Source: a virus
Length of the DNA: 64,000 bases
Direction: 5' to 3' (one strand)
IMG/VR virus record: IMGVR_UViG_3300046804_002503
Span: 61,678 to 125,677 of that record
The translations under genes were made by a program, and so were the position numbers. Of this stretch, positions 1 to 64,000 are shown piece by piece. The notes under the pieces are model-generated. The model was not told the origin of the DNA and ran no database searches. It was given only the letters and a program-made list of their open reading frames with translations. Positions within the stretch are counted from its first letter, which is position 1, and each line of letters starts with the position of its first letter.

Positions 1-37
1 TCCTAAATTAAAGTAATGTTCTGCTTTTTGTAAAGCC

Positions 38-328
38 TCAATTTGTTGAGGCCAGGGGTTGTTGCCCGGGAAGTTGCTTAGGAATGTGTTTGTCTTCAAT
101 TTCTTTGAGAAGTTCTAGGTTAAGTTCTTTTTGTACACAGGTACAGGTAAGGTAGAATAGAGTATTAGTATCTCTGCCTGTAAAGCCTCTTGCACTACAT
201 TTCTTGCAATTATTTTTGGGTTGTTTTTTAAGGGGTAATTGTCCAAGCCCCATTAATTTAACATCAGATTCTGGTAAATGGTAAAATATACCCGAAAACG
301 CACTAAAAAATAAAATAGTTTTACTCAT
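38..328 (-). CDS. Hypothetical protein with CxxC...CxC (possible Zn ribbon)
   Basis: ORF in an overlapping minus-strand run; CKKC...GF.G...CTC motif. Confidence 0.5.
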   Translation of the reverse strand: MSKTILFFSAFSGIFYHLPESDVKLMGLGQLPLKKQPKNNCKKCSARGFTGRDTNTLFYLTCTCVQKELNLELLKEIEDKHIPKQLPGQQPLASTN

Positions 329-677
329 GGCAATTAATAGTTAATATACTATCCCAAAATTTGTTATTAGCTACCTTGGTTGCGTAAACTTTTAAATAAT
401 GTTCTATTTCCGGTGCCAATTTTGCTAAGGTTTTAATCCTATAATCAAAATAAACTAATCCTTCATCTGGATAAAATTCAATATCATAAGGAATAGGTAT
501 TTCTATTTTATCTTTGTCTCTTTTAGATGAATTAATAATAAATGAAATATAAAAATTCTTTTGATAAAAAAGAATAAGTCTACCTTGTTTATAGGTTTTG
601 TTGTTAAATTCCAACGTTACATTTTTTTGAAGCAAAAATTTACATGCTTCTTCTAAGGTAGATCCATTAATATTCAT
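321..677 (-). CDS. Hypothetical protein
   Basis: 118-aa ORF overlapping both neighbours. Confidence 0.55.
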   Translation of the reverse strand: MNINGSTLEEACKFLLQKNVTLEFNNKTYKQGRLILFYQKNFYISFIINSSKRDKDKIEIPIPYDIEFYPDEGLVYFDYRIKTLAKLAPEIEHYLKVYATKVANNKFWDSILTINCHE

Positions 678-1054
678 TTATCCATAAATTGAGCTTTTTC
701 TTGTGCTGACATTTTAATTAAAATTTCAGAAAAATATTTCCAAAATTCTTCTGGTGTACTGGCTAAAACCTGAACCACACTAGCATTGCCCGCTGGTACG
801 GCCCTCCAGTCTTGCATGAAAATATCATACACAGCTAAAAGATTATAAGATTCAAAATTGTAAGCAGGTGAGTTAGTGGGTAATCTAAAATTTAAAAATT
901 TTAATCCCATTGGAGAATTTAAAATTTCTAAATTTAAAGAACACAGCATACGTCTAGTAGTAGGTCTGTTTGCTCGTTGCATACGTCGAGTAAATCTTAA
1001 CTCTACTACATTTTTAGACAATAGTTGTTTTAACCCATTAACTGATAAGCTCAC
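674..1054 (-). CDS. WYL_2/DUF2693-like SH3 beta-barrel protein
   Basis: LKQLLSKNVVELRFTR...RRMLCSLN...AVYDIFMQDWRAV pattern typical of this family in T4-like phages. Confidence 0.6.
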   Translation of the reverse strand: MSLSVNGLKQLLSKNVVELRFTRRMQRANRPTTRRMLCSLNLEILNSPMGLKFLNFRLPTNSPAYNFESYNLLAVYDIFMQDWRAVPAGNASVVQVLASTPEEFWKYFSEILIKMSAQEKAQFMDK

Positions 1055-1440
1055 TTGGTTGTTTTAGGAGAACAAACTCCAAAAATTCTATCTTCATTTA
1101 AGAAGACAATGTTTTTAAGACCATTTAAATTAGATACTTGTAATCCTCTATCATTGGGAAATACAATAAAATCTCCTTGTTTTACAGTCTTACAGTCAGG
1201 TCCACTTAAAACTACTCTACCAATTCTCCAAGTATGTTGTACAGCTCCCAATGGCACCCAAATACTACCTCTTTTTACTTCTGTACCTTCTTCGTTAATA
1301 TCTACGTACTGGACCATTAAGATATTGTCTAGGACTTTTTCTAATTGCCAATCTTCTAATTCAAAGGCATTTCCTTGATAATGTTCTACTTGGATTTTTC
1401 CACCAATTCTGTCTTCTAAATTTGTAGGCCTATCTATCAT
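1051..1440 (-). CDS. groES: GroES-like co-chaperonin (gp31 analogue)
   Basis: VLDNILMV...KRGSIWVP...GRVVLSGPDCKTVKQGDFIVF...FLNEDRIFGV. Confidence 0.75.
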   Translation of the reverse strand: MIDRPTNLEDRIGGKIQVEHYQGNAFELEDWQLEKVLDNILMVQYVDINEEGTEVKRGSIWVPLGAVQHTWRIGRVVLSGPDCKTVKQGDFIVFPNDRGLQVSNLNGLKNIVFLNEDRIFGVCSPKTTK

Positions 1441-1446
1441 ACTATG

Positions 1447-1836
1447 TTATTTAATTTTAATGTTGAAATCTTCAAGGAGTTGATTATAAACCAATAATTC
1501 TTTTTGTGAAATCTCCATACTAGATGCGTAATTTGTTAATTCTTCTTGTTCTAAATTTTCTTTGCTTTGTTTTTTGATGTAAGAAAATTTTTTATTTACT
1601 TTGGGCAATATTGTTCTGTAAAAATATCCAACACATTCTGGATATTTGTTTAAACAAGTGTGCTTGAGCCATCTGTTTACAGTGACATTAATAATTTGAG
1701 CATAACTATCATCTAACATAGAAAGCCACCTATTCACAATAAAGCTAGATGGCACATTAGATGATGGTTGAATATTATTTTTTTTAATTAACCAATTAAG
1801 GTATGGAAACAAATCGTCTTTAGGTTTTTTAGTCAT
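1447..1836 (-). CDS. Probable clamp loader small subunit (gp62-like)
   Basis: LFPYLNW...FIVNRWLSM...IIN...FY..ILPK.KKFSYIKK resembles the gp62 family; start placed at MTKK (1836), abutting the upstream stop. Confidence 0.55.
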   Translation of the reverse strand: MTKKPKDDLFPYLNWLIKKNNIQPSSNVPSSFIVNRWLSMLDDSYAQIINVTVNRWLKHTCLNKYPECVGYFYRTILPKVNKKFSYIKKQSKENLEQEELTNYASSMEISQKELLVYNQLLEDFNIKIK

Positions 1837-2408
1837 TAAATTACTTTTGTGGTAGCTATGAAACAATCTTTTAAAATGTTTTCAAAGATAGCTTTAACGT
1901 CTTCTGCGAATGATTTTGTATCTGCTTCTGATAAAAATAAAGAAAATGCAAAGGAAGGTGCTTTAGGACCTGCTGAAATATTAATTCCTAAATGACCCAA
2001 AGCTACATTTTCTGAGACTTTGGTAATACTAACACTAGCTTTACCAAAGGTTTCCATACCACTCTTTTTTAACATTAAATCATCACCTCTTACCTCTACA
2101 TCATAAAGGCCGTATGTCTTTTTTCGTAGCAAATTTGCTATTTCCTGAACAAAAAGTCTTTGAAAAAATACTGCTCCGATTGGGTTCATGTTAGGAATTT
2201 CCCAACAAAAATTTAATGCATCATCTGAATAGATAAAATCATTATTAATTTTATCTTCTAGATCTATCAGATTGTCTGTCACATTCATTACACCTCTAGT
2301 AATATATAAAAATCCTAAAGGAGAATTGCCTATATCTTTGTGTACTAATTTATAGGCAAATCTTTGATGTATTAAAGAACCGTCATAATCTTCTTTTACG
2401 TAACTCAT
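1836..2408 (-). CDS. DUF366 family protein (biotin/lipoate-protein ligase-like fold)
   Basis: YDGSLI...G.MNV...LIDLED...IYSDDALNFCWE...QRL...RGDDL...KASVSI...HLGINI. Confidence 0.75.
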   Translation of the reverse strand: MSYVKEDYDGSLIHQRFAYKLVHKDIGNSPLGFLYITRGVMNVTDNLIDLEDKINNDFIYSDDALNFCWEIPNMNPIGAVFFQRLFVQEIANLLRKKTYGLYDVEVRGDDLMLKKSGMETFGKASVSITKVSENVALGHLGINISAGPKAPSFAFSLFLSEADTKSFAEDVKAIFENILKDCFIATTKVI

Positions 2409-2422
2409 ATGTTTATAATAAA

Positions 2423-3103
2423 TTATTTGTTGAATTTTTCTCTAAATTTTATGGCACTAGAATGCCATTCTGGGGTATTCATGCTATCACCTAAACCATG
2501 ATGTGTTACTTTAATAGGTAATACTCCCACAGATGCTTTCTTTTCATTGCAGCGTAAACAAAAAGACAAATCATAATGATGAAAATCAAAGTCTTCGTCA
2601 AAATTTAAACCCTTCTCAAAAGCTTTGTCTACATCTACAGCTATAAAAAGACCATCTATTACCAAAGCTCTGCTTTTAGTAGGTCCAAAAACTGAAGTCC
2701 ATTCATTTCCATCAGCTATGTGAGATACTTCTCCTACCCAATCTTCTCTGTTACTCATTAAATGCCATGCTGTTGGTTTGTTGAGGTCTATTTTCTTAGC
2801 ACCGGCTAATCCAGTCACAACATAAGGAGATTCATTTAATTTTTCTACTAAATAAAAATCATTTATCTCTACATCATCATGAACAAATAAAAGAATTTTA
2901 TTTTTGTGTTCCAGATTATTTAAATAAGAATTATAAACTTTGGACAAACCAGTTTTATTGTCTTTAGTTATTTTAAAATCAAATAATTTTTGCCCATCAC
3001 TATACAATAAGTCTAATTTGTAAAGACTTTTATAAAGAGGACAATTATAAAATTCTTCTAAAGTTTTAGATTGAGTTGCTGATACTATTACTACTTGTTT
3101 CAT
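2423..3103 (-). CDS. GT-A fold glycosyltransferase (Glyco_tranf_2_5-like)
   Basis: GLSKVYN, LLFVHDDV, GLAG, IDGLFIAV, FDEDFDFHHYDLSFC, THHGLG. Confidence 0.8.
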   Translation of the reverse strand: MKQVVIVSATQSKTLEEFYNCPLYKSLYKLDLLYSDGQKLFDFKITKDNKTGLSKVYNSYLNNLEHKNKILLFVHDDVEINDFYLVEKLNESPYVVTGLAGAKKIDLNKPTAWHLMSNREDWVGEVSHIADGNEWTSVFGPTKSRALVIDGLFIAVDVDKAFEKGLNFDEDFDFHHYDLSFCLRCNEKKASVGVLPIKVTHHGLGDSMNTPEWHSSAIKFREKFNK

Positions 3104-4113
3104 ACAGAAGCTAATTGACTTTTAATCCATTGATAAGTGACTGCTAAACCTTCTACTAAAGGTTGTGTAGGTTTCCAATTTAATTTTTCAAAAATAAGCG
3201 TATTATCAGAATTTCTACCCCTTACACCGGTTGGTCCGGCTATATGTTTCTTGGTTAATTTTTTGCCTTCAAAATTACACGCCAGATCTACTAATTCATT
3301 AATTGAAACCATTTCATCTGAACCTATGTTAACTGGTTCAGAGAAATCCGATTCCATTAACCTTCTCACCCCTTCAATACATTCATCAATGTATAAAAAA
3401 GATCTAGTTTGTTTTCCATCACCCCAAATTTCAATTTCAGAAGAAGTAGGTGCACTTAATACTTTACGGCAAATAGCAGCCGGTGCTTTTTCTTTGCCGC
3501 CTTTCCAAGTGCCAAACGGTCCAAAGATGTTATGAAATCTTGCTATTCTAACATTTAATCCTTTATTACGTGCATAACTTAGATATAAACGTTCACTAAA
3601 TAATTTTTCCCAGCCATACTCACTGTCTGGTGCTGCAGGATATGCAGAAGATTCTTTGCAATTAGGATTAGATGGATCTTCTTGATTGTATGCTGGATAC
3701 ATGCAAGCACTGCTAGAATAAAATACCTTCTTAACATTGAATTTGACACTCAATTCTGCTACATTTAAATTAATAGTAGCAGAATTAGTCATTAAGTCTG
3801 CATCGTTTTCACCAGTAAAAATATATCCAGCTCCTCCCATATCTGCTGCTAACTGATATACTTCATCAAAAGCATTTTCTTTTTCTGATAAAGAATGTTG
3901 TTCTGGTGCTAAAAACAAAAGAGAAGTCTTTTCTCGATCACGTAAATCACAAATTACAAATTCATCTGCAGATGAATCACAAAATTCTGGATGTTTTAAA
4001 TCTGCTGCTCTAACCCAATAACCTTCTTGTTTTAAACGGTTAACTAAATGAGAACCGATAAAACCACCGGCTCCTAAAACTAAAGCTTTTTTTTGGTCTT
4101 TTTGATATTTCAT
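3100..4113 (-). CDS. NAD-dependent epimerase, GDP-mannose 3,5-epimerase-like
   Basis: GAGGFIG, QLAADMGGAGYI, SSACMYP, YGWEK, RFHNIFGP, GREK-like GKEKAPAA, GVRGRNSDN. Confidence 0.9.
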   Translation of the reverse strand: MKYQKDQKKALVLGAGGFIGSHLVNRLKQEGYWVRAADLKHPEFCDSSADEFVICDLRDREKTSLLFLAPEQHSLSEKENAFDEVYQLAADMGGAGYIFTGENDADLMTNSATINLNVAELSVKFNVKKVFYSSSACMYPAYNQEDPSNPNCKESSAYPAAPDSEYGWEKLFSERLYLSYARNKGLNVRIARFHNIFGPFGTWKGGKEKAPAAICRKVLSAPTSSEIEIWGDGKQTRSFLYIDECIEGVRRLMESDFSEPVNIGSDEMVSINELVDLACNFEGKKLTKKHIAGPTGVRGRNSDNTLIFEKLNWKPTQPLVEGLAVTYQWIKSQLASV

Positions 4114-4754
4114 ATAAAATAAGGATTTGTGTATTTAAAAGAGTCTTTGACTGTCAAGAAATTATCTTTTAATTCTAAAATTACTCCGTCTTCTTTTATT
4201 CTTTCTGCATTTTCAAATTCTGAAGAGCTAAAGCTGTCTTTTTCTACCCACAAAGAGCTTCCAGCTTTAACTACATAAAATTTCTTACCAGTAAAAACCC
4301 AACTAGTAAGCAATCCTTGCAGCTTGGAATATGTTTGAGATATATTATGGTTTTTTGTTAAAAGATAAGGAATAATAGATGAATCTACTTCAAATGAAGA
4401 GTGTTCTGGAAAAGATTTAAAGTTAGAAATAATACCATTATGAGCTACATAATACGAATCATTGTTAAATGGATGTGTGTGAGATTCTTTCCAGATAGTT
4501 TCTGTAGAATTGGTAGGTGCTCTTGAATGAAATGCAAAGTAAGAAAAATTACAAACATTATCTAAATCTTTAATTCTTTGTTTTAAAAGATTTAAATTAA
4601 AAATTCCTTTAGCTTTTTCTACTAAACTAATACATTCTTTATCTTCTTGAAAGGATAAAGCCATAAACCCAGATGAGTGAGACCCTCTTTTTAAATTTAA
4701 TTTGTAAAGAGTATATGCCTTCTCTAAATCTGAACTGCCTGCAATTCCACACAT
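4110..4754 (-). CDS. Stand-alone class II (Ntn) glutamine amidotransferase
   Basis: N-terminal MCGIAG, RG..SSG, HSRAPT, HPF, HNGII, DS motifs. Confidence 0.85.
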   Translation of the reverse strand: MCGIAGSSDLEKAYTLYKLNLKRGSHSSGFMALSFQEDKECISLVEKAKGIFNLNLLKQRIKDLDNVCNFSYFAFHSRAPTNSTETIWKESHTHPFNNDSYYVAHNGIISNFKSFPEHSSFEVDSSIIPYLLTKNHNISQTYSKLQGLLTSWVFTGKKFYVVKAGSSLWVEKDSFSSSEFENAERIKEDGVILELKDNFLTVKDSFKYTNPYFI

Positions 4755-4758
4755 ACAA

Positions 4759-5505
4759 TTATATTAATTCACAATTATATTTTTGCCAATCTATTTCTCT
4801 GGAGTATTTGATTGGATCTATTTTACCTGCTTGAATCCATCCAGCTATGCGGGCTGAACAAGAAGGGCATTCTCCACATGCTAAATCTGTACCATAACTA
4901 TTGTAACAAGTGTGTGTTTTTGAAAAATCTACACCTAATTCTAACCCATATTCTATGATTTGCTTTTTATCTAAGTCTATAAGAGGTGCTTCTATTTGAA
5001 TTAAATTTCTACGATTGAGGCTTAGGATTTGGTTTAATAAGCTTCTAAATTCTTGAGTACAATCCCAATAACCCGAAGTATCATCTGCTTTTGCTGCACC
5101 ATAAAAGATCGTATCTGCTTTTGCACTCTCTGCTAAAGATGCTGCTATTGATAAAAACATCATATTACGATTGGGTACATATGCTGATGTTTGAGGATCT
5201 CCTATAACATCTCTCATTTTTGGAACATCTAGGTCTAAATTGGTCAAAGAACTGTCTACTAGAGCTGCTCCGATTGACGTTAAATCTATAAATGTATGTT
5301 TAATTCTTTCTGAACCTGCTTGTTTGTTAAAATTCAAAGCATACTGCTGTGCTAATCTTAATTCTCTACCGTGTCTTTGGTTGTAATCAAAAGAAATTGC
5401 CTGAACTAACTCATATTTTTTCAAGGCATGATGTAAAACTACGGTACTATCCATACCTCCACTGTATAACACTAGACAAGACTTCGGAGAATTTTCCACA
5501 TTCAT
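4759..5505 (-). CDS. queC: 7-cyano-7-deazaguanine (preQ0) synthase
   Basis: SGGMDS PP-loop, FDYNQRH, YVPNRN, GYWDC, TCY...CGECPSC; start reassigned to MNVEN (5505) on promoter position and to avoid overlap with the divergent gene. Confidence 0.95.
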   Translation of the reverse strand: MNVENSPKSCLVLYSGGMDSTVVLHHALKKYELVQAISFDYNQRHGRELRLAQQYALNFNKQAGSERIKHTFIDLTSIGAALVDSSLTNLDLDVPKMRDVIGDPQTSAYVPNRNMMFLSIAASLAESAKADTIFYGAAKADDTSGYWDCTQEFRSLLNQILSLNRRNLIQIEAPLIDLDKKQIIEYGLELGVDFSKTHTCYNSYGTDLACGECPSCSARIAGWIQAGKIDPIKYSREIDWQKYNCELI

Positions 5506-5539
5506 ACGGTAAATATAGTATATTCTAATGAAAACTCTA
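5506..5539. promoter_or_regulatory. Back-to-back promoters for queC (-) and the 5528 ORF (+)
   Basis: Minus strand: TAGAGT-16-TATATT-6-ATG. Plus strand: TAGTAT-6-ATG, and TAAATA at 5510-5515. Confidence 0.5.
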
Positions 5540-6082
5540 GCTAAATCATCTAAAAAAAATATTGATTCATTAAATGAGGTGTCTCGTTTACTGAAAAACA
5601 TGCAAAGTAATGTTCAAGAAGAGGCTTCAACACCTTTTATTAAAAGTTTTCTTAAATGTTTGGTAAAAGAGGCAGATGAATTACCCCCTCAAGCACCGGA
5701 AGATTTTACACCAGAAAAAAATAAAGAGGATTTTGAAGGGGCTATGGAGCCGAGTACTCCAGAAGGTGAGTTTGATATTCAAGGTGTAGACCCACAAGCA
5801 CTGGCAGATGCTATTTCTTCTGTTCAAGAATGGTCAACTAAGCTAGATCAGTTTGTCCATTTCTTAAATGACCCTAAATCTCAATCTTTACATAAACTGT
5901 TAGCAGACTTTGACAGACCCGGTTCTTTAGTTAAAGGTATTACAAGAAAAACTTCTGATGGTATTACTCGTGTAGCTGGAGAAATTGCTAAATTGAAGCA
6001 AACTTTAGATGGATTTATTAATTTGGCTCCCAAGAAACAAAGAGATACAGAAGCTTTAGTGGCTACTGGTGCTGCTGGATAG
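5528..6082 (+). CDS. Hypothetical protein (possible virion/internal head protein)
   Basis: 184-aa ORF with acidic region and helical C-terminus; TAAATA upstream. Confidence 0.55.
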   Translation: MKTLAKSSKKNIDSLNEVSRLLKNMQSNVQEEASTPFIKSFLKCLVKEADELPPQAPEDFTPEKNKEDFEGAMEPSTPEGEFDIQGVDPQALADAISSVQEWSTKLDQFVHFLNDPKSQSLHKLLADFDRPGSLVKGITRKTSDGITRVAGEIAKLKQTLDGFINLAPKKQRDTEALVATGAAG

Positions 6083-6083
6083 T

Positions 6084-7049
6084 CTAAACATATAAAGATT
6101 TTAATATAAAATCATAAGGTATTTCGTTTGTTCCTTCTTTAACAGCCCATTCATTGAAATCTTTATATGGACTGTTAGTCGGCCAACGGAATACCTTTTG
6201 TTTTGCCTGTATTAACTCTAAAATTTTATCTTTAGAAGCTTGATCTTTCTGTGGATTGTCTAAAACCCATATCTTTTCATGAAAGGTGAACTCTGATAAT
6301 TGTTTTTTCTGAGTATCATTCATAGTTAGTCCAGCTAAGCATACACCGTTTTTTACAAACATCGCGTCTATCGGGCCTTCAAATATAAAAATATAATCTA
6401 AATTGGTATCTATTCTTTCTAAACCAAAACAAGTCTTGTCATATCCAATTTTATTAAGATAACGAGGTTCTGAACCATCTAATGCTCTGGTTTGATAGAA
6501 TAAAATTTTACGATCTCTGCTCAAATAAGGTATACATAAACGGTTTTTATGAAAGTGATCTGTTAAACTAATATAATAAGAAGAACTTCTATTAATTGCT
6601 GTGTCTAATTTTCTTTCTTTTAGATAATCTAAAGCTTGGATGTAATAAGGGTTATTCTTGTAATGCTGATATTGTTGATTATCTAGAAGATTTATTGAAT
6701 CGTAAGGAAGGAGCGGCTTCTCTTTTTTGTTATTCTTGCCAAAAGAATTCATTTGTCTAGACAGATCAAAACCACTCTCCTTGTTTTGAATCTCTAATTC
6801 TATTTCTTGTCTAGTTAAACCACTGGAAGCTTGAATCCAACTCAAAGCATTCCATGATTTAGAACAATTAAAACAATAAAAAGTATTAGTAGATGGATAA
6901 AAAAAGAGTCTTTTCTTTTTCAACCAACTTCTACCTTCTCTGCAAATGTTGCAAGAAGCATTATATGTACCGTCAAATTTACGAAAAACCGGTTCTCCGG
7001 CATATGTATAAAATTTGCTTAATACATACTGACCTGGTAACTGCCTCAT
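6084..7049 (-). CDS. gp61: DNA primase (T4 gp61-like)
   Basis: Zn finger CNIC...CFNC; RLCIPY...YQTRAL; TOPRIM FEGPIDAMF, LDN, KDFNEW. Confidence 0.9.
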   Translation of the reverse strand: MRQLPGQYVLSKFYTYAGEPVFRKFDGTYNASCNICREGRSWLKKKRLFFYPSTNTFYCFNCSKSWNALSWIQASSGLTRQEIELEIQNKESGFDLSRQMNSFGKNNKKEKPLLPYDSINLLDNQQYQHYKNNPYYIQALDYLKERKLDTAINRSSSYYISLTDHFHKNRLCIPYLSRDRKILFYQTRALDGSEPRYLNKIGYDKTCFGLERIDTNLDYIFIFEGPIDAMFVKNGVCLAGLTMNDTQKKQLSEFTFHEKIWVLDNPQKDQASKDKILELIQAKQKVFRWPTNSPYKDFNEWAVKEGTNEIPYDFILKSLYV

Positions 7050-7084
7050 AAAAGCAGTATATAGTAATTTTATTCTTGAATCAA
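7050..7084 (-). promoter_or_regulatory. Sigma70-type promoter, leaderless geometry (primase)
   Basis: TTGATT-17-TATACT-6 nt-ATG. Confidence 0.7.
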
Positions 7085-8017
7085 GCTCTTAGATTTAAAA
7101 ATATTTGAATAAATGTTTTTAAAATCTACACTATCTTCTAAAGGAGATCTAGCTGTCATACCACCCATAGACATTCTTTGTAACCTTGATAATTCAGCTT
7201 GTTGAGCACGGTCTAAATCTGCTGCTGCATCCTCTTCATCACCTAATTCATCTAAAGTAGAACCAGAGGCAGAACGTGGAACTGCTATCCACCCTTCATC
7301 TGTTCTCTTAACTAATCCTTTTCTGCCCAATTCTGCTGCGATACTTCTTAAATAAGATTTAATAGAAGCATCAGATTCAGAATGCTGAGAGGGGATTAAA
7401 GATCTATCTATTTTAGACACTAATTCATTGTTTTCTAATGGACCTTCTGCTTCAATAAGATCTAATAAAGTTTGCTGCAAATCAGTAAGGTCTAATTCGG
7501 CTCCTTCTGTATCAGAAAATTCTCCGGAAGCCTTTGGTTCTGGTTCTGATTCTTTTGATTCTGGCTCTTCGGAGGCTTCTGGAGCTTCTTCTGTACTAGA
7601 TTCTGGTGAATCTGTAATTTCTGGAACTTCTGAATCTTCAAATTCTTCTGGTTCACCTTGACCATCATTTACTTCTGAAGGTTTTTCTGGTTTAAATCCG
7701 AAATCAAAGATAGTCTGGCTAAGGGTTCTAGTCCAATATTCTGCTGCAGTACCTCCAAATCCTCTATTTCTAAGAAAAGTTCTAATAGAATCTTTTAATT
7801 CCTGATAATCTATTTCAGAATTGGCTCTGTCTTTTAAAAATTCTCCTAGATATTGAAGCATTTGTGCTCCTGTATATTTTCCAGCTTGTCCACCAAACTT
7901 TTCTTTACTAGCAAATGCTGGAGATTTTAAAACTTCACCGGGAATACCTACTCCACCTCGTTTAGGAGCAGCCATTTCTTCTAAAGTACTTTCGCAAATA
8001 TTGTCAAATAAACTCAT
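7070..8017 (-). CDS. Acidic hypothetical protein with possible winged-helix domain
   Basis: E/P/S-rich linker followed by LTDLQQTLLDLI...ELGRKGLVKR...W; TAAATA 6 nt upstream of ATG. Confidence 0.55.
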   Translation of the reverse strand: MSLFDNICESTLEEMAAPKRGGVGIPGEVLKSPAFASKEKFGGQAGKYTGAQMLQYLGEFLKDRANSEIDYQELKDSIRTFLRNRGFGGTAAEYWTRTLSQTIFDFGFKPEKPSEVNDGQGEPEEFEDSEVPEITDSPESSTEEAPEASEEPESKESEPEPKASGEFSDTEGAELDLTDLQQTLLDLIEAEGPLENNELVSKIDRSLIPSQHSESDASIKSYLRSIAAELGRKGLVKRTDEGWIAVPRSASGSTLDELGDEEDAAADLDRAQQAELSRLQRMSMGGMTARSPLEDSVDFKNIYSNIFKSKSLIQE

Positions 8018-8026
8018 ATATTTTAT

Positions 8027-8665
8027 TTATGGAGTCCATATGTCAGAAAGTAAACTTTCTTTCTCTCCATAAGCGTGTCCTAAATCTGTAATATATAAAT
8101 TTGTTAAAGCTATACGTTGTTCTGGTGTTCCAAAAATCTCTATAAAAGCAGGTGAATCTACTTTAGGAAAGATTCTACCATCTCCGTGAACATAAGATTG
8201 CATAAAGGCTTTAAAAATGTTGTCTATTTCTTCTCTGTAAATAGGATCCGTATCTCTTACACCATCTTCTACTAGATTAACCGGAGAGGCTTTAGTGATT
8301 GGTAAAAAGAAAATGATATCAAAAAGTTTTAAAGATTCTTTAACAATTAAACGACAGTTATCTAAAAATTTTTCAGACACTTTATCGTGAAGATGAAGCC
8401 AAGAAGAATACACTAAATTGTCTAATACACATCTATCAAAAATAATATTATCTGATTTTGAATATTGTGTGGCTTGATCTACTAAAAAGTCTAAAATAAT
8501 TTGTTGTGATTCTTCTGATCCTAATCGATTAATAGGAATATTTTTTTCTTTAATTAAGTCTCTATAAGTCTTTTCTGGAGTAGAATACATGCTCCATTTC
8601 TGGAGAAAGTCTTTTACATATGTGCTCTTACCAATACACTGTGTACCTACAACTGCTATTTTCAT
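8027..8665 (-). CDS. P-loop nucleoside/nucleotide kinase-like protein (AAA_28/NadR-type)
   Basis: GTQCIGKST Walker A, FDRCVLD, DGVRD. Confidence 0.75.
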   Translation of the reverse strand: MKIAVVGTQCIGKSTYVKDFLQKWSMYSTPEKTYRDLIKEKNIPINRLGSEESQQIILDFLVDQATQYSKSDNIIFDRCVLDNLVYSSWLHLHDKVSEKFLDNCRLIVKESLKLFDIIFFLPITKASPVNLVEDGVRDTDPIYREEIDNIFKAFMQSYVHGDGRIFPKVDSPAFIEIFGTPEQRIALTNLYITDLGHAYGEKESLLSDIWTP

Positions 8666-8669
8666 AATA

Positions 8670-8936
8670 TTAATTTAATAGCAATTCTGGAAAATACTCG
8701 GTATATTTTTTAGATAAATTACTTGTAGACCACAAATTGTCATTTGATATGGTATAGGCATTTGTAACTGGCACATTTTGAAATTGTTGTCTTAATTTTA
8801 TAGCCAAATTACTAATATAGTCTATATCTTCCTTGTAGGAGTGTAAACAAACATCTTCACTAGAAGAAAATAATAATCCTTCTAAAATAACTTGTATATC
8901 TTTTTTAGATAATTTAATCGTGTATTCTTTTTCCAT
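8670..8936 (-). CDS. Hypothetical protein
   Basis: 88-aa ORF in operon-like run. Confidence 0.5.
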   Translation of the reverse strand: MEKEYTIKLSKKDIQVILEGLLFSSSEDVCLHSYKEDIDYISNLAIKLRQQFQNVPVTNAYTISNDNLWSTSNLSKKYTEYFPELLLN

Positions 8937-8949
8937 TTAAGGATTTTAC

Positions 8950-9684
8950 CTATAAAGAGGCATCTGTCAACTCTGTTTGAGAAACTATTTCCTGAATTTT
9001 ATTAGTAATATCTTCAGACATTTTTTCTATTTCCATTAAATCTGCAGCACCACTTTGTAAAAGAGTTTCGATTTTTTTATAATCTGTTGTGACATCAGCT
9101 ATCATATCAGAAACTGTAGTATCTAAATCTTTTTTTGGAGTCAATATTGCTTTGTAGGCCAAATTTAATAATGCTACACTTCCGTAATCTTTGATTTCGT
9201 CTGTAGTAAATTCTTCTTCATCCTTAATGTTTTTGGGTGGGTTACTCTTTCTTATGAGGGCATATATGAGCTTTAATATTTCTGCATTATCAGAAGAAGA
9301 ATTTGGATTCAACATTTGTAATCGGTTACGCATTTTCCGAGCTTCGGGATATTTTTCTAAAATACTATCTATATCTGTGTAAAGACAAGCTACAGATATT
9401 TTTATTAATTTAACATTAGTTATTAAATCTTCTTTTGGTAATTCTGTTTTTTTATTCGCACTGGATGAAGAATCTGGAGTTGGAGAAGGAGGAGGAGGAG
9501 GAGCTAGATTTGGCTCTAAAGACTGCTGGGGTGGTCCAGAAGGTGCCGGAGCTGGAACCTGAGGAGCCTCTTGTTCTAATAAGAAATCTGACAAAACTGT
9601 ATCAAATTTTGTTGTATACGGAAATTCTTTGCTGTAAATTTTGTTATATTTTTCTAAAATAGAATTAAAAGAAGAGGGTTTCAT
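8950..9684 (-). CDS. Proline-rich hypothetical protein (possible virion protein)
   Basis: LLEQE followed by poly-Pro linker; TAAATA upstream. Confidence 0.55.
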   Translation of the reverse strand: MKPSSFNSILEKYNKIYSKEFPYTTKFDTVLSDFLLEQEAPQVPAPAPSGPPQQSLEPNLAPPPPPSPTPDSSSSANKKTELPKEDLITNVKLIKISVACLYTDIDSILEKYPEARKMRNRLQMLNPNSSSDNAEILKLIYALIRKSNPPKNIKDEEEFTTDEIKDYGSVALLNLAYKAILTPKKDLDTTVSDMIADVTTDYKKIETLLQSGAADLMEIEKMSEDITNKIQEIVSQTELTDASL

Positions 9685-9707
9685 ACTGAGTAATTATATT
9701 TACGTGT

Positions 9708-10190
9708 ATGAAAAGTCTAATAGAGCAATTATATACACCTAAGGCTGTATCTTTAATAAGAGATCTATACAAAGAAGATCCTAATGCTAGAGAATCTTTC
9801 TATGAAGCATTTGGGAATAAAATTTTAGAAAAACAATCAGAATTTTTGTCTCAAAAACCTTTAGACATATTAATGTTAATATGTGCCACTGCCAAATTTG
9901 CCTCTAACCTACATGAATCTCAAAATGTAGCTGTAATAATTCATCGAAGAATAGTAGAACCCAATCCTCTACCTTATATTTTAGATGATAGGGGTTTAGA
10001 ACTAGCAGAGAAAACCTTTGTGTCTTTAGCTTTTTTCTACCCAGCTATGGAAAAAAGGTGGAAAAAGGGGGGTCCACATCCAGATTTTTACAAACAATAT
10101 TCCAAAAGATTGTTTGAAACAAATAATTTAGAAGATTTGGCTCACCATTATGAAAAATGGTTAAATTTTTTAACTGAAATATTTGTATAA
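9708..10190 (+). CDS. Hypothetical protein
   Basis: 160-aa ORF filling the gap; TATATT 7 nt upstream of ATG. Confidence 0.55.
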   Translation: MKSLIEQLYTPKAVSLIRDLYKEDPNARESFYEAFGNKILEKQSEFLSQKPLDILMLICATAKFASNLHESQNVAVIIHRRIVEPNPLPYILDDRGLELAEKTFVSLAFFYPAMEKRWKKGGPHPDFYKQYSKRLFETNNLEDLAHHYEKWLNFLTEIFV

Positions 10191-10191
10191 A

Positions 10192-11556
10192 TTAACCTGT
10201 AATTTCTTTAATTACGTTTCCATAAACATCTGTGAGGCGAAAGGGTCTGCCGTTGTATGAATATGTGAGCTTAGTGTGATCAAATCCCATTAATTGGAGA
10301 ATGGTAGCATGTAAATCATGAACATGTACCTTATCTTTTTCAGCCTTGCCACCAGTTTCATCTGTTTCACCATATCTTTGACCACCTTTAACTCCACCAC
10401 CAGCCATCCAGACACTAAATGCTTTGCCATTGTGGTCTCTTCCCGGAGCACCTGCTGAACCTCCTGCTGTAACCGTACGACCAAATTCTCCACCCCAAAC
10501 AATTAACGTAGAGTCTAACAAGCCTCTTTGCTTGAGATCTGTAATAAGAGCCGCAATGGCTTGATCATGGGTCTTAGTAGTCCTGGGCATTGCTTCTTTA
10601 ATATTTTCGTGGTGATCATAACCACCAATGTTTACCTGAACAAAGCGCACTCCTCGCTCTACTAACCGTCTAGCAATTAACAAACGTGCTCCGTTTGGAT
10701 TGACGCCGTACATTTCTTTAATGTTTTCCGGTTCTTTGGTTAAATCAAAAACATCTGTTGCTTCTGTTTGCATTTTAAATGCAGTTTCAAACGCTTCTAT
10801 GCGTGCCTCAAATTGAGCATCACGCTGAACATTTTGCATGTGAATTTCGTTTATGGTCTTAGAAAAGTCTAATTGACGACGTTGACGGTCTAAGCCGGAA
10901 AATTGGCTTCTAATATTGTTAATTAATTGATCAGCCGTGGCTCCTGGGCGATAATCTACATTGCTGCCTTGGAACATGCCTGGTAAAAATGCACTTTGTC
11001 TCGATACCGAGGAGCCATTTAAGCTAATAAAACCAGGCATGTTTTGATTTACGGTTCCCAGACCATACACAATCCAACTACCTAAGCTAGGTTTAGGCAA
11101 TTGAGCACTTCCCGTGTGCATTACTTTAGCAGCAATGCCGTGATCAGGAATTTCTGCAAACATAGAATTAATAATTGCCATATGATCTGCATGTTTGCTT
11201 AATTCAGACCACACTTCTGAGATTTCTATTCCTGATTTACCACTTTTATTAAATTGAAATGGAGATGCTAGTAGTTCCCCGTGTTCCATTTTCTTGCCAT
11301 TATTTTTCTGAAGTTCTGGTTTATAGTCAAACGTATCAACACTAGAAGGTGCTCCACCTGCAAATAGATGAATGATAGACTTAGCTTTAACTGGAAAATG
11401 AGACTGTTTGGGAAGGGTAGGAGAAATAGCTTCTGCTGTATGGGGATTTATTCCATACAGAGAGGCCAATGCTAATCCTCCTATACCGCTTCCAAAGCTA
11501 GTTAAAAATTCTCTTCGAGTTGTTGGTTCAGAGGGGTGGTATCCACAATCTTTCAT
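10192..11556 (-). CDS. DUF1501 family protein with twin-arginine signal
   Basis: TRREFL Tat motif; AKSIIHLF..GAPS..DTFDYKP; ARRLVERGVRFVQ; LITDLKQRGLLDSTL..WGGEFGRT; GRDH; HDLHATIL..G.DH..LT. Confidence 0.92.
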   Translation of the reverse strand: MKDCGYHPSEPTTRREFLTSFGSGIGGLALASLYGINPHTAEAISPTLPKQSHFPVKAKSIIHLFAGGAPSSVDTFDYKPELQKNNGKKMEHGELLASPFQFNKSGKSGIEISEVWSELSKHADHMAIINSMFAEIPDHGIAAKVMHTGSAQLPKPSLGSWIVYGLGTVNQNMPGFISLNGSSVSRQSAFLPGMFQGSNVDYRPGATADQLINNIRSQFSGLDRQRRQLDFSKTINEIHMQNVQRDAQFEARIEAFETAFKMQTEATDVFDLTKEPENIKEMYGVNPNGARLLIARRLVERGVRFVQVNIGGYDHHENIKEAMPRTTKTHDQAIAALITDLKQRGLLDSTLIVWGGEFGRTVTAGGSAGAPGRDHNGKAFSVWMAGGGVKGGQRYGETDETGGKAEKDKVHVHDLHATILQLMGFDHTKLTYSYNGRPFRLTDVYGNVIKEITG

Positions 11557-11566
11557 AATATGTTGT

Positions 11567-11574
11567 TATTTATA
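11567..11574 (-). promoter_or_regulatory. T4-type late promoter TATAAATA upstream of DUF1501 gene
   Basis: Exact TATAAATA on the minus strand, 10 nt before ATG; a gp55 sigma is encoded in the window. Confidence 0.55.
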
Positions 11575-11596
11575 ATTAAATTTGTATAATAATTCA

Positions 11597-11761
11597 ATGA
11601 AGAATTTTTGGTACATTTGGTCTAAAGCTTTAGGTGAAAAGGCAAGTAATAGTGACAGTGTTTCAGATAAAGTTGCTATTATAAGAACTGCTATTGTTTT
11701 GGTTTATGTAATAACAAACTTTTTTATTGTGGCAGGAATTATTCGACACTGGAATCATTGA
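11597..11761 (+). CDS. Small membrane protein (54 aa), not in the ORF track
   Basis: Translates as MKNFWYIWSKALGEKASNSDSVSDKVAIIRTAIVLVYVITNFFIVAGIIRHWNH; resembles a small protein of T4-like cyanophages (W.KALGEK...NxFIVAG.IRHW); TTGTTA-16-TATAAT-6-ATG upstream. Confidence 0.75.
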   Translation: MKNFWYIWSKALGEKASNSDSVSDKVAIIRTAIVLVYVITNFFIVAGIIRHWNH

Positions 11762-11762
11762 A

Positions 11763-12356
11763 TCAATCTAAGATCAAAGCTTCAAACTCTTCAGGTGTTT
11801 TAAGGTTTAATACTTCTTTTCTATTATTGTTCAGAAAACTATACGACAAAACACTGTCTTCTAGATTACAAGAAAAGGTGGATTTCTTTTTTTGAATTAC
11901 TCCACATCCGTGATCAACATTTACTACAAATCCTTCATAATCTTTTTGATTTTTGCGAAATTTGTACACACTTTTCCACACTGTACCACACCAATGTGGA
12001 TCTTCTAATGCTTCGGTGTCTGGGCTGCAATCGTGTAAAACTATTGTTCCGTTTTCAGATAAATGTTTAATACAATTAGCCAAATCTCTATCTACTTGTT
12101 CTTCTGTATGAAGGCCATCTATAAAAATAATATCATATTTAACATCAGAACTTAAAGAAGAAAAAAACTCATCTGAGGTTAGTTGATATCCTTTATCTGG
12201 TGGGTTATAAGAACAAGAGCTGACTCCTGGATCTACTCCAGTTTTTTCAGTACAATTTACAGCATTAAAGCAATCTTTGTTAAATATTCCTATTTCTAAA
12301 TAACTAGTATATTTGTATTTATTTATAAGGTCTTGAATAATAGTTATTCTATTCAT
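11763..12356 (-). CDS. Class I SAM-dependent methyltransferase (Methyltransf_24-like)
   Basis: YLEIG, GVDP, TSDEFF, DIIFIDGLH, IVLHDC, WCGTVWK, DHGCG. Confidence 0.8.
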   Translation of the reverse strand: MNRITIIQDLINKYKYTSYLEIGIFNKDCFNAVNCTEKTGVDPGVSSCSYNPPDKGYQLTSDEFFSSLSSDVKYDIIFIDGLHTEEQVDRDLANCIKHLSENGTIVLHDCSPDTEALEDPHWCGTVWKSVYKFRKNQKDYEGFVVNVDHGCGVIQKKKSTFSCNLEDSVLSYSFLNNNRKEVLNLKTPEEFEALILD

Positions 12357-12369
12357 GATTTGAGTTAAA

Positions 12370-13641
12370 TTAAGCCAAAAGATCTGTTATAACCTTTCCG
12401 TCTTTAACTATAGCAGAGGGACGCCCACCAGGAGCCATCAAATGTTTATCTGGATCTATGCCTAATTGGGTATACATAGTTGCTGCAAGGTTTTCTACAG
12501 AAACTGGATTCTCTTCTACATCTGCTCCGGTAGCATCTGAAGAACCGTAAATCAATCCTTTCTTAAATCCTCCACCTGCAAATGCTACAGAGAACACTCT
12601 GGGCCAGTGATCGCGGCCTGCATCTTTGTTAATCTTAGGTGTCCTGCCAAACTCAGAGCTAACCATTACAAGAGTAGAATCTAACATTCCTCTTTGCTCT
12701 AAGTCTGTAATCAAAGCTGCATATGCTTGATCAAAAAATGGAAGTTGTTTACTAATTCCGCCAGCGATATTAGTATGCATATCCCAACCTCCATAAGTTA
12801 CGGACACAAATCGTACTCCGGCTTCTACTAATCTGCGGGCCATGAGTAAACGTTGACCAGCTTGGTTCAAGCCGTAAGAATTTTTCATTTTATCGGATTC
12901 TTTTTGCAAATCAAAAGCTTCTCTAGCATGGGGTGAAGAAATCATAGCATAAGCTTTTTGATAAAATTCATCCATAGCAGCTACATTATCATTAGCTTCC
13001 ATGTACTTAAAGTGGCTATCTACTGTATCTAGAATACTTCTTCTTTTTTCAAAGCGAGCTGTATCTATTCCTTCTGGTAAATTTAAATCTCTTACCTTGA
13101 ATTTTTCAGATGCTGGATCAGATCCTAAACTAAAAGGTCCGTAAGCTTTGCTGAGATATCCAGTGTCTGCTGGATCTGAAAGTTTTTGTGGCACACAAAC
13201 ATAAGCCGGCAAACTATTTCTATCTTTAAGTTCATGAGCTACAACTGAACCAAACGAAGGATACTCCAAAGCTGGTGAAGGACGGTATCCTGTAAACATA
13301 GATATAGTACCTCTTTCGTGTGCAGCTTCACCATGAGTCATGGAGCGAACAACGGTTAATTTGTCTGCAATCTTGGCTGTATGTTTAAAATACTCGGAAA
13401 AATGTACTCCAGGAATAGCAGTTTTAACCGTTCCAAGTGGACCCCTATACTCAATAGGAGCATTGGGATGGGGGTCCCAGGTTTCTTGGGCTGCAGCACC
13501 GCCGGGTAAAAAGATATGAATTACCGATTGAGCCTTTGCAGACAAATTTTGGGGGGATTGAGCTTGAAGTTTGAAGTATTCACCCATGGTTAAACCTAAA
13601 CCACCTACAAGCCCACTGTAAATGAAGTCTCGTCTGTTCAT
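12370..13641 (-). CDS. DUF1501 family protein with twin-arginine signal (second subfamily)
   Basis: MNRRDF; VIHIFLPGG..QETWDP; ARRLVEAGVRFV; WDMH; EFGRTPKIN..GRDHWP; AGGG. Confidence 0.92.
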   Translation of the reverse strand: MNRRDFIYSGLVGGLGLTMGEYFKLQAQSPQNLSAKAQSVIHIFLPGGAAAQETWDPHPNAPIEYRGPLGTVKTAIPGVHFSEYFKHTAKIADKLTVVRSMTHGEAAHERGTISMFTGYRPSPALEYPSFGSVVAHELKDRNSLPAYVCVPQKLSDPADTGYLSKAYGPFSLGSDPASEKFKVRDLNLPEGIDTARFEKRRSILDTVDSHFKYMEANDNVAAMDEFYQKAYAMISSPHAREAFDLQKESDKMKNSYGLNQAGQRLLMARRLVEAGVRFVSVTYGGWDMHTNIAGGISKQLPFFDQAYAALITDLEQRGMLDSTLVMVSSEFGRTPKINKDAGRDHWPRVFSVAFAGGGFKKGLIYGSSDATGADVEENPVSVENLAATMYTQLGIDPDKHLMAPGGRPSAIVKDGKVITDLLA

Positions 13642-13645
13642 ATAG

Positions 13646-13930
13646 TTATTTATCGTTTACTTGTAGCAAATAATTAGAACCTACTTCTAACATATTTTTA
13701 AAATATTTCATTACATCCTTGGTAAATTCTATTTGAGCATTGTCTGGAACATGAGAAGTGTATCTTTCATATACTAGATACATCATAGCTGCTACTGTGG
13801 TTGCGTCAAATTCGTGATTTTCTACATCTCTAAAACAAGGTAACCAGACTTCTCCGTCTTGCATTTTAATCAAACCTAATTTACCAACTATTTTTAGACT
13901 TTCTGCGTCTAAATCTTTTTCATTGCTCAT
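13646..13930 (-). CDS. Hypothetical protein
   Basis: Likely start MSNEKD (13930), overlapping the upstream stop. Confidence 0.5.
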   Translation of the reverse strand: MSNEKDLDAESLKIVGKLGLIKMQDGEVWLPCFRDVENHEFDATTVAAMMYLVYERYTSHVPDNAQIEFTKDVMKYFKNMLEVGSNYLLQVNDK

Positions 13931-14744
13931 AATTAAAAAAATCAAAATACCACTTAAAATTATTATAGATAGTATTAGACAAAGATTCACCTAAAATTTC
14001 ATTGTAATAATTAGCAATTGGTAAAACTTCTTTTTTTATAGTGTGTAAATTTCTTATACCAAAAACTTCATCATCTTCAAACGTAATTTGATCTACTAAA
14101 GAAAAATTGTGCTCAAAATTTTCTATCTTTAAAAAATTATAGATATTTTTTAATGTATTTTTAGGATTAGATGTTAAATCCTCAAATTTAATAAACAAAA
14201 TTTTATCTCTAAAGGGTTGATTTATTATGTCAAATATTCGATTAATAGACAATCCAATAGGAGGTTTAGAAAGGTTTTGCTCTACTCTTTTTATTGTAGT
14301 AGTACCTTTTAATTCTAAGTAATTTTTGTTATCTGGATTAAGAATAGAATTTTCTCTTTCTATTTTTTCCATAGAAGCTAGTATGCTTCTTAAATCTCTT
14401 ACCAAACAAATTATCTTCGGATTGGGATAAAATGAATTTAAAAAATTGTAATTTATAGCCCAGCCTCTACTTTTATCTATTACATATTTTTTATTTGTAA
14501 TGGCTCTAAAATAACCTTCTAGACCAGCTTTGCAGAAATTTTTAAATGCTGTAGAGACTGTATTAAAATCTTGGGCTTTAAATTCTATAGACTTAGAAAA
14601 ATTAAGTTGAGCACCGTACAATAATTCTAAAACTCCACTAGTAGGTGTTACATAAAAATTAGGATTTTGACCTAAAATATTTTGCAACAAAGTACTTCCA
14701 GATCGTGGAAGAGAAGAATTAAAGAATATGGTTGGTGTTGTCAT
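13920..14744 (-). CDS. Sulfotransferase family protein
   Basis: 5'-PSB loop SLPRSGSTLL, DKSRGW, 3'-PB motif KIICLVRDLRSILAS, FEDL..P. Confidence 0.85.
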   Translation of the reverse strand: MTTPTIFFNSSLPRSGSTLLQNILGQNPNFYVTPTSGVLELLYGAQLNFSKSIEFKAQDFNTVSTAFKNFCKAGLEGYFRAITNKKYVIDKSRGWAINYNFLNSFYPNPKIICLVRDLRSILASMEKIERENSILNPDNKNYLELKGTTTIKRVEQNLSKPPIGLSINRIFDIINQPFRDKILFIKFEDLTSNPKNTLKNIYNFLKIENFEHNFSLVDQITFEDDEVFGIRNLHTIKKEVLPIANYYNEILGESLSNTIYNNFKWYFDFFNYEQ

Positions 14745-15432
14745 CTAAAGGTATAAATTCACAATAAGCAAACCTTCTGTCTGATGAAATCACCGGATAA
14801 AAATAATCATTTTTTAATTTAACTATAGACCTATAATGTTTAACATGAAAAATATCATCCATTAACAAAACTTTTGTTTTAAGTTTTTCTGGATCTAATT
14901 TCATAAACTGTAGAAACTCTAAATATCCTACACCCCCAGCAGAATCTAAAAATATTAACTGTCGAGTATGATTGTTTATTAAGTCCCACAGTTTATTTTC
15001 TTCTGGAGGTAATCCATCATCAAAACCGCAAATCTCTTGTAAATAAAAAGATTTGGCATTTTCCCCGCCGTCAACATTTATTTTCTTGGTAAAAACTAAT
15101 TCAGACTTATAAACAGAATCTTCTTCTATAAATTTACGCATTTCATTTATAGGCAAAGACGAAGCATGTAATACCTTTACATTAGAATAATTTTTTAAAT
15201 TATTTGATGCTACTTGATAATGTGATTTACAACTTTCTAAAGAAATTACATTTAAACCAGTTTCTGCAAAAACCTTAGTAGAACCCAAGCCATTAAAGGC
15301 TCCGGTTTCAATGATCTCTATTAGAGAATGTTTTTTAATCAAAAGATTAACGGTATCTACAAATAAAGAACTTTTTAAATTTATATATTCTGGTTGGTTT
15401 AGTAAATCTGACATATTAAATCGGTTTATCAA
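14719..15432 (-). CDS. SAM-dependent methyltransferase-like protein
   Basis: IIETGAFNGLGST motif I, LDSAG, LMDD..HVKH. Confidence 0.6.
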   Translation of the reverse strand: MINRFNMSDLLNQPEYINLKSSLFVDTVNLLIKKHSLIEIIETGAFNGLGSTKVFAETGLNVISLESCKSHYQVASNNLKNYSNVKVLHASSLPINEMRKFIEEDSVYKSELVFTKKINVDGGENAKSFYLQEICGFDDGLPPEENKLWDLINNHTRQLIFLDSAGGVGYLEFLQFMKLDPEKLKTKVLLMDDIFHVKHYRSIVKLKNDYFYPVISSDRRFAYCEFIPLDDNTNHIL

Positions 15433-16327
15433 AATTAATTTCTTCTTGATTGATGTAATCTAAGAAGGGTTTTTTGTCAAAAATGTTATCTATATCATCA
15501 TATGGACATTCATACATCCTTCTACCCACCCAATCTCCTTCTTCTAGATAACTATCAATGTTGTGTCTGAAAGCTTTTTGTTGTGAAGGCAAAATGTTAG
15601 TATGTAAATTATGACCAAACACTTTTGGAGAATTGTAAATCCAACCAACAGCTGCCGGTCTGTCTAAAGCTGCTGCAATGTGTTGAACTAAAGAATCTAT
15701 CAAGATTAATTTGTCTGCTAAGTACACATAACAAAATAAATTTCTTAAATTGTCTGTAACTTGAATGGTATTTTGAAGAGCTGGCTGATCGTCTCTTCTA
15801 AAATGTAAAATCTTTTCAAATTTACCCTTACATTCATCTACCAAAAGCTGAGCAAAAGCAGGTGGAAGATCTCTAGCCCAAGAATATTGTGTTTCTTGCC
15901 CTTGGGCTCCTCCAAATGGCTGCATAATTAACATTTTACCTTGTTTATTAATAGTTTTTGCAGCATGAAAAAGTTCTCTTTGTGTGAGGTGCAATTTTGG
16001 TTTAGTAGTAACACATGGAATATTAAAAAGTTCACACCAAACCTCTACTAAATGTTTTTTATTATTAATAAAATCACCGTGATGGTAGGGTTCTGTGCGT
16101 AAAATGATAGAATCCTTGTTTTTTACGTAATCATCATAAAAATAAGCAAAGTTACCCATTTTATAAACTCTATGAACTAGTGGATTATGCAGAAAGGGTT
16201 CAGCCCAAGCTGATACGACTACTAGTTTATGTTTTGGGTAGGCTGCTTTGATAGATTCACACATAGCCGTAGCCATGACACTTTTACCAGCTCCACCATC
16301 TATATGAAAGATAACGTATTTGTCCAT
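15416..16327 (-). CDS. GT-B glycosyltransferase (GT9/heptosyltransferase-like)
   Basis: GGAGK..MATA, F.HNP.V, QPFGG, IDSLVQHIAAAL, VFG. Confidence 0.7.
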   Translation of the reverse strand: MDKYVIFHIDGGAGKSVMATAMCESIKAAYPKHKLVVVSAWAEPFLHNPLVHRVYKMGNFAYFYDDYVKNKDSIILRTEPYHHGDFINNKKHLVEVWCELFNIPCVTTKPKLHLTQRELFHAAKTINKQGKMLIMQPFGGAQGQETQYSWARDLPPAFAQLLVDECKGKFEKILHFRRDDQPALQNTIQVTDNLRNLFCYVYLADKLILIDSLVQHIAAALDRPAAVGWIYNSPKVFGHNLHTNILPSQQKAFRHNIDSYLEEGDWVGRRMYECPYDDIDNIFDKKPFLDYINQEEINFDKPI

Positions 16328-16329
16328 GT

Positions 16330-16794
16330 TTACTTTAATTTAGTTAAAAATTCTATTTCTTCACCTGTAGGATCTCCGCAATTTAAACCTTTATAAATTT
16401 TGTTAGAAGGTTTAAAATTTAAATTATTTGAATTTAATTTTTTAAAATAATTTTTAAATAATTTTTTACAAATTTTAGAAATTACTTCTGATACAAAATT
16501 ATTTTCTTCAAAATATTCTGAAAGTTTTTTAAATTCTGAAAAATCTTTATATACTGTAAGAATTTTTAAATTTAATTCTTTATATACAATTTTAATTTCT
16601 AAAATAATGTCTAGAATTTCTTTTTCAACAAAAAATTTAAAAAATTTTTCTTTTCCGGTGATCTTTTTGTTTAAAAGATTCCAATCAGATAATCTATCTA
16701 TTACTCGAGTTAATAGAGTATCTAGATATAGGTGTAGTGGTAGAACTATAATTCTTTGTTCTAAGTAAACCACTAAACTTTCTTTAATTCTCAT
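16330..16794 (-). CDS. Hypothetical protein
   Basis: 154-aa ORF. Confidence 0.45.
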   Translation of the reverse strand: MRIKESLVVYLEQRIIVLPLHLYLDTLLTRVIDRLSDWNLLNKKITGKEKFFKFFVEKEILDIILEIKIVYKELNLKILTVYKDFSEFKKLSEYFEENNFVSEVISKICKKLFKNYFKKLNSNNLNFKPSNKIYKGLNCGDPTGEEIEFLTKLK

Positions 16795-16817
16795 TATATT
16801 TAGAGAATCTGTCAGTT

Positions 16818-17240
16818 TTAAAAATTGTCAACGGTAAAATTTTTAGGGGGTCTACCAATTCTTACGTTGATTATACCATTGTAATATTCCAGCTTGAATA
16901 AAACATCCCTTAAAATTTGTTCTTTTATTTCAAAATAAGCTAATTCCCATTTACTACCACAAGTTTTAATAATGGTAAAAGTAAAATGTTCTTTACCCAG
17001 CCGTAAAATGTCTTCGTTGACTTTATCAGAAGAACTAGTATAAAATTTCCAATCAGATTCTTTGAAGTCTATCCTGTTGCGTTTTTTACCTTTTAAAGGT
17101 TTGCGTTTAACTTTAGAAAAACATTGTTTTTTGCCTATATAATATTTGTTTTCCTTAATGTTATGTATTTCATATATAAACCCAAAGGTATCTTCAGTTA
17201 ATACTACTCCTTCTTTGAGTTGCCAGTGGCCGGTTTCCAT
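16818..17240 (-). CDS. GIY-YIG family endonuclease
   Basis: FGFIYEI...YYIGKK, ESDWK.Y.SS, E...Q, YYNG.I. Confidence 0.8.
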   Translation of the reverse strand: METGHWQLKEGVVLTEDTFGFIYEIHNIKENKYYIGKKQCFSKVKRKPLKGKKRNRIDFKESDWKFYTSSSDKVNEDILRLGKEHFTFTIIKTCGSKWELAYFEIKEQILRDVLFKLEYYNGIINVRIGRPPKNFTVDNF

Positions 17241-17470
17241 ATTGTTTCAGGGAATGTTCTCCTAATTATGGGTGTTTTTTTCTTTTTCACCTTTTTCTTT
17301 CCTTTCTTAACCACATCTTTACCAGCTATAGCCATAGTTTTATAGGTACTTTCTTGCCCAAAAGCTTCCGGGTTGCCATATACATTAGCTACACCAAATA
17401 CTCCACCAGCTCCGGCGGTGTTCATATTTTCTAATACTTGCTCTATTAAAAGTTGAAAAAAGTTAGACAT
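17204..17470 (-). CDS. Small basic hypothetical protein
   Basis: N-terminal F..LIEQVLE, Gly-rich stretch, then Lys-rich KKGKKKVKKKK..IIRR. Confidence 0.5.
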   Translation of the reverse strand: MSNFFQLLIEQVLENMNTAGAGGVFGVANVYGNPEAFGQESTYKTMAIAGKDVVKKGKKKVKKKKTPIIRRTFPETIWKPATGNSKKE

Positions 17471-17493
17471 ATAGGATTATTATTAAAATATTT

Positions 17494-17886
17494 ATGTTGG
17501 ACTTAAATCGTTTAAGTGAAGAATTAAAAGAGGATACCAGAATAGATGAATTAAATCTTCTTCAAAAACAATTAATGTTGCCTGGTATTAAACATAAATG
17601 GGTTGCTCGTTTAATTACTGAAAAGAGACATTTAAATTCTTTAATAAGAAAGAAGAAAGTAGCTAAAGCAGCTGTATTATCTTCTTTAAATGATATTCCA
17701 CCTGGCATTCCTAAAGCTTCTTTAGAAAAGAAAATTGATGCCTCAGATACTATACAAAAAATAGATCAAGAAATTGAAGATACTCAAACTATAATTGAGT
17801 ATCTAGAAAAAGTAGAACAAATTTTTCGTTCTATGACCTATGATATTAAAAATATTATAGATATTAATCGTCTGGAGACGACATAA
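17494..17886 (+). CDS. uvsY: Recombination mediator UvsY-like
   Basis: ELKED..IDE.NL......P..KHKW; YLEKV......YDIKNII; directly upstream of uvsW as in T4. Confidence 0.75.
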   Translation: MLDLNRLSEELKEDTRIDELNLLQKQLMLPGIKHKWVARLITEKRHLNSLIRKKKVAKAAVLSSLNDIPPGIPKASLEKKIDASDTIQKIDQEIEDTQTIIEYLEKVEQIFRSMTYDIKNIIDINRLETT

Positions 17887-19325
17887 TGGTGACATTTAGC
17901 TTAATAAATAAAAATAAACAAGCTCAAATATCAGCTCCACCAGAAGAGCTTGACGTTGTGAGGGAAAATTTCTCTACAGCCAATCCATCTTATAGAAGAA
18001 ATTCGGGAAGATTTATTCCCGCCAGGCTTTATAGTATTACCCCACAAGGTAAATTTGAAATAGGTCTTCTAAGGGAAATTTTAGAGTTCTTGCAATTGTC
18101 TAATATACCTTTTCAAGTCCCCGAAGACCTGAAGAAAATTTTTAATCCTACTATTTCGTTAAATAAAGATTTTTCTATTTCAAATCTCTCTAAAAATTAT
18201 AGAGATTATCAAGAACAAAGTATTATAGCAGCTATACGTCAGGGAAGGGGAGTTACTATTATTCCCACTGCCGGGGGAAAGACTCTTATTATGGCTGGTG
18301 TTATAAAAACAATTTGTTCTTTGAAGCAAATAACTGGTAAAATTTTAGTATTAGTACCTTCTCTACAGCTTGTTGAACAAACTGCATCTGATTTTGAAGA
18401 ATATGGTCTAAAAAATGTTTCTAAATGGTCTGGTTCCAACGAATTAAATTATGATTCTGATATAATTGTAGCTGGCACACAAATTTTAATGTCAGACAAA
18501 ACTGATCTTTCTATTTTAGCAGACGTAGAATTACTTTTAGTAGATGAAGTACACTCTCTCAAAAGAGGTAATCGTATTAATGAAGTATTAAAACTAGTAC
18601 CTACTATTCATAAATTTGGATTTACAGGCACAATGCCTTCTCAAAAAATAGATCAGTGGAATATTATAGGTAAAATAGGACCCGTAACATACGAACAAAA
18701 AACTCACACCCTCAAAGAACAAAGTTATGTGTCTAAATTTAAAATTATAATTTTAAATGTTATACATAACAATGCTGTAAATTTTGATGTAGATTTTTCT
18801 CAGCCAGCTCTTGCTTATCAGCAGGAATTAGAATTTTTAACAAATAATGCTAGAAGAAATGAAATCATAGTTAATCTAACATTAAAACTAAAAGAAAATT
18901 CTCTAATAATGGTAGACAGAATAGAACATGGTAATTTAATTTACGAACAATTATCTAACTCAGCTAATTTAAAAGACAGACCAGTTTATTTTATTCAAGG
19001 AGCTACAGAGGTTGAAGATAGAGAAAAGATAAGAGCTTTAATGGACGCACGTCGTGATGTAATTGTGGTAGCTATTTCTAAAATTTTTAGTACCGGTATC
19101 AATATACCTAATTTACACAACATTATTTTTGCAACTATAGGTAAAGCTAAAATAAAAATTATGCAATCTATAGGAAGAGCCTTAAGGTTGCATCACACTA
19201 AAACTGAAGCTACTATATTTGATATAGCAGACAATACCAAATACGGATCTAAACATGTTTTAGAACGTAAAAAAATGTACAATTTAGAAAAATATGAATA
19301 CATCGAAAAAGAAATCCACGCGTAA
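17886..19325 (+). CDS. uvsW: SF2 DNA helicase UvsW
   Basis: RDYQ, PTAGGKT, DEVH, GFTGT, FSTGINI, QSIGRALR. Confidence 0.92.
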   Translation: MVTFSLINKNKQAQISAPPEELDVVRENFSTANPSYRRNSGRFIPARLYSITPQGKFEIGLLREILEFLQLSNIPFQVPEDLKKIFNPTISLNKDFSISNLSKNYRDYQEQSIIAAIRQGRGVTIIPTAGGKTLIMAGVIKTICSLKQITGKILVLVPSLQLVEQTASDFEEYGLKNVSKWSGSNELNYDSDIIVAGTQILMSDKTDLSILADVELLLVDEVHSLKRGNRINEVLKLVPTIHKFGFTGTMPSQKIDQWNIIGKIGPVTYEQKTHTLKEQSYVSKFKIIILNVIHNNAVNFDVDFSQPALAYQQELEFLTNNARRNEIIVNLTLKLKENSLIMVDRIEHGNLIYEQLSNSANLKDRPVYFIQGATEVEDREKIRALMDARRDVIVVAISKIFSTGINIPNLHNIIFATIGKAKIKIMQSIGRALRLHHTKTEATIFDIADNTKYGSKHVLERKKMYNLEKYEYIEKEIHA

Positions 19326-20001
19326 CACCACTAATTTTAAATCTCAAGATCCAGAAGATGATTTTGAAGAAATTGAGTTTGAAGAAGAGATAGGTGATTT
19401 AGAGGAATTAGCGGGTGAAGAATTCACTGAAACAGAATTAGAGGAAATGGAAGAGGAATTAGATGATGCAGAAATTTTAGAAGAAACAGAAGAGGGCGAA
19501 GATTATGAAGATGAGGAGTATGAAAATTCTATTAAAAAGAAAAAGAAAATTAAAAATAAAAAGAAGGCTGATAAAGATCGATATTATGTTAATCCCTTAG
19601 AGTTTGATAAAGAAATTGGAGATTATTATGAATCTGGACACATGTCTGACAATCTTGCAACCATGATCAGCAATATAGCCAACAAATTAAGTTATGCTCC
19701 CAATTTTATTAACTATACGTTTAGAGAAGAAATGGTGGGAGATGGAATTATTAGAATGTTTAAAGCTTTAACAACTAAAAAGTATGATCACCAAAAAGGA
19801 GCATCAGCTTCTGCAGGTCCTTTCTCATATTTTACTCGCATTGCTTTTAATGCTTTTCGTAATAGAATTAAAAAAGAAAAACACATGAGAGAAACTCACG
19901 AAAAGTATCAAAATGAACTTATGATGTTTTCAGAAAATTATAACACTATTACCAAAAACAACCAACAGCGCATTTCTGTTAATCCCAATTCTTTTTATTA
20001 A
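19294..20001 (+). CDS. gp55: Late transcription sigma factor (gp55) with long acidic N-terminal extension
   Basis: YYVN..F, IANKLSY.PNFINYTFREEMVGDG, PFSYFTRIAFNAF..RIKKEK. Confidence 0.9.
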   Translation: MNTSKKKSTRNTTNFKSQDPEDDFEEIEFEEEIGDLEELAGEEFTETELEEMEEELDDAEILEETEEGEDYEDEEYENSIKKKKKIKNKKKADKDRYYVNPLEFDKEIGDYYESGHMSDNLATMISNIANKLSYAPNFINYTFREEMVGDGIIRMFKALTTKKYDHQKGASASAGPFSYFTRIAFNAFRNRIKKEKHMRETHEKYQNELMMFSENYNTITKNNQQRISVNPNSFY

Positions 20002-21068
20002 TGAATAAAATTCAAATTAAAGGTCCTAAAGTAGGTTTATTTTCTGACATTCATATAGGTCTAGGTCAAGACAGCTCTATATGGCACAAAAATATATTAG
20101 AATTTGCAGACTGGGTTGTAGATTTTTATGAAAAAAGAGGTATTTCAGAAATTTTAATACCCGGTGATATATTTCACAATCGTAATGAAATATCAGTTAA
20201 CACTTTAAGTGTAGCTCAAAGTTTTTTTAAAAAATTTGAAGGATTTAAACTTTACATTTCTACTGGTAATCACGATTGTTACTACAAGGACCGCACAGAC
20301 ATAAATTCTATTTCTATGTTGGGTGGTTGGGATAACATAGTATTAGTAGATAAACAGCCTCAAGTCTTTTCTATTTTTAACTCAGATAAGACTTTATCCA
20401 TGATTCCGTGGGGTGTAGATATACCGAACATTCCTCAATCAGACATTTGTGTAGGACATTTTGAAATAACATCTTTTAAAATGAATTCTTTTAAAGTGTG
20501 CGATCATGGTTGGGAATCTACAGACATCTTAAGCAAATCACCTTTCATTATTACCGGACACTTCCACACTCCTTGTCTTAGGAATTATAGTAAAGGAAAA
20601 ATATTATACCTTGGAAGTCCCTATCAACAAAACTTTGGTGATGCAGGTGATACTAGAGGAGTGTATATTTTAAATCTACTAAATGATGAAACAGAATTTA
20701 TAGAAAACAACATTTCTCCTACCCATCAAAAAATACTTTTAAGTTCTTTGTTAAATGGTGAGGTGTCTACAACTACCCTTAAAAGTATTATTCCTAATAA
20801 TATGGTTAGTTTGGTAATCGATTCTAATTTAGAACCGTCTAAATTATCTTTATTATCGGCTAAAATTCAAAAATTGAATCCGAAATTTTTTAGAACAGAC
20901 TATCAAAACACTGATCAAACTTTAAATTTATCTACAAGTGGTACCAGTCAATATGATTCTATAGATATACCTCAAAATATTAATGATTTTGTAGAAGCTT
21001 TGGATATTTTACACAAAAATGAAACGTGCCTTTACTTAAATGAGCTTTATCATAAATTAGCTATATGA
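20001..21068 (+). CDS. gp47: Recombination nuclease gp47 (Mre11/SbcD-like)
   Basis: SDIHIG, GDIFHNR, GNHD, GHFE, GHFH, YLGSPYQ. Confidence 0.92.
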   Translation: MNKIQIKGPKVGLFSDIHIGLGQDSSIWHKNILEFADWVVDFYEKRGISEILIPGDIFHNRNEISVNTLSVAQSFFKKFEGFKLYISTGNHDCYYKDRTDINSISMLGGWDNIVLVDKQPQVFSIFNSDKTLSMIPWGVDIPNIPQSDICVGHFEITSFKMNSFKVCDHGWESTDILSKSPFIITGHFHTPCLRNYSKGKILYLGSPYQQNFGDAGDTRGVYILNLLNDETEFIENNISPTHQKILLSSLLNGEVSTTTLKSIIPNNMVSLVIDSNLEPSKLSLLSAKIQKLNPKFFRTDYQNTDQTLNLSTSGTSQYDSIDIPQNINDFVEALDILHKNETCLYLNELYHKLAI

Positions 21069-21811
21069 GTATCGCAATAGGTATTTTAGATAACCACTCC
21101 CAATTAGATTATGACAATTGTTATAATTCTATACCCGAAGCGTTAAGAGATTCTATTTTCACAGTTTCTAGCACTAACAACAAACTTAAAGGTAAAAATT
21201 TTAAATTTACTCGAGAAACCTCTTATGCTGCAATGAGGAATTATGCTCTATCTCAATTTAGAGCCAACCCCGACCTAAAGTATTATTTTCTTATCAATTC
21301 TAATTTAGCTGTAACAGATGTTAATATTTTTAATCATACTATTAATTTGGCTAGTAATTTTGGAACATGGTTCATGACCGGGCCATGTGGCAATGTTCTA
21401 GAGGTAGAAGATGAAGATCATAAATTAACCCTTCAAGTTTCACCAGAATTGAATACTAATTTTTTGTTTATTCATTTTGGAATTATTAAAAATTGTGGTT
21501 ATTTTAACGAACAGTTTTATGAAACAGACATTTTAGATGTTTTAGATTACATTATACGAATGAGAAACAATGGATTGTATTTGCCTCATTTTTATAATCC
21601 TATAGTTAATTTTGGTTTATATAAATCAGAATCTAAAGTTCAAAAAATACCAGCAAGAAATTTAGAAAAGGGTATATCTTTATCTTTTGGACTATTTCAA
21701 CATTTACACGGATATATTCCTGGACATTCAGATCCTAAACCAGTTAGCAAAGAAGATATGTTTGCAGCTTTAGAAAAATTACAAGAAAAATATGCCAGAC
21801 GCGCGCAATAA
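21065..21811 (+). CDS. Degenerate GT2-like protein
   Basis: N-terminal IAIGI, RNYAL, GYFNE; same layout as the two following GT2 genes but without DxD. Confidence 0.5.
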   Translation: MSIAIGILDNHSQLDYDNCYNSIPEALRDSIFTVSSTNNKLKGKNFKFTRETSYAAMRNYALSQFRANPDLKYYFLINSNLAVTDVNIFNHTINLASNFGTWFMTGPCGNVLEVEDEDHKLTLQVSPELNTNFLFIHFGIIKNCGYFNEQFYETDILDVLDYIIRMRNNGLYLPHFYNPIVNFGLYKSESKVQKIPARNLEKGISLSFGLFQHLHGYIPGHSDPKPVSKEDMFAALEKLQEKYARRAQ

Positions 21812-22589
21812 AATCGGTGTAGGAATTATTACATGTAATAGAGAAGACTTTTTAAAAAAATGTCTAGGTTCTATTCCTGAATATATAGATGAATTAGTCA
21901 TAGTTAATGACGGTAAAGTTTTATCTAAGGAAATAGAAATTCGAGGTTCTTTAATACAAAACCCCACAGGCAAACAAGTAGGAAAATGTAAAAATTTAGC
22001 TATGTCTCATCTCTTAAATAGAGGATGTGATTATATTTTTACATTAGAAGATGATATAATGATTAAAGACCCAGAAACTTTTAATCATTATATAAATGCT
22101 AGTCTAGAAACTGGATTAGAACATTTTAATTTTGGTTTTTCTCAAAAAGAAAATCTTACACCAGATTTAAAACCAGTTTATAGAAAAATAGTCAAATATA
22201 AAAATTGTTCTATTGTATTGACTCCTAATGTTTTAGGGGCTTTAACTTTTTATACCCGTCAAGCATTGCAAACTATTGGATTACATCATTTTAAATTTAA
22301 TAAAGGACACGGTGATCATCCAGAATTAACATACAGGGCTTGGAAACACGGATTTACTACACCTTTTTGGTGGTTTGCAGACATCTACGGCAGCTGGGAC
22401 ATGATAGAAAATCTTTCTAATATGGGATCTGACAGTGTAGTAAGAAACCAAGAAGACATGATGAAAAATTTTTATGAAGCTTGCAACATTTTCAAAGAAC
22501 TTCATGGGGTTCATATGCTAGAGGTACCTCAAGTACCAGAACAAGAAGTAATAACTTTCTTAAAAAATAAAGTTAAAAATGAAAGCTAA
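21792..22589 (+). CDS. GT2 family glycosyltransferase
   Basis: GIITCNR, IVNDG, KN.....L, FTLEDD, H.ELTYR, PFWWFAD. Confidence 0.8.
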   Translation: MPDARNKIGVGIITCNREDFLKKCLGSIPEYIDELVIVNDGKVLSKEIEIRGSLIQNPTGKQVGKCKNLAMSHLLNRGCDYIFTLEDDIMIKDPETFNHYINASLETGLEHFNFGFSQKENLTPDLKPVYRKIVKYKNCSIVLTPNVLGALTFYTRQALQTIGLHHFKFNKGHGDHPELTYRAWKHGFTTPFWWFADIYGSWDMIENLSNMGSDSVVRNQEDMMKNFYEACNIFKELHGVHMLEVPQVPEQEVITFLKNKVKNES

Positions 22590-23361
22590 AATAGGAGTAG
22601 GTTTATTAACCTATAATAGGCCAGATTATTATAAAAGAGTTTTATTTTCTATACCCAAACAGAAAATAGATCATTTGACTGTAGTTAATGATGGTACTTT
22701 TGAATATGCTTCAACAGATGATGCAGAAACTGTAATTTTAACTAAAAAACAAGCCGGAGTTTCTTTTAGTAAAAATCTTATATTAAAAGATCTTTTAAAA
22801 AAAGGTTGTACTCATCTTTTTTTAATTGAAGATGACAACCTTGTTATTCATCCAGATGTATTTGATGTTTATATTAACACTGCAAATTATTACGGCGTAC
22901 ATCATTTGGCTTACGAAAGATTGACTCGTACAGAAAACACCCTCAAAGCTAGTTATAAAGATCCAAATTCTGAATATGGTTTAGATTTTTTTCATAATGC
23001 AGAGGCTGGATTTACATATATTCATGCTGATTTAGTAAACAAATACGGATTGTTTGATGAAAATTATTTTAATGCCTTTGAACATGTAGATTTTACCTAT
23101 AATTTAGTTAAAAATAAAGTAGCACCTCCCTTTTGGTATTTTCCGGATGTGTTAAACAGTAACTACTATGTTTTAGAAATTCCCAACAGCTTAAACAATT
23201 CTTCTATCACCAATAAACCAGGTTACAATGAAAATGTCAAAAATGGAGCTGAATATTTTATAAAAAAGTGGGGCATTTTTACTAATCAAATTCAAGAACC
23301 CTCCATAGAAGATTTAAAAAATTCCTTAAAATATCTTAAATCTACATATCAAATAAAATGA
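22579..23361 (+). CDS. GT2 family glycosyltransferase (paralogue of previous)
   Basis: GLLTYNR, VVNDG, FLIEDD, GLFDE, EHVDFTY, PFWYFPD. Confidence 0.8.
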   Translation: MKAKIGVGLLTYNRPDYYKRVLFSIPKQKIDHLTVVNDGTFEYASTDDAETVILTKKQAGVSFSKNLILKDLLKKGCTHLFLIEDDNLVIHPDVFDVYINTANYYGVHHLAYERLTRTENTLKASYKDPNSEYGLDFFHNAEAGFTYIHADLVNKYGLFDENYFNAFEHVDFTYNLVKNKVAPPFWYFPDVLNSNYYVLEIPNSLNNSSITNKPGYNENVKNGAEYFIKKWGIFTNQIQEPSIEDLKNSLKYLKSTYQIK

Positions 23362-24173
23362 AAAAGATTTTATTAACAACTAATACATTCTCTTCTTATA
23401 AAAGACAAGATTTGTCTATAGAAAAAATGTCTTTATTAAAGAATAAAAACCAAAATGTAGAATGTGCTTTAATACAATACAAAAATGAGAAAGTTCCTTA
23501 CAACAAATTAAAGATTTTAGATGTTCTGGACAGGGGTTCTCATACTACCTTAGGAACTAAAAAGTCCCTCCCTTATATCAAAGATTTATTTGATGCTTCT
23601 GCAGAAGCATCTGAAGAGATTTTTGTTTTTAGTAACAGTGATATTACTCTTTCTCAAAAATTAATAGATTATATTAACAATAATGAAATAGAAGCTTTGG
23701 GAGTATCTCGTATAGATATACTAGAAGTAGATAATTTGTCTCAACCTAGTCAAATTATTCGTATGGAACCAGCCGGATTTGATACTTGGATAGTTAATAA
23801 ATCTTGGTGGTTTAAACATAGACATCTTTTTCCTGACATGTTATTAGGTAGGCCAGAGTTTGATGTAGCTTATACAGCTATTATGGATTTAAATTCCATC
23901 AATGTACACGAAAGTACAGAATATCTTACCTACCACTACATGCACGAAATAGTTTCATTTGAAAGAGATGAATGTTATCATTTTAATGTAGATCAAAAAA
24001 ATAATAAACTTAAACCTCTTTTTGATTGGTGGGGCTATATATGCAATAGTACCTATCTAGATAGATCAGATTTTGGACAATTTTTAAATTTTAAGCCCAA
24101 TGAAAAAGACATTATTAAACATTATGTTGCAGAGGCTAAAAACAATTCTAAATTAAAAGAATTTATTTTGTGA
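23358..24173 (+). CDS. Putative GT-A fold glycosyltransferase
   Basis: LPYIKD, FVFSNSDI, SRID, GFD, LG.P.FD, H..H. Confidence 0.55.
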   Translation: MKKILLTTNTFSSYKRQDLSIEKMSLLKNKNQNVECALIQYKNEKVPYNKLKILDVLDRGSHTTLGTKKSLPYIKDLFDASAEASEEIFVFSNSDITLSQKLIDYINNNEIEALGVSRIDILEVDNLSQPSQIIRMEPAGFDTWIVNKSWWFKHRHLFPDMLLGRPEFDVAYTAIMDLNSINVHESTEYLTYHYMHEIVSFERDECYHFNVDQKNNKLKPLFDWWGYICNSTYLDRSDFGQFLNFKPNEKDIIKHYVAEAKNNSKLKEFIL

Positions 24174-24865
24174 AACCTTCCCTTTGTATAATTTTACCCG
24201 GTAAAATAGGTGATATAGTTATATGTTTACCTATAGCCAAATATTATGCAGATTTGGGTTATGAGGTTATATGGCCAGTCTGGGATTTTTTAATTCAAAA
24301 TTTTACAGATCATATAGACTATGTAAAATTTATACCAGTAAGTTTTAACAAAGGTGTAACAGAAAGCTTAAATCTTGCTAAAGAAAATAATTGGAAAGCT
24401 TTAGATTTATCTTTTACCAATCAAGACTGTTGGCACAATGAAAATACAAAAAAATTTCAGTCTCAATCTAAACCATTTGATGAATTTAGGTATGAATTAG
24501 CTCAAGTAGATTTTTCAGAAAAATGGAAATTAACTTTTAATCGTATTCCAGAAAGAGAACAAAACATTTTAAACTTTTTAAACACAAAAGGCAATTTTTC
24601 TTTAGCTCATTTAGAGGGCTCAGATAGTCGGGCAGATATTTCTTTTAACAATCCTAAGAATTTACCAATATACCACGTTCAACCAATAACTACATCTATT
24701 TTTGATTGGACATTAGCTTTAGAAAAAGCAGATTATCTTATAATGTATGATAGTTGTGTAGCAAATTTAATAGAACAACTTAATTTATCTAATAAAAAAT
24801 TCTTTATCAAAAGATCTCCTCCCAAAGCAACACCCACACTGCGTAACAAATGGACAATACTATAA
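24170..24865 (+). CDS. Putative GT-B (GT9-like) glycosyltransferase
   Basis: PGKIGDIVICLPIA, IFDW..LEKA, DSCVANL. Confidence 0.6.
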   Translation: MKPSLCIILPGKIGDIVICLPIAKYYADLGYEVIWPVWDFLIQNFTDHIDYVKFIPVSFNKGVTESLNLAKENNWKALDLSFTNQDCWHNENTKKFQSQSKPFDEFRYELAQVDFSEKWKLTFNRIPEREQNILNFLNTKGNFSLAHLEGSDSRADISFNNPKNLPIYHVQPITTSIFDWTLALEKADYLIMYDSCVANLIEQLNLSNKKFFIKRSPPKATPTLRNKWTIL

Positions 24866-25641
24866 AAAACATAGCCTTTACAATAGTTTTAAATGGTATG
24901 CCATTTATAAAAAGACAAATGGAAATTATTCCTAAAGTTTTTGATCATTGGTTTATAGTAGAAGGAGTTAGTTTACCAGTTAATTGTACTAGCTGGTGTA
25001 GTTTACCAGATAAAAAATGGTATAATTCAAATTTTTGTAGTACAGATGGTACCTATGAATTTTTAAATTCTATTAACAATCCCAACATTACAATCTTAAG
25101 AAAAAATAATCCTTGGAATGGTAAAATAGAAATGTGTAATGCCTTTATGCCACAGGTATCAAATTCTATTTTAATGGAATTTGATGTTGATGAAATATGG
25201 GATGAAACGGTTCTAAAAGATTTATTATATAATTGTAAATCTAAATTTTATGATTTTGATTCAATGAAATTTAAATGTAATTACTTTGTAGGTGATAATT
25301 TAAAAATAATTACAGAAAATTCTTATGGAGATTATCCGGAAGAATGGGTTCGTTTGTGGACCATATACGAACCGACTCACTTTGTAAGTCATGAACCACC
25401 TAGAATTTTTAAAAAAGAAAATAGAATTGTAGAAAAGAAAACAACATCTAAAAGAGGTTGGATGTTTGATCACTATGCTTACACCACTCCTGAGCAATTA
25501 ATTTTTAAAGAAAATTTTTATAACTATACCAATGCATACAATCAGTGGGTTGATATGCAAAAACAAACTAAATTTCCATGCGAGGTAAATCATTTTTTAA
25601 AGTGGATACCTTCTGGAGTATATGCTGATAAAATATGTTAA
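24850..25641 (+). CDS. GT2-like glycosyltransferase
   Basis: FTIVLNG, VEG, STDGT, GKIEMCN, DVDEIW, HEPP, FDHYAY. Confidence 0.7.
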   Translation: MDNTIKNIAFTIVLNGMPFIKRQMEIIPKVFDHWFIVEGVSLPVNCTSWCSLPDKKWYNSNFCSTDGTYEFLNSINNPNITILRKNNPWNGKIEMCNAFMPQVSNSILMEFDVDEIWDETVLKDLLYNCKSKFYDFDSMKFKCNYFVGDNLKIITENSYGDYPEEWVRLWTIYEPTHFVSHEPPRIFKKENRIVEKKTTSKRGWMFDHYAYTTPEQLIFKENFYNYTNAYNQWVDMQKQTKFPCEVNHFLKWIPSGVYADKIC

Positions 25642-26303
25642 ATTTAAACAATGTCACCATAGTTAGCATTAATGGTAGAGACCCAGAGAATTCTGCAAAG
25701 GCTATAAATTTTAGCTGTAGAGAAATTAATTTTGGAGCAAAGTTACTTATTACCAATAGAAATGTTTCTTTTCCGGGTATAGAAACAAAAATAGTAAATG
25801 GTTTAAATTCTTCTGATAGTTACAGTTATTTTTGTGTAAAGGAATTAACAAATTTTATACAAACTGATTACTGTTTAACAGTTCAGCCAGATGGTTATGT
25901 AGTTAATCCCCTTTCTTGGTCTGATTCTTTTTTAGAATATGATTATATCGGTGCACCGTGGCCAGATTTTTTAACATTAGATATAATAAATAAATGCAAT
26001 TTAGTTCCAGCAACCTCTAATTTAAATATAGTAGGTAATGGTGGATTTTCTTTGAGAAGTAAAAAATTTTTAAAAGAATGTTCTCTTTTAGATTATAATG
26101 ATACTTCTATAGAAGAAGACTGTTTTGTGTCTGTATACAAAAGAAGAGAATTAAAAAATAAAAATTTAAAATATTCACCATTTCAAGTGGGTCAACAATT
26201 TTCAATAGAACATTTAATAAATAGTGATTCTCTTTTTATTAAATCTTTTGGATTTCACGGAAAATTAGACCATTTAAAAAATTATTTAAATTTATTACAA
26301 TGA
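25635..26303 (+). CDS. DUF5672 family (GT-like) protein
   Basis: QPDG, YDYIGAPW, VGNGGFSLRSK, EED, FS.E, FGFH. Confidence 0.8.
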   Translation: MLNLNNVTIVSINGRDPENSAKAINFSCREINFGAKLLITNRNVSFPGIETKIVNGLNSSDSYSYFCVKELTNFIQTDYCLTVQPDGYVVNPLSWSDSFLEYDYIGAPWPDFLTLDIINKCNLVPATSNLNIVGNGGFSLRSKKFLKECSLLDYNDTSIEEDCFVSVYKRRELKNKNLKYSPFQVGQQFSIEHLINSDSLFIKSFGFHGKLDHLKNYLNLLQ

Positions 26304-27130
26304 ATCTTATTTTAGATAAAAGAAAATTAATTCAACAAGAGTCTATCTTAGAATGGCATTATTTTGCTTCTATTTTTAGAGAAATGAGTGATGATTCTTT
26401 TTTTAATGGTATCAATATTTTATTCACTGATAATTTAGAATCTTTACCAGAAAATTTTAATAAAGAAAAATCTATCATTTTTGTTATTTCAGATGAAAGA
26501 TATACACTGCCTCTCTATGCAGATGGTAATGTTTTAATTTTTAAAAACTACGTATTACCAGAGCAAGAAAAATTTAAAGTGTATCCAATACCCATGGGAT
26601 ACAGTTACGGTATAGTGCCTCTGCCTGTTAAAAAAATATCTGAAAGAAAATTTGATATAGGATTTCAGGGTAATTTGCACACATCTAGACCTCACATATT
26701 GAATCATATTATTCAGGAATTAAACAATCGAAACACTGATAGAGCCTATAATGTTTTAATAGCTAATTCTACTAATAGCTTAAAATATTCAGAAAATTTA
26801 AATGACACAAAAATATCTTTAATTTTAGATGGACAAATTACACCTGAGACTTTTAGATTTTTTGAATCAACTTATTTTGGTTGTGTTAACCTAGCAAGTA
26901 AAAACCTACCTAACAATTGGTTATATTCTAACAATGATTATTACAAAGTAGACTGGAATAATCCAAAAGAAATTGTAGATTTAATATCTAATTTATTAAA
27001 TGATTCAGATTTATTATTGCAATCTTCTCTAAATTCTTATAATTCTTGGAAACAAAATTATTCTCCATCTTCTGTAAAAAATTATATTAAAAATTTATAC
27101 CACTATGATATCCACTATTCTACAATATAG
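26300..27130 (+). CDS. Putative GT-B glycosyltransferase (exostosin/GT47-like C-terminus)
   Basis: SDE, P.GY, R.FDI.FQG, Y...L..TKISL..G, ETFRFFES...GC. Confidence 0.6.
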   Translation: MNLILDKRKLIQQESILEWHYFASIFREMSDDSFFNGINILFTDNLESLPENFNKEKSIIFVISDERYTLPLYADGNVLIFKNYVLPEQEKFKVYPIPMGYSYGIVPLPVKKISERKFDIGFQGNLHTSRPHILNHIIQELNNRNTDRAYNVLIANSTNSLKYSENLNDTKISLILDGQITPETFRFFESTYFGCVNLASKNLPNNWLYSNNDYYKVDWNNPKEIVDLISNLLNDSDLLLQSSLNSYNSWKQNYSPSSVKNYIKNLYHYDIHYSTI

Positions 27131-27851
27131 TACTATAGACTTTAGATTTTTAGATGCCAATTTAAAACAATTGTCTAAATTTAGTAATGAAATTATTATA
27201 CCTATTTGTACTCATCTTTTTAATGGTGAAGAAGAAGATTTTAATTTATTGGTAAAAAGTAAAGAAATTATTAAAAAATATCCATTAGCCCGGGTTAAAG
27301 TTTTTGAATGGGAAGGTATTAAAAATAATAAAGGGTATTATCACAATGTCAGCAGAAAATTAGGCACCGACTTATCTCAAAATGAATGGTTATATTTTGT
27401 AGACGGCGATGAAATAACGGATGATAATTTTATCCCGTGGTTTGAAAAAATAAAAAATACAGACTACGGGTTTCAATTGACTTCTTATTGGTATTTTAGA
27501 GAACCTATATACCAAGCAACTAAAACAGAAGCTCAAGGACTTCTTCTTAAGAAAAAATATTGTAATTGGCAGATAAATGTTAGAGAAGAAAGGGACCAAA
27601 TGCATCATTTGCCTAATTTTATCCACGGAGAGAGGCAATTAATTTTTGGTTTAGATGGTAAATCTATGGTACATCACTATTCTTGGGTAAGATCTAAGGA
27701 AGACATGCTTCGTAAAGTTAAAAACTGGGGGCACTGTCATGACCGTGATTGGGTTTCTCAGGTAAATGAAGAGTTTTCTAGACCATTTAATGGTACAGAT
27801 TTTGTACACGGTTACAACTACAACATTGTAGACAATTATTTTAACATTTGA
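27105..27851 (+). CDS. GT2-like glycosyltransferase
   Basis: WLYFVDGDE, YWYFREP, HHYSWVRS...K..WGH. Confidence 0.7.
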   Translation: MISTILQYSTIDFRFLDANLKQLSKFSNEIIIPICTHLFNGEEEDFNLLVKSKEIIKKYPLARVKVFEWEGIKNNKGYYHNVSRKLGTDLSQNEWLYFVDGDEITDDNFIPWFEKIKNTDYGFQLTSYWYFREPIYQATKTEAQGLLLKKKYCNWQINVREERDQMHHLPNFIHGERQLIFGLDGKSMVHHYSWVRSKEDMLRKVKNWGHCHDRDWVSQVNEEFSRPFNGTDFVHGYNYNIVDNYFNI

Positions 27852-27881
27852 TTTTTTAATATAAAATGTTAATCTTATTAA
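27848..27881 (+). promoter_or_regulatory. Sigma70-type promoter, leaderless geometry (gp46)
   Basis: TTGATT-16-TAATCT-6 nt-GTG. Confidence 0.65.
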
Positions 27882-29687
27882 GTGAAAAAAGTTTTCTTTA
27901 AAAGAATTTCTGTAACCAATTTTCTTTCTGTAGGAGAAACTCCTTTAATTTTAGATTTCAGGTCTGGAATATCTTTAATTACCGGAGAAAACCGCGATGA
28001 GGGTGGGAGGAATGGAGTTGGTAAAAGCACAGTTGTAGAATCTTTATATTGGTGTTTATTTGGTAACACCATGCGTGAAATTAAAAGAGATCAAATTGTA
28101 CACGATCAATGTGATGGTAGTAGTAATGTGGTATTAGAATTTGATGTAATATCTTCAGATAAAACGGACAGTTATGTTTTATCACGATTTATTAATCCTA
28201 ATAAAGTGTCTCTTACATGTAATGAAGTAGATATTACGCGATCATCCATGCCCAAGACTGATGATCTTATTAAAGAAATTATAGGTGCTACGGAAGAGGT
28301 ATTTCAAAATGCAGTTATTATGTCTGCTAATAATACTCTGCCTTTCATGGCTCAAAAAAAGGTAGACAAACGTAAATTTGTAGAAGGTATTTTGCGTTTG
28401 GGCATTTTTGGTGAAATGCTTTTACAAATTAGATCAGATTATAATGAAAACAAAAAAGCATATGATTTGACTCTTTCTCAATTTTCTGAAAAACAAAAAA
28501 ATTTGTCTGTATTTCAGCAACAGTACGAAAAGACAGAACTTTCTAAAAAGACAAAAATACAACAATTACAAGATAAAATTAAAGGCAATTTTTCTCGCAT
28601 AGAAGAAATATCAAATTATTCTAATGTAGAAGATAATATTAAGAATTTAGATGAAGAAATTTTTAAAAAAGAAAAGGCTATAAAAAAATTAGAAGAACTC
28701 TTAAAAGATTGTGAATCTAAATCAATGTCTTTTTGGAAAGAAAAGCAAGAATTAGAAATACAAATTTCTCAGGTTCAAAAAGAAATTAAATCTTTAGAAA
28801 GTTCACAAGCCTTTTGTCCTCTTTGCAAAAGAGATTATGAAGATTATAACAAATCTCACATAGAATGTGTCACAGAAAAAACTAAGCAAACTGAAAAGGA
28901 TTTAAAAAAATTATTTAAAAAAATAGAAAAAGATTTGTCTGATCAAAGTAAAAGTTGTTCTAAAATTTCAGATACTAAGTCTAAAGTAGAAAAAGAAATT
29001 AAACAAGACATTCAGAAAAAACAATCTTTGGCTTTAATTTCTCAAGAAATTACTCAACTTAAAAATAGAAATTTAGAAATAGAAAAAGAAATACAAGATA
29101 TTTCTGCTATAGATAATGATTTTACACCTCTTATAGAACAAACTAATAAAGAAATAACTTTAATAGAAGAGGAAATAAATAAGCTCAATAAAAAAATTAA
29201 CATTTTAGAATCAGCCAAATATATAGTTTCAGAAGAGGGTGTTAAAACTTTTATTGTCAAGAAAATGTTAAACGTTCTTAACAGTAGGCTTAATTTTTAC
29301 CTTCAAGCAATGGATGCACCGTGTAAGTGTATGTTTAATGAAATGTTTGAAGAAACCATTTATAATAAAAACAATAAAGAATGTTCTTATTTTAATTTTA
29401 GTGGTGGTGAACGCAAACGTATAGATTTGGCTATCTTGTTTATGTTTCAAGATCTATTGAGGAATCAATCTGGAACTTCTTTTTCTTTGAGTATATATGA
29501 TGAACTATTTGATTCTGCTCTAGATGAAAAGGGTGTAGACAAAATATTAACAGTGCTAGCAGAAAGAGTTAAAAAATATGGTGAAAACATTTACATCATC
29601 TCTCACAACAAAGCAGCCATTAAGTCTAATATAGACCAAGTTATTTTACTCCAAAAGTTAAATGGAAAAACAACAATTTTACAGTAA
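27882..29687 (+). CDS. gp46: Recombination ATPase gp46 (Rad50/SbcC-like)
   Basis: NFLSVG, NGVGKST, coiled coil with CPLC hook, FSGGE, DELFD, ISH. Confidence 0.93.
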   Translation: MKKVFFKRISVTNFLSVGETPLILDFRSGISLITGENRDEGGRNGVGKSTVVESLYWCLFGNTMREIKRDQIVHDQCDGSSNVVLEFDVISSDKTDSYVLSRFINPNKVSLTCNEVDITRSSMPKTDDLIKEIIGATEEVFQNAVIMSANNTLPFMAQKKVDKRKFVEGILRLGIFGEMLLQIRSDYNENKKAYDLTLSQFSEKQKNLSVFQQQYEKTELSKKTKIQQLQDKIKGNFSRIEEISNYSNVEDNIKNLDEEIFKKEKAIKKLEELLKDCESKSMSFWKEKQELEIQISQVQKEIKSLESSQAFCPLCKRDYEDYNKSHIECVTEKTKQTEKDLKKLFKKIEKDLSDQSKSCSKISDTKSKVEKEIKQDIQKKQSLALISQEITQLKNRNLEIEKEIQDISAIDNDFTPLIEQTNKEITLIEEEINKLNKKINILESAKYIVSEEGVKTFIVKKMLNVLNSRLNFYLQAMDAPCKCMFNEMFEETIYNKNNKECSYFNFSGGERKRIDLAILFMFQDLLRNQSGTSFSLSIYDELFDSALDEKGVDKILTVLAERVKKYGENIYIISHNKAAIKSNIDQVILLQKLNGKTTILQ

Positions 29688-29696
29688 AATGTTTTT

Positions 29697-30449
29697 ATGT
29701 CAGAAGAAAATTATCTATTAATAAGTGATGATGGTCCGGGATTTCATACAGTAGAGGGAGAGGGAGAGTATATTGGCCATCCAAGTGTATTTATGCGCTT
29801 GTTTGGTTGTAATTTAACCTGTAAAGGTTGGGCTTCTCCAGACTCTCCATGGGGATGTGATTCTTATATTTCATGGTCTAAGAAAAACAAATATACATTT
29901 GACGAAATGTTTAAGTTTTATGAAGAAAATGAATTACATCTTAAACTTAAAAGAGGAGACATCTGGAAGATTACAGGCGGAGAACCCATGTTAAGACAAG
30001 CACCTCTTCTTAAATTTGTAGAAGAATTTGATAAAAGATATGGTTTTATTCCACGTATAGATTTTGAAACCAACGGAACTATTATGCCAGATGAAAAATG
30101 GGTTAAAAAGTATCAAGCTACATTTACTGTATCACCCAAGATGTCTAGCAATGGAGATCCTAAAGAAAGACGCTATATTCCTTATGTATTAAAATGGCAC
30201 GTAGCTCAAAACTCTTGTTTTAAATTTGTAGTTAGAGGAGAAGAAGAAGTTCAAGAATTGTTTGTAGAATATATCAACAATGAAGGTATTAGAATACCCA
30301 AACATCGCATATGGTTAATGGTGATGGCGGGTTCAAGAGCAGAACATGTAGCAAATGCAGAAGCAGTGGCAGAGTTGTGTAAGTTATATGGATTTAAAAT
30401 GTCTCCTCGTTTGCATTTAATGGTTTGGGATAAAGCATTAAAGGTATAA
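29697..30449 (+). CDS. queE: 7-carboxy-7-deazaguanine synthase (radical SAM)
   Basis: TVEGEG..G.PSVF.RL.GCNLTC...CDS, TGGEP, ETNGT, SPK, KFVV, PRLH..W. Confidence 0.92.
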   Translation: MSEENYLLISDDGPGFHTVEGEGEYIGHPSVFMRLFGCNLTCKGWASPDSPWGCDSYISWSKKNKYTFDEMFKFYEENELHLKLKRGDIWKITGGEPMLRQAPLLKFVEEFDKRYGFIPRIDFETNGTIMPDEKWVKKYQATFTVSPKMSSNGDPKERRYIPYVLKWHVAQNSCFKFVVRGEEEVQELFVEYINNEGIRIPKHRIWLMVMAGSRAEHVANAEAVAELCKLYGFKMSPRLHLMVWDKALKV

Positions 30450-30484
30450 TTGCTTTTAAATTTATTTTTGTATTTATTAATCAA

Positions 30485-31807
30485 ATGGCTCTAAAACTTA
30501 AATCAAAATCTGAATCTAATTCTACAATAGATTTAAACAACAAGGTAGTTTATGAATATAAACCAGTTCAAGCAACTATACCTCATCCTCCAGTTGGAGC
30601 CCCCACATTAGGCAGACCAACCTATTCTTATATTGCTTCAACAGTGGTTAAAGCACCAGCACCTCCACCAGTTGAAATGCAAGAAACATCTTTACCGCGA
30701 GCTTTAAATTATTACGCTGATTATGGTGGTTGTGGATTTTGGCGTATGGTCTGGCCAGAGACTGCTGTAAATTCCTATCAAAAAGGTTGTATTTCTGGAT
30801 TAACTAGTATGGTTTTAGATTTAAGGTTTTATCAAAACCTTAAAAGCATACGCATGCAACGCCAAGCTACCCCGGTACAAGCAATGTTTATCAAAGAATT
30901 ACATAAACACAAAGATTCTTTGGGGTATCAATTAATTTATGAAATAGATGACATTGTATTCCGTAATGATATTCCAGACTACAATAGATGTAAGGAGTCT
31001 TTTGCATCAGAAGAAACTGAAAAAACTATTTTAGAAATTATGTCTTTAATGGATGAGATTACAGTTACTTGTCCGTACATGAAACAATACTACCAAGAAA
31101 AGACTGGTAACAAAAGAGTCACTATTATTCCAAATTATCCGCCAAAATATTGGTTAGGACGTTTTTATAACCGTCAACGTCTAATAGACAACTTTGAAAA
31201 GTATAAAAAGAAGCCGCGCATTTTATATGCTGGATCAGGAACACATATTGATGTTGCAAATAAAACAAATTTAAAAGATGATTTTGCTCATGTTGTAAAA
31301 GAAATTATTGCAGCTAGAAAAAAATTTAAATTTATTTGGAAAGGTACCTATCCGTTAGAAATTAAACCATTTATTGATAACGGAGAAATGGAATATATAG
31401 ACTGGTCTCCACTATACGACCTTCCGCAATCTGTATACGACTCAAATTGCAATGCGGTATATGCTCCTTTGCAAGACAATGTATTTAACAAATCTAAAAG
31501 CAATATTAAAATGGTAGAGGCTGGAGCTTTTGGCTATCCAGGAACCTTCCAAGATCTCTGCACATATGAGGGAGCTGATTTAAAATTTGGTAACGGATCA
31601 GAACTCATTGCTCAACTAGAACATATTACTTCAGATATAGATACCTATATGAAGTATTCAGACAATATTCATAAATTCACAAACGGCTTGTGGTTAGAAG
31701 ATCATTTAAATGAGTACGAAGCAGTGTATTTTACTAAATGGGGATCTAAAGAACGAAATTTAAAAAGTCCGGGCTTGATTTCCCTTAATTTAGACCAGAA
31801 AATATAG
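30485..31807 (+). CDS. GT-B (GT4-like) glycosyltransferase
   Basis: GCGFWRM.WP, QRQ, YEIDD, IPNY, GSGTH, APL.DN.FN.SKS.IK..E. Confidence 0.75.
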   Translation: MALKLKSKSESNSTIDLNNKVVYEYKPVQATIPHPPVGAPTLGRPTYSYIASTVVKAPAPPPVEMQETSLPRALNYYADYGGCGFWRMVWPETAVNSYQKGCISGLTSMVLDLRFYQNLKSIRMQRQATPVQAMFIKELHKHKDSLGYQLIYEIDDIVFRNDIPDYNRCKESFASEETEKTILEIMSLMDEITVTCPYMKQYYQEKTGNKRVTIIPNYPPKYWLGRFYNRQRLIDNFEKYKKKPRILYAGSGTHIDVANKTNLKDDFAHVVKEIIAARKKFKFIWKGTYPLEIKPFIDNGEMEYIDWSPLYDLPQSVYDSNCNAVYAPLQDNVFNKSKSNIKMVEAGAFGYPGTFQDLCTYEGADLKFGNGSELIAQLEHITSDIDTYMKYSDNIHKFTNGLWLEDHLNEYEAVYFTKWGSKERNLKSPGLISLNLDQKI

Positions 31808-31809
31808 GC
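31775..31809 (+). promoter_or_regulatory. Putative promoter, leaderless geometry (DNA polymerase)
   Basis: TTGATT-17-GAAAAT-6 nt-ATG; the -10 box deviates at position 1. Confidence 0.45.
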
Positions 31810-34383
31810 ATGTATCGAAATGTCTTTTATGATTCTGCTAAACAATGTATACATTTATGGACTTGGGATGAAGCTGGCAGAAGAATTAAGCTAGAGTCTA
31901 GCTATGAGCCTTATCTTTTTGTAGAATCTGTTCACGGCACAGATGCTTTGAGTATTTTTAATACTCCTCTCAAAAAAATTAAATTTAAAAATCAATTTGA
32001 GAGAAATAAATTTGTAAATGAAACTCCAATAAAAAGATTGTTTCACAATTTAAGTTGTGAGCAAGAATTTTTATTGTCTTCATTTAAAGATGATATTCAA
32101 AAACCAGAGGCAGTAGCTAATCCTTTAAAAATATTCTTTTGGGATATTGAAACATATAGCCCAGGAGAGTTTCCAGACCCGGCTCAGGCTAAAGATACTA
32201 TTAACCTGATTACAGTTTATGATTCTTTGTCAGAAAAATACTACACATGGGGTCTAAAACCTTACAACAATAAAAATAAAGACGTAGTTTACTTTCATTG
32301 TAAAAGAGAAACAGAATTGCTAGGATCTTTTTTAAGTTTTTGGGAGTCAGACCCACCAGATATGATTGTTGGTTGGAATACAGAAGGGTTTGATATTCCT
32401 TATTTGATGAATAGGCTTAATAAATTGTTGGGAGAAGAAGAAAGATCAAGGCTTTCTCCAGTGAGAGCAATCTATTACAGAGAAAACGTCGCAATGAACA
32501 AGTTTGGTAAGATGATCAATCGCTGGTATATTCGTGGTGTTTCAAATATCGACTACATGGAAGTGTATGCTACATTTGCACGCGGTGATAGAGAGTCTTA
32601 TTCTCTAAATTTTATTGCAGAGTATGAATTGGGTGAAGGCAAAACAGATCTTCAAGGATGGAATTTATCTACAGTAGCTGATGAAGACTGGGACTTGTTT
32701 GTAGATTATAACATTCAAGATGTTAGACTCTTGGTAAAATTAGAAAATACACTCAAATATCTTAAACTTATTAGAGCTTTGTCTTACAAAGGCTTTATTC
32801 CATTTGAGCAATCTTTAGGTAAAGTGTCTATGATCACTGGTGCAGTAGCACATCAGGCCATATTACAAGGTTACAGGATACCTACGTTTAAAAATGATGG
32901 TCTAAGAGACGAGTATGTTGGTGGTTATGTTCATGAACCAGAAAAGAAATTGTGTAATTCAGTAGTAAGCTACGATGCAAACAGTCTATACCCAAACACA
33001 ATCATTACTTTAAACATATCACCAGAGACTAAGATAGGCAAAATCCTAGAAAATACAGAAGAAGAATACACAATCCGCTTGTCCAACAACAAAACAGTCA
33101 CACTTACCGCAGATAAATTTTCCAAGCTAGTAGAAAAAGAAAAATTATCAGTGTCAAAGTATAATGTTTTGTATACTCAAAAGTTTAAAGGCGTAGTACC
33201 CAACCTTATTGATAGAGTTTACAATGAGCGAGTTCAGATTAAATCAAAAATATCTGAGTTGATAGACATTTCTTCAAAGGTAACAGATGAAAATGAGAAA
33301 AAAATTATAGAAGCAGAGATATTAAATCTAGACACTCAGCAAAATGTTATTAAATTGGTACTCAACTCTATATATGGAGTATTTGCTCAGAAATATTCTC
33401 CACTATTTGACATTGATCATTCGGCTAGCATTACACTAACGGGTCAGGCAGTAGCAAAACAAGCGTCAGAATTGGTTTATCAGTATGCCTTGGGTAAAGG
33501 AGTTCAATGTGAAAAGGCTGATATATACAAATATGGTGATACAGACAGTGCATACTTCTCTATAGAACCAATTTTGAGGCATCAAAACATGCAGCTATTG
33601 GAAAATAATGAGATTACCTCGGGGGCACATCAGATCATTAAAGAAATTGACGTATATTTAAATAGAGAAATTGTAGAATGGGCTAAGAAAGAATTGAAAT
33701 CAATAGATGCTCGCTTTGTTTTCAAGCGAGAAACTATATGTGATGTGGCTTCTTTACAAGGTAAGAAGAGATACATCCTACATGTCATAGATCAAGAAGG
33801 CAAAAAACCCAAAAAACCTTTTAAATATGTCGGTGTAGAGGTTGCCAGATCATCTATTTCAGTACCAGTCAAGTCTTTAATCAAGAAAGTTATTGAATTG
33901 GCTATGTTGTCTCAAGATAAAAAGAAGGCAGACTCTCATTTTAGACAGGCTTATGAAGAATTTTGTAATATGCCTATTGAAGAAATCTCTTTGAGAAGCA
34001 AAATTTCAGATTACGAGAAGCAAGAATCAAAGGTAGATGAGTATGGAAGAATAGGTAAGGGAGCAACTCTGCACGGGAAGAGTGCTATTCATTATAATAA
34101 TCTGCTTAAAAAGTATAAACTTGACAACAAATACGAAACCATCACAAGTGGAATCAAGATCAAGTACTTTTATGCATCTAAAAACCCATTTGCATATAAG
34201 AGCATGGCATTTATAGACACCTATCCACCAGAATTAAAAGAAATTGTTGCAGCAGATTACCAAACCATGTTTGATAAGACAGTTCAACCCCCTCTGGAGA
34301 GGTTTTACGACTGCATCGGATGGCGCACACCACAGGTTGGTAAAGAAGTTCAGACAGATTTGTTTGATTTATTTGGGGTCTGA
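31810..34383 (+). CDS. gp43: Family B DNA polymerase (gp43)
   Basis: Exonuclease DIET, GWN..FDIPY, YNIQD; polymerase DANSLYP, K..LNSIYG, YGDTDS, KKRY. Confidence 0.96.
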   Translation: MYRNVFYDSAKQCIHLWTWDEAGRRIKLESSYEPYLFVESVHGTDALSIFNTPLKKIKFKNQFERNKFVNETPIKRLFHNLSCEQEFLLSSFKDDIQKPEAVANPLKIFFWDIETYSPGEFPDPAQAKDTINLITVYDSLSEKYYTWGLKPYNNKNKDVVYFHCKRETELLGSFLSFWESDPPDMIVGWNTEGFDIPYLMNRLNKLLGEEERSRLSPVRAIYYRENVAMNKFGKMINRWYIRGVSNIDYMEVYATFARGDRESYSLNFIAEYELGEGKTDLQGWNLSTVADEDWDLFVDYNIQDVRLLVKLENTLKYLKLIRALSYKGFIPFEQSLGKVSMITGAVAHQAILQGYRIPTFKNDGLRDEYVGGYVHEPEKKLCNSVVSYDANSLYPNTIITLNISPETKIGKILENTEEEYTIRLSNNKTVTLTADKFSKLVEKEKLSVSKYNVLYTQKFKGVVPNLIDRVYNERVQIKSKISELIDISSKVTDENEKKIIEAEILNLDTQQNVIKLVLNSIYGVFAQKYSPLFDIDHSASITLTGQAVAKQASELVYQYALGKGVQCEKADIYKYGDTDSAYFSIEPILRHQNMQLLENNEITSGAHQIIKEIDVYLNREIVEWAKKELKSIDARFVFKRETICDVASLQGKKRYILHVIDQEGKKPKKPFKYVGVEVARSSISVPVKSLIKKVIELAMLSQDKKKADSHFRQAYEEFCNMPIEEISLRSKISDYEKQESKVDEYGRIGKGATLHGKSAIHYNNLLKKYKLDNKYETITSGIKIKYFYASKNPFAYKSMAFIDTYPPELKEIVAADYQTMFDKTVQPPLERFYDCIGWRTPQVGKEVQTDLFDLFGV

Positions 34384-34402
34384 GTATAATATTTCTTAAA
34401 TT

Positions 34403-35314
34403 ATGTTAATAGCACACGAAGCACCACTATGTATCATGGACAAAGTCCAAGAAATTACTGATTATGACTATTGTTTAGTTCATCTCTTGGAAGAAAGTCC
34501 AGAATATCTTAAATTTTTTAAAGATGCTAAGCAAAAAGGCAGAAAGATAATGATGGACTGCAGCCTTTTTGAGTTGGGTAAAGCATTTGATGCACAAAAA
34601 TACTATGATTGGCTGTTAGAAATCCAACCAGATGAGTATATTGTACCAGATGTATGGCAAGATTGCGAAGCAAATACTAAAGCTTTCTCAAATTTTAAGT
34701 ATTCTTTTGATTTAGACAAGCTAAAAGGCAAGAAAATTGGAGTAGTTCAAGGCAAAACCTTGGAAGAAATGGAAGAATGCTATGTTTTTATGTCATCCTT
34801 TGCTGATAAAATTGCAATTAGCTTTGGTTATGACCTTTATTGGGAGTTATTTTCAGACACTTACAAGAAATTGCTGCATTTACCTTGGATTTTAGAAGAA
34901 TTTTGTAAAGTAGCAGATGTACATTCACTAGCTTTCAGGGCAGTAGAAACAGTAACTTTGAATTTTATCAAAAAATATGCTAAACCAGCAGCTCAAGCTG
35001 AGGGGCGAATGGCTCTTATTAACCATTTAATGAAGAATAATTTGATCAATACTGAGAAACCACATCATCTTTTGGGGTGTGGAATACCTATTGAATTTGG
35101 TGATTACGACAAACTTAAATACTTTTTTATAGAAAGTATAGACACTTCCCACCCAGTTATGACAGGGTATTATGGAGCTTCCTACGGTGACTACAAATAC
35201 ATGTGGAGCAAACTACACAGTAAAATGGTAGATGTTTTTTATGAAAATGTGTCGGAAGATCAGTGGGAAAAGATCAAATTTAACATAGAAGAGTTCAAAA
35301 AATTAGCTGTATAA
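34403..35314 (+). CDS. TGT/DpdA-like TIM-barrel protein (putative deazaguanine transglycosylase)
   Basis: MMDCS.FELG, IVPD, GVVQG, HHLLG, SIDTS.P match the order of TGT motifs (DSGG, D, GIVQG, HLLG, catalytic D); the preQ0 pathway is in the same window. Confidence 0.7.
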   Translation: MLIAHEAPLCIMDKVQEITDYDYCLVHLLEESPEYLKFFKDAKQKGRKIMMDCSLFELGKAFDAQKYYDWLLEIQPDEYIVPDVWQDCEANTKAFSNFKYSFDLDKLKGKKIGVVQGKTLEEMEECYVFMSSFADKIAISFGYDLYWELFSDTYKKLLHLPWILEEFCKVADVHSLAFRAVETVTLNFIKKYAKPAAQAEGRMALINHLMKNNLINTEKPHHLLGCGIPIEFGDYDKLKYFFIESIDTSHPVMTGYYGASYGDYKYMWSKLHSKMVDVFYENVSEDQWEKIKFNIEEFKKLAV

Positions 35315-36046
35315 ATGAAAACACAAATCATAGCCCTCACCCAACCTTTAATTAGAACCCGAGACAACACTCGTTTCTTGGATCCAGAAGAGTTTATTGT
35401 ATATTGTGCTCGAGTCTCTAATCCTACCAATCAACTCAACACTGCCACTTCTTCTAAGTTGTTGAAGTATTGTATTGAGCACGAGCACTGGTCTATCTTT
35501 GAACAAGTGTCTATGACAGCCGAAATAGTCACCAGTAGGGACATATCTGCCCAAATTATCAGGCATCGAAGCTTTTCTTTTCAAGAATTTAGCCAACGAT
35601 ACAGTGAAGTAGTCTCTTTAGAACCGTTTAACATTCGAAAACAAGCTGATAAAAATCGTCAATCTAGTGTAGAATTGTTAGATTTGTCTGAAGAAGAAGT
35701 CAAATTGATTACAAATCACATTACAAGCAGCATGGAACTTTATAAAACCCTTATAGAAAGGGGAGCAGCTCGAGAAAGTGCTCGTAAAGTTTTACCTCTG
35801 TGCGCTGAAACAACAATCTACATGACTGGTTCAGTGAGATCATGGATTCATTATCTGAGTATTAGATGCAAAGAAGACACTCAACTAGAACATCGTCTAA
35901 TAGCAGATAATATTAAACAAAGTTTTATAGAAATTTTTCCTTCAATTAGCGAAGCTTTGGGTTGGCAATCTACTCCGTTGCCGGATCAAGAAGAGCCTTC
36001 CAAAGAACCTCAAACTTTAGAATCAACTGAAAAGAATATTGATTAA
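35315..36046 (+). CDS. thyX: Flavin-dependent thymidylate synthase
   Basis: ARVS, HWSIFE, RHRSFSFQEFSQRY, E.AR.VLP, RSWIHY..R, TQ.EHR. Confidence 0.95.
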   Translation: MKTQIIALTQPLIRTRDNTRFLDPEEFIVYCARVSNPTNQLNTATSSKLLKYCIEHEHWSIFEQVSMTAEIVTSRDISAQIIRHRSFSFQEFSQRYSEVVSLEPFNIRKQADKNRQSSVELLDLSEEEVKLITNHITSSMELYKTLIERGAARESARKVLPLCAETTIYMTGSVRSWIHYLSIRCKEDTQLEHRLIADNIKQSFIEIFPSISEALGWQSTPLPDQEEPSKEPQTLESTEKNID

Positions 36047-36072
36047 TCTTAAATTTAACCTAATATATACAT
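36039..36072 (+). promoter_or_regulatory. Sigma70-type promoter, leaderless geometry
   Basis: TTGATT-16-TAATAT-6 nt-ATG. Confidence 0.7.
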
Positions 36073-36483
36073 ATGAGTAACACAACAACAAATCCTAAAC
36101 CCAACTTAGTAGTTTTTCTAGACGCCATTGGTCGTACTATTCTAGGTGAACCATTGGCAGATCAAGAATCTTCTTCTGTCTATAAAGTTAAAAATCCAGT
36201 AGTTCTTAACGTAGCTGCAGCTGAAGGAGGCAGAATGTCTGTTCAGTTGTTTCCTTTGTTTTTTCGAGAATTTTTAGGCGACAAAGCAGAAGATGTTGTT
36301 TTTGAATACAGCAGATCTTTGATCACTCTAACCTCTATTGAAGCTATTGATTTTCGTCTAGCGGGGCAGTATGCTCAGCTTTTTAACAAAAATAATGTTT
36401 TTGTTCCAGCTGGTACTGTTCAAGGTGATCAAGCAACTCCTAGCCAAGACGGTAGTAAAGTTGTAAACCTTTTTGAAGAATAA
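36073..36483 (+). CDS. Hypothetical protein (possible Sm-like fold)
   Basis: G.TILGE...VKNP pattern; has its own promoter. Confidence 0.55.
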   Translation: MSNTTTNPKPNLVVFLDAIGRTILGEPLADQESSSVYKVKNPVVLNVAAAEGGRMSVQLFPLFFREFLGDKAEDVVFEYSRSLITLTSIEAIDFRLAGQYAQLFNKNNVFVPAGTVQGDQATPSQDGSKVVNLFEE

Positions 36484-36488
36484 AATTA

Positions 36489-37622
36489 ATGGCTTCTAAA
36501 AAAAATCATCCAGCAGATGTTTTAGCTGCTTTTAAAGTTTTAGAAGATCTAAATCCAGATGCCACCTTTTTAAATGAAAGTGCTCTGTCTAACATTAGTT
36601 CTTTTATAGACACTGGTTGTATGGCTCTTAACGCCATCATTAGTGGTTCTTTGCACAAAGGCATTCCAAGTGGTAGGATTACTGGATTCAGTGGTCCTAC
36701 TTCCTGTGGTAAGACTTATATCATTAACAGAATTTTAGCTAATGCTCAAAAAGAAGGGCGTTATGTTGTTATCTTTGATACAGAAAATGCAGTTGATGAT
36801 CGAGGCGCTACCAACATGGGTATGGATACTACTAAAGTAAAGTATTGTCCAGTAGAAACTGTAGAACAATGTCGTAATCAAATCAGCCAATTCTTAGATT
36901 CTGTTATAGAAAAAAAGCTTAAAAGTCAATTTATTATTTCTATTGATTCTTTAGGTAATTTAGTTTCTACAAAAGAAATGAATGATGTGGCTCAAGGCAA
37001 AGAAGCTGCTGATATGGGATCTAGAGCCAAAGGGCTCAAGAGTATGCTTCGAGTTTTGACTCATAAAGCTGCAAAAGCTGATGTTCCTATTCTGTTCTCC
37101 AATCACGTATATGATAACCCGGCTGCTATGTTTCCAAGTTTGGTTAAACAACAATCTGGAGGTTCTGGCCCCCTTTATATGTCTTCTGTTTTAGTACAGA
37201 TGGCAGTAAAGAATGAAAAGACCTCAGGCGGTAACACTGGTAGTAGAGATGCAGTAGAAGATACAACTCCTTTGTCTAAAGACATTAATGGAGTTACTCT
37301 TCGAGCTTTAACTACAAAAAATCGAGTAGTACCTCCATACATGGAAACTGAAATGTATCTCAACTTTAAATCGGGTTTAGCAAAATATTCTGGCTTACTT
37401 GATATGGCTGTTGGTTATGGAGTAGTAATTCAAAGTGGAGCTACGTTTGCTCTTGCTGACGGTACTAAATTGGGCTATTATAAAAGCTGGAGACAAGACG
37501 AAGAAGTTTGGAATAAAATTCTACCACAATTAGAAATTAAACTTCAAACAGAGCTGCAATACAAAAAAGAAAATTCTCCAGCAGCTAAAGAACCTGAAGA
37601 AGATGACGACGATGAAGAGTAA
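36489..37622 (+). CDS. uvsX: RecA-like recombinase UvsX
   Basis: DTG..ALN..ISG, GPTSCGKT, FDTE, IDSLG, DMG.RAK, NHVY, SGG, KNR. Confidence 0.93.
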   Translation: MASKKNHPADVLAAFKVLEDLNPDATFLNESALSNISSFIDTGCMALNAIISGSLHKGIPSGRITGFSGPTSCGKTYIINRILANAQKEGRYVVIFDTENAVDDRGATNMGMDTTKVKYCPVETVEQCRNQISQFLDSVIEKKLKSQFIISIDSLGNLVSTKEMNDVAQGKEAADMGSRAKGLKSMLRVLTHKAAKADVPILFSNHVYDNPAAMFPSLVKQQSGGSGPLYMSSVLVQMAVKNEKTSGGNTGSRDAVEDTTPLSKDINGVTLRALTTKNRVVPPYMETEMYLNFKSGLAKYSGLLDMAVGYGVVIQSGATFALADGTKLGYYKSWRQDEEVWNKILPQLEIKLQTELQYKKENSPAAKEPEEDDDDEE

Positions 37623-38079
37623 TATTACAACATTTCAATCTACCAAGATGATAGAGTTAGGTAGCTGTGCATTTCGACAATGGACAGCTTCTTTTTCTCA
37701 TTGTCGATTTATTCATGGTTACCAGCTTAAAGCCAAATTTTGGTTTGAAGCTAAGGAATTAGATGAACGTAATTGGGTAGTAGACTTTGGCAGTTTAAAA
37801 GAGTTAGAAAAGATTTTAAAGAATCAATTTGATCATACTCTTTGTATTGCTAAAGACGATCCCTTGTTGCCTTCTTTTAAACAATTACATGATGAAGGTG
37901 GTTGTGATTTGAGAATTATGGACGGAGTTGGTATTGAAAAAACCGCAGAGTGGTGCTTCAAGAGAGCTCAAGAACATATTCAAGAAATCACGTATGGTCG
38001 TTGTTGGGTCACTCAGGTAGAGGTTTGGGAACATGAAAGAAACTCAGCAGTATATAGAGAAGAAAGATCTATCTACTAA
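37603..38079 (+). CDS. queD: 6-carboxy-5,6,7,8-tetrahydropterin synthase
   Basis: HCRFIHGY, WVVDFG, FDHT, E..AE, VWEHERNSA. Confidence 0.9.
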   Translation: MTTMKSNITTFQSTKMIELGSCAFRQWTASFSHCRFIHGYQLKAKFWFEAKELDERNWVVDFGSLKELEKILKNQFDHTLCIAKDDPLLPSFKQLHDEGGCDLRIMDGVGIEKTAEWCFKRAQEHIQEITYGRCWVTQVEVWEHERNSAVYREERSIY

Positions 38080-38101
38080 AACCTCTAACCCATAAAAAAA
38101 G

Positions 38102-38135
38102 TAAAAGGCTATTGATTAAGTTCAATAGCCTTTTA
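38102..38135. terminator. 14-bp perfect inverted repeat (terminator-like) overlapping the helicase promoter
   Basis: TAAAAGGCTATTGA-ttaagt-TCAATAGCCTTTTA. Confidence 0.65.
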
Positions 38136-38145
38136 TAATAGAATT
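38112..38145 (+). promoter_or_regulatory. Sigma70-type promoter, leaderless geometry (gp41 helicase)
   Basis: TTGATT-16-TATAAT-6 nt-GTG. Confidence 0.7.
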
Positions 38146-39531
38146 GTGAAGTCTCATCTACCGTTAGATTTAAATCTTCTAGAAAAATTAATCATATATA
38201 ATGCTATCATGGATTCTAGTTATTTAGAATCTATTATAGAGCATGCTAAACCAAAATATTTTGAAGACAAAAACATACGAAGTATATTTGAAAGTTTGGC
38301 AGAATATTTTTCTCATCATAAAAAAATACCCAACATTACAGAATTAAAATTACATCTTGTAGATCCAGAAAAACGCAATGCATTAAAGCAAGTTGTATTG
38401 TCTTTTCAAGACATAGACAAGACATATGACAAAGATACTTTATTAGTCAATTCAGAAAGATTTTTTAGAGAGAAAGCTGTTAAAGATACCATATTAAAAA
38501 TTTCTGTAGAAGTTCAATCAGGTGAAATAAACACTCATAAAATGTTACAAGATGTAGAAGCAGCATGTAACATTAACTTGGTAGAAAGTTTAGGATTTGA
38601 TTATCTAGAAAATATAGACAAACACTGCGAAGAACTTCAAAAAGTATTTAAAACTATTCCATCAAAATGGTCTTGGTTGGATGAAAAAATTGGAGGTGGT
38701 TTCCAAGCAGATGGTAAAGCAATGTATGTGTTTTATGGAGTAACTAACGTTGGTAAATCTATATTTTTAGGTAACATTGCTACAAATATTCTAGACCAAG
38801 ACAAGACAGTTGTTTTGATATCTTTAGAAATGTCTGAGCAAATCTACAGCAAACGTATTAGCTCCCAGCTATCACAAATTGCTATGAATGATTTGTCTAT
38901 TCATGTAGGACCTCTCAAGGACAAAATTATTAGTTATAAAAACAAACACAAAGGCGCTAAATTAATAGTTAAAGAGTTTCCACCCAAGTCAGTCTCTCCA
39001 ACTCATATTAAAGCTTATCTAGAAAAATTAGTACGTAAAGGCATTAAACCTGATGCCATAGTATTAGATTATTTAAATTTGTTAGCACCTCCAGATAGAG
39101 GCATGAACTCATACGAAGCAATTAAACAAATTGCAGAACAAGTACGAGCTTTGTCTTATTTCTTTTCTTGCCCAGTAATCACAGCAACTCAAGCCAATCG
39201 CACAGCTTATGATCAAAAGAATCCTGGATTAGAAACAACTAGCGAGTCAATGGGATTGTCTCATACAGCTGATGCTCAGTTTTCTATTTGGACAGAAGAA
39301 GAAGACTTTGAATTGGGTATTATTCATCTTGGTATAACTAAAAATCGCTTTGGGCCGCGAGAATGTCATACTATTTTGAACATTGATTACCCAACACTTA
39401 CCCTCAAAGATCCAGATGGAATTTCTAGAACTCTAGCAGTTCAAACAAAAAATATACCCGGTATAGGTAAAGACAACAGTATTACCAACACTCTCAGTAT
39501 TATAGAGTCTTTGGGTGATTTAGAAGACTAA
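38146..39531 (+). CDS. gp41: Replicative DNA helicase (gp41, DnaB-like)
   Basis: GVTNVGKS, SLEM, KEFP, LDYLNL, TATQ.NR, SES.G..HTAD, KNRFG. Confidence 0.93.
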   Translation: MKSHLPLDLNLLEKLIIYNAIMDSSYLESIIEHAKPKYFEDKNIRSIFESLAEYFSHHKKIPNITELKLHLVDPEKRNALKQVVLSFQDIDKTYDKDTLLVNSERFFREKAVKDTILKISVEVQSGEINTHKMLQDVEAACNINLVESLGFDYLENIDKHCEELQKVFKTIPSKWSWLDEKIGGGFQADGKAMYVFYGVTNVGKSIFLGNIATNILDQDKTVVLISLEMSEQIYSKRISSQLSQIAMNDLSIHVGPLKDKIISYKNKHKGAKLIVKEFPPKSVSPTHIKAYLEKLVRKGIKPDAIVLDYLNLLAPPDRGMNSYEAIKQIAEQVRALSYFFSCPVITATQANRTAYDQKNPGLETTSESMGLSHTADAQFSIWTEEEDFELGIIHLGITKNRFGPRECHTILNIDYPTLTLKDPDGISRTLAVQTKNIPGIGKDNSITNTLSIIESLGDLED

Positions 39532-39563
39532 GTGCTATTTATACCATTTACTTTAAATAAAAT

Positions 39564-40460
39564 ATGGTTTGCTATCAAGTATACACCCACAAAGATTTAG
39601 ACGGAGCAGTTAGTTTGCTGACCCTTTTGTGGGCTTTACCCAATGATCATATTAGATGGAAAGCATATAACAATCTAGAAATTGATAGCATTAAATCAGA
39701 CCTAGATGAGGTTAATTCACCGTGTCCTACATTTATTTTAGATCTTTCTTTGAGAAAGGAATTTGTAGAGAATTTAGACCTAGAACATATCACTTTTATT
39801 GATCATCACGAGTCGTCAGAACCTCTTTTAAATCAATTTAAAAAAGCAAAAATAATTTACGAGAACACTACCTCTAATGCTTTGTTAATGGCTAAAAAGT
39901 ATTCCACGGCAAATGGATATCCGGCTCGTACTACGGCTCAAAAGACACTTGTAGCCCTAGCAGATGATTTTGATTGTTATAGACTACAAATTCCTGAATC
40001 ATATGATTTAAACATTTTATTTTGGTCTGAATATAAAAATAATTTTACCAAATTTATTAAAGACTATCAGGATGGATTTAAAGGATTTACACCTGAACAA
40101 AAGAAAGCGATAGCTTTTATTAAAAATTCTGCGTATGAACAATCTAAAAAAATTAATTTATTTTCAGGCAATGTTCAATTTGGTTCTAAGTCTAAAAGAG
40201 TTCTAGCGGCTATGGGTGATACCTTCTCTAATTTATGTGCAGACTATCTAATTAAAGATCACAAACCAGACATTTTTATTTTCATTAATTTGAAGTCTGA
40301 AAAGGTTTATATTAGACAACACACTAAAGAAGATCCAATTAATGTAGGCACCTTTGCTGAAAAGATTTGTGAAGGTGGAGGTCACAAACACGCCGGTGGT
40401 GGGGTAATTACTCCATTATTTTTAGAAATAACTAAAAATCTTGTTCCTATAAGTGTATGA
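39564..40460 (+). CDS. DHH/DHHA1 phosphoesterase
   Basis: THKDLDG, LDL, IDHH, DDFD, GGGHKHAGG. Confidence 0.85.
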   Translation: MVCYQVYTHKDLDGAVSLLTLLWALPNDHIRWKAYNNLEIDSIKSDLDEVNSPCPTFILDLSLRKEFVENLDLEHITFIDHHESSEPLLNQFKKAKIIYENTTSNALLMAKKYSTANGYPARTTAQKTLVALADDFDCYRLQIPESYDLNILFWSEYKNNFTKFIKDYQDGFKGFTPEQKKAIAFIKNSAYEQSKKINLFSGNVQFGSKSKRVLAAMGDTFSNLCADYLIKDHKPDIFIFINLKSEKVYIRQHTKEDPINVGTFAEKICEGGGHKHAGGGVITPLFLEITKNLVPISV

Positions 40461-40771
40461 TTATTACTTCCTCTCAACAAATTAAGGATTTAATGAATCC
40501 TTCTGAGGCTTCAAATTTATCTGAATTTGAAAATATTGTGTTAAAATTTGGGTCTTTTGTTTGTATATCTAAAGGCAAAAAATTAAATTTTTTAAATTTT
40601 TTAAAATATTTAATCCAAGATAAAAAGACACAAAAAATATTTTTTGAGTTGCTGGGAGACTATAATTTACATAATATTATACGTACCTACCTGAGCCTTA
40701 CTCCTAATATTAACAAAAAAATATTCCGTTTCCGACAAACCAACAAAAACCTAACAGCAGCGTCTCAATGA
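40457..40771 (+). CDS. Hypothetical protein
   Basis: 104-aa ORF overlapping both neighbours by 4 nt. Confidence 0.5.
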   Translation: MIITSSQQIKDLMNPSEASNLSEFENIVLKFGSFVCISKGKKLNFLNFLKYLIQDKKTQKIFFELLGDYNLHNIIRTYLSLTPNINKKIFRFRQTNKNLTAASQ

Positions 40772-41412
40772 CCTTTCTAGAAAAACAAATATACAATTCC
40801 CACCTCAAGCATTCTAGAAAGGGTCAACCGTGGAAACCACGCAACAATTTTGATGATTTAGCTCCAAACATCAAAAATCATTTACTACATCTTGGTGATT
40901 TTTTTAGAAAATTTTCTTTCATAAGTATAGACGATTTTTTTAGTGCTCCTCTAAATTTACATCCAGATGAACCATATCCCTATCTGGATTACTTCTGCAC
41001 ACGCAAGGCTATAAAAGCTTATAATTTATATAAGACCAAGCTTCGTAACGAGAACCCTGACAATCAGCTAGAAGATATTAAAAAGGGATTTGCTTTTATA
41101 GGTTCTTATTGTGTAGACAATAAAATAAATTTATCAGATTATATACATCAAAAGAATGGATTGATGCCAGTGTGGGCAGAACATTATAGGCAATATCAAA
41201 TTAATCCTTATTGCTTGATGGAGTTGGGAGACCTCCAACTAGACACCTTTTCATCAGACGAATTAGAACTGTGGATGCCTAACCTTAAAGACACTTTTAT
41301 GGCTTTTAAAACGCGCTATACTAATTCTTCTCAAGCCAGAACTCTTGTAAAAAAGGCTTCTGAGCAGATAAAAAATTTCATCACCTCTGTGTTGAAAAAC
41401 CAAACAAAATAA
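40768..41412 (+). CDS. Hypothetical protein, positional gp59 (helicase loader) candidate
   Basis: Basic helical protein of similar size, directly upstream of gp32 as in T4; no diagnostic motif. Confidence 0.4.
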   Translation: MTFLEKQIYNSHLKHSRKGQPWKPRNNFDDLAPNIKNHLLHLGDFFRKFSFISIDDFFSAPLNLHPDEPYPYLDYFCTRKAIKAYNLYKTKLRNENPDNQLEDIKKGFAFIGSYCVDNKINLSDYIHQKNGLMPVWAEHYRQYQINPYCLMELGDLQLDTFSSDELELWMPNLKDTFMAFKTRYTNSSQARTLVKKASEQIKNFITSVLKNQTK

Positions 41413-41420
41413 CCTAATAT
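41392..41420 (+). promoter_or_regulatory. Sigma70-type promoter for gp32
   Basis: TTGAAA-17-TAATAT, followed by an A/C-rich 15-nt stretch to ATG. Confidence 0.55.
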
Positions 41421-41435
41421 AACAAACATAAACCA

Positions 41436-42302
41436 ATGAAATATTCAACCTCACTATTTAATTCAATCAAAGACGCTTTGGCCAAGAAGAGCAATTCTTC
41501 AGATGGAAATTTCAAAGATTTCCTCAAGCTAGAGATTGGAAAGACCTATTTGGTCCGTCTCATTCCGAACCTTGCACATCCAGAAAGAACTATCTTCCAC
41601 TATTATCATCACCTTTGGAATAGCACAGTTACACAAGAATTAGTTTCAGTTCTTTGTCCTGCTACAGTTAAGGAAAGGTGCCCCATTGATGAGTATCGTT
41701 CCAAGATTTACAAAACCAACGATAAAGCAGAGATCGAAAAGATTAAACCCATTAAACGCAATGAAAATTGGTTAGTCAATGTATTTGTAATCAAAGATCC
41801 AACCAATCCAGATAATCAAGGCCAAACCAAAATTCTTCGTTATGGTAAGCAATTGGACAAGATTATCACTTCAGCAATGGAGGGCGATGATGCAGAAGAC
41901 TTTGGTGCAAAGATTTTTGACTTGTCAGAAAACGGATGCAATTTGCGTATTAAAGTAGAAGAAAATGAAGGCGGATATCCAACTTATGTTGCATCAAGAT
42001 TCTTGACACCTTCAGCTTTAGAAGGAGATCCAGATCAAGATGAGATTTACAATTCAGTTAAATCATTGGATACCATTTTTGAATTGAAACCTTATGATGA
42101 AATTCAAAAGTTGTTGAATGTTCACTTCTTGGGTAAGACAGAAGAAGTAGCATCTAGACCAGCTGCTAAGCAAGCTTCTAAGCCTGAACCAGAAGAAGAT
42201 GAATATGAATCTTATTCAACTCCTCAATCTAAACAAACAGAGACAGTAGAAGAAGAAAGTCCTATTGACGATCGCATCCATGATATTCTCAAAGATCTGT
42301 AA
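41436..42302 (+). CDS. gp32: Single-stranded DNA-binding protein (gp32-like)
   Basis: VRLIP, H, CP....CPI, VNV.VI.DP.NPDN.G..KILRYG, FD...G.N..IK, Y..S.F, acidic tail. Confidence 0.88.
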   Translation: MKYSTSLFNSIKDALAKKSNSSDGNFKDFLKLEIGKTYLVRLIPNLAHPERTIFHYYHHLWNSTVTQELVSVLCPATVKERCPIDEYRSKIYKTNDKAEIEKIKPIKRNENWLVNVFVIKDPTNPDNQGQTKILRYGKQLDKIITSAMEGDDAEDFGAKIFDLSENGCNLRIKVEENEGGYPTYVASRFLTPSALEGDPDQDEIYNSVKSLDTIFELKPYDEIQKLLNVHFLGKTEEVASRPAAKQASKPEPEEDEYESYSTPQSKQTETVEEESPIDDRIHDILKDL

Positions 42303-42308
42303 TTTTAT

Positions 42309-42336
42309 TAGCAATCTAAAAAACTTACTCTATAAT
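42309..42336 (+). promoter_or_regulatory. Putative promoter for folE2
   Basis: TAGCAA-16-TATAAT. Confidence 0.45.
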
Positions 42337-42357
42337 AAAAACCAACCATCAAATAAT

Positions 42358-43200
42358 ATGCCTAGAATCAAAACCAACGCAGACATTCCTGATATCCAAA
42401 ATACACTTGACGGCTTTCCTAAAAAGTACATTCCCAAGGTAGGATCACGCAACATTGTTGTTCCTATGGAGATCATTCGTAAAGATGGATCTATCAATCC
42501 TACTAAAGCTATCATCAGTATGTACACGGATCTTACTCCAGAGGTTAAGGGTACAAACATGAGTCGCTATCGTATTTTGGTAGAAGAAGTCTTAGCCAAC
42601 AAGACTCATCGTATTGATGAGGTTATGGACATTCTTCTAGATGAATGCAAGGAACGCCTCAAGAGTCAAAATGCTTATATCAAAATTAAGTTTGACTATT
42701 TCTTGAAGAAAGAAGCACCTGTATCTAAAGTTGTTTCACACATGGATTATCAAGGATCTTTTGAAGGTCGTTTGGTAAACGGTGAGAAGAAGTTTTACCT
42801 ACACGCCAATGTGTTGTATGCTTCTTTGTGTCCTTGCTCCAAAGAGATCTCGGATTACGGAGCTCATAACCAACAGTCTTATGCTGATGTAACAGTACAG
42901 CTGTCCAAGACAGGAGTAGACTCAGATGTTTATTGGTTTGAAGAATTGGTTCAAGCAGTGGAAAAGAGTTCTTCTGCACCAATTGTCAATGCTCTCAAGC
43001 GAGTAGATGAAGCATATCAAACCGAATTGATGTATGAAAACCCAGTCTTCGTTGAAGACATGGTACGTAAAGTAGCAGTTGAGCTAGATAAAGACTTAGA
43101 TGGTCGCATTAAAGATTATCTTGTAATTGTTAACCATTACGAATCTATTCACAGTTCTATTGCAGTAAGTGTAATTAATGCAGGAAGAGAATTAAAATAA
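42358..43200 (+). CDS. folE2: GTP cyclohydrolase I type B
   Basis: PDIQ, KGTNMSR, LCPCSKEIS..GAHNQ, KRVDE, ENP.FVEDMVR, ESIH; start placed at MPRIK after the promoter. Confidence 0.93.
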   Translation: MPRIKTNADIPDIQNTLDGFPKKYIPKVGSRNIVVPMEIIRKDGSINPTKAIISMYTDLTPEVKGTNMSRYRILVEEVLANKTHRIDEVMDILLDECKERLKSQNAYIKIKFDYFLKKEAPVSKVVSHMDYQGSFEGRLVNGEKKFYLHANVLYASLCPCSKEISDYGAHNQQSYADVTVQLSKTGVDSDVYWFEELVQAVEKSSSAPIVNALKRVDEAYQTELMYENPVFVEDMVRKVAVELDKDLDGRIKDYLVIVNHYESIHSSIAVSVINAGRELK

Positions 43201-43201
43201 T

Positions 43202-43672
43202 ATGAGTGTTGACAAAGATCTTTTAATGTTTGCCGCAATGGCTAATGGTGAACTCAATCGAGTTGATAAGTTAATGGTTGGAAAGAATTCAGCAGAAGGA
43301 AGTATCAATAAACTTGATATCAATTCTCTGGTTCGTGGACAACGTACGATCATTCAAAATAGCGAAGCGTTTCAGGGATATGTTCCAGAAACTCTTGTTC
43401 AGCAAATGGTACCTGACACCAGCTCTGCAGCTACATTTAATCCAGATCCAGTCAACATTTCTATTACTGAAATGCAGCAGCCGACACAACTACCGGCTGC
43501 TGTTTCTTTACCAATCTCTAAAGTTTCAGCGCCAGAATTAGAATCTTTAGCAGAAGACATTAAGACTATTAAGTCTACTCTTTTGCGTATTGATTCTACT
43601 TTTACAAAGATTTCTGGAATGATGGGTAAAGTGTTTAATTTTATCACTCAAAAAGAAACACTTAACAAGTAA
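43202..43672 (+). CDS. Hypothetical protein
   Basis: 156-aa ORF with C-terminal coiled coil. Confidence 0.55.
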   Translation: MSVDKDLLMFAAMANGELNRVDKLMVGKNSAEGSINKLDINSLVRGQRTIIQNSEAFQGYVPETLVQQMVPDTSSAATFNPDPVNISITEMQQPTQLPAAVSLPISKVSAPELESLAEDIKTIKSTLLRIDSTFTKISGMMGKVFNFITQKETLNK

Positions 43673-43677
43673 TATTA

Positions 43678-44439
43678 ATGACGCATATTCCTCTTCCAAA
43701 GAGCTTTTTGGAGAAGATTCTTAAACCAATCAATAGATTGACAGAGAGTTGTGTATTAAACATAACACCTTCAAGTATTTATTCTATCAGTGCCTCAGCT
43801 GATAATACGGTAATTCTTTACGCAAAAGCTCAGTTTCCTAAAGAGTCAGAATTTGTAAAAGAATCTATTCGTCTTAATATTATTAGTATCAAACGGTTAC
43901 TATCTGGTTTAGAATGTCTAGGAGATAATGGTCAATTTAGTATTGAGTTAGAATCTAACAATATTAAATGTCAAAGTGTAGACCACGAGACTGAAGAAAA
44001 AACCTATTTTAAGTATCATTTAGTTGATGATAGTATTGTACGCGAAGCCGCTGTCAATATTAATAAAATATCCTCTCTTAAATTTGATACAGAATTTACT
44101 ATTTCACAAAGTAAATTAAAACAATTAATGTATGGTTATAGTTTTACGTCAGACTTAACTAAAATCTACTTTTCCACCAAAGAAAATAAGGTTTACGCAG
44201 AGATTGACGATAAGACTCTTCAAAACGTGGACAACATTACTTTGGTTGCAGCATCAGAGTATATTGGCACTTCTTTAGAACAACCAGTTCCTATTAGCAT
44301 GGAAGTGTTCAAGAACCTGGCTTTGTGTCGCAATGACATTAAGGTTAAGATTAACAATCAATATAAAGTTTTTGTGTTTCAAAACACAGAAGAAGAGAGT
44401 ATAGAATTAAAATACATCATTTCAGCACTAGTAAAATAA
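43678..44439 (+). CDS. gp45: DNA polymerase sliding clamp (gp45/PCNA-like)
   Basis: About 250 aa, alternating alpha/beta pattern, KYHLVD hinge, C-terminal LKYIISAL; replication-cluster context. Confidence 0.7.
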   Translation: MTHIPLPKSFLEKILKPINRLTESCVLNITPSSIYSISASADNTVILYAKAQFPKESEFVKESIRLNIISIKRLLSGLECLGDNGQFSIELESNNIKCQSVDHETEEKTYFKYHLVDDSIVREAAVNINKISSLKFDTEFTISQSKLKQLMYGYSFTSDLTKIYFSTKENKVYAEIDDKTLQNVDNITLVAASEYIGTSLEQPVPISMEVFKNLALCRNDIKVKINNQYKVFVFQNTEEESIELKYIISALVK

Positions 44440-44462
44440 ACCAACATTATTAAATAAAACAT

Positions 44463-44786
44463 ATGGCAAAAAATAAAATCACAACCTGTAGTTACTTCAT
44501 TAAACGCTTGAGAGACAGTGGTTATGTAGCAGACAAATTGTTCAGTGAATTCGGTCAACATGATCCTCGTTCTTGGACGGCTATTATTGATCCCGGTGTA
44601 TCTTCTGTTTTTGTAACTTGTTATAATAACCATAACAATTTAGGAGAAGAATATTTTGAAATCTATGACGGTGGGCAGTTTGTTCCTAATAACTTTAAAA
44701 TCAAGACCAGTTCTATTGAAGTGGTTATCGAGTATTTGGTTAAGTTTGGAGTAAATAATAAAGCATCCACTTATGCCATCGCCTAG
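44463..44786 (+). CDS. Hypothetical protein
   Basis: 107-aa ORF; TAAATA 6 nt upstream. Confidence 0.6.
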   Translation: MAKNKITTCSYFIKRLRDSGYVADKLFSEFGQHDPRSWTAIIDPGVSSVFVTCYNNHNNLGEEYFEIYDGGQFVPNNFKIKTSSIEVVIEYLVKFGVNNKASTYAIA

Positions 44787-45252
44787 ACCCAGAAAGAATA
44801 AAAAAGACAAGCCAAATTCTAAACAACAAACACCGCCAGCTGCTAACAATCCCTCGGGCAAGTTTCAAATAGCAGTGGCGGTGCCCTCTTTGTCTGGTTT
44901 AGATGAAAAAACTGCTGATAGAATCTTATCAGAAGTTAAACAAAACATTTATAATTCTATAAATGATTCTGAATTACAAGGAGCTTTGGATGCTTGGCTA
45001 AAGAAAAACCAATCAGCTTCTAAGATCGAAGAAAGAGACTATCATCTTTTAAAATCTGTTATCACTGAATATCTAGACAGCTATCTGTTAATAGGTTATA
45101 ACACTATAGGTGATAGAATTTTAATTCAACATGCTGCATCTGCCAAAGATCAAGATGCTATTGTTGAATTTTTGAAAAATGTTTTTCTTTCTCATCAACA
45201 ACAAACTCAAATGAAATTTTTAGATGAAGATGATTTAGACAGCGAAACGTAA
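44773..45252 (+). CDS. Hypothetical protein
   Basis: Basic N-terminus; EYLDSYLLIGY...G core. Confidence 0.55.
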   Translation: MPSPRPRKNKKDKPNSKQQTPPAANNPSGKFQIAVAVPSLSGLDEKTADRILSEVKQNIYNSINDSELQGALDAWLKKNQSASKIEERDYHLLKSVITEYLDSYLLIGYNTIGDRILIQHAASAKDQDAIVEFLKNVFLSHQQQTQMKFLDEDDLDSET

Positions 45253-45253
45253 T

Positions 45254-46414
45254 ATGGATCGTAAATTAGTAGATATTTTAAACGCAGCTCGCAAAGAAAA
45301 GGCAGCTGCTAATAAAAAACCTGGTGGGAGTATAATAGTTACAAATAGCTCTTACTCTTCTCAAAGCAGAGAAAGTGACCCACGTATTCAAGATATAGTA
45401 GAACACGTGCCTATTGATAACTCTTCTGAGGTTTACACATCCACAGTAAACAAAGACACAAACAATGAACCCATCATTACTCCCACTTCTACTGTAGAGG
45501 ATCATATATATTCTCAAAGATATCAAGCAATATCTCACGGCACTATACTACCTGTAGATATAAAATATGTTTATCCTAACAAAGATTTTCCAGCTTCTTT
45601 AGTAGAAAGTTCTACCCAAGAAGATCCCTATGGTATAAATTACGATCCAAGCGCTTTTCATCAAAAATTGGCCCGAGCAGCTTTGGATGAAAATTTTAAT
45701 GGTGAATTAAAATTACCAGAAATATTTCCTGAGTGGAAGGCTTTTTTACCAGATATTAATGCTTGGTCCTTGGTAGGAGACCCTCGTTGGACTTTAGGAT
45801 ATGCCCTTCAAGGTATGTTTCAATGGTGGTGGCCACGAGTCAAAGCTTATATAGATTACCTTACAAATAAAGGACTCATCATAAAAAACAATTATATTTG
45901 TGACTCTGATGGGCAACAAATTATCGAATATACAGAAGACAATTTAAATTCTCTTTTAATACAAGGTAATCCTTCAGCCACTGCAGATATACCTAAACCC
46001 GTAACAGCAGAAGAAATACTTGCAGAATTTAACAGACAACGCATTAATGCTCTGCAAAAAAGTGCAGATGCTTTTGTAGAATATATAAGAAAAAAATACT
46101 TAGACAGAGGATTTTTTGTTGAGTCTTATTACTATCACCCTATGAGGTTGTATGTTTTAAAATGTTATAATTTGGACTATAGGGGATCTTTGATAAATGT
46201 AAAGTATGTCAAATATTATCACGATCAAATAGATTATATAATAAACAAATTAAAAATACCCATTCAGCAGATAAATGATCAAGGATTTGCAATTCACCTT
46301 TTAGAAGGCAACCTATACGAAGACGTCAAACTGCCTATACCAGACTACATCAAGAGACTTAAAGAACTTAACAAAAATTTAAAAGAAACAGATGACGACC
46401 AATTAACAGTCTAA
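45254..46414 (+). CDS. Hypothetical protein
   Basis: 386-aa ORF, last of the plus-strand block. Confidence 0.55.
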   Translation: MDRKLVDILNAARKEKAAANKKPGGSIIVTNSSYSSQSRESDPRIQDIVEHVPIDNSSEVYTSTVNKDTNNEPIITPTSTVEDHIYSQRYQAISHGTILPVDIKYVYPNKDFPASLVESSTQEDPYGINYDPSAFHQKLARAALDENFNGELKLPEIFPEWKAFLPDINAWSLVGDPRWTLGYALQGMFQWWWPRVKAYIDYLTNKGLIIKNNYICDSDGQQIIEYTEDNLNSLLIQGNPSATADIPKPVTAEEILAEFNRQRINALQKSADAFVEYIRKKYLDRGFFVESYYYHPMRLYVLKCYNLDYRGSLINVKYVKYYHDQIDYIINKLKIPIQQINDQGFAIHLLEGNLYEDVKLPIPDYIKRLKELNKNLKETDDDQLTV

Positions 46415-48388
46415 TTTATCCTTATCTGTCAAGATAGGATCAACTAAGCTAAATGGTGGATTTTCTACAGGTGGGAAAAATCCTGTAGATCCAGTCAATG
46501 ATGTAACTAAATTAGAATTTTGATTGTATCTATCAATCATATTTGTTCCTTGGAAGGGGTCTATTGGATCTACTCCATAGCGTAAGTTGCGAGCCTCCAT
46601 TTTTTTGGCAAATAATCCACCGCCGCCGCACGGTCCGGGCTCTGAGGCATCTCCACCAGATTGGAAGGTGCCGTGATAAGGCGGTGGTACTGGGATAGGA
46701 CTTGCCACAGATCTAGATGCAAACACTCCGGCATTAGTCAATTTATGTGTGGCCTTGGGTGTAGAAACTGATCCAGAAGTTTTCAAGCAAGAAAGACTAT
46801 GATTATGATAGTAATTCCATATAGGAGCTGTTGTTGGTCCTTTTATTAAAACTACAGGTGGTATCAAACAAAATCCACTTTGTATAGGATCCAGTACAGT
46901 GGCCCCCAAGGCCGAGTCATAAATTTCCTTAATCATATCCTTCAATCCTCTACCTGTAAGTAACTCTCCAGGTTGCCAAGCAGTTTCTGTCATTTTTTGA
47001 GCCAAATGACCATTTCTTGTAACCTGAGGTATTAAGCTTTGAACATAAGTCGCCCATTGACTTGGATCTTTAACAGACACTTCCTGCTTCATACTAGGTA
47101 CATTTAATCTTGTACAAGATATTTCTCCGTCTGTTGCAACACCTCCTTTAATGGCTATCTCTCCTCTAATACTTAAAGCACCATGGACCATTACTTTGTC
47201 CGCTTCTAATGAGATACCATCTGCACCAGCTTTTCCTTTGCCTTCTATGCGCACATTGGCTCCTTTAAGAACAGTTAAATTACCGGATCCAATAACTATT
47301 TCTCCTTCAGTTGCTAATAATTCTATAGAACCCGCTTTGAGAGCATAGTGTCCCGAAGTTTCTGTGTCTATACCAGGTGAGCCAGCTTTAATAATAAGCT
47401 GTTCACCACAATTAAAAACCATTTCACCTTTAGTTAAAGAAATGGGTTTAGTATAAATTACTTGTTCACAGTTACCCTCTGTGCTATAGGTCATCGCATT
47501 TACACCTGGGTTTTGTACAAATCTATAAACATGGCTATGGAAATTTTTCTTTGTATATGCTTTAGATTCATTTCTTCTTAAACCACTTTGCAAGTACAAA
47601 GCACCGGCTGCAGATGCTATAAAATTTCCACCCGCCCCAACATCTCGATGTAGTTTGTTTATATTTTCTGTCTGAGCTTCTATAAGTTGTTTTTTGGTTT
47701 TTGTAATTTCTTGAACAGTCAAACGTAAAGATTTAGTTTTACCCGATTTACAAGATGGGCCGCAAGAGTCTGTCTTTTTATTTCTGCCTGCTCCCATTTT
47801 TATCATTTTAAAAGGCAGAACAATAATATCTGTTATAGCATCCAACACAGAAAACAAACTGGATATGAACGGCATTTGTTCTGTAAGCCAACTCCTAGCC
47901 TGTTTAAATATAACCTTAGTGTCTTCTAAGGCGTTGTGTGCCAAAGTACCACTTTCACAAGCACTGCATGGTATTAGTTCATCCTGCACCCCTTTACCAG
48001 CTTCTAAAGCAGTTTGATTTATATTAGCTGCTATATCAACAAGTTGTTTGGCTCGATCTTTAGCATCTTTATCATGTGGACCTACTAAAAATTTTACATC
48101 ACCTTTAACATAAGATAAATGACCCAAACCTACAATGTCTTGTCGATGTCCCTCTACATTAAAAAATGTATCTTTTTTAGAATTTAAAGACATAACAGAA
48201 GGTGCTTGTACACGGACTTTACCTCCCGCTATTAATTTCATATAAGCACCGTCTTGCTGAGAAAGTTCTACACAAGAATAATCTACTGGGTTAGAACGAA
48301 CTTTTTCTTTTACGTGTTGATTGAAAAGAAGTCTACCAGCAGCTCCCTGTAAGCTTTCTACGTGTAAAGTATTTGATTTGTCTTCCAT
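46403..48388 (-). CDS. Baseplate spike-like protein (gp5 C-terminal beta-helix-like)
   Basis: Repetitive beta-strand/Gly segments (V.G....V.G; I.G.L.I.G.I), HNH near the C-terminus; downstream of the gp5 OB-fold gene. Confidence 0.5.
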   Translation of the reverse strand: MEDKSNTLHVESLQGAAGRLLFNQHVKEKVRSNPVDYSCVELSQQDGAYMKLIAGGKVRVQAPSVMSLNSKKDTFFNVEGHRQDIVGLGHLSYVKGDVKFLVGPHDKDAKDRAKQLVDIAANINQTALEAGKGVQDELIPCSACESGTLAHNALEDTKVIFKQARSWLTEQMPFISSLFSVLDAITDIIVLPFKMIKMGAGRNKKTDSCGPSCKSGKTKSLRLTVQEITKTKKQLIEAQTENINKLHRDVGAGGNFIASAAGALYLQSGLRRNESKAYTKKNFHSHVYRFVQNPGVNAMTYSTEGNCEQVIYTKPISLTKGEMVFNCGEQLIIKAGSPGIDTETSGHYALKAGSIELLATEGEIVIGSGNLTVLKGANVRIEGKGKAGADGISLEADKVMVHGALSIRGEIAIKGGVATDGEISCTRLNVPSMKQEVSVKDPSQWATYVQSLIPQVTRNGHLAQKMTETAWQPGELLTGRGLKDMIKEIYDSALGATVLDPIQSGFCLIPPVVLIKGPTTAPIWNYYHNHSLSCLKTSGSVSTPKATHKLTNAGVFASRSVASPIPVPPPYHGTFQSGGDASEPGPCGGGGLFAKKMEARNLRYGVDPIDPFQGTNMIDRYNQNSNLVTSLTGSTGFFPPVENPPFSLVDPILTDKDKLDC

Positions 48389-48405
48389 AATTTAATATCT
48401 ATTTA

Positions 48406-48480
48406 AAGCCTTTGTGAAATCTGTTTTTTATCCAGAGTAAAGCCTATAAGCCTTTGTGAAATCTGTTTTTTTACCCAGAG
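48406..48480. repeat. Imperfect ~32-bp direct repeat, two copies
   Basis: AAGCCTTTGTGAAATCTGTTTTTT(T)A(T/C)CCAGAG at 48406-48437 and 48448-48480. Confidence 0.9.
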
Positions 48481-50251
48481 CAGCATCTTCTCGCAATTTA
48501 CCGTTTTGCCAAGAAAAAACTGCAAGGTAGCCCTGGGATCTTCTTTCTGAATCAGGACTCAATCCTACTATACCCCAAACTTTTCCGTCTGAGACAAGGT
48601 CACCAGGCTTAAGTTTAACCTCTACATTTGGATCTGAACCATCTAAAAATTCAGCTTGGCGAGAATTTTTTAAGCCATCTTCGAGACCTTTGCCTTTATC
48701 AATTAAACCGGCTTGTTGTAACATATACTGAGCAGCAGCTTCTGTATTCGTAATTCCTGGAGGAAATTCATTGTTTATAAAATATTCTAATTGATCATTA
48801 TACTTTGCCGCCGCATTCAGATTGTCTTCTGAACTATCATTATTATTATTACTAGGCAAAGAAGAAGTATTGGTGTTTCTACTAGTTGACGGTTCTCCGG
48901 TTAATTGAACCGGTGCACCTCCACCACCAGTTCGGGACTCAGAATTGGGTTCTGTTACGCCTGCAAAATAAACCGGTTTCATTACATCTCCACCAAGAAA
49001 AAATACCCACACCATAGTACCTCGTTTGGGTTTAGAACCCATACCTCCTGGATTAGTTACGTTGCCATAAGATCCAGAAGCTTGCCGAACCGTAGGGTCT
49101 AAGGCCACAATAGGAGCATTGCCATCTGCAGGAGTAAAAGTACCATTTTTTTTGTCTTCTGCTATAGTTTCAGGATCTCCACCAGCAATTTGTTGTTTGT
49201 AAGATGGATTTTGCTGGGCGACTTTTTGATAAACCGGACTTTTTTGTAAAAGTTTTGCAAGATCCGCCGTAGTCATTTTTGCTCCATTGAAAGAATATCC
49301 AGTTAGATTGAGGTTACTACCACTTATAGTTACTCCCTTTCCCTTTAAATCTTGAACCACATCACGCCACCACTGTGCACGAGCGGTTACTTCATTGGTG
49401 TCTTTATATCCAGCTTTGCTAAATACATCGTTGTCATTGACTCTATTCTCTATACTACCCTTTGTTATAGTTAAATCACTTAAACTAAAGTTTTTTTCAA
49501 AATTTACAGGCTGGCTTTTTCCTGGTACAGGTGGATGCCAAAAATCTATTCTATCACCTACATCCGGCCTTTTGGGGTCAGTGGTATCTGCTATAGTTAC
49601 AGTCTTACCATTCGGAAATGTAATTCGAGCTCCTATAACATTTCCCCCCAACTCTGGATATGCAGCTAATATTTTTGCCTTTAAACTAGGAGAAACGGCG
49701 ACAGAATCATCATCCAACCACACCCCAGAACCTAAAAGACCCGCCGAATAAGTGTCTAAAGTGCTTTCATCCAAAGTTCCTTCTTTGCCGTCGTAAAATC
49801 CATAATTAGTAGCCGTTATACTGCCACCCGAACCTCCTGTAATTGTAGAAGAAGTGATTTTAGAACCGCCAGTAATTGTAGAAGAGGTAGCCCCCTTTAC
49901 TACTGGATTAGCATTACCGTCTAAATGTGTATTAGAAGTTCCGCCCTGTTGTCTAATGATTTGTGATTTGTTTGTTTCAGGATTGTTGGACAAAGACCCA
50001 TTACCACCAAAGATGGGTCTAGCAGCTTCCGCCCAAGGCAAAGATCTCATTAAACGGTTCTGCAAACTTATATCTAAATTATCTAACCAACCCGGTCCCA
50101 GAGCTATATCTTTCATAGCAGAATTCCATCCACTATAAAGAGTCATAGACAAGTGAGGTACAAAAACCTGTACCCTGTTTCTAAATTCTGGGTCGTTATT
50201 ATTAATAACTATACCTATATGATTACCATATATAGGATCTTTAGTGTACAT
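48428..50251 (-). CDS. gp5/VgrG-like baseplate hub protein: OB-fold with inserted 3D (lytic transglycosylase-like) domain
   Basis: GIVINNNDPE..NRVQV.VP...LPWA and PKRGTMVWVFF.GGD...PVYFAG flank ATNYG...VAVSP...G..I......IADT...RIDFW. Confidence 0.7.
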   Translation of the reverse strand: MYTKDPIYGNHIGIVINNNDPEFRNRVQVFVPHLSMTLYSGWNSAMKDIALGPGWLDNLDISLQNRLMRSLPWAEAARPIFGGNGSLSNNPETNKSQIIRQQGGTSNTHLDGNANPVVKGATSSTITGGSKITSSTITGGSGGSITATNYGFYDGKEGTLDESTLDTYSAGLLGSGVWLDDDSVAVSPSLKAKILAAYPELGGNVIGARITFPNGKTVTIADTTDPKRPDVGDRIDFWHPPVPGKSQPVNFEKNFSLSDLTITKGSIENRVNDNDVFSKAGYKDTNEVTARAQWWRDVVQDLKGKGVTISGSNLNLTGYSFNGAKMTTADLAKLLQKSPVYQKVAQQNPSYKQQIAGGDPETIAEDKKNGTFTPADGNAPIVALDPTVRQASGSYGNVTNPGGMGSKPKRGTMVWVFFLGGDVMKPVYFAGVTEPNSESRTGGGGAPVQLTGEPSTSRNTNTSSLPSNNNNDSSEDNLNAAAKYNDQLEYFINNEFPPGITNTEAAAQYMLQQAGLIDKGKGLEDGLKNSRQAEFLDGSDPNVEVKLKPGDLVSDGKVWGIVGLSPDSERRSQGYLAVFSWQNGKLREDAALGKKTDFTKAYRLYSG

Positions 50252-50254
50252 ACT

Positions 50255-51712
50255 TTAGTTAGAATCTTTATTTTCTTTTTGTTTAGCTTCAGAATCTTTA
50301 GGAGCATCTTTAAAAACACTTTTAGAAGTCTCCCATAAACTTTGACTGGATTGTTGTATACCACTCCACATTTTCTGACCGGATTTTTGAAAATTGGCAA
50401 AGTCTTCTGTTAAATTGTGTAGCACAGAAGACCCATCTGCAGCTAATTCCCAAAGAGAACTACCCGTCCAACGACTTCGTGGATCACTATAAGCTAATGG
50501 TTTTAGTTCTATAGGACCCTGGAAAACTGGAGCTGTAGATCTTTGCCATTTGCTATTATTTAAATTAACTGTACCAAAAGAGTCTACCACAGGTTCTAAA
50601 GGCCCCAATTTAGCTCCCAATTTGTAACGTTTAACTATAGTATTAATAGTTGCTATAGCAGTACTATTAAATTGTTTGTTAAAGCTAGTATACTTGGCTA
50701 TAAAATTAGTAAACATTTCTGGTATCTTATCTAGCTTATTTATATAATCAAAAAAAGCACCAACCTCTTTAGGAAACAAAGCCGGTAAAAGGGCTGTGAT
50801 AGGATTGTAAATGTATGTAATAATTTGACTACCCCAATTAACTACAGTTTGTAAAATGTTAAACATTTTGAAGAAACTGTCACTGGCATTAAACAATTGA
50901 CCAAAAAAAGCTAAGTCATCTAGCAAAGATTGTATGCAACTGAATATAAAACAGAACGCATAAAGAATCATTTGCAAATTTCCTTTTAAAAATTTGTTAA
51001 CAATAAATTTTTGAAGAGCCAAGATTTGTTGATTTATCCATAGCTTGGCAATAATAATGGCATCTTTAATACCCTTATAAATGTCTTGTACAGCTTGTTG
51101 AAAAGACTTTACCATACCTGTAATACCATTCATTATCTGAGCTAAAGAACCAGCTTTTAAATTTGGTATGGCTTCTAACCAAGCTTTAGTTTTTAAGGCA
51201 TTACCAAAGTCTACTATAGAGTCTATATACTTGTTATGATAAGCCCTCAAAGCATTTTCTAATTCACCATTAGCCATTTGCTGGGTAGTTTCTACAGGTG
51301 AGGTTATGGTTAAAGCATTAATTGCTTTTACCAAAAATCCTAAACCGCTTAAGTCTAATAATTCACCCTTTCTACCCGCCGGAGACAAAGCTTTCATTCT
51401 GTCACGTATACCTATTTTTTTTAAAATACCGTGTTTAGAATTACAAAAATCATTATAAAATTTGGGTGTGATATATACTTGAGATGTCTCATCCTTGTCA
51501 TGATCAGAATCTGCAGGCACTTCTTGATCTATGCAAGAAAATCCTAATATTAAAATAGACATGTAAGCCTTATAAACTTTATGATCTTTGCCAGCCTCTA
51601 GTCTTAAAGCTTTAAGATCAGCATCATTTACTCCAAACAGCTTTAGCTGTGTTTCCATGTCGTTTTCTGCACCAAAAAATATAGTTCCGCCTCTAGCTTC
51701 TGTTTTTTTCAT
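50255..51712 (-). CDS. Hypothetical structural protein
   Basis: 485-aa helical protein with hydrophobic segments within the baseplate module. Confidence 0.5.
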   Translation of the reverse strand: MKKTEARGGTIFFGAENDMETQLKLFGVNDADLKALRLEAGKDHKVYKAYMSILILGFSCIDQEVPADSDHDKDETSQVYITPKFYNDFCNSKHGILKKIGIRDRMKALSPAGRKGELLDLSGLGFLVKAINALTITSPVETTQQMANGELENALRAYHNKYIDSIVDFGNALKTKAWLEAIPNLKAGSLAQIMNGITGMVKSFQQAVQDIYKGIKDAIIIAKLWINQQILALQKFIVNKFLKGNLQMILYAFCFIFSCIQSLLDDLAFFGQLFNASDSFFKMFNILQTVVNWGSQIITYIYNPITALLPALFPKEVGAFFDYINKLDKIPEMFTNFIAKYTSFNKQFNSTAIATINTIVKRYKLGAKLGPLEPVVDSFGTVNLNNSKWQRSTAPVFQGPIELKPLAYSDPRSRWTGSSLWELAADGSSVLHNLTEDFANFQKSGQKMWSGIQQSSQSLWETSKSVFKDAPKDSEAKQKENKDSN

Positions 51713-51713
51713 A

Positions 51714-52040
51714 TTACCATTTTCCTATAGGACATTTCTCGGCCTTAAGATAAGTCTTGATTGCCATCTTGCATCCACATTTGGAGCATCTCTCTTGATA
51801 ACTGTTATAAAATTCACACCCTTTACATATAGCCAATCTACCATTAGCTTCAAACTCAGAAACGGATAAAGAATTACCAGCAGCTATACTTTTAATGTTA
51901 TTTAAAACACTTGCAGACAAATTTTTAGCCATTTCAACTACTGAAGGCATCTCTTGATTTTTTTCAGAAAGATGAGGATTAGATTGTAAATGTTTCTTTT
52001 TGATTTCTTTAAATCTATCCATTAACTGGTCTTTTGTCAT
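51714..52040 (-). CDS. Small Cys-rich protein (DUF6171-like)
   Basis: RLAICKGC...RCSKCGC.M..K......CP.GKW. Confidence 0.65.
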   Translation of the reverse strand: MTKDQLMDRFKEIKKKHLQSNPHLSEKNQEMPSVVEMAKNLSASVLNNIKSIAAGNSLSVSEFEANGRLAICKGCEFYNSYQERCSKCGCKMAIKTYLKAEKCPIGKW

Positions 52041-52052
52041 ATTAAATAATTA

Positions 52053-53684
52053 TTAAGAAGGCGCAATATCCTTTTTAAGAACAACTCCGGCGGCGTCAAA
52101 ACGGTTACACCATATATTATTTTTATATACACCTTTGGAAAAGGAATGTACTACTCGAGTTAATAACCATTGCCCGAGTAATTGATTATCAAAAGGATTT
52201 TGATCATATTGATGCCTTTCTAAATTGATAAATTTTCCCGGTGTTCTAAAAGTTAATCCTTTTGTTTCAAAATATAAAGCATTTCCCAAAAATGTTACGT
52301 CTTTAACCATTTCCATTAATCCTATATCATTGGGTGTATATGTTAGGGGGCTAAATATGGGCTTAGTAGCTAAACCAGCTAGTTTAGTTCGATTAACATT
52401 CAACAAAACTTGGCCTTCTACTTCATCACTTGTTGAATATAAACCTTTACTTAAATCTTTTATTTTATTTCTTAAATTTTCAGCAGTGTTTGCCACCATG
52501 CTAATTTCATATTGACACTTTTCAAAATTAAATTTAACAACGGGTTTGTTTACTATGTCTAAATCATCCACAGGTGACATCGGAACAAAATTGTAATTTG
52601 TAATTATAGAAGCTTCTTTGGAAATAAAATTGGTAGAAGTTGTAGAGTTTATGTCCGGACCACGAGGAATTCGAGGAGTGGTATTTTCTAAACCGTCATC
52701 TATTATTAAAGTTTCTATCTGAAACTTAGTTGCATTTTTGTAATAATAAGACAAAGACAATAGCCTCCAATACTTGTCATAAGAATTTCTTCCCATACTT
52801 AAAATAACTGGAAATCTGTCTGAAGAAATTGTGTTCTGTAACAAATGATTTAAGTCTTGTAAAGCATTGTGATTTGCAGCTGACGTATTAAAAATTTTAT
52901 TACTCTCATGCCCAGCATCCCACCTTTTTAAATCTATATTACTAAACGGAATGTCTGGAGTATTAATAGCACCTTCTTCTGTGTATCCTACATTAACAGC
53001 TGCTGCTGAACCAGCCGATTGCCCAACCGCATTAATTAAATTTGCTATAGCTACAGTGCCTTTTAAGCCTCTTTCAGAATCTTTTTTATAAAATTGAGTA
53101 GAGGTGGTCCATTCTACATTACGTTCTAAAAAAATTTGATGCCTTTCGTCTTTAAAATACAAAGTTTTATAGCGCATCACTGCGTCATTACTAGTAGAAT
53201 CTTGTGTATCATATATTACACAATCAAATTGCATCTCCCACAATTTCGGATCCAATTCTACGTTCCTAGCCACATCTTCCATGTAAGGAGCTATTTTAAT
53301 AGAAATCCGATTGCGCCCGTCACTCCTAAGAACCATAGGAGCCGACATAAACCTGTCATAATCATTTATTCCTCTAAACAAAGATTCATGTTGGCTTTCT
53401 AATACAATATATCCTGTTACAGACCAGCTCAATAAAGATTCTTCTATAACTAATTGTTGTATTACAGCAGCCGGTATTGGATAAGGTTCATATCCAGACA
53501 TACCACTCCAGAACCACACTTCCATCCAATAAACCGAATCACCTATTTGATACAAAAATCGATCTTTAGGCTGGCTCCTTTTGAGATTTACAGCAGCTTT
53601 AACATCACCGGCTGTAGGCCGAATAGCTGCATTTTTTTCTTCTGTACCCGCAAGAGCGGAAGCTAGCTGTTGTAAATCGGGCAT
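52053..53684 (-). CDS. Putative baseplate hub protein (gp27-like)
   Basis: L.IEESL....G.I.L at the N-terminus; G...R.PGKFI...G.W....V.H.F at the C-terminus. Confidence 0.6.
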   Translation of the reverse strand: MPDLQQLASALAGTEEKNAAIRPTAGDVKAAVNLKRSQPKDRFLYQIGDSVYWMEVWFWSGMSGYEPYPIPAAVIQQLVIEESLLSWSVTGYIVLESQHESLFRGINDYDRFMSAPMVLRSDGRNRISIKIAPYMEDVARNVELDPKLWEMQFDCVIYDTQDSTSNDAVMRYKTLYFKDERHQIFLERNVEWTTSTQFYKKDSERGLKGTVAIANLINAVGQSAGSAAAVNVGYTEEGAINTPDIPFSNIDLKRWDAGHESNKIFNTSAANHNALQDLNHLLQNTISSDRFPVILSMGRNSYDKYWRLLSLSYYYKNATKFQIETLIIDDGLENTTPRIPRGPDINSTTSTNFISKEASIITNYNFVPMSPVDDLDIVNKPVVKFNFEKCQYEISMVANTAENLRNKIKDLSKGLYSTSDEVEGQVLLNVNRTKLAGLATKPIFSPLTYTPNDIGLMEMVKDVTFLGNALYFETKGLTFRTPGKFINLERHQYDQNPFDNQLLGQWLLTRVVHSFSKGVYKNNIWCNRFDAAGVVLKKDIAPS

Positions 53685-53686
53685 AA

Positions 53687-54292
53687 TTAAATACTTTCAT
53701 TCACACTATTCATCAGCTCTACTATAAGCTGATCATATACAAAAGTTACGGTACCACTTATTTCACCGTTTTCTTGATGAGAATAATTTAATTCACTCAA
53801 AGAAGTAATGATGGCATTTTTATATTTAAAAGAAACAATTTTATTGTTATATTCATCTAAAGTATATAACATAAAAGTAGCTTGATAATCTGTTAAAGGT
53901 GTGGGAGAGGTAGAAATGTTATGCCACACTCCAAACCCCTCTGGAGGATTAGACACTTCAGAGGTTGATGTACTTTGATCATTAAAAAGATTTAACCAGC
54001 GCCATAAAATCCAATAATTTTGATATCCATTATCTACCAAATATTTTAAAGACAAAGCCGGCGCCGCTGGTCTAACATGACTAGAAATATAAGCATTTTG
54101 TCCACCATAAGGAACCTTAATTTCTGGTATATCTATTCTAGGCACTGGACTGCCAAAAACTGTAAACTGAATAGAATCTGCTTTAAATTTATCTTTCAAA
54201 ATATTATCTGTAGATTTCTTTAAAGCATTGGGCAGATCTAAAATTAAATTAAATTTATCTAACCTAGAACGATTGAGTACGGATTGATTCAT
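53687..54292 (-). CDS. Tail-tube-fold protein (gp3/gp19-like tail completion)
   Basis: L.LKYLVD..YQNY..LW.W, L..LD.YNN....F.Y..A..TSL, TF.Y. Confidence 0.65.
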   Translation of the reverse strand: MNQSVLNRSRLDKFNLILDLPNALKKSTDNILKDKFKADSIQFTVFGSPVPRIDIPEIKVPYGGQNAYISSHVRPAAPALSLKYLVDNGYQNYWILWRWLNLFNDQSTSTSEVSNPPEGFGVWHNISTSPTPLTDYQATFMLYTLDEYNNKIVSFKYKNAIITSLSELNYSHQENGEISGTVTFVYDQLIVELMNSVNESI

Positions 54293-54293
54293 A

Positions 54294-56150
54294 TTAAAAA
54301 ATTATTACTGGACGATATTCATTTATAGCTTGATTATCTTCTGGTTCTGTAGGTTTTTGAACCAAGCTATAACAATCTTGATGGAGCCATTTAAACAATT
54401 CAAATGCTTCACGGTCCATAGCAGACTCTACAGCATTTTTTTCATTAATAATAGAAGGTAAAATGTTTAATTGCTTTTTAAGTGAAGGTGTAGAAACACC
54501 AGTTAACAACGGGCTTTGTCTAATTAATTCTGTATTATCATGCAGAGAAGATATTCTCATCGGTCGCCCCTGATTGTCATATTCACCCACAGAAAAACAA
54601 GAAGTTACCAAGGTTGGCATTAAGATGAATAAAGCCCACACTGAAGATAACACTCTGTCATCTAAATTATCACTCGTTCTTTTGGTGTAAGTGTAATTAG
54701 GCATTCTAACAAAATTGTATAATTCTATTAAAGTATCTAAGTCTTGAAATCTGACTACTTTTAAACTATTGCTCCAGTATCTAAAATTAGTAATACCATT
54801 GTATCGAGTATTGGTATGGTTAAAAATACCTTTACGATTTTCAGTTTTATAACCTTTAGTATTCCCGTCTGGTTGATACGTAACTATATTTTCATAGTTG
54901 TATGTGCGATATAAAACATCCAATACCTGTTGCCCGTTATTATTTGTTTCAATTAAGACCGGAGGTCTACCCCAGTCTATCAATAGATTTAATAGACGTG
55001 AACCGAAATGATATGGACTAATGCTATTAGAAGCGTAAATCGCTACTTGTCGTATCTCTTGTAAGTCTGTTACATCAAAAACTTGAGCCACTGTATTAGA
55101 TCTGCCAATACCTTCTCCGACATCAACACCCATGATGTACAAATGTCCTGGTTGTGGAAGTTGGAATATTTTATAAGAACCATCGTCCTTGACCAAAACT
55201 GGTTCAGAACATTGAGCCTTTAATTCTTCTAAATAAGCCGTGTCTATAATTGTTCTTCCCGGAGCTAAAAAGACATTACCAAATTCTTGATCAAAATCTT
55301 CTTCACCTTTACCCTCTTCTTTTAACAATTCTATTGCTTGATTTTTCCAAGCTTCGTCACGACCCGGAACATCCCACCAATCAATTCTTTCTAAATTCCA
55401 AATACTATTTTCCTTTTGAGCATCTTGATATAGCTGATAAAATTTATTGTCGGTTCCATTTGGTGTACTAATAACTACAATCTGAGATTTTTTAGATTGA
55501 ATAACAATAGGAATAGCCGATTTCCAAAGCTCTTTCATGATCTCTGGAGGACAGAAAGCCATTTCATCAATAATCAAAAGGTTACTAGTACCACCACGAG
55601 GACCTGCTGCAGAGGTAGTACTAATTCTTATAGCAGAATCGTTTCTTAAAATAAAACCATCTTTACGCCATGACTTAATAGCTGGCTTGAGATAAATTGG
55701 CATTTGTTCGTAAGCCATTTTAATACGAGCAAAAATTTCTTTGGCTGTAGATTCTTTGTTAGCTACAATAGTAACATTTTTATCATCATTAAAACAACAC
55801 AACCACAAAGCATAAATTGCTATACAAGTAGTTTTTCCAGACTGACGAGAACTCAATACAATATTGAAACGATTAGCTTTAAAAGCTTTTAATAATTTTT
55901 TTTGATATTTATATAGCTGAATTTTTTGTTTACCTTCATCTAGTGTAACAATTTGATAATGATTTTCTGCAAAATGTAATATACTTTTTTTACAAAGCTT
56001 GAGATCTTCCACCATCTCCTCTGTCCATTTAAACGTACCATCTCTACGCAAAATGTTTTCGTTACCTTGATAGAATTTACCATCTACCAAGATATCTTGT
56101 GGATTATCTGGATCTATATCATCCTCTTCAAACTCTGTTTCAGTTCGCAT
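54294..56150 (-). CDS. gp17: Terminase large subunit (gp17)
   Basis: LYKYQ, SRQSGKTT, LIIDEMAF, STPNG, QEF, GVDVGEG, IETN, DDRV. Confidence 0.95.
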   Translation of the reverse strand: MRTETEFEEDDIDPDNPQDILVDGKFYQGNENILRRDGTFKWTEEMVEDLKLCKKSILHFAENHYQIVTLDEGKQKIQLYKYQKKLLKAFKANRFNIVLSSRQSGKTTCIAIYALWLCCFNDDKNVTIVANKESTAKEIFARIKMAYEQMPIYLKPAIKSWRKDGFILRNDSAIRISTTSAAGPRGGTSNLLIIDEMAFCPPEIMKELWKSAIPIVIQSKKSQIVVISTPNGTDNKFYQLYQDAQKENSIWNLERIDWWDVPGRDEAWKNQAIELLKEEGKGEEDFDQEFGNVFLAPGRTIIDTAYLEELKAQCSEPVLVKDDGSYKIFQLPQPGHLYIMGVDVGEGIGRSNTVAQVFDVTDLQEIRQVAIYASNSISPYHFGSRLLNLLIDWGRPPVLIETNNNGQQVLDVLYRTYNYENIVTYQPDGNTKGYKTENRKGIFNHTNTRYNGITNFRYWSNSLKVVRFQDLDTLIELYNFVRMPNYTYTKRTSDNLDDRVLSSVWALFILMPTLVTSCFSVGEYDNQGRPMRISSLHDNTELIRQSPLLTGVSTPSLKKQLNILPSIINEKNAVESAMDREAFELFKWLHQDCYSLVQKPTEPEDNQAINEYRPVIIF

Positions 56151-56155
56151 AATAA

Positions 56156-56515
56156 CTAACTATTTAGTTGCCCCTTTAATTGATTCAATACCAAACCAAC
56201 ATATTCCTTTTTCAATATCCTTAACAGAAATCCAGGATCTGGCATTAACACCGGATTGGTAATACCATTATAAACACACACTAACCACCACAATTCTATA
56301 GTGTTATAATATTTATAAGAAATAGAAACCCACGTATCTTGTGGCATAGTTCTATAAGAAATTTCTATATTATCATCATTTGCTGGAAAAATGTTTATAG
56401 ACCTTAATATGTTATAAAATTTTTCTCCAGTTTCAATGTCATCATAGATATTAAAAAAATTCTCATATCTATAAGGGCTAATAGTAGGTAGATCATCAAA
56501 TTGATTTTGTTTCAT
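56156..56515 (-). CDS. Baseplate wedge protein (gp53-like, LysM-type)
   Basis: DTW..ISYKYY....LWW.....N.I.NP....G..L.I. Confidence 0.75.
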   Translation of the reverse strand: MKQNQFDDLPTISPYRYENFFNIYDDIETGEKFYNILRSINIFPANDDNIEISYRTMPQDTWVSISYKYYNTIELWWLVCVYNGITNPVLMPDPGFLLRILKKEYVGLVLNQLKGQLNS

Positions 56516-56532
56516 AAAATATTACCAAGGTA

Positions 56533-57894
56533 CTACGGTTGTTGTTGAGAAGATAATGTTGTAGTGCCGCCAGGGAAGAATGGAGTATTTTGAGGGGGTG
56601 TTGACGTTGTTGACTGATTCATACCAGACCCGCCAATAACCCTCCCGGTGGTTCCACTATCATTCAAATTTTGTGTTGGAGGTTGTTGAGGTGAGGGTAT
56701 ATTTGGATCTGTGACTCTAAAATCTGGTACAGAAGTGGGAGGTGTTGAGGGGGTTTGTGCCCCATCAAGGGTTAATTTTTTAGGTTCAAAAGTGTCGCTT
56801 GTATTACGCATAGGAGTACCCAAAAGTGCTTCTTGATTACTTGGTAATAAGGCTGCTAATTTTGGATCCATCTGTACAGGTACATTTAAGTCTGAAGGAG
56901 ACAGTCGATTCGATGTAGCAATTGTCTGGTTTGGTCCAGCACCTAAAGTTGATAAGCTGCTCTGAGTTCCAATCACAGAAACTTTATCAGCTCCTAATGA
57001 ACCTATATTAATATTAACACTTTCTGGTAACATTTCTTCTAGAGTAATTTCTACTAAATAAGCTTCTGGTACCAATCGTCCAGATGAATTTTCTAATCCT
57101 AATTCTCCAAAAAAATCTAATAAACCCCCTCCTATCATGCGGTTATTTACAGAACCATAATCTGTAATTTGTCTTAATTGACCCAAACTTCTGAAGGCAA
57201 AAGTTTTAACATATGCCAAAGGTATACTTAAACCGCCCAAGGCCGGTGTGCTGATACTGTAAACTTTAGGAGGTAAAAAGGTTGTCCAAGAAGTTCTAGT
57301 TTTTAAATTTTGAAAATAAAATAAATTAACAAAACTAAAATTGTTATTAGCTGATTCCATGTCTTGGGTATTAAACAACGGAAACTTAATAGTTATAGTT
57401 CTTCTGTTAGTTTGTTTATAAGAAATTAATGGTTCTGTGCCCCAGCCAGTAGAAATCATTTGACCAATAGCATCACTCCACTTGGTTAATACTGGAAAGA
57501 TTTTTTGTAAAGATCCAAAAACACTTCCATCTGTAGAAGCCCAGCTATTACCTAGAGCCCCTCTAATACTTTGCCCGTCTTCTATTATGTAAGGCAAATT
57601 ATAAGTGAATCCGGTTTCACTTCCCAAATACATATTTTTATATGGATCTACAGCTTGATTAGTCAATAAGCCTTTAGCAACTGTAAGAAACCTAGACAAA
57701 GAAGCAGTCCACCGAGCATAATCTAAAGCATATTCTTTTAAAATTATATTTGGTATTTCTTCTTTTAAAGATCCCAATTTCCAATAATGATTTTCATAAA
57801 CATCTACAAGACCATTATCCGGGACTGCTCTTGGATAATAGTTTCCAGAATGATTATCTAATTCAGATTGTAAGCTAAAGTATGAAAAGTTCAT
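56533..57894 (-). CDS. Putative baseplate/tail-tube initiator protein (gp48-like), paralogue A
   Basis: Shares QNLKTRTSWTTFLPPKVYS and PEAYLV.ITL.E.LPES with the next gene; P/T-rich tail. Confidence 0.55.
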   Translation of the reverse strand: MNFSYFSLQSELDNHSGNYYPRAVPDNGLVDVYENHYWKLGSLKEEIPNIILKEYALDYARWTASLSRFLTVAKGLLTNQAVDPYKNMYLGSETGFTYNLPYIIEDGQSIRGALGNSWASTDGSVFGSLQKIFPVLTKWSDAIGQMISTGWGTEPLISYKQTNRRTITIKFPLFNTQDMESANNNFSFVNLFYFQNLKTRTSWTTFLPPKVYSISTPALGGLSIPLAYVKTFAFRSLGQLRQITDYGSVNNRMIGGGLLDFFGELGLENSSGRLVPEAYLVEITLEEMLPESVNINIGSLGADKVSVIGTQSSLSTLGAGPNQTIATSNRLSPSDLNVPVQMDPKLAALLPSNQEALLGTPMRNTSDTFEPKKLTLDGAQTPSTPPTSVPDFRVTDPNIPSPQQPPTQNLNDSGTTGRVIGGSGMNQSTTSTPPQNTPFFPGGTTTLSSQQQP

Positions 57895-57906
57895 TTTTAA
57901 AAATTA

Positions 57907-59445
57907 TTATCCTTTAACCCCTTCAGGACCTAAGTATTTTGGATCTATTACTCTCGGTGTGGGGTCTTTAGGAGTTTGAGATCGATTTAACGATGGATTG
58001 TCTGGAGGACGCGGTAAAAGTGTTTCTCTAAAAAGATTTTCTGTAGGAGTAGTGGGAGAGCCAGATACCCTAAATGCCCCATTTATGTACTCTACTGTCC
58101 GTCCCGCACTTGCTGCTTTTGTAGCTTCTTCTACACTATAAACAGTTGTTGGCGATTCAGTTCCTAACCCGTACTGATCTCGAACTCCTGGACCTATAGT
58201 TTCTCTTAAAGCCTTTTCAGCTAAATCTCGGCGTGATTGTTCAGTTTGTTCTATAGCTGCTCGACGGGTTGGGTCAGATTTTATTAAACCATCATATGCA
58301 ACCCCCTGTGCTGCACTATTAATACGTATATCATTGGGTATGGGATTAGATGTTGGAGTATTTAATGCTCGTTCTAAAGCCGCTTTTTGTTCTGCGTATG
58401 TGGGTTCAGACACAGCAAAATCTGCACCGCTAGAATCTAACGCATATTCCTCTACAGAAGACCCTAAAGTATTTTCTTGTTTGTTACCAGCTTGACCTGC
58501 ACCGGCTGCACCTGGGCTAGAAGCTATTACTGTTACCTTTTTACCACCCAAAGCCCCGGCCATAATATTGGTACTTTCTGGCAATGCTTCTCTTAAGGTG
58601 ATAGTAACTAGATAAGCTTCTGGTATTAATCTTCCTCCACCCGGTACAAAGCTTGAAATAGAATTTAAAGCAGCATAAGATGCTCCGCTCATTTCTTTAA
58701 AATCTCTTAATTGTCCAATGGCTTTAACATCATAATTTTCTACATAAGCCATGGGCATGTATATGCCTCCATCAGCCATAGTGTCTACAGAATATACTTT
58801 TGGAGGTAAAAAAGTAGTCCAAGAAGTTCTGGTTTTTAAATTTTGCAAATAAAACAAAGATATAAAACTAAAATTGTCATTTATAGAAGCCAAATCTTCT
58901 GTGTTATACAAATAAAAAGAAAGGGATAACGCTCTTCGATCTGTAGATCCATAACGCAAAATGTCTTCTGTACCCCAGCCAGATGTTAAACCTGCCCCAA
59001 CAAAGTCTACTACAGACTTAATACCACTAAACAAATTACCAGTAACATCTCCAGAACTTTTATCCCACGTGTTAGAAAGAACGCCTCGAACTGGTTGAGG
59101 AGTATTAGAAGGTAAAACATAAGGTAAACGATAACTAAATCCGGTAGGTTCTCCTATGTATAAATTCTGATAAGAATCACTAGCATCTGTATTTTTACCT
59201 GTAATAGATTTTACAGTTTTTAACATCCGAACCAAAGAAGCCGTCCATCTTCCATATTCCAGTTTATATTCTTTCAATATAACTGAAGGCACTTCGTCTA
59301 CATTTTTACTAAGCTGCCAATGGTGATCTTTATATATGTCTATTAAAGACTCACCCCGTGGACGAGCGTAGGGTATAGAACTTCCAGCCGGGCTTGTATC
59401 ATTTTCTATGTAAAAATAGTTAAAATTCATACTACGGCAAACCAA
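57907..59445 (-). CDS. Putative baseplate/tail-tube initiator protein (gp48-like), paralogue B
   Basis: Same motifs as paralogue A; likely start MNFNYF (59430). Confidence 0.55.
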   Translation of the reverse strand: MVCRSMNFNYFYIENDTSPAGSSIPYARPRGESLIDIYKDHHWQLSKNVDEVPSVILKEYKLEYGRWTASLVRMLKTVKSITGKNTDASDSYQNLYIGEPTGFSYRLPYVLPSNTPQPVRGVLSNTWDKSSGDVTGNLFSGIKSVVDFVGAGLTSGWGTEDILRYGSTDRRALSLSFYLYNTEDLASINDNFSFISLFYLQNLKTRTSWTTFLPPKVYSVDTMADGGIYMPMAYVENYDVKAIGQLRDFKEMSGASYAALNSISSFVPGGGRLIPEAYLVTITLREALPESTNIMAGALGGKKVTVIASSPGAAGAGQAGNKQENTLGSSVEEYALDSSGADFAVSEPTYAEQKAALERALNTPTSNPIPNDIRINSAAQGVAYDGLIKSDPTRRAAIEQTEQSRRDLAEKALRETIGPGVRDQYGLGTESPTTVYSVEEATKAASAGRTVEYINGAFRVSGSPTTPTENLFRETLLPRPPDNPSLNRSQTPKDPTPRVIDPKYLGPEGVKG

Positions 59446-61102
59446 CTTTTTGTAAACCCAAAGTTAATCGATATCTATTCTTATCATCATAATGTGGGTC
59501 TCTGTGAGCTGTGGGATTAGTTTGAGAAGGCGCGTCTTTCTTTTGTGGTGCGAAGCTCTTTTGAAGAGTCTCAGCAACTGCCTGTAACGGATTTAATCCA
59601 CGACGATCCCAGTCCATTAAAGTGGCTATGCTTTTATCTATAGTTTCTCCTAAATTTTCTAAACTATTTTCAAAGCTTAACTGAGGAGACAGTTCACTTT
59701 GCATTTTTTTGTCCCAAAGCTCTTTTCTTTTAGCATTTCTTTCTTGGGCACCTTCTCTCATTTTTTTTAGGTTTTCACTATATTCTTGTTCTGCCTTTTC
59801 ATTAGCTTTCTTAGCATCTTCTACGGCTGCAGTTTCTCTTAAAGAACTGGCCCTCCATTCAGCTAACCACCCTAAACCGTATGTTACCAAAGATGTGGCT
59901 CCTAAAACACCGGCTAGAGGGAGCCCAGCCCCAGTGAGGGCAGATCCAGCTGCATATAACCCCGACCCCGCGGAGATGCCATTTAACCACGTAGCAGTTT
60001 TAGACCAAAAAGCCGCATCTTGATTGCCTTTTGCCTCATCCTCTTTTGACATTTGGTAATTTTGCCACGCATCATAAGCACTAAGACCCGCGCCAGCAAC
60101 TGCTAATCCTACACCAAGACCCTTTCCTACCACACGAGCCCCTTGCATTACCCTAGAAGGTTTAGGAGCTCCTAATTGACCAGCGCGGGCTCGGAGAGGC
60201 CTTGTTCCTTTATAACCTTTACCTCGCGCGCCCATTGGACCACCCACTGGACCACCTACCGGTGGCCGATTTCCGGGGCCAAACATAAACCTACCCATGC
60301 GAGCTATTCCTTTAACAAATAAACCCACTGCACCGGCAAATAATTTAAAAATATTTCCAAAACCGAACACCACCCCACCAATAGCAGTTACTGCAGCTAT
60401 CTTGAAACTAGTCTTTAAAGTATCTAAAGATATACCTAACTTATCAGACAATTTATTGCCTAGAAAATCTATGACAGATTCAAAACCGGTACTTAAAACT
60501 TTATACACAGCATCTGCTAGTGGTATTCCTAATAGTTTGCCTATACCTAAGAGTATTCCGCCGCCTATTAATAAAGTTCTCAATTCATCCCAAGCACTCT
60601 TAGCTTCTGGCGGAAATAGATTTTTTACACCATCTCTTAATTTTTCTAAATTCTCCACAAGAGTAGCAAATCCTCCTTTTTGAGAATCTACTATTCGATT
60701 GCCCAAAGAATCTAAATTCTTTTTTTCTGCATCTGGATCTTTTAACTTTCCCTTTTCTCCAGAAACACCATCGTCTGATGCTCTAGAATTTGTAATATTG
60801 CGAAACATTTGTTCCAACGCGGCTTGTTGGGCTGCATTGTTGGCAGGATTAGAACCTGGGGTAGAGCTATTATTTAAACCCGGAAACTGAGAATTAGTAA
60901 ATTGTTTAAGGGTTTCTGATAATTTTTTAAATTGTTCTGCTCGGTTGGTTTCTATGGCTTGGATAACTGGAAGATTAACAACTTCTGATATGGACTTTAT
61001 GCGCCCATTCATTTCTTTAAAAGAAGCCATGAAGGATGCAAAGTCTTCAGCAGACCTGTCATAGTTAAAATTGCTTCCAGACGAAGCGGCGTTAGGATCC
61101 AT
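59432..61102 (-). CDS. Tape-measure-like protein (gp29 analogue)
   Basis: Helical, G/A-rich hydrophobic segments, coiled coils; lies between gp26-like and gp48-like genes. Confidence 0.55.
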   Translation of the reverse strand: MDPNAASSGSNFNYDRSAEDFASFMASFKEMNGRIKSISEVVNLPVIQAIETNRAEQFKKLSETLKQFTNSQFPGLNNSSTPGSNPANNAAQQAALEQMFRNITNSRASDDGVSGEKGKLKDPDAEKKNLDSLGNRIVDSQKGGFATLVENLEKLRDGVKNLFPPEAKSAWDELRTLLIGGGILLGIGKLLGIPLADAVYKVLSTGFESVIDFLGNKLSDKLGISLDTLKTSFKIAAVTAIGGVVFGFGNIFKLFAGAVGLFVKGIARMGRFMFGPGNRPPVGGPVGGPMGARGKGYKGTRPLRARAGQLGAPKPSRVMQGARVVGKGLGVGLAVAGAGLSAYDAWQNYQMSKEDEAKGNQDAAFWSKTATWLNGISAGSGLYAAGSALTGAGLPLAGVLGATSLVTYGLGWLAEWRASSLRETAAVEDAKKANEKAEQEYSENLKKMREGAQERNAKRKELWDKKMQSELSPQLSFENSLENLGETIDKSIATLMDWDRRGLNPLQAVAETLQKSFAPQKKDAPSQTNPTAHRDPHYDDKNRYRLTLGLQKVGLP

Positions 61103-61130
61103 GTAAATATTTAGATCTAACGCCTAGACA

Positions 61131-61964
61131 TTAACCCAAAAATACAGCAGTATTGACGTCTACAATTGCAGTGTGTCCCTTAGAAGAAGTTACGGTAAGG
61201 TAAGATTCTACAGAATTTTTCCAAGAAGACATCTTATCAAAAATGCTTTGTACTATAAAAATTGGCAATTTTTCCACAAAAAACATTTTTTGTTTTAAAT
61301 CCCATGAAGAATAAGAAAGATCTTGATTGTCTAAAAAGATATTTTTAATGTATTTAGAAGTTTCAAATATAAATCCTTCAGTAATAATATTATTAAGAAG
61401 ATTTTGATCCGACAATTCTTTGTTTTGCGTCTTTAAGAAAGATGCATTTTGAAAATAATAACGATCTAAACCCAGTCTAGGAACTTGCAATATTATTTTT
61501 ACGTTTAAATTATCTCTTTCAAAAATTATTTCTTCAGTGTCTGGATGATTAAAATTTTTAAATCCTTCTACCAAAGCATTTAAATTTACCTCTTCTATAT
61601 ATTCTTCTTCAGTGTCTGAGTCTATGAACTTAGTTTTTACTAGAGAAGATATTTGATTTTTTAAAGATAAACTTAAAAAAACTCTATCTAAAACTGTTAA
61701 ATTGTTTATTTCTATGGCCGGGGTTAAATTGTTTTCTTTTAAAACATCATAAACAAATTGTTCAAAATGTATTTTTTCTGTTATTACATTATTTTGTAAA
61801 GCCGTAGACAATAACTTTTTTTGTTGTTCTGCACTGATTTCTTTTAATTTAATATGCTCTTTTATTGAAGGAACCCAATGTTCTTTAGCCAAATTTGTTT
61901 CAGATAAAGAATTTAAAGCCTTTAAAGCTTCTTCAAAAGACAATACATTGCTAGGTTGAGACAT
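61131..61964 (-). CDS. Baseplate hub assembly protein (gp26-like)
   Basis: WVPS....I....I...QQK.L, LT..DR....L.L, FVEKLP. Confidence 0.55.
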   Translation of the reverse strand: MSQPSNVLSFEEALKALNSLSETNLAKEHWVPSIKEHIKLKEISAEQQKKLLSTALQNNVITEKIHFEQFVYDVLKENNLTPAIEINNLTVLDRVFLSLSLKNQISSLVKTKFIDSDTEEEYIEEVNLNALVEGFKNFNHPDTEEIIFERDNLNVKIILQVPRLGLDRYYFQNASFLKTQNKELSDQNLLNNIITEGFIFETSKYIKNIFLDNQDLSYSSWDLKQKMFFVEKLPIFIVQSIFDKMSSWKNSVESYLTVTSSKGHTAIVDVNTAVFLG

Positions 61965-61992
61965 ACTTTAATTATTCTTTAATTCTAATAAT

Positions 61993-62931
61993 CTACCTTA
62001 AAGATTCAAAATCTTCTCCACCTTTATTTCCTTTTGGATTTAAAGCTTCTAATTCTTTTGCAAACAAAGTCATATAAACCTTTCTCTCTGCTACTGATAT
62101 AGAATCTAAATAAAAAGGTACTACCCCTTTAGAAGCTAGCATATAATATTCTTCTAATATTCCAGATATATCATCTGAAAAAAACAATCTTAAAATTCCT
62201 TGATAAGAAATACTATAAAGATCTATTCCATTAGAAAATTCTTGCAAATGTTTAACATTCCACACGTCTCCATTTTTTAATTTTAAAACTGCTTCTATAA
62301 TTAAACTTTGTATATTTTGTCTAATAGAGAATGGCAATTTGTTGTAAATTTGAGTCCTTTCTTCAAAATTTAAATTGATTAAATTTATACAGTTACTATC
62401 AAAGGTAATTTTTTTAATAAAATATGGTATGCTAGATATTACTTTATCTGCTAAAGATAGAGAATCTTGAGGTATTTTTTTTAAAAAAAATTCTTCTTCT
62501 TGTAAATTAGGCCAATCTATTTCTACATTAAAATTGTCAAAAGTTAAATTATTATTAGGCAAACATTCTTTAGCTAAACTATATAATCTTTGTATAAAAG
62601 AAGAAATTTTTAAATTAAATTTAACCGGCATATCCGATACATTTGCTTCTTTGACATAAAGTTCTAAATCTTCGCCTATAGTAACTTCTCTTAATTTTGC
62701 CAAAAATAAAATATAATCTATTATGTTTAATTTTAAAAAATCTTCTTTGTTTTTAATACTTTCTAAAACAATTTCTCGAAAGATCGTTGCATAATCAACC
62801 GCGGTTTCTTCGTTTAACGGTAAGATTAAATTAATTTTAGACAAAGCCAAAAATTGTCTATTGTTTAATTCTTTGTAAAAAATTTTAATCTCAGACAGTG
62901 GCATGTCCACTGTATGCAAATAATACTCCAT
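61993..62931 (-). CDS. Baseplate hub assembly protein (gp26/gp51-like)
   Basis: D.....LR..TIG, WP, LP; C-terminal EYY.L.......YL..I...ER..Y as in gp51. Confidence 0.6.
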   Translation of the reverse strand: MEYYLHTVDMPLSEIKIFYKELNNRQFLALSKINLILPLNEETAVDYATIFREIVLESIKNKEDFLKLNIIDYILFLAKLREVTIGEDLELYVKEANVSDMPVKFNLKISSFIQRLYSLAKECLPNNNLTFDNFNVEIDWPNLQEEEFFLKKIPQDSLSLADKVISSIPYFIKKITFDSNCINLINLNFEERTQIYNKLPFSIRQNIQSLIIEAVLKLKNGDVWNVKHLQEFSNGIDLYSISYQGILRLFFSDDISGILEEYYMLASKGVVPFYLDSISVAERKVYMTLFAKELEALNPKGNKGGEDFESLR

Positions 62932-62960
62932 CTTTGTATTTATTTGCTGAAAAAGAAATT

Positions 62961-63656
62961 CTACGAGTTTACCATACCCTGAGTGTGTACTTCTAAAACA
63001 CTATATGTATTAAAGGCAAAAGTAGCACTTCGATTGGATAATCCGTCTTCTGTGTGAGCTATAGAATAACTTCCAGTGTCTGTAGGAACTACTCCGTGGA
63101 ATCTTACTATCTTCCGTATAAAAGGTGCAGAAGACATTCCACTTTTAGCATACTGAATTACGTCTACGTAATTACACTTTACAGATTTACGAGATAAGGG
63201 ACTTCTGGCTATTAGTCCATAATGAGAAGTAAGTACGATCCACGGTCTAATAACTAAATCTACGAAAGATGCATTGGTTTCTAAAAAATTACAAGTAAAA
63301 TTTAATCCTGGTTCTCTATTAGTAGCTACTATAGGAGCTATGTGAGCACCATATCTAATTCCTTGTCTAACTACTCCTGCCCTTTCTTGAGGCAAAGTAA
63401 TGCCTCTAGCAAAAACACATCCAACTCTTTTGTCTATATTATGAAATTTACGATCTAATAAAGAGTCTATAGTTTTTTGAGACAAAGACCATTCCGAAGC
63501 ATCTAAGGCAGAAATGTATTTTGCCGCACTGTTGCGTATAGCTGGTACACTATCAAAATTAAAATAAATTAAAAATTGATTAGCAAGTGCTATAGACGTG
63601 GGCCACCTGCTTAGAATGTCTAGATAGTATTGTATAGGACCATTAACCAGTGCCAT
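62961..63656 (-). CDS. Tail-tube-fold protein (gp54-like)
   Basis: FLETN.SFVD..IRPW, F....P, ATF.F..Y; adjacent to the tail tube gene; ATG at 63656. Confidence 0.55.
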   Translation of the reverse strand: MALVNGPIQYYLDILSRWPTSIALANQFLIYFNFDSVPAIRNSAAKYISALDASEWSLSQKTIDSLLDRKFHNIDKRVGCVFARGITLPQERAGVVRQGIRYGAHIAPIVATNREPGLNFTCNFLETNASFVDLVIRPWIVLTSHYGLIARSPLSRKSVKCNYVDVIQYAKSGMSSAPFIRKIVRFHGVVPTDTGSYSIAHTEDGLSNRSATFAFNTYSVLEVHTQGMVNS

Positions 63657-63683
63657 ATACAATACTTAGCTAAGGGGCAGAAA

Positions 63684-64000
63684 TTACTGCCAAAATTGAT
63701 AAGCCAATGTAGCCGATTGCTCCACAATAGCACCACCTTCTGTGGCATCTAAAGCATAATCGCCTATAGCACGGCAATAAGCGCCAATTAATTTATATGT
63801 TCTTATAGGTGATCCAGATTTATCCATCAAAGCTAAAGTAACTGTTCCTAAATTTTTGAGCTCGTATAAACCGGTGCTGGTTGCATCATCAAATAACACA
63901 CGATTCCAAGTTTCTAATTTTCTACGAATAGCCAAATCTTGAGGCATTCTAAAAGTAACATTCCAACTATCATTACCAGTATAGGTAGCTGTACCTGGAA
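63684..64000 (-). CDS. Tail tube protein (gp19-like), 5' truncated by window edge
   Basis: Frame stays open to the window end: PGTATYTGNDSWNVTFRMPQD..IR..LE.W...Y.L.GAY...IG...L......TLAYQFW. Confidence 0.8.
   Translation of the reverse strand, partial: PGTATYTGNDSWNVTFRMPQDLAIRRKLETWNRVLFDDATSTGLYELKNLGTVTLALMDKSGSPIRTYKLIGAYCRAIGDYALDATEGGAIVEQSATLAYQFWQ

What the first reader, a model, noticed from the sequence alone, without database searches (positions are those of the whole stretch)
1836..5505. QueC-GATase-GDP-mannose epimerase-glycosyltransferase-DUF366 run: candidate undescribed (glyco)hypermodified 7-deazaguanine pathway
Seen: five co-oriented genes with 4-nt overlaps or gaps of 14 nt or less, headed by queC with its own promoter. 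Known: QueC makes preQ0, and fused Gat-QueC makes archaeosine (dG+ in phage 9g DNA). GDP-mannose 3,5-epimerases make GDP-L-galactose/L-gulose. DUF366 has a biotin/lipoate-ligase-like fold and no known function; from memory (needs checking) it often lies near que genes in archaea. Inference: the phage may convert preQ0 to an amidino or amino base, then attach an unusual L-sugar (GT) and/or an acyl group (DUF366). No QueF is visible in the window.
Basis: partly seen in the sequence, partly recalled or inferred. Interest (0 to 1): 0.9.

Follow-up and report, generated by a model that had tools for sequence, protein, structure and literature searches.

The report
Phage deazaguanine genes plus DUF366 partner
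An uncultured T4-like phage carries a full gene set for replacing guanine in its DNA with a 7-deazaguanine base, and beside it a small protein of unknown function (DUF366) that turns out to sit in the same pathway's gene clusters in many bacteria and other phages, whereas the neighbouring sugar genes look like separable add-ons.

Summary
The five-gene run is real, on the minus strand: QueC 4759-5505, stand-alone class-II amidotransferase (Gat) 4110-4754, GDP-mannose 3,5-epimerase (GME) 3100-4113, GT-A glycosyltransferase 2423-3103, DUF366 1836-2408. Elsewhere the window holds QueE, a DpdA3 DNA transglycosylase, QueD and FolE2; no QueF was found.

The run is a composite, not one pathway.
- QueC and Gat are a split form of the Gat-QueC of phage 9g, so with DpdA3 they predict dG+ or a near relative.
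- DUF366 is the real discovery. It lies next to QueC in 59 of 80 bacterial loci (queD-queC-DUF366-queE-folE). It sits in que/dpdA clusters in 17 of 20 loci from other viral lineages. In this phage clade it is present or absent together with the que genes.
- The GT keeps all 25 invariant residues in 10 relatives whose loci lack QueC, Gat and DUF366. Two larger contigs of that kind also lack DpdA3, QueD and QueE. GME sits in the module in only 2 of 22 Gat-bearing contigs.

A glycosylated deazaguanine is therefore not favoured (about 0.12) but not excluded, because the GT is next to Gat in 22 of 22 contigs. The DUF366 mechanism is inferred only: a biotin/lipoate-ligase-like fold acting at or near the QueC step.

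The parts
4759..5505 (-). QueC (7-cyano-7-deazaguanine synthase), 248 aa from the second ATG
   Evidence: PF06508 E 4e-59. TIGR00364 176 bits, above its cut-off. PP-loop S15-G16-G17-D19-S20 is invariant in alignment A5. It forms a clade with the Vibrio phage 2.275.O QueC, support 99/96.
4110..4754 (-). Stand-alone class-II (Ntn) glutamine amidotransferase, the split partner of QueC
   Evidence: Invariant residues M1 C2 R23 G24 H105 N106 G107 D124. hhalign 96.7%, E 4e-10, to residues 1-204 of the 9g Gat-QueC. GlmS glutaminase domain at E 1.4e-10. QueC lies within 4.5 kb in 19 of 22 Gat-bearing contigs.
3100..4113 (-). GDP-mannose 3,5-epimerase homologue (accessory, sporadic)
   Evidence: phmmer E 2.7e-100 to 2c59. 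PF01370 E 5e-41. It sits inside the module only in the window and in L052.
2423..3103 (-). GT-A fold glycosyltransferase (PF13712), acceptor unknown; clade-wide and independent of the que genes
   Evidence: HDD 75-77 and 22 other residues are invariant. AlphaFold2 model pLDDT 95. Foldseek top hit is the UDP-bound majastridin 2qgi at 2e-10, followed by generic GT-A enzymes. All 25 invariant residues are kept in 10 que-less loci.
1836..2408 (-). DUF366/COG2029 protein, a candidate new accessory of the 7-deazaguanine pathway
   Evidence: PF04017 E 1e-20. Model pLDDT 91. Fold matches 2ddz at 4e-12, then biotin and lipoate protein ligases at about 2e-5. It is next to QueC in 59 of 80 bacterial loci. 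It lies in que/dpdA clusters in 17 of 20 other viral loci.
29697..30449 (+). QueE (7-carboxy-7-deazaguanine synthase, radical SAM)
   Evidence: The best NCBIfam hits are all QueE families; TIGR03365 E 3e-12, below its cut-off. 21% identity, E 9e-8, to the immuto QueE.
34403..35314 (+). DpdA3-type DNA guanine transglycosylase homologue
   Evidence: tblastn 40.5% identity, E 1e-53, to the 'DNA guanine transglycosylase' of Flavobacterium phage immuto. 36% identity to Campylobacter phage CP220. Both phages are named as DpdA3 phages in PMC10516641 (passages).
37603..38079 (+). QueD (PTPS family)
   Evidence: PF01242 E 1e-19. 43% identity to the immuto QueD.
42265..43200 (+). FolE2 (type I GTP cyclohydrolase folE2)
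   Evidence: PF02649 E 5e-65.

Best explanation
The run is a composite of two things.

(A) A 7-deazaguanine DNA-modification system.
- FolE2, QueD, QueE and QueC make the preQ0 base from GTP.
- The stand-alone Gat delivers glutamine-derived ammonia to QueC, as the fused Gat-QueC of phage 9g does. This pushes the product to the amidine G+ (or to ADG/preQ0).
- The DpdA3 homologue beside the polymerase swaps the base into phage DNA after replication, protecting it from restriction.
- DUF366 belongs to this system. It is a recurrent, so far unnamed accessory of the QueC step. It has a biotin/lipoate-ligase-like fold, so the most likely action is nucleotide-dependent binding or activation of the carboxylate intermediate CDG, or hand-over of the QueC substrate or product. 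It acts on the free base, before insertion.

(B) A sugar pair.
- The GT-A glycosyltransferase is conserved across the whole phage clade whether or not the que genes are present.
- The GDP-mannose 3,5-epimerase was inserted next to it in a few phages. It most likely supplies a GDP-L-sugar for glycosylating something other than the deazaguanine base.

Shown: gene identities, synteny and co-occurrence. Inferred: the final base, the role of Gat, the chemistry of DUF366 and the GT's acceptor.
For: Pathway completeness:
- QueC, QueE, QueD, FolE2 and DpdA3 are all present.

Gat and QueC:
- hhalign to the 9g Gat domain gives 96.7%, and the Ntn residues are invariant.
- QueC lies within 4.5 kb of Gat in 19 of 22 contigs. 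Two of the other three are cut by a contig end.
- Vibrio phage 2.275.O independently has QueC followed by a stand-alone Gat (27% identity, 99% coverage) among QueF, FolE and a COG1738 transporter.
- Its QueC groups with this clade's QueC at 99/96.
- PMC6884629 (passages) shows that 9g Gat-QueC plus DpdA gives dG+ in E. coli.

DUF366:
- A QueC homologue lies directly upstream on the same strand in 59 of 80 bacterial loci from several phyla.
- The typical operon is QueD-QueC-DUF366-QueE-FolE. 68 of 80 loci have at least one que gene within 4.5 kb.
- In a 121-genome phylum sample, 14 of 14 DUF366 genomes have QueC against 21 of 107 others (Fisher p 3e-9), and the two are adjacent in 12 of 14.
- The 16 DUF366-adjacent QueCs form one clade, 98/95.
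- In other viral lineages, 17 of 20 DUF366 loci carry que/dpdA genes, 12 of 20 carry a DpdA, and none carries the window's GT, GME or stand-alone Gat.
- In GT-sampled loci of this clade, DUF366 is present in 10 of 10 loci with QueC/Gat and in 1 of 21 without.

GT independence:
- 20 contigs show Primase-GT-u139-GroES-like with no QueC, Gat or DUF366.
- Contigs G006 (114 kb) and G007 (74 kb) carry the syntenic PolB-RecA-DnaB-gp32 region but no DpdA3, ThyX, QueD, QueE, QueC, Gat or DUF366.
- Their GTs keep 25 of 25 invariant residues.

GME:
- It is absent from the closest relatives L003 and L004, which have QueC-Gat-GT-DUF366.
Against: - The GT is the immediate neighbour of Gat in 22 of 22 Gat-bearing contigs. 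This holds in both gene orders and at two genomic positions, Primase-GroES and RecA-DnaB. That linkage is unexplained if the GT has nothing to do with the que module.
- All viral contigs are fragments (19-58% complete), so absence of the que genes rests on empty syntenic slots, not on whole genomes.
- On the primase tree the que-less state needs 3 changes. The well-supported branches force only 1, so the co-loss of DUF366 could be a single event.
- The phage QueC is not in the bacterial DUF366-adjacent QueC clade.
- The Gat is only remotely similar to the 9g Gat (BLASTP E 0.001).
- DpdA3 has no detectable TGT signature by Pfam or by profile against the PDB.
- No chemistry was measured. dG+, dPreQ0 and dADG cannot be told apart from sequence.
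Confidence: 0.68

Rival explanations
1. All five genes form one pathway that makes a glyco- and/or acyl-hypermodified 7-deazaguanine in DNA. QueC and Gat make the amidine or amide base. The GT adds an L-sugar supplied by GME. DUF366 adds or activates a further group.
For: - Gat and GT are adjacent in 22 of 22 contigs, in two orders and at two positions.
- GME is wedged between Gat and GT with 4-nt overlaps in the window, and lies in the same slot in L052.
- The GT is a catalytically intact GT-A enzyme.
- One Foldseek hit among many is a nucleoside glycosyltransferase, AvpGT, at 1.3e-6.
Against: - The GT, with 25 of 25 invariant residues, persists in 10 of 10 examined que-less loci.
- G006 and G007 lack DpdA3 and the que genes but keep the GT.
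- GME is in the module in 2 of 22 Gat-bearing contigs.
- In L014 and L015, GME lies beside DUF366 while QueC-Gat-GT sit elsewhere.
- DUF366 occurs in bacterial tRNA-type preQ0 operons and in other viral dpdA clusters with no GT or GME: 0 of 20 viral loci and 0 of 80 bacterial loci.
- No paper reporting a glycosylated deazaguanine in phage DNA turned up (search listings only).
Confidence: 0.12
2. DUF366 is a non-orthologous substitute for QueF (preQ0 to preQ1). The phage, which lacks QueF, would then carry a preQ1-type base.
For: - Among the 35 QueC-positive genomes of one phylum sample, DUF366 and QueF rarely co-occur. The counts are DUF366 only 13, both 1, QueF only 12, neither 9 (Fisher p 0.004).
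- 4 of 5 DUF366-bearing Bacillota/Myxococcota genomes have a bacterial TGT but no QueF above the cut-off.
- The phage has no QueF.
Against: - 3 of 5 further DUF366 genomes from other phyla do have QueF. Together, that is 4 of 10.
- Viral clusters L190-192, L195 and L201-202 carry QueC-DUF366-FolE-QueF-DpdA together.
- DUF366 is found in archaea (M. jannaschii and M. acetivorans, control), which by established knowledge insert preQ0, not preQ1.
- A biotin-ligase-like fold has no obvious redox cofactor site (inference).
Confidence: 0.05
3. The adjacency of DUF366 to the que genes in this phage is positional only. DUF366 would be a core gene of the GroES/gp31-like neighbourhood with an unrelated role, for example in morphogenesis.
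For: - DUF366 is followed by the GroES-like gene in 37 of 37 DUF366-sampled loci.
- It stays there when QueC-Gat-GT sit between RecA and DnaB, as in G001-G004.
Against: - DUF366 is missing from the same slot in 20 que-less contigs that keep the 139-aa ORF and the GroES-like gene.
- Bacterial and other-phage DUF366 genes sit inside que/dpdA clusters with no GroES-like neighbour in most cases.
Confidence: 0.07

Closest known systems
Enterobacteria phage 9g dG+ system (FolE, QueD, QueE, Gat-QueC, DpdA1); PMC6884629, passages read
   Same: It has the same pathway logic: a preQ0 pathway, a class-II Gat working with a QueC, and a DNA transglycosylase. The window's QueC is 28% identical to the 9g QueC domain. 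The Gat profile matches the 9g Gat domain at 96.7%.
   Different: Here Gat and QueC are separate genes in the order QueC then Gat. The transglycosylase is of DpdA3 type, not DpdA1. FolE2 replaces FolE. DUF366 is present, whereas no isolated phage other than the doubtful MaAM05 record has a DUF366 hit.
DpdA3 phages: Flavobacterium phage vB_FspM_immuto (fdPreQ1), Campylobacter phage CP220 (dADG), Cellulophaga phage phiST (dDG); PMC10516641, passages read
   Same: The window's DpdA3 homologue is 40% identical to immuto's and 36% to CP220's. The paper reports DpdA3 to allow complete replacement of G.
   Different: The window has no QueF and no DpdN (formyltransferase) homologue; DpdL and DpdM were not searched for. 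It has Gat and DUF366 instead, so the final base should differ from those three.
Bacterial queD-queC-DUF366-queE-folE operons (Desulfosporosinus, Carboxydothermus, Nitrospira, Melainabacteria and others; found here)
   Same: They have the same DUF366 family, lying next to QueC inside the preQ0 operon.
   Different: The bacterial operons have no Gat, GT, GME or DpdA nearby and presumably serve tRNA queuosine. Their QueC forms a separate clade from the phage QueC.
Vibrio phage 2.275.O (MG592671) que cluster
   Same: QueC is followed directly by a stand-alone Ntn amidohydrolase homologous over its full length to the window's Gat. The two QueCs form a clade.
   Different: It has QueF and a COG1738 transporter. 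It has no GT homologue and no DUF366 hit; no GME is annotated in its que region.
Biotin protein ligase / lipoate protein ligase catalytic domain; PH0223 (PDB 2ddz)
   Same: The DUF366 model matches 2ddz (TM 0.75) and then BPL/LplA domains (E about 2e-5, TM about 0.5).
   Different: There is no sequence-level match to BPL or LplA; the profile search finds only 2ddz. Signature motifs were not verified, and no substrate is known.
DNA or RNA base glycosylation systems: T4 glucosyl-hmC, and the eukaryotic queuosine glycosyltransferases (recalled, not checked here)
   Same: They are a conceptual precedent for adding a sugar to a modified base, including a 7-deazaguanine in tRNA.
   Different: Nothing here ties the GT to nucleic acid. 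It is kept in relatives that lack the que genes.

Membership tests
QueC (PF06508 / TIGR00364) | Score above the curated family cut-offs | tested here: met
   PF06508 gives 200 bits against a cut-off of 22. TIGR00364 gives 176 bits against 150.
QueC (PF06508 / TIGR00364) | PP-loop SGGxDS ATP-binding motif and C-terminal cysteine cluster | tested here: met
   S15 G16 G17 D19 S20 and C200 are invariant in 16 sequences. The consensus reads CYxGxExACGxCxSC. The motif names are recalled.
Gat-QueC (G+ synthase of phage 9g and Crenarchaeota) | Class-II Ntn glutaminase domain with an N-terminal Cys, the HNG oxyanion motif and the Asp | tested here: met
   M1 C2, H105 N106 G107 and D124 are invariant in 12 sequences. 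hhalign gives 96.7% to 9g residues 1-204. The GlmS domain matches at 1.4e-10.
Gat-QueC (G+ synthase of phage 9g and Crenarchaeota) | Gat fused to the N-terminus of QueC in one polypeptide | tested here: not met
   They are two ORFs separated by a stop codon and a 4-nt gap, in the order QueC then Gat. The same holds in all relatives.
Gat-QueC (G+ synthase of phage 9g and Crenarchaeota) | Produces G+/dG+ | not testable with these tools
   This needs nucleoside LC-MS.
DpdA3 DNA guanine transglycosylase | Homology to the DpdA3 proteins of immuto, CP220 and phiST | tested here: met
   40.5% identity at E 1e-53 to immuto and 36% at E 1e-40 to CP220. phiST did not appear among the hits.
DpdA3 DNA guanine transglycosylase | TGT-superfamily fold or signature | tested here: inconclusive
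   No PF01702 hit in the contig. No TGT hit in the PDB by sequence or by a 4-sequence profile. The paper reports that only HHpred detects it.
Phage 7-deazaguanine DNA modification system (Hutinet 2019 definition: FolE, QueD, QueE, QueC + DpdA) | All five functions encoded | tested here: met
GDP-mannose 3,5-epimerase | Full-length close similarity to characterised GME, well separated from other SDR epimerases | tested here: met
   E 2.7e-100 over residues 6-334, against 1.6e-24 for the next family, UDP-glucuronate decarboxylase.
GDP-mannose 3,5-epimerase | Catalytic acid/base residues and GDP-mannose specificity | not tested
   The residues were not mapped. The N-terminal GAGGFIGS nucleotide-binding motif is visible in the translation.
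GT-A glycosyltransferase (PF13712 Glyco_tranf_2_5) | GT-A fold with a DxD-type metal and nucleotide-sugar motif | tested here: met
   PF13712 gives 35 bits against a cut-off of 27. HDD 75-77 is invariant. Foldseek places the UDP-bound 2qgi at 2e-10, followed by 300+ GT-A chains.
DNA-base glycosyltransferase | Dependence on, or co-occurrence with, the modified base it decorates | tested here: not met
   The GT is retained in 20 contigs without que genes at the locus. It is also retained in G006 and G007, which lack DpdA3 and the que genes.
DUF366 / COG2029 (PF04017) | Pfam score above the cut-off, and the fold of PH0223 | tested here: met
   74.5 bits against a cut-off of 29.9. Foldseek to 2ddz gives E 4.5e-12 and TM 0.75. 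The 12 family-wide conserved residues are read in window numbering.
Biotin/lipoate protein ligase family | Sequence signatures and adenylate-forming activity | tested here: inconclusive
   Only a fold-level resemblance was found (TM about 0.5). The profile finds no BPL or LplA sequence. Activity is not testable here.

The most novel reading that the evidence does not exclude
In the que-bearing members of this phage clade, the conserved GT-A enzyme glycosylates the DpdA3-inserted deazaguanine (dG+ or dADG). In two phages the inserted GDP-mannose 3,5-epimerase feeds it a GDP-L-sugar. DUF366, a new ligase-fold enzyme of the pathway, prepares the acceptor. This would give the first sugar-bearing 7-deazaguanine in any DNA. 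The que-less relatives would use the same GT on another acceptor. The strict Gat-GT adjacency (22 of 22 contigs) is the only observation that calls for this reading.
Probability: 0.12. Interest if true: 0.9.

Novelty: new variant of a known kind. Interest (0 to 1): 0.62.

Why it matters
The preQ0/queuosine/archaeosine pathway and its phage DNA offshoots are considered well mapped. Yet DUF366/COG2029 has no named function. Whole-word searches for DUF366, PF04017 and COG2029 found no paper holding those terms; the few hits on PH0223 and 2DDZ were a two-hybrid table listing PH0223 and unrelated uses of the string.

Here DUF366 is embedded in preQ0 operons of many bacterial phyla and in dpdA clusters of several phage lineages. 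That makes a concrete, cheap experiment possible: test DUF366 with or without QueC on CDG, ADG, preQ0 and ATP. The outcome could add a step or a factor to a textbook pathway.

For phage biology, the finding defines an abundant, uncultured T4-like clade. The largest viral DUF366 cluster in the ESM Atlas has 2368 members. The clade combines a high-efficiency DpdA3 with a split Gat/QueC, and some members have dropped the whole system. This is a natural comparison set for studying the cost and benefit of deazaguanine DNA. It also warns against reading tightly packed phage genes as one pathway.

Tried and rejected
- Complex prediction on QueC (alignment A5) with DUF366 (A1) returned 'no answer', score 0.00. 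It is no evidence either way.
- DUF366 as a QueF substitute was tested and rejected.
- DUF366 as a replacement for QueC: in the QueE-DpdA3-DUF366 contigs, QueC was not found on 4 of 5. These contigs are 22-41% complete, and the fifth has a QueC cut off at its end. The result is inconclusive.
- Promoter scan: no signal above shuffles.
- A DpdA3 profile of 4 sequences found no TGT in the PDB. The single sequence found none either.
- A megablast of 1400-9000 against isolated phages found nothing.
- The GT gave no tblastn hit in isolated phages.
- The only DUF366 hit there, Microcystis phage MaAM05, lies among bacterial-looking genes (SecDF, GlyS, FliM). I did not count it as phage evidence.
- The N4-like phage 'GFAT' hits to Gat are N-terminal domains of 667-aa proteins in amidoligase clusters, and are unrelated to que genes.
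- The search for related loci with Gat alone returned only one locus.
- The listing of cluster members and both protein-atlas calls (98, 121) added no function.
- The first paper search for 'DUF366' by word start matched only DUF3669.
- No tRNA genes are in the window.
The supplementary tables of PMC6884629 and PMC10516641 may already list split Gat/QueC pairs or DUF366 neighbours, and I could not check this.
- Papers: passages only were read of PMC10516641, PMC6884629 and PMC1414084. All other papers were seen as search listings only.
- The names of motifs (PP-loop, Ntn, DxD), the QueC reaction steps, the eukaryotic queuosine glycosyltransferases and archaeal use of preQ0 are recalled knowledge.

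Full report
**1. Observation**

The window is the last 64 kb of a 125,677-bp IMG/VR virus contig. The contig is about 31% GC and CheckV rates it 58% complete. The five genes are real and lie on the minus strand:

| Gene | Coordinates |
|---|---|
| QueC | 4759-5505 |
| Gat | 4110-4754 |
| GME | 3100-4113 |
| GT | 2423-3103 |
| DUF366 | 1836-2408 |

The spacing is a 4-nt gap, two 4-nt overlaps and a 14-nt gap. Family assignments hold:
- QueC matches PF06508 at 4e-59 and TIGR00364 above its cut-off.
- The epimerase matches Arabidopsis GDP-mannose 3',5'-epimerase at 2.7e-100.
- The GT matches PF13712.
- DUF366 matches PF04017 at 1e-20.

Two details of the finding do not hold:
- No promoter stands out. 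The scan found 21 sites against 23.5 expected.
- The co-oriented, tightly packed string runs well beyond these five genes. Packing by itself says little here.

**2. The rest of the pathway**

- The window also encodes QueE at 29697-30449, QueD at 37603-38079 and FolE2 at 42265-43200.
- Directly after the family-B polymerase lies a 303-aa protein. It is 40.5% identical to the 'DNA guanine transglycosylase' of Flavobacterium phage immuto and 36% identical to the Campylobacter CP220 protein.
- Cui et al. name both phages as DpdA3 phages with fully replaced G (PMC10516641, passages).
- No homologue of QueF or of the immuto DpdN was found.
- The polymerase is about 30% identical to gp43 of T4-like cyanophages. 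The replication genes are of T4 type: UvsX-like, gp41-like, gp61-like, gp32, and Mre11/Rad50-like. The phage is therefore a distant, uncultured T4-like phage.

**3. Gat and QueC**

- The 214-aa protein has the invariant N-terminal Cys, the HNG motif and the Asp of class-II amidotransferases.
- Its profile aligns to residues 1-204 of the fused Gat-QueC of phage 9g at 96.7% probability. It also aligns to the GlmS glutaminase domain at 1.4e-10. Plain BLASTP to 9g is weak.
- Gat was seen on 22 contigs, the window included. QueC lies within 4.5 kb in 19 of them, two are cut by contig ends, and L093 has none within 6 kb.
- Vibrio phage 2.275.O gives independent support. There a full-length Gat homologue follows QueC directly, among QueF, FolE and a COG1738 transporter. 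Its QueC forms a 99/96-supported clade with this clade's QueC.
- In E. coli, 9g Gat-QueC plus DpdA yields dG+ (PMC6884629, passages). The best inference is therefore a split Gat/QueC making G+ or a close relative. This is inferred, not shown.

**4. DUF366**

Sampling viral contigs by DUF366 gave 37 loci. All 37 have the GroES/gp31-like gene downstream, but only some have QueC-Gat-GT directly upstream. At first sight that argues against a link with the que genes. Four further tests reversed that impression.

- *Whole-contig search.* Four of five longer contigs that lack que genes next to DUF366 do carry QueC elsewhere, as RecA-QueC-(1-4 kb)-Gat-GT-DnaB.
- *GT-sampled loci.* These are unbiased for DUF366. 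DUF366 is present in 10 of 10 loci that have QueC/Gat and in 1 of 21 that do not; the one exception, L054, is a divergent copy.
- *Bacterial genomes.*
  - A scan with a cellular DUF366 alignment matched at least 556 stretches, of which the 80 best were kept.
  - A QueC homologue lies immediately upstream on the same strand in 59 of the 80.
  - The usual order is QueD-QueC-DUF366-QueE-FolE, and 68 of the 80 have at least one que gene within 4.5 kb.
  - In an even sample of 121 genomes of one phylum, all 14 DUF366 genomes have QueC, against 21 of the other 107 (p 3e-9). The two genes are adjacent in 12 of the 14.
  - The DUF366-adjacent QueCs from at least seven phyla form one clade, 98/95.
- *Other viral lineages.*
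  - A second viral scan with the cellular-type alignment found 20 loci.
  - 17 carry que/dpdA genes within 7 kb, and 12 carry a DpdA of either the 9g type or the DpdA3 type.
  - 11 have QueC next to DUF366, or in L193 a fused Gat-QueC.
  - None has the window's GT, GME or stand-alone Gat.

Structure and family size:
- The AlphaFold2 model (pLDDT 91) matches the unannotated PH0223 structure 2ddz, and then biotin and lipoate protein ligases at about 2e-5 and TM about 0.5.
- There is no sequence-level match to those ligases.
- The family is small and always stand-alone. It has 158 representatives at E <= 1e-3, and the 150 listed are all 237 aa or shorter.
- No paper in the searchable library holds DUF366, PF04017 or COG2029 as whole words.

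I conclude that DUF366 is an unrecognised accessory of the core 7-deazaguanine pathway. It probably acts at or near the QueC step on the free base. A ligase-like activation or binding of the carboxylate CDG is the most natural guess from the fold, but it is only a guess.

**5. Is DUF366 a QueF substitute?**

- In the phylum sample the two genes avoid each other. Among the 35 QueC genomes, 13 have DUF366 only, 1 has both, 12 have QueF only and 9 have neither (p 0.004).
- Against this, 4 of 10 hand-picked DUF366 genomes from several phyla have QueF.
- Several viral clusters carry both genes.
- Archaea also carry DUF366 (control).

I reject this idea.

**6. The glycosyltransferase and the epimerase**

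- The GT is a confident GT-A model (pLDDT 95) with an invariant HDD motif. Its nearest structure is the UDP-binding majastridin, followed by generic GT-A enzymes.
- Twenty contigs show Primase-GT-u139-GroES-like with no QueC, Gat or DUF366.
- Two such contigs were fetched whole: G006 (114 kb) and G007 (74 kb). Both contain the syntenic PolB-p136-RecA-DnaB-DHH-gp32 block. Neither has DpdA3, ThyX, QueD, QueE, QueC, Gat or DUF366; G007 keeps a FolE2-like gene.
- All 10 que-less GTs that I aligned retain all 25 invariant residues. The enzyme is thus maintained without a phage-made deazaguanine.
- The epimerase sits inside the module only in the window and in L052, where it is 80% identical. It is absent from the closest relatives L003 and L004. 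In L014 and L015 it lies beside DUF366, while QueC-Gat-GT sit between RecA and DnaB.
- The phage also carries a block of other GT-like genes.
- The simplest reading is a sugar module for another acceptor.
- One observation does not fit. The GT is the direct neighbour of Gat in 22 of 22 contigs, in both orders and at two genomic positions. For that reason I keep a 0.12 probability for a glycosylated base.

**7. Independence of events**

- On a primase tree of 23 distinct rows, the que-less state needs 3 changes (bootstrap range 3-4).
- The strongly supported branches force only one change.
- Within this clade the co-loss of DUF366 with the que genes may therefore be few events, or even a single one.
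- The bacterial and other-phage contexts are what make the link robust.

**8. Verdict**

The que/Gat/DpdA reading and the DUF366-que link are right. The joint 'glyco/acyl hypermodification' model is not supported.
- The system is a new variant of the known phage 7-deazaguanine systems: a split Gat/QueC with DpdA3.
- Its most interesting element is DUF366, which deserves direct biochemical testing.
- All viral contigs are fragments, no chemistry was measured, and supplementary tables of the key papers could not be read.

Noticed in passing
window 21065-27851 (+), also 30485-31807: A run of about nine ORFs of roughly 250 aa lies between the Mre11-like gene (20001-21068) and the Rad50-like gene (27882-29687). 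Several are glycosyltransferase-like (phrog_2456/1579, weak GT2, DUF5672, weak GT47). A 440-aa GT (phrog_7162) lies before the polymerase and is conserved across the clade.
   Followed up: partly
window 10192-14744 (-): Two DUF1501 proteins (E 5e-135 and 2e-117), a Methyltransf_24 protein and a sulfotransferase lie together. This is an unusual metabolic set for a phage.
   Followed up: no
G000:C1:12142-13302 (+) and 15289-16491 (-), outside the window (L042, L041): Two radical-SAM proteins have the SPASM domain at the N-terminus. An Asp/Asn beta-hydroxylase-like protein (14594-15250) lies between them. This suggests peptide or other radical chemistry.
   Followed up: no
window 35315-36046 (+): ThyX lies directly after DpdA3. 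It is absent together with DpdA3 from the syntenic slot in the que-less contigs G006 and G007.
   Followed up: partly
L032 10001-10576 and 17148-17702: One related viral contig carries two DUF366 copies, with QueD and QueE nearby.
   Followed up: no
L190-L192, L194-L196, L199 (viral contigs): A homologue of the immuto 'phosphoribosyltransferase' recurs between QueD/QueE and QueC in other viral que clusters. It is another unassigned companion of the pathway.
   Followed up: no
L001 (MW495066.1, Microcystis phage MaAM05, 106558-126959): The stretch around its DUF366 homologue is annotated with SecDF, GlyS, MtgA, FliM, OmpA and PomA. It looks like bacterial DNA inside a phage record.
   Followed up: no
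window 5528-6082 (+): A 184-aa ORF runs divergent from queC, with the two start codons 22 nt apart. It is conserved in the same place and orientation in relatives (35-54% identity).
   Followed up: partly
bacterial genomes G011-G135 (phylum sample): 9 of 35 QueC-positive genomes have neither QueF nor DUF366. DUF366 and QueF nearly exclude each other in this phylum, but not in others.
   Followed up: partly
L197, L198, L200, L204 (viral contigs): These loci show the arrangement QueE-DpdA3-like-DUF366 with no QueC within 7 kb. QueC was not found on three of these four contigs, nor on L189's. These contigs are 22-41% complete.
   Followed up: partly

Follow-up and report, generated by a model that had tools for sequence, protein, structure and literature searches.

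The window, as we call the whole 64,000-nt stretch of the virus record IMGVR_UViG_3300046804_002503 analysed here, contains a gene that very probably encodes a member of the DpdA3 subfamily of 7-deazaguanine transglycosylases (Table 1). It lies between a DNA polymerase gene and thyX, as the initial annotation had placed it. Its ATG is 19 nt past the stop codon of the 857-aa polymerase ORF, whose DANSLYPN and YGDTDS sequences we take to be family-B polymerase motifs, and its 3′ end abuts the thyX ORF. The gene start previously given as 34364 is in fact that of a TTGATT hexamer. All four motifs reported in the translation are present, at residues 50-54 (MMDCS), 114-117 (VVQG), 221-225 (HHLLG) and 245-249 (SIDTS), and their conservation among relatives is far above chance. 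The protein matched PHROG 19058 (E 1.1e-46); it matched no Pfam family at E ≤ 1 and no NCBIfam model.

The initial annotation had also credited the gene with its own TTGATT...TAATAT promoter. Both hexamers are there, agreeing with the sigma-70 consensus at 8 of 12 positions, and a perfect TATAAT with a 15-nt spacer is found at 34385-34390. However, a promoter scan of positions 33900-35600 did not call the pair; it yielded 7 promoter-like sites vs. 5.9 ± 2.4 in shuffled sequences. Nor is the pattern TTGATT-N15-18-TANNNT enriched in the window (10 matches vs. 13.5 ± 3.6 expected). Five of these 10 matches end 6-10 nt upstream of replication-module ORF starts, that of the DpdA3 ORF among them. 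Judged on its sequence, the pair is a plausible promoter of the DpdA3 gene.

Table 1. Positions of the genes and features discussed in the text, numbered from the first letter of the window.
Feature	Position	Strand	Evidence
DpdA3-family 7-deazaguanine transglycosylase gene	34403..35314	+	303 aa; ORF call, PHROG, tblastn, model, fold searches, tree
TTGATT-N17-TAATAT promoter-like motif	34364..34392	+	TTGATT 34364-34369, TAATAT 34387-34392; sequence
Codon of D52 (MMDCS), proposed general acid/base	34556..34558	+	256/256; F56 four residues on
Codon of D83 (VPDV), candidate base-recognition Asp	34649..34651	+	256/256; just past strand 78-80
Codons of Q116-G117 (VVQG), candidate counterpart of DpdA His181-Gly182	34748..34753	+	conservation
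Clade-specific helical insertion (approximate)	34850..34972	+	segment 143-201 = 58 residues vs. family modal 19
Codons of H222-L223-L224-G225 (HHLLG)	35066..35077	+	H222, L224, G225 256/256
Codons of D247-T248 (SIDTS), proposed covalent nucleophile Asp	35141..35146	+	256/256; end of strand 243-247
Family-B DNA polymerase gene, directly upstream	31810..34383	+	motifs DANSLYPN, YGDTDS in translation
ThyX, directly downstream	35315..36046	+	Pfam Thy1 E 3e-46
FolE2-type GTP cyclohydrolase I (step 1)	42265..43200	+	Pfam GCHY-1 E 4.8e-65
QueD-like 6-carboxytetrahydropterin synthase (step 2)	37603..38079	+	Pfam PTPS 1.2e-19, PHROG 2389 1.3e-37
QueE-like radical-SAM CDG synthase (step 3)	29697..30449	+	PHROG 2076 3e-49; NCBIfam QueE below cut-offs
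QueC (step 4)	4759..5601	-	Pfam QueC 5.6e-59
Class-II glutamine amidotransferase-like gene beside queC	4110..4754	-	PHROG 18128/4736; Pfam GATase_6 weak, E 0.0013
AAA_28 P-loop nucleoside/nucleotide-kinase-like gene	8027..8665	-	Pfam AAA_28 7.9e-13

A tblastn search with the protein matched 19 of 50,697 phage records: four of Flavobacterium phage immuto (40.5% identity, 91% coverage, E 1e-53), whose annotation reads 'DNA guanine transglycosylase ... DpdA', 14 of the Campylobacter CP220 group (36% identity, 92% coverage, E about 1e-40) and one partial Weizmannia match. The immuto and CP220-group proteins were named DpdA3 by Hutinet 2023 (PMC10516641), where complete replacement of G is reported for CP220, phiST and immuto DNA, together with an HHpred match of 98.8% to PF01702 for phiST CGPG_00065 and unsuccessful attempts to obtain DpdA3 activity in E. 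coli. Our search did not retrieve phiST at E ≤ 1e-3, and its link to the family rests on that paper. The query and the immuto and CP220-group proteins fall in one tree, a quick one with a midpoint root, in which the window's clade is separate (12 rows, SH-aLRT 100). The enzyme had been presented as a divergent TGT/DpdA-like one; it does not form a new subfamily but belongs to the already described DpdA3, which the same annotation had cited as known. It is a new member of that family, in a separate, well supported clade encoded between PolB and ThyX and marked by a 39-residue insertion. The family is abundant, with no fewer than 596 contigs in IMG/VR and 1311 clusters when grouped at 50% identity.

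Homology to DpdA3 was borne out; profiles of TGT, DpdA1/2 and DpdA4 all stayed below threshold. Membership of DpdA1 or DpdA2 was rejected on the hhalign comparison with a 9-sequence DpdA1/2 profile, in which the shallow profiles gave probabilities of only 4.5% and 6.0%; a tblastn search with the 9g DpdA found 233 records, none of them from Flavobacterium or Campylobacter among the matches listed. DpdA4 (DUF6610, PF20314) was set aside with no match for the protein and one among 52 relatives (E 0.048), as was a canonical tRNA TGT, with neither a PF01702 match nor CxCxxC in the protein. Two of the 52 relatives matched PF01702 (best E 0.074). A six-frame search of the window's own record with this family gave no match, and none was found in four clade relatives, of which one is a 227-kb genome that is 100% complete. 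A shallow profile found no TGT among PDB sequences and gave no significant match to bacterial DpdA.

The AlphaFold model of the protein (pLDDT 94.6, pTM 0.91) and the predicted secondary structure, a beta/alpha barrel pattern with the conserved residues at or just past strand ends, point to a TIM barrel. The top 50 Foldseek matches were all tRNA-guanine transglycosylases (E from 3e-6, TM 0.44-0.56). Against 48,161 chains, VIA-align ranked aTGT 1iq8 and DpdA 7ui4 highest (Z 16.2 each), followed by bTGT 3unt (15.1) and QTRT2 (14.7); the margin of the TGT fold is modest, generic TIM barrels scoring 13.7 or less. Two independent fold searches therefore put TGT/DpdA on top, consistent with the TGT-like fold proposed earlier, and the protein is predicted to be a compact (beta/alpha)8 barrel of the TGT/DpdA superfamily that lacks the Zn subdomain. 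Canonical tRNA TGTs have a C-terminal Zn site of the form CxCxxC...H. As already noted for the query, CxCxxC is missing here, and it occurs in none of the 256 family sequences.

The DpdA3 proteins of immuto and CP220 resemble the query in size (about 260-300 aa), in lacking the Zn motif and in the series D / D / Q-G / H-x-x-G / D-T-S. The DNA preQ0 insertase DpdA of Salmonella Montevideo (7UI4; PMC10164549) aligns over 228 residues with an rmsd of 3.1 and has, in the same strand order as DpdA3, an Asp-x3-Phe motif followed later by a nucleophile Asp; however, identity is 12% and DpdA3 is about 110 residues shorter. The phage enzymes DpdA1 and DpdA2 (9g gp03, CAjan, Dp-1) are of similar size (266-357 aa), have no invariant Cys cluster, and carry F-LDSGAFSA / HGFG / S-DSSSW in parallel to IMMDCSLFELG / HHLLG / SIDTS of DpdA3. 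Bacterial and archaeosine tRNA TGTs (PF01702) have the (beta/alpha)8 TGT fold in common with DpdA3, but at 9-13% identity, and DpdA3 lacks their Zn site and, given its length, their extra tRNA-binding domains.

When the query was aligned with 255 relatives by MAFFT, D52, D83, H222, L224, G225 and D247 proved invariant; of the 256 sequences, 237 have Q at position 116 and 18 have H, and 252 have G at position 117. D52, D247, H222 and G225 pair with the invariant D72, D215, H196 and G199 of phage DpdA1/2 in all three MAFFT modes, in which D247-T248 co-align with D215-S216; hhalign likewise pairs D52 with the invariant D72 of phage 9g DpdA1. These results support the earlier proposal that the Asp residues of MMDCS and SIDTS are the equivalents of the TGT catalytic aspartates. 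The spacing D52-x3-F56 equals that of Asp95-x3-Phe99 in bacterial DpdA, the roles of which are described in PMC10164549. The other two positions are candidates: D83 and Q116-G117, which the alignments left unpaired, fit the base-reading Asp130 and His181-Gly182 of DpdA in their order and strand-end positions in the model. The insertion of the window's clade, about 39 residues long, is helical and follows strand 6 (model helices 153-157, 161-171 and 178-211; pLDDT 83-96). The equivalent of segment 143-201 reaches 50 residues or more in 7 of the 256 sequences. Because the protein is homologous to published DpdA3, both fold searches are topped by TGT/DpdA and the invariant Asp residues co-align, its reading as the TGT/DpdA-like insertion enzyme of a 7-deazaguanine system is supported.

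The window encodes the whole route from GTP to preQ0, with FolE2, QueD, QueE, and QueC plus the amidotransferase. The translation of the latter begins MCGIAG, and it would form with queC a split version of Gat-QueC; such a pair occurs in 20 of 78 DpdA3 loci. QueF was not found in the window's record or in any of four clade relatives, and neither a formyltransferase nor a DpdL-type QueD is encoded; FolE2 is present in all four relatives and QueC in three. Across the 78 loci, linkage of DpdA3 to FolE, QueD, QueE, QueC or QueF genes is near-universal. PolB adjoins DpdA3 in 12 of them; ThyX adjoins it in 8, and these 8 are all from the window's clade. The order QueE-x-PolB-DpdA3-ThyX-x-x-QueD recurs in loci L014-L023. 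Like the phage of the window, immuto and CP220 have both 7-deazaguanine synthesis genes and an AAA_28 kinase-like gene in their genomes. The window's clade differs from other DpdA3 in its PolB-DpdA3-ThyX arrangement without an adjacent formyltransferase-kinase-QueF cassette, in having FolE2 rather than a type I FolE, in the missing QueF and in the helical insertion.

The enzyme would most likely work by double-displacement base exchange, as known for TGT and bacterial DpdA. D247 would attack C1′ to give a covalent ribosyl-enzyme intermediate from which guanine leaves, D52 acting as general acid and later as general base, and D83 and Q116 would read the edge of guanine and 7-deazaguanine. A free 7-deazaguanine base, supplied by FolE2, QueD, QueE and QueC(+GATase) of the phage in that order, would then attack the intermediate. 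Because QueF, the formyltransferase and DpdL-type QueD are absent, the inserted base would be at the preQ0, 7-amido (ADG) or G+ level. In line with what has been published on the family, we favour guanine in replicated phage DNA as the substrate, and heavy or complete replacement of G would block restriction. Reported levels of replacement are 0.1-30% with DpdA1 and below 0.1% with DpdA2, and bacterial DpdA, which works with DpdB, modifies under 0.1% of G (PMC10516641).

An AAA_28 kinase-like gene travels with DpdA3 across clades. It is present in 49 of the 78 DpdA3 loci, which are mutually related and do not count as independent events, and lies no more than three genes from DpdA3 in 44, usually in the order DpdA3-formyltransferase-kinase-QueF. 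A PRA-PH/MazG-like gene is found within three genes of DpdA3 in 15 loci, and a phosphoribosyltransferase is present in 29 loci. In 76 DpdA1/2 control loci, mostly of phages of about 60 kb and unmatched for genome type, kinase, MazG-like, phosphoribosyltransferase, QueF and formyltransferase genes were each found 0 times. Only 110-111 of 50,697 annotated phage records contain this rare kinase family, yet these include each of the 18 that have a full-length DpdA3. DpdA3 sits between an HD+AAA_33 protein and the AAA_28 kinase in CP220 and between a PRA-PH hydrolase and this kinase in immuto, and in one natural fusion (P0250) AAA_28 at 1-167 precedes DpdA3. The aligned kinase sequences have a Walker A motif and an invariant DR, and their lid reads DGxR. 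In the window's clade the kinase gene is about 26 kb from DpdA3, near queC, and not adjacent. The window's record and three of four clade relatives have two paralogs each, the second one of the record lying outside the window (G000:C1:49865-50398, minus strand); a kinase tree gave no resolution of which paralog goes with DpdA3. Among the literature searched, no paper had the association, and the main text of PMC10516641 mentions neither 'kinase' nor 'phosphoribosyltransferase'.

These data bear on the substrate. The initial annotation had raised the possibility of action at the nucleotide level with an adapted polymerase. In this reading DpdA3 might exchange the base before replication, with dGMP, dG or some other free guanine nucleotide or nucleoside as substrate; the AAA_28 kinase(s) would phosphorylate the product and PolB would incorporate 7-deaza-dGTP in place of dGTP, which would explain complete replacement. 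In other clades the neighbouring NTP pyrophosphohydrolase and phosphoribosyltransferase would take part too, and DpdA3 would be the first TGT-fold enzyme to use free guanine (deoxy)nucleotides or nucleosides. The contrast with the DpdA1/2 loci, the fusion, the 18 annotated records, the adjacency in CP220 and immuto, the paired paralogs and the kinase motifs all argue in this direction, as do the ADG nucleoside seen in the cytoplasm of CP220-infected cells and the dUTPase/MazG-like gene beside DpdA3 in phiST (PMC10516641). The tight linkage to a nucleotide-kinase-like gene also counts against DNA as the substrate, as does the reasoning that 100% replacement is hard to reach by post-replicative exchange. 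However, every characterised base-exchanging TGT or DpdA acts, to our knowledge, on a polynucleotide. The window's clade has no recognisable dGTP-removing enzyme, MazG, PRA-PH, dUTPase_2 and HD genes not being found in the window's record (58% complete) or in four relatives from its clade, which include a 100%-complete genome. The distance between kinase and DpdA3 in this clade speaks against nucleotide-level exchange as well, as do the unmatched control, the relatedness of the loci, the kinase tree and the putative nature of the kinase's specificity. We therefore lean slightly towards exchange at the DNA level and consider exchange on free nucleotides or nucleosides less likely.

It is highly improbable that the enzyme is instead a queuosine- or archaeosine-like transglycosylase directed at phage or host tRNAs and not at DNA. 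Large phages often carry tRNAs, and tRNA TGTs are among the closest folds; against this, the Zn motif is lacking throughout the family, the protein has 303 residues vs. 373-577 in the matched TGT/DpdA chains, and the genes of a complete de novo pathway lie among those for replication, which fits a role on DNA, as does the fully G-replaced DNA of the characterised relatives' phages (PMC10516641). We give equally little credence to a barrel that is TGT-like in fold only and performs other chemistry, e.g. that of a glycosidase, an N-ribosyl hydrolase or a base-tailoring step. Generic TIM barrels score close below TGT, the sequence profiles fall short of significance against TGT, and DpdA3 activity has never been demonstrated (PMC10516641). 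Yet only the TGT superfamily ranks first in both fold searches, the invariant Asp, His and Gly residues pair with those of DpdA1/2, linkage to the synthesis genes is near-universal, and the complete relative genome offers no further transglycosylase candidate.

DpdA3 is the only DpdA subfamily tied to complete guanine replacement in phage DNA, which protects it from most restriction enzymes and from some CRISPR nucleases. The clade that the window adds to this family is uncultured, T4-like and PolB-linked. It has the complete route of FolE2, QueD, QueE and QueC but lacks QueF, a gene set that predicts a genome substituted, possibly fully, at the preQ0/ADG level. The kinase association provides a testable handle on whether complete replacement precedes or follows replication. 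In the former case, the pathway would also offer a way to synthesise 7-deaza-dGTP enzymatically.

The gene that the initial annotation had read as a divergent TGT/DpdA-like enzyme is real, and the reading is correct. Its ORF, the only one of the region, lies as proposed between a polymerase gene and thyX, starting 19 nt past the stop of the gene for the 857-aa polymerase and ending where thyX begins. The start had been placed at 34364, which is the first base of a TTGATT hexamer; the ORF begins at 34403. Pfam and NCBIfam yielded no match to the protein, and PHROGs yielded phrog_19058 ('unknown function', E 1.1e-46). By tblastn it matched 19 of 50,697 annotated phage records: 4 of Flavobacterium phage immuto (40.5% identity, 91% coverage, E 1e-53), whose gene is annotated 'DNA guanine transglycosylase (7-deazapurine in DNA), DpdA', 14 of the Campylobacter CP220 group (~36% identity, E ~1e-40, annotated hypothetical) and, partially, one Weizmannia phage. 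The immuto and Campylobacter proteins belong to the group named DpdA3 by Hutinet et al. 2023 (PMC10516641); its members, which also include phiST CGPG_00065, were detected by HHpred (98.83% to PF01702 for the phiST protein). The paper reports complete G replacement in CP220 (dADG), phiST (dDG) and immuto (formyl-dPreQ1), proposes that DpdA3 insertion is post-replicative, and notes that its authors tried without success to assay DpdA3 in E. coli.

The family comprises 1023 clusters at E <= 1e-3 (from 1515 candidates), 1311 representatives at 50% identity and at least 596 IMG/VR contigs; a precomputed Pfam domain was found in none of the 120 clusters listed. One representative (P0203) is a fusion of DpdA3 to Formyl_trans_N, and two others (P0265, P0123) are joined to GIY-YIG/NUMOD homing-endonuclease modules.

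Features of the DpdA3 region, the base-synthesis pathway and the kinase genes (window coordinates unless stated)
Feature	Position	Strand	Remark
DpdA3-family ORF	34403..35314	+	303 aa
Helical insertion, ~39 residues	34850..34972 (approx.)	+	after barrel strand 6
QueE	29697..30449	+	
Glycosyltransferase-like ORF	30485..31807	+	440 aa; PHROG 7162, 2e-23; between queE and polymerase
QueD	37603..38079	+	
ORF of replication module	39564..40460	+	298 aa; sub-threshold DHH/DHHA1 matches, E 1.6e-3 and 3.8e-5
FolE2	42265..43200	+	E 4.8e-65
QueC	4759..5601	-	
Class-II GATase-like ORF	4110..4754	-	follows QueC
Co-oriented run with QueC	1836..5601	-	
AAA_28 kinase-like gene	8027..8665	-	Pfam AAA_28
Second AAA_28 paralog	G000:C1:49865-50398	-	full record (G000), outside window
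DUF1501 ORF	10192..11556	-	Pfam E 4.5e-135
TTGATT-N16-17-TAnnnT	7056-7084	-	ORF start 7049
TTGATT-N16-17-TAnnnT	27848-27875	+	ORF start 27882
TTGATT-N16-17-TAnnnT	34364-34392	+	ORF start 34403
TTGATT-N16-17-TAnnnT	36039-36066	+	ORF start 36073
TTGATT-N16-17-TAnnnT	38112-38139	+	ORF start 38146

A promoter of its own had also been claimed for the gene, the weak point of the initial annotation. The hexamer is there, but a consensus scan did not list the promoter, and the stretch 33900-35600 holds 7 promoter-like sites, about as many as expected by chance (5.9 +/- 2.4). The window has 10 matches to TTGATT-N15-18-TANNNT (13.5 +/- 3.6 expected), an overall count not above chance, and five of these matches end 6-10 nt upstream of ORF starts in the replication module. 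The gap to the start codon is exactly 6 nt, or 10 nt for the DpdA3 gene; behind the other four lie primase-like, SbcC/gp46-like and helicase-like genes and ORF 36073. Judging from this arrangement, the motif could be a phage early or middle promoter with very short leaders.

The four motifs noted in the protein are all present: MMDCS (50-54), VVQG (114-117), HHLLG (221-225) and SIDTS (245-249). In an alignment of the query with 255 relatives (240-330 aa, from 268 fetched proteins), D52, D83, H222, L224, G225 and D247 are identical in 256/256 sequences, and the zinc-type CxCxxC is lacking in every one, as had been observed for the query. Position 116 is Q in 237 sequences and H in 18, which may recall both the Gln of tRNA TGTs and His181 of bacterial DpdA. 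In the published structure of the latter (PMC10164549) the general acid/base is Asp95 and the nucleophile is Asp256; Asp130 and His181 are assigned to the base edge, Phe99 and Leu236 form the stacking pair, and a Gly-rich loop follows strand 6. In our model and alignment the conserved residues of the candidate fall one per strand end: D52 (with F56 four residues on) at the end of strand 49-52, D83 after 78-80, Q116-G117 after 110-115, S140-F141 after 136-140, H222-L-L-G225 on 221-224 and D247-T248 at the end of 243-247. The predicted order along the barrel fits that of bacterial DpdA.

In nine annotated DpdA1/2 phage proteins (9g, CAjan, CA8, BcepGomr, Erebus, ZHS, Bipper, Dp-1 and phiFN37), D72 and D215 are the only invariant Asp. 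When 17 DpdA3 and 21 DpdA1/2 sequences were merged with MAFFT, all three modes (L-INS-i, E-INS-i, G-INS-i) paired D52-D72, H222-H196, G225-G199, D247-D215 and T248-S216, leaving mid-barrel D83 and Q116 unpaired. The clade of the query carries an insertion in segment 143-201, which holds 58 residues in the query vs a modal 19 in the family and reaches at least 50 in only 7/256 sequences. In TGTs a loop contacts the 7-substituent; the insertion of the candidate adjoins that loop and may alter base or acceptor specificity.

An AlphaFold2 model built from a 52-sequence alignment (pLDDT 94.6, pTM 0.91) has eight strand/helix units, and its predicted fold is TGT-like, a feature on which the initial annotation had staked its reading, since the TGT superfamily heads two independent rankings. 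Against the PDB, Foldseek returned tRNA-guanine transglycosylases at all 50 ranks listed (E 3e-6 to 2.5e-5, TMq 0.44-0.56, 9-13% identity). VIA-align, over 48,161 chains, placed archaeosine TGT 1iq8 (Z 16.2, 231 aligned) and the DNA preQ0 insertase DpdA 7ui4 (Z 16.2, 228 aligned) on top, followed by bacterial TGT 3unt (Z 15.1) and QTRT2 (Z 14.7); the margin over generic TIM barrels (Z <= 13.7) is modest. Proof of TGT homology at the sequence level is below significance. Neither phmmer nor a 52-sequence profile found a TGT among PDB sequences, and hhalign against the nine-sequence DpdA1/2 profile gave a non-significant probability of 4.5%, or 6.0% with a 256-sequence query profile (nothing in global mode); the sole stretch aligned pairs D52 with D72. 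When 52 relatives were compared with Pfam (E <= 10), TGT was hit in 2/52 (best E 0.074) and DUF6610 in 1/52; the other families hit look like noise, including a neurotoxin translocation-domain model in one member (E 3.8e-4). With E. coli Tgt as tblastn query, the 20 records recovered were all bona fide tgt and none a phage DpdA.

The window encodes a route to the base to be inserted (Table). FolE function is present as FolE2, with no type I FolE in the full IMG/VR record (125,677 bases, estimated 58% complete); in that 58% complete record, category HMMs for QueF, formyltransferase, MazG-like and PRT genes had no match, nor did it yield a PF01702 TGT. The QueD keeps the Cys of its CxxxHG motif (HCRFIHGY) and is therefore not of the DpdL type that Hutinet et al. 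2023 (PMC10516641) describe. Four larger clade relatives (60, 82, 100 and 42% complete) carry FolE2 in 4/4 and QueC in 3/4, with QueF and TGT in 0/4, so that the complete genome, with its full preQ0 route, has no TGT-fold candidate other than DpdA3. Gene content predicts an inserted base of the preQ0/ADG/G+ level. In 20/78 DpdA3 loci a GATase and QueC pair is encoded alongside QueF, an enzyme that needs preQ0; the pair may accordingly make preQ0 from glutamine-derived nitrogen, as a glutamine-dependent preQ0 synthase, and not G+. The best phage matches of QueC are KVP40-like Vibrio phages (37-40%), a similarity that does not tell which base is made.

QueC and GATase belong to a run with an NAD-dependent sugar epimerase (Pfam Epimerase 4.8e-41), a Glyco_tranf_2_5-like glycosyltransferase and DUF366 (9.9e-21), an arrangement that may point to further decoration of the deazaguanine with a sugar. 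The queE-polymerase slot, here a glycosyltransferase-like ORF, holds an unlabelled ORF in most clade loci (L014, L015, L019, L022) and two ORFs in L021. The 298-aa ORF is possibly a nucleotide or oligonucleotide phosphoesterase. The DUF1501 match, in a phage genome, is a strong one.

We took the 80 best IMG/VR loci of the at least 596 contigs (flanks <= 10 kb, greedy ORF calling) and labelled genes with HMMs whose seeds came from annotated phages and the window; 78/80 had a DpdA3 ORF.

Gene families around DpdA3 in 78 census loci
Family	Any position	Within 3 genes	Adjacent
QueF	60	46	1
Formyltransferase	58	55	46
AAA_28 kinase-like	49	44	2
QueE	41		
QueD	39		
FolE	39		
PRT	29		
PolB	20	14	12
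GATase	20		
MazG-like (PRA-PH)	16	15	0
ThyX	9	8	8

The common order is PRT-FolE-x-MazG-x-[DpdA3]-formyltransferase-kinase-QueF-x-QueC-x-GATase. Loci L014-L023 share the order of the window, QueE-x-PolB-[DpdA3]-ThyX-x-x-QueD. In a quick maximum-likelihood tree (81 rows, midpoint root) the window falls in a 12-row clade (SH-aLRT 100), all of PolB/ThyX context, with the other 69 rows, including immuto, CP220 and the cassette loci, on the opposite side. In 29/78 DpdA3 loci (L025-L092) vs 0/76 DpdA1/2 loci, a small gene with a Pribosyltran domain (PRT) comes before FolE; we found no discussion of it in the relevant passages of Hutinet et al. 2023 (PMC10516641).

The association of DpdA3 with the AAA_28 kinase-like family is new here. 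The family is rare (110-111/50,697 annotated phage records; Streptomyces 89, Campylobacter 17, Flavobacterium 4 and Rhodococcus 1), and it occurs in 18/18 annotated records with full-length DpdA3. In CP220, DpdA3 is flanked by an HD+AAA_33 protein and the kinase, and in one representative (P0250) AAA_28 is fused to DpdA3. In 76 DpdA1/2 control loci, kinase, MazG-like, PRT, QueF and formyltransferase were each absent (FolE 67, QueE 60, QueD 53); as the control is dominated by ~60-kb phages and the loci are phylogenetically related, the contrast is suggestive and not a probability. The kinases of the window, CP220 (gp057) and immuto (gene 68) match AAA_28 at E ~1e-12 to 1e-13, are mutually 22-35% identical and keep the Walker A motif, DR pair and DGxR lid. 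Two paralogs occur in the full record, 3/4 clade relatives and the Campylobacter phages; one lies ~2.5-3 kb from queC in the record and in three genomes of its clade (G001-G003). A quick kinase tree left all long branches unresolved and tied no paralog to the DpdA3-adjacent kinase, and hence we claim orthology for neither. Complex prediction for window kinase and DpdA3 scored 0.00 in two runs without controls and carries no weight either way. The words 'kinase' and 'phosphoribosyltransferase' are absent from the main text of Hutinet et al. 2023 (PMC10516641), whose supplements might list the kinase or more DpdA3 members. The 89 Streptomyces phage genomes (~130 kb) usually have the kinase family beside a methyltransferase (e.g. 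H105-H139), and tblastn over the 50,697 records gave no DpdA3 match in them; in these phages its role may be in a different nucleotide modification.

The best-supported reading is that DpdA3 would act by a TGT-type double displacement, inserting a free base made by the phage. We consider DNA the probable acceptor, with some reserve, because the pathway yields a free base and because, to our knowledge, all characterised TGT/DpdA relatives act on polynucleotides. It is also the acceptor named in the published proposal (PMC10516641). Family pI (median 5.5; 96% below 7) and net charge were dropped as a proxy for DNA binding, since DpdA1 proteins, which act on DNA, are just as acidic.

Exchange on a free nucleotide or nucleoside, for which we found no proposal in the literature on DpdA3 and complete replacement (Hutinet et al. 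2023 and its preprint being the relevant papers), is a less likely alternative. The linkage and fusion of the kinase to DpdA3 point to it, as do the genes for a pyrophosphohydrolase and PRT that neighbour DpdA3 in other clades, the 100% G replacement, and the report of ADG nucleoside in infected cells (PMC10516641). In the clade of the window, however, the kinase sits near queC, away from DpdA3; MazG, PRA-PH, MazG-like, dUTPase_2 and HD genes are absent from the 58% complete record, and MazG, PRA-PH, dUTPase_2 and HD from all four relatives. A tRNA acceptor or other chemistry jointly take up the small remainder.

The family to which this double-displacement candidate belongs was already described in 2023; what is added here is its PolB-linked clade, previously uncharacterised, and the kinase association. 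The value of the finding lies in the biochemistry of the DpdA3 family, whose activity is as yet putative, and in the kinase association documented here.
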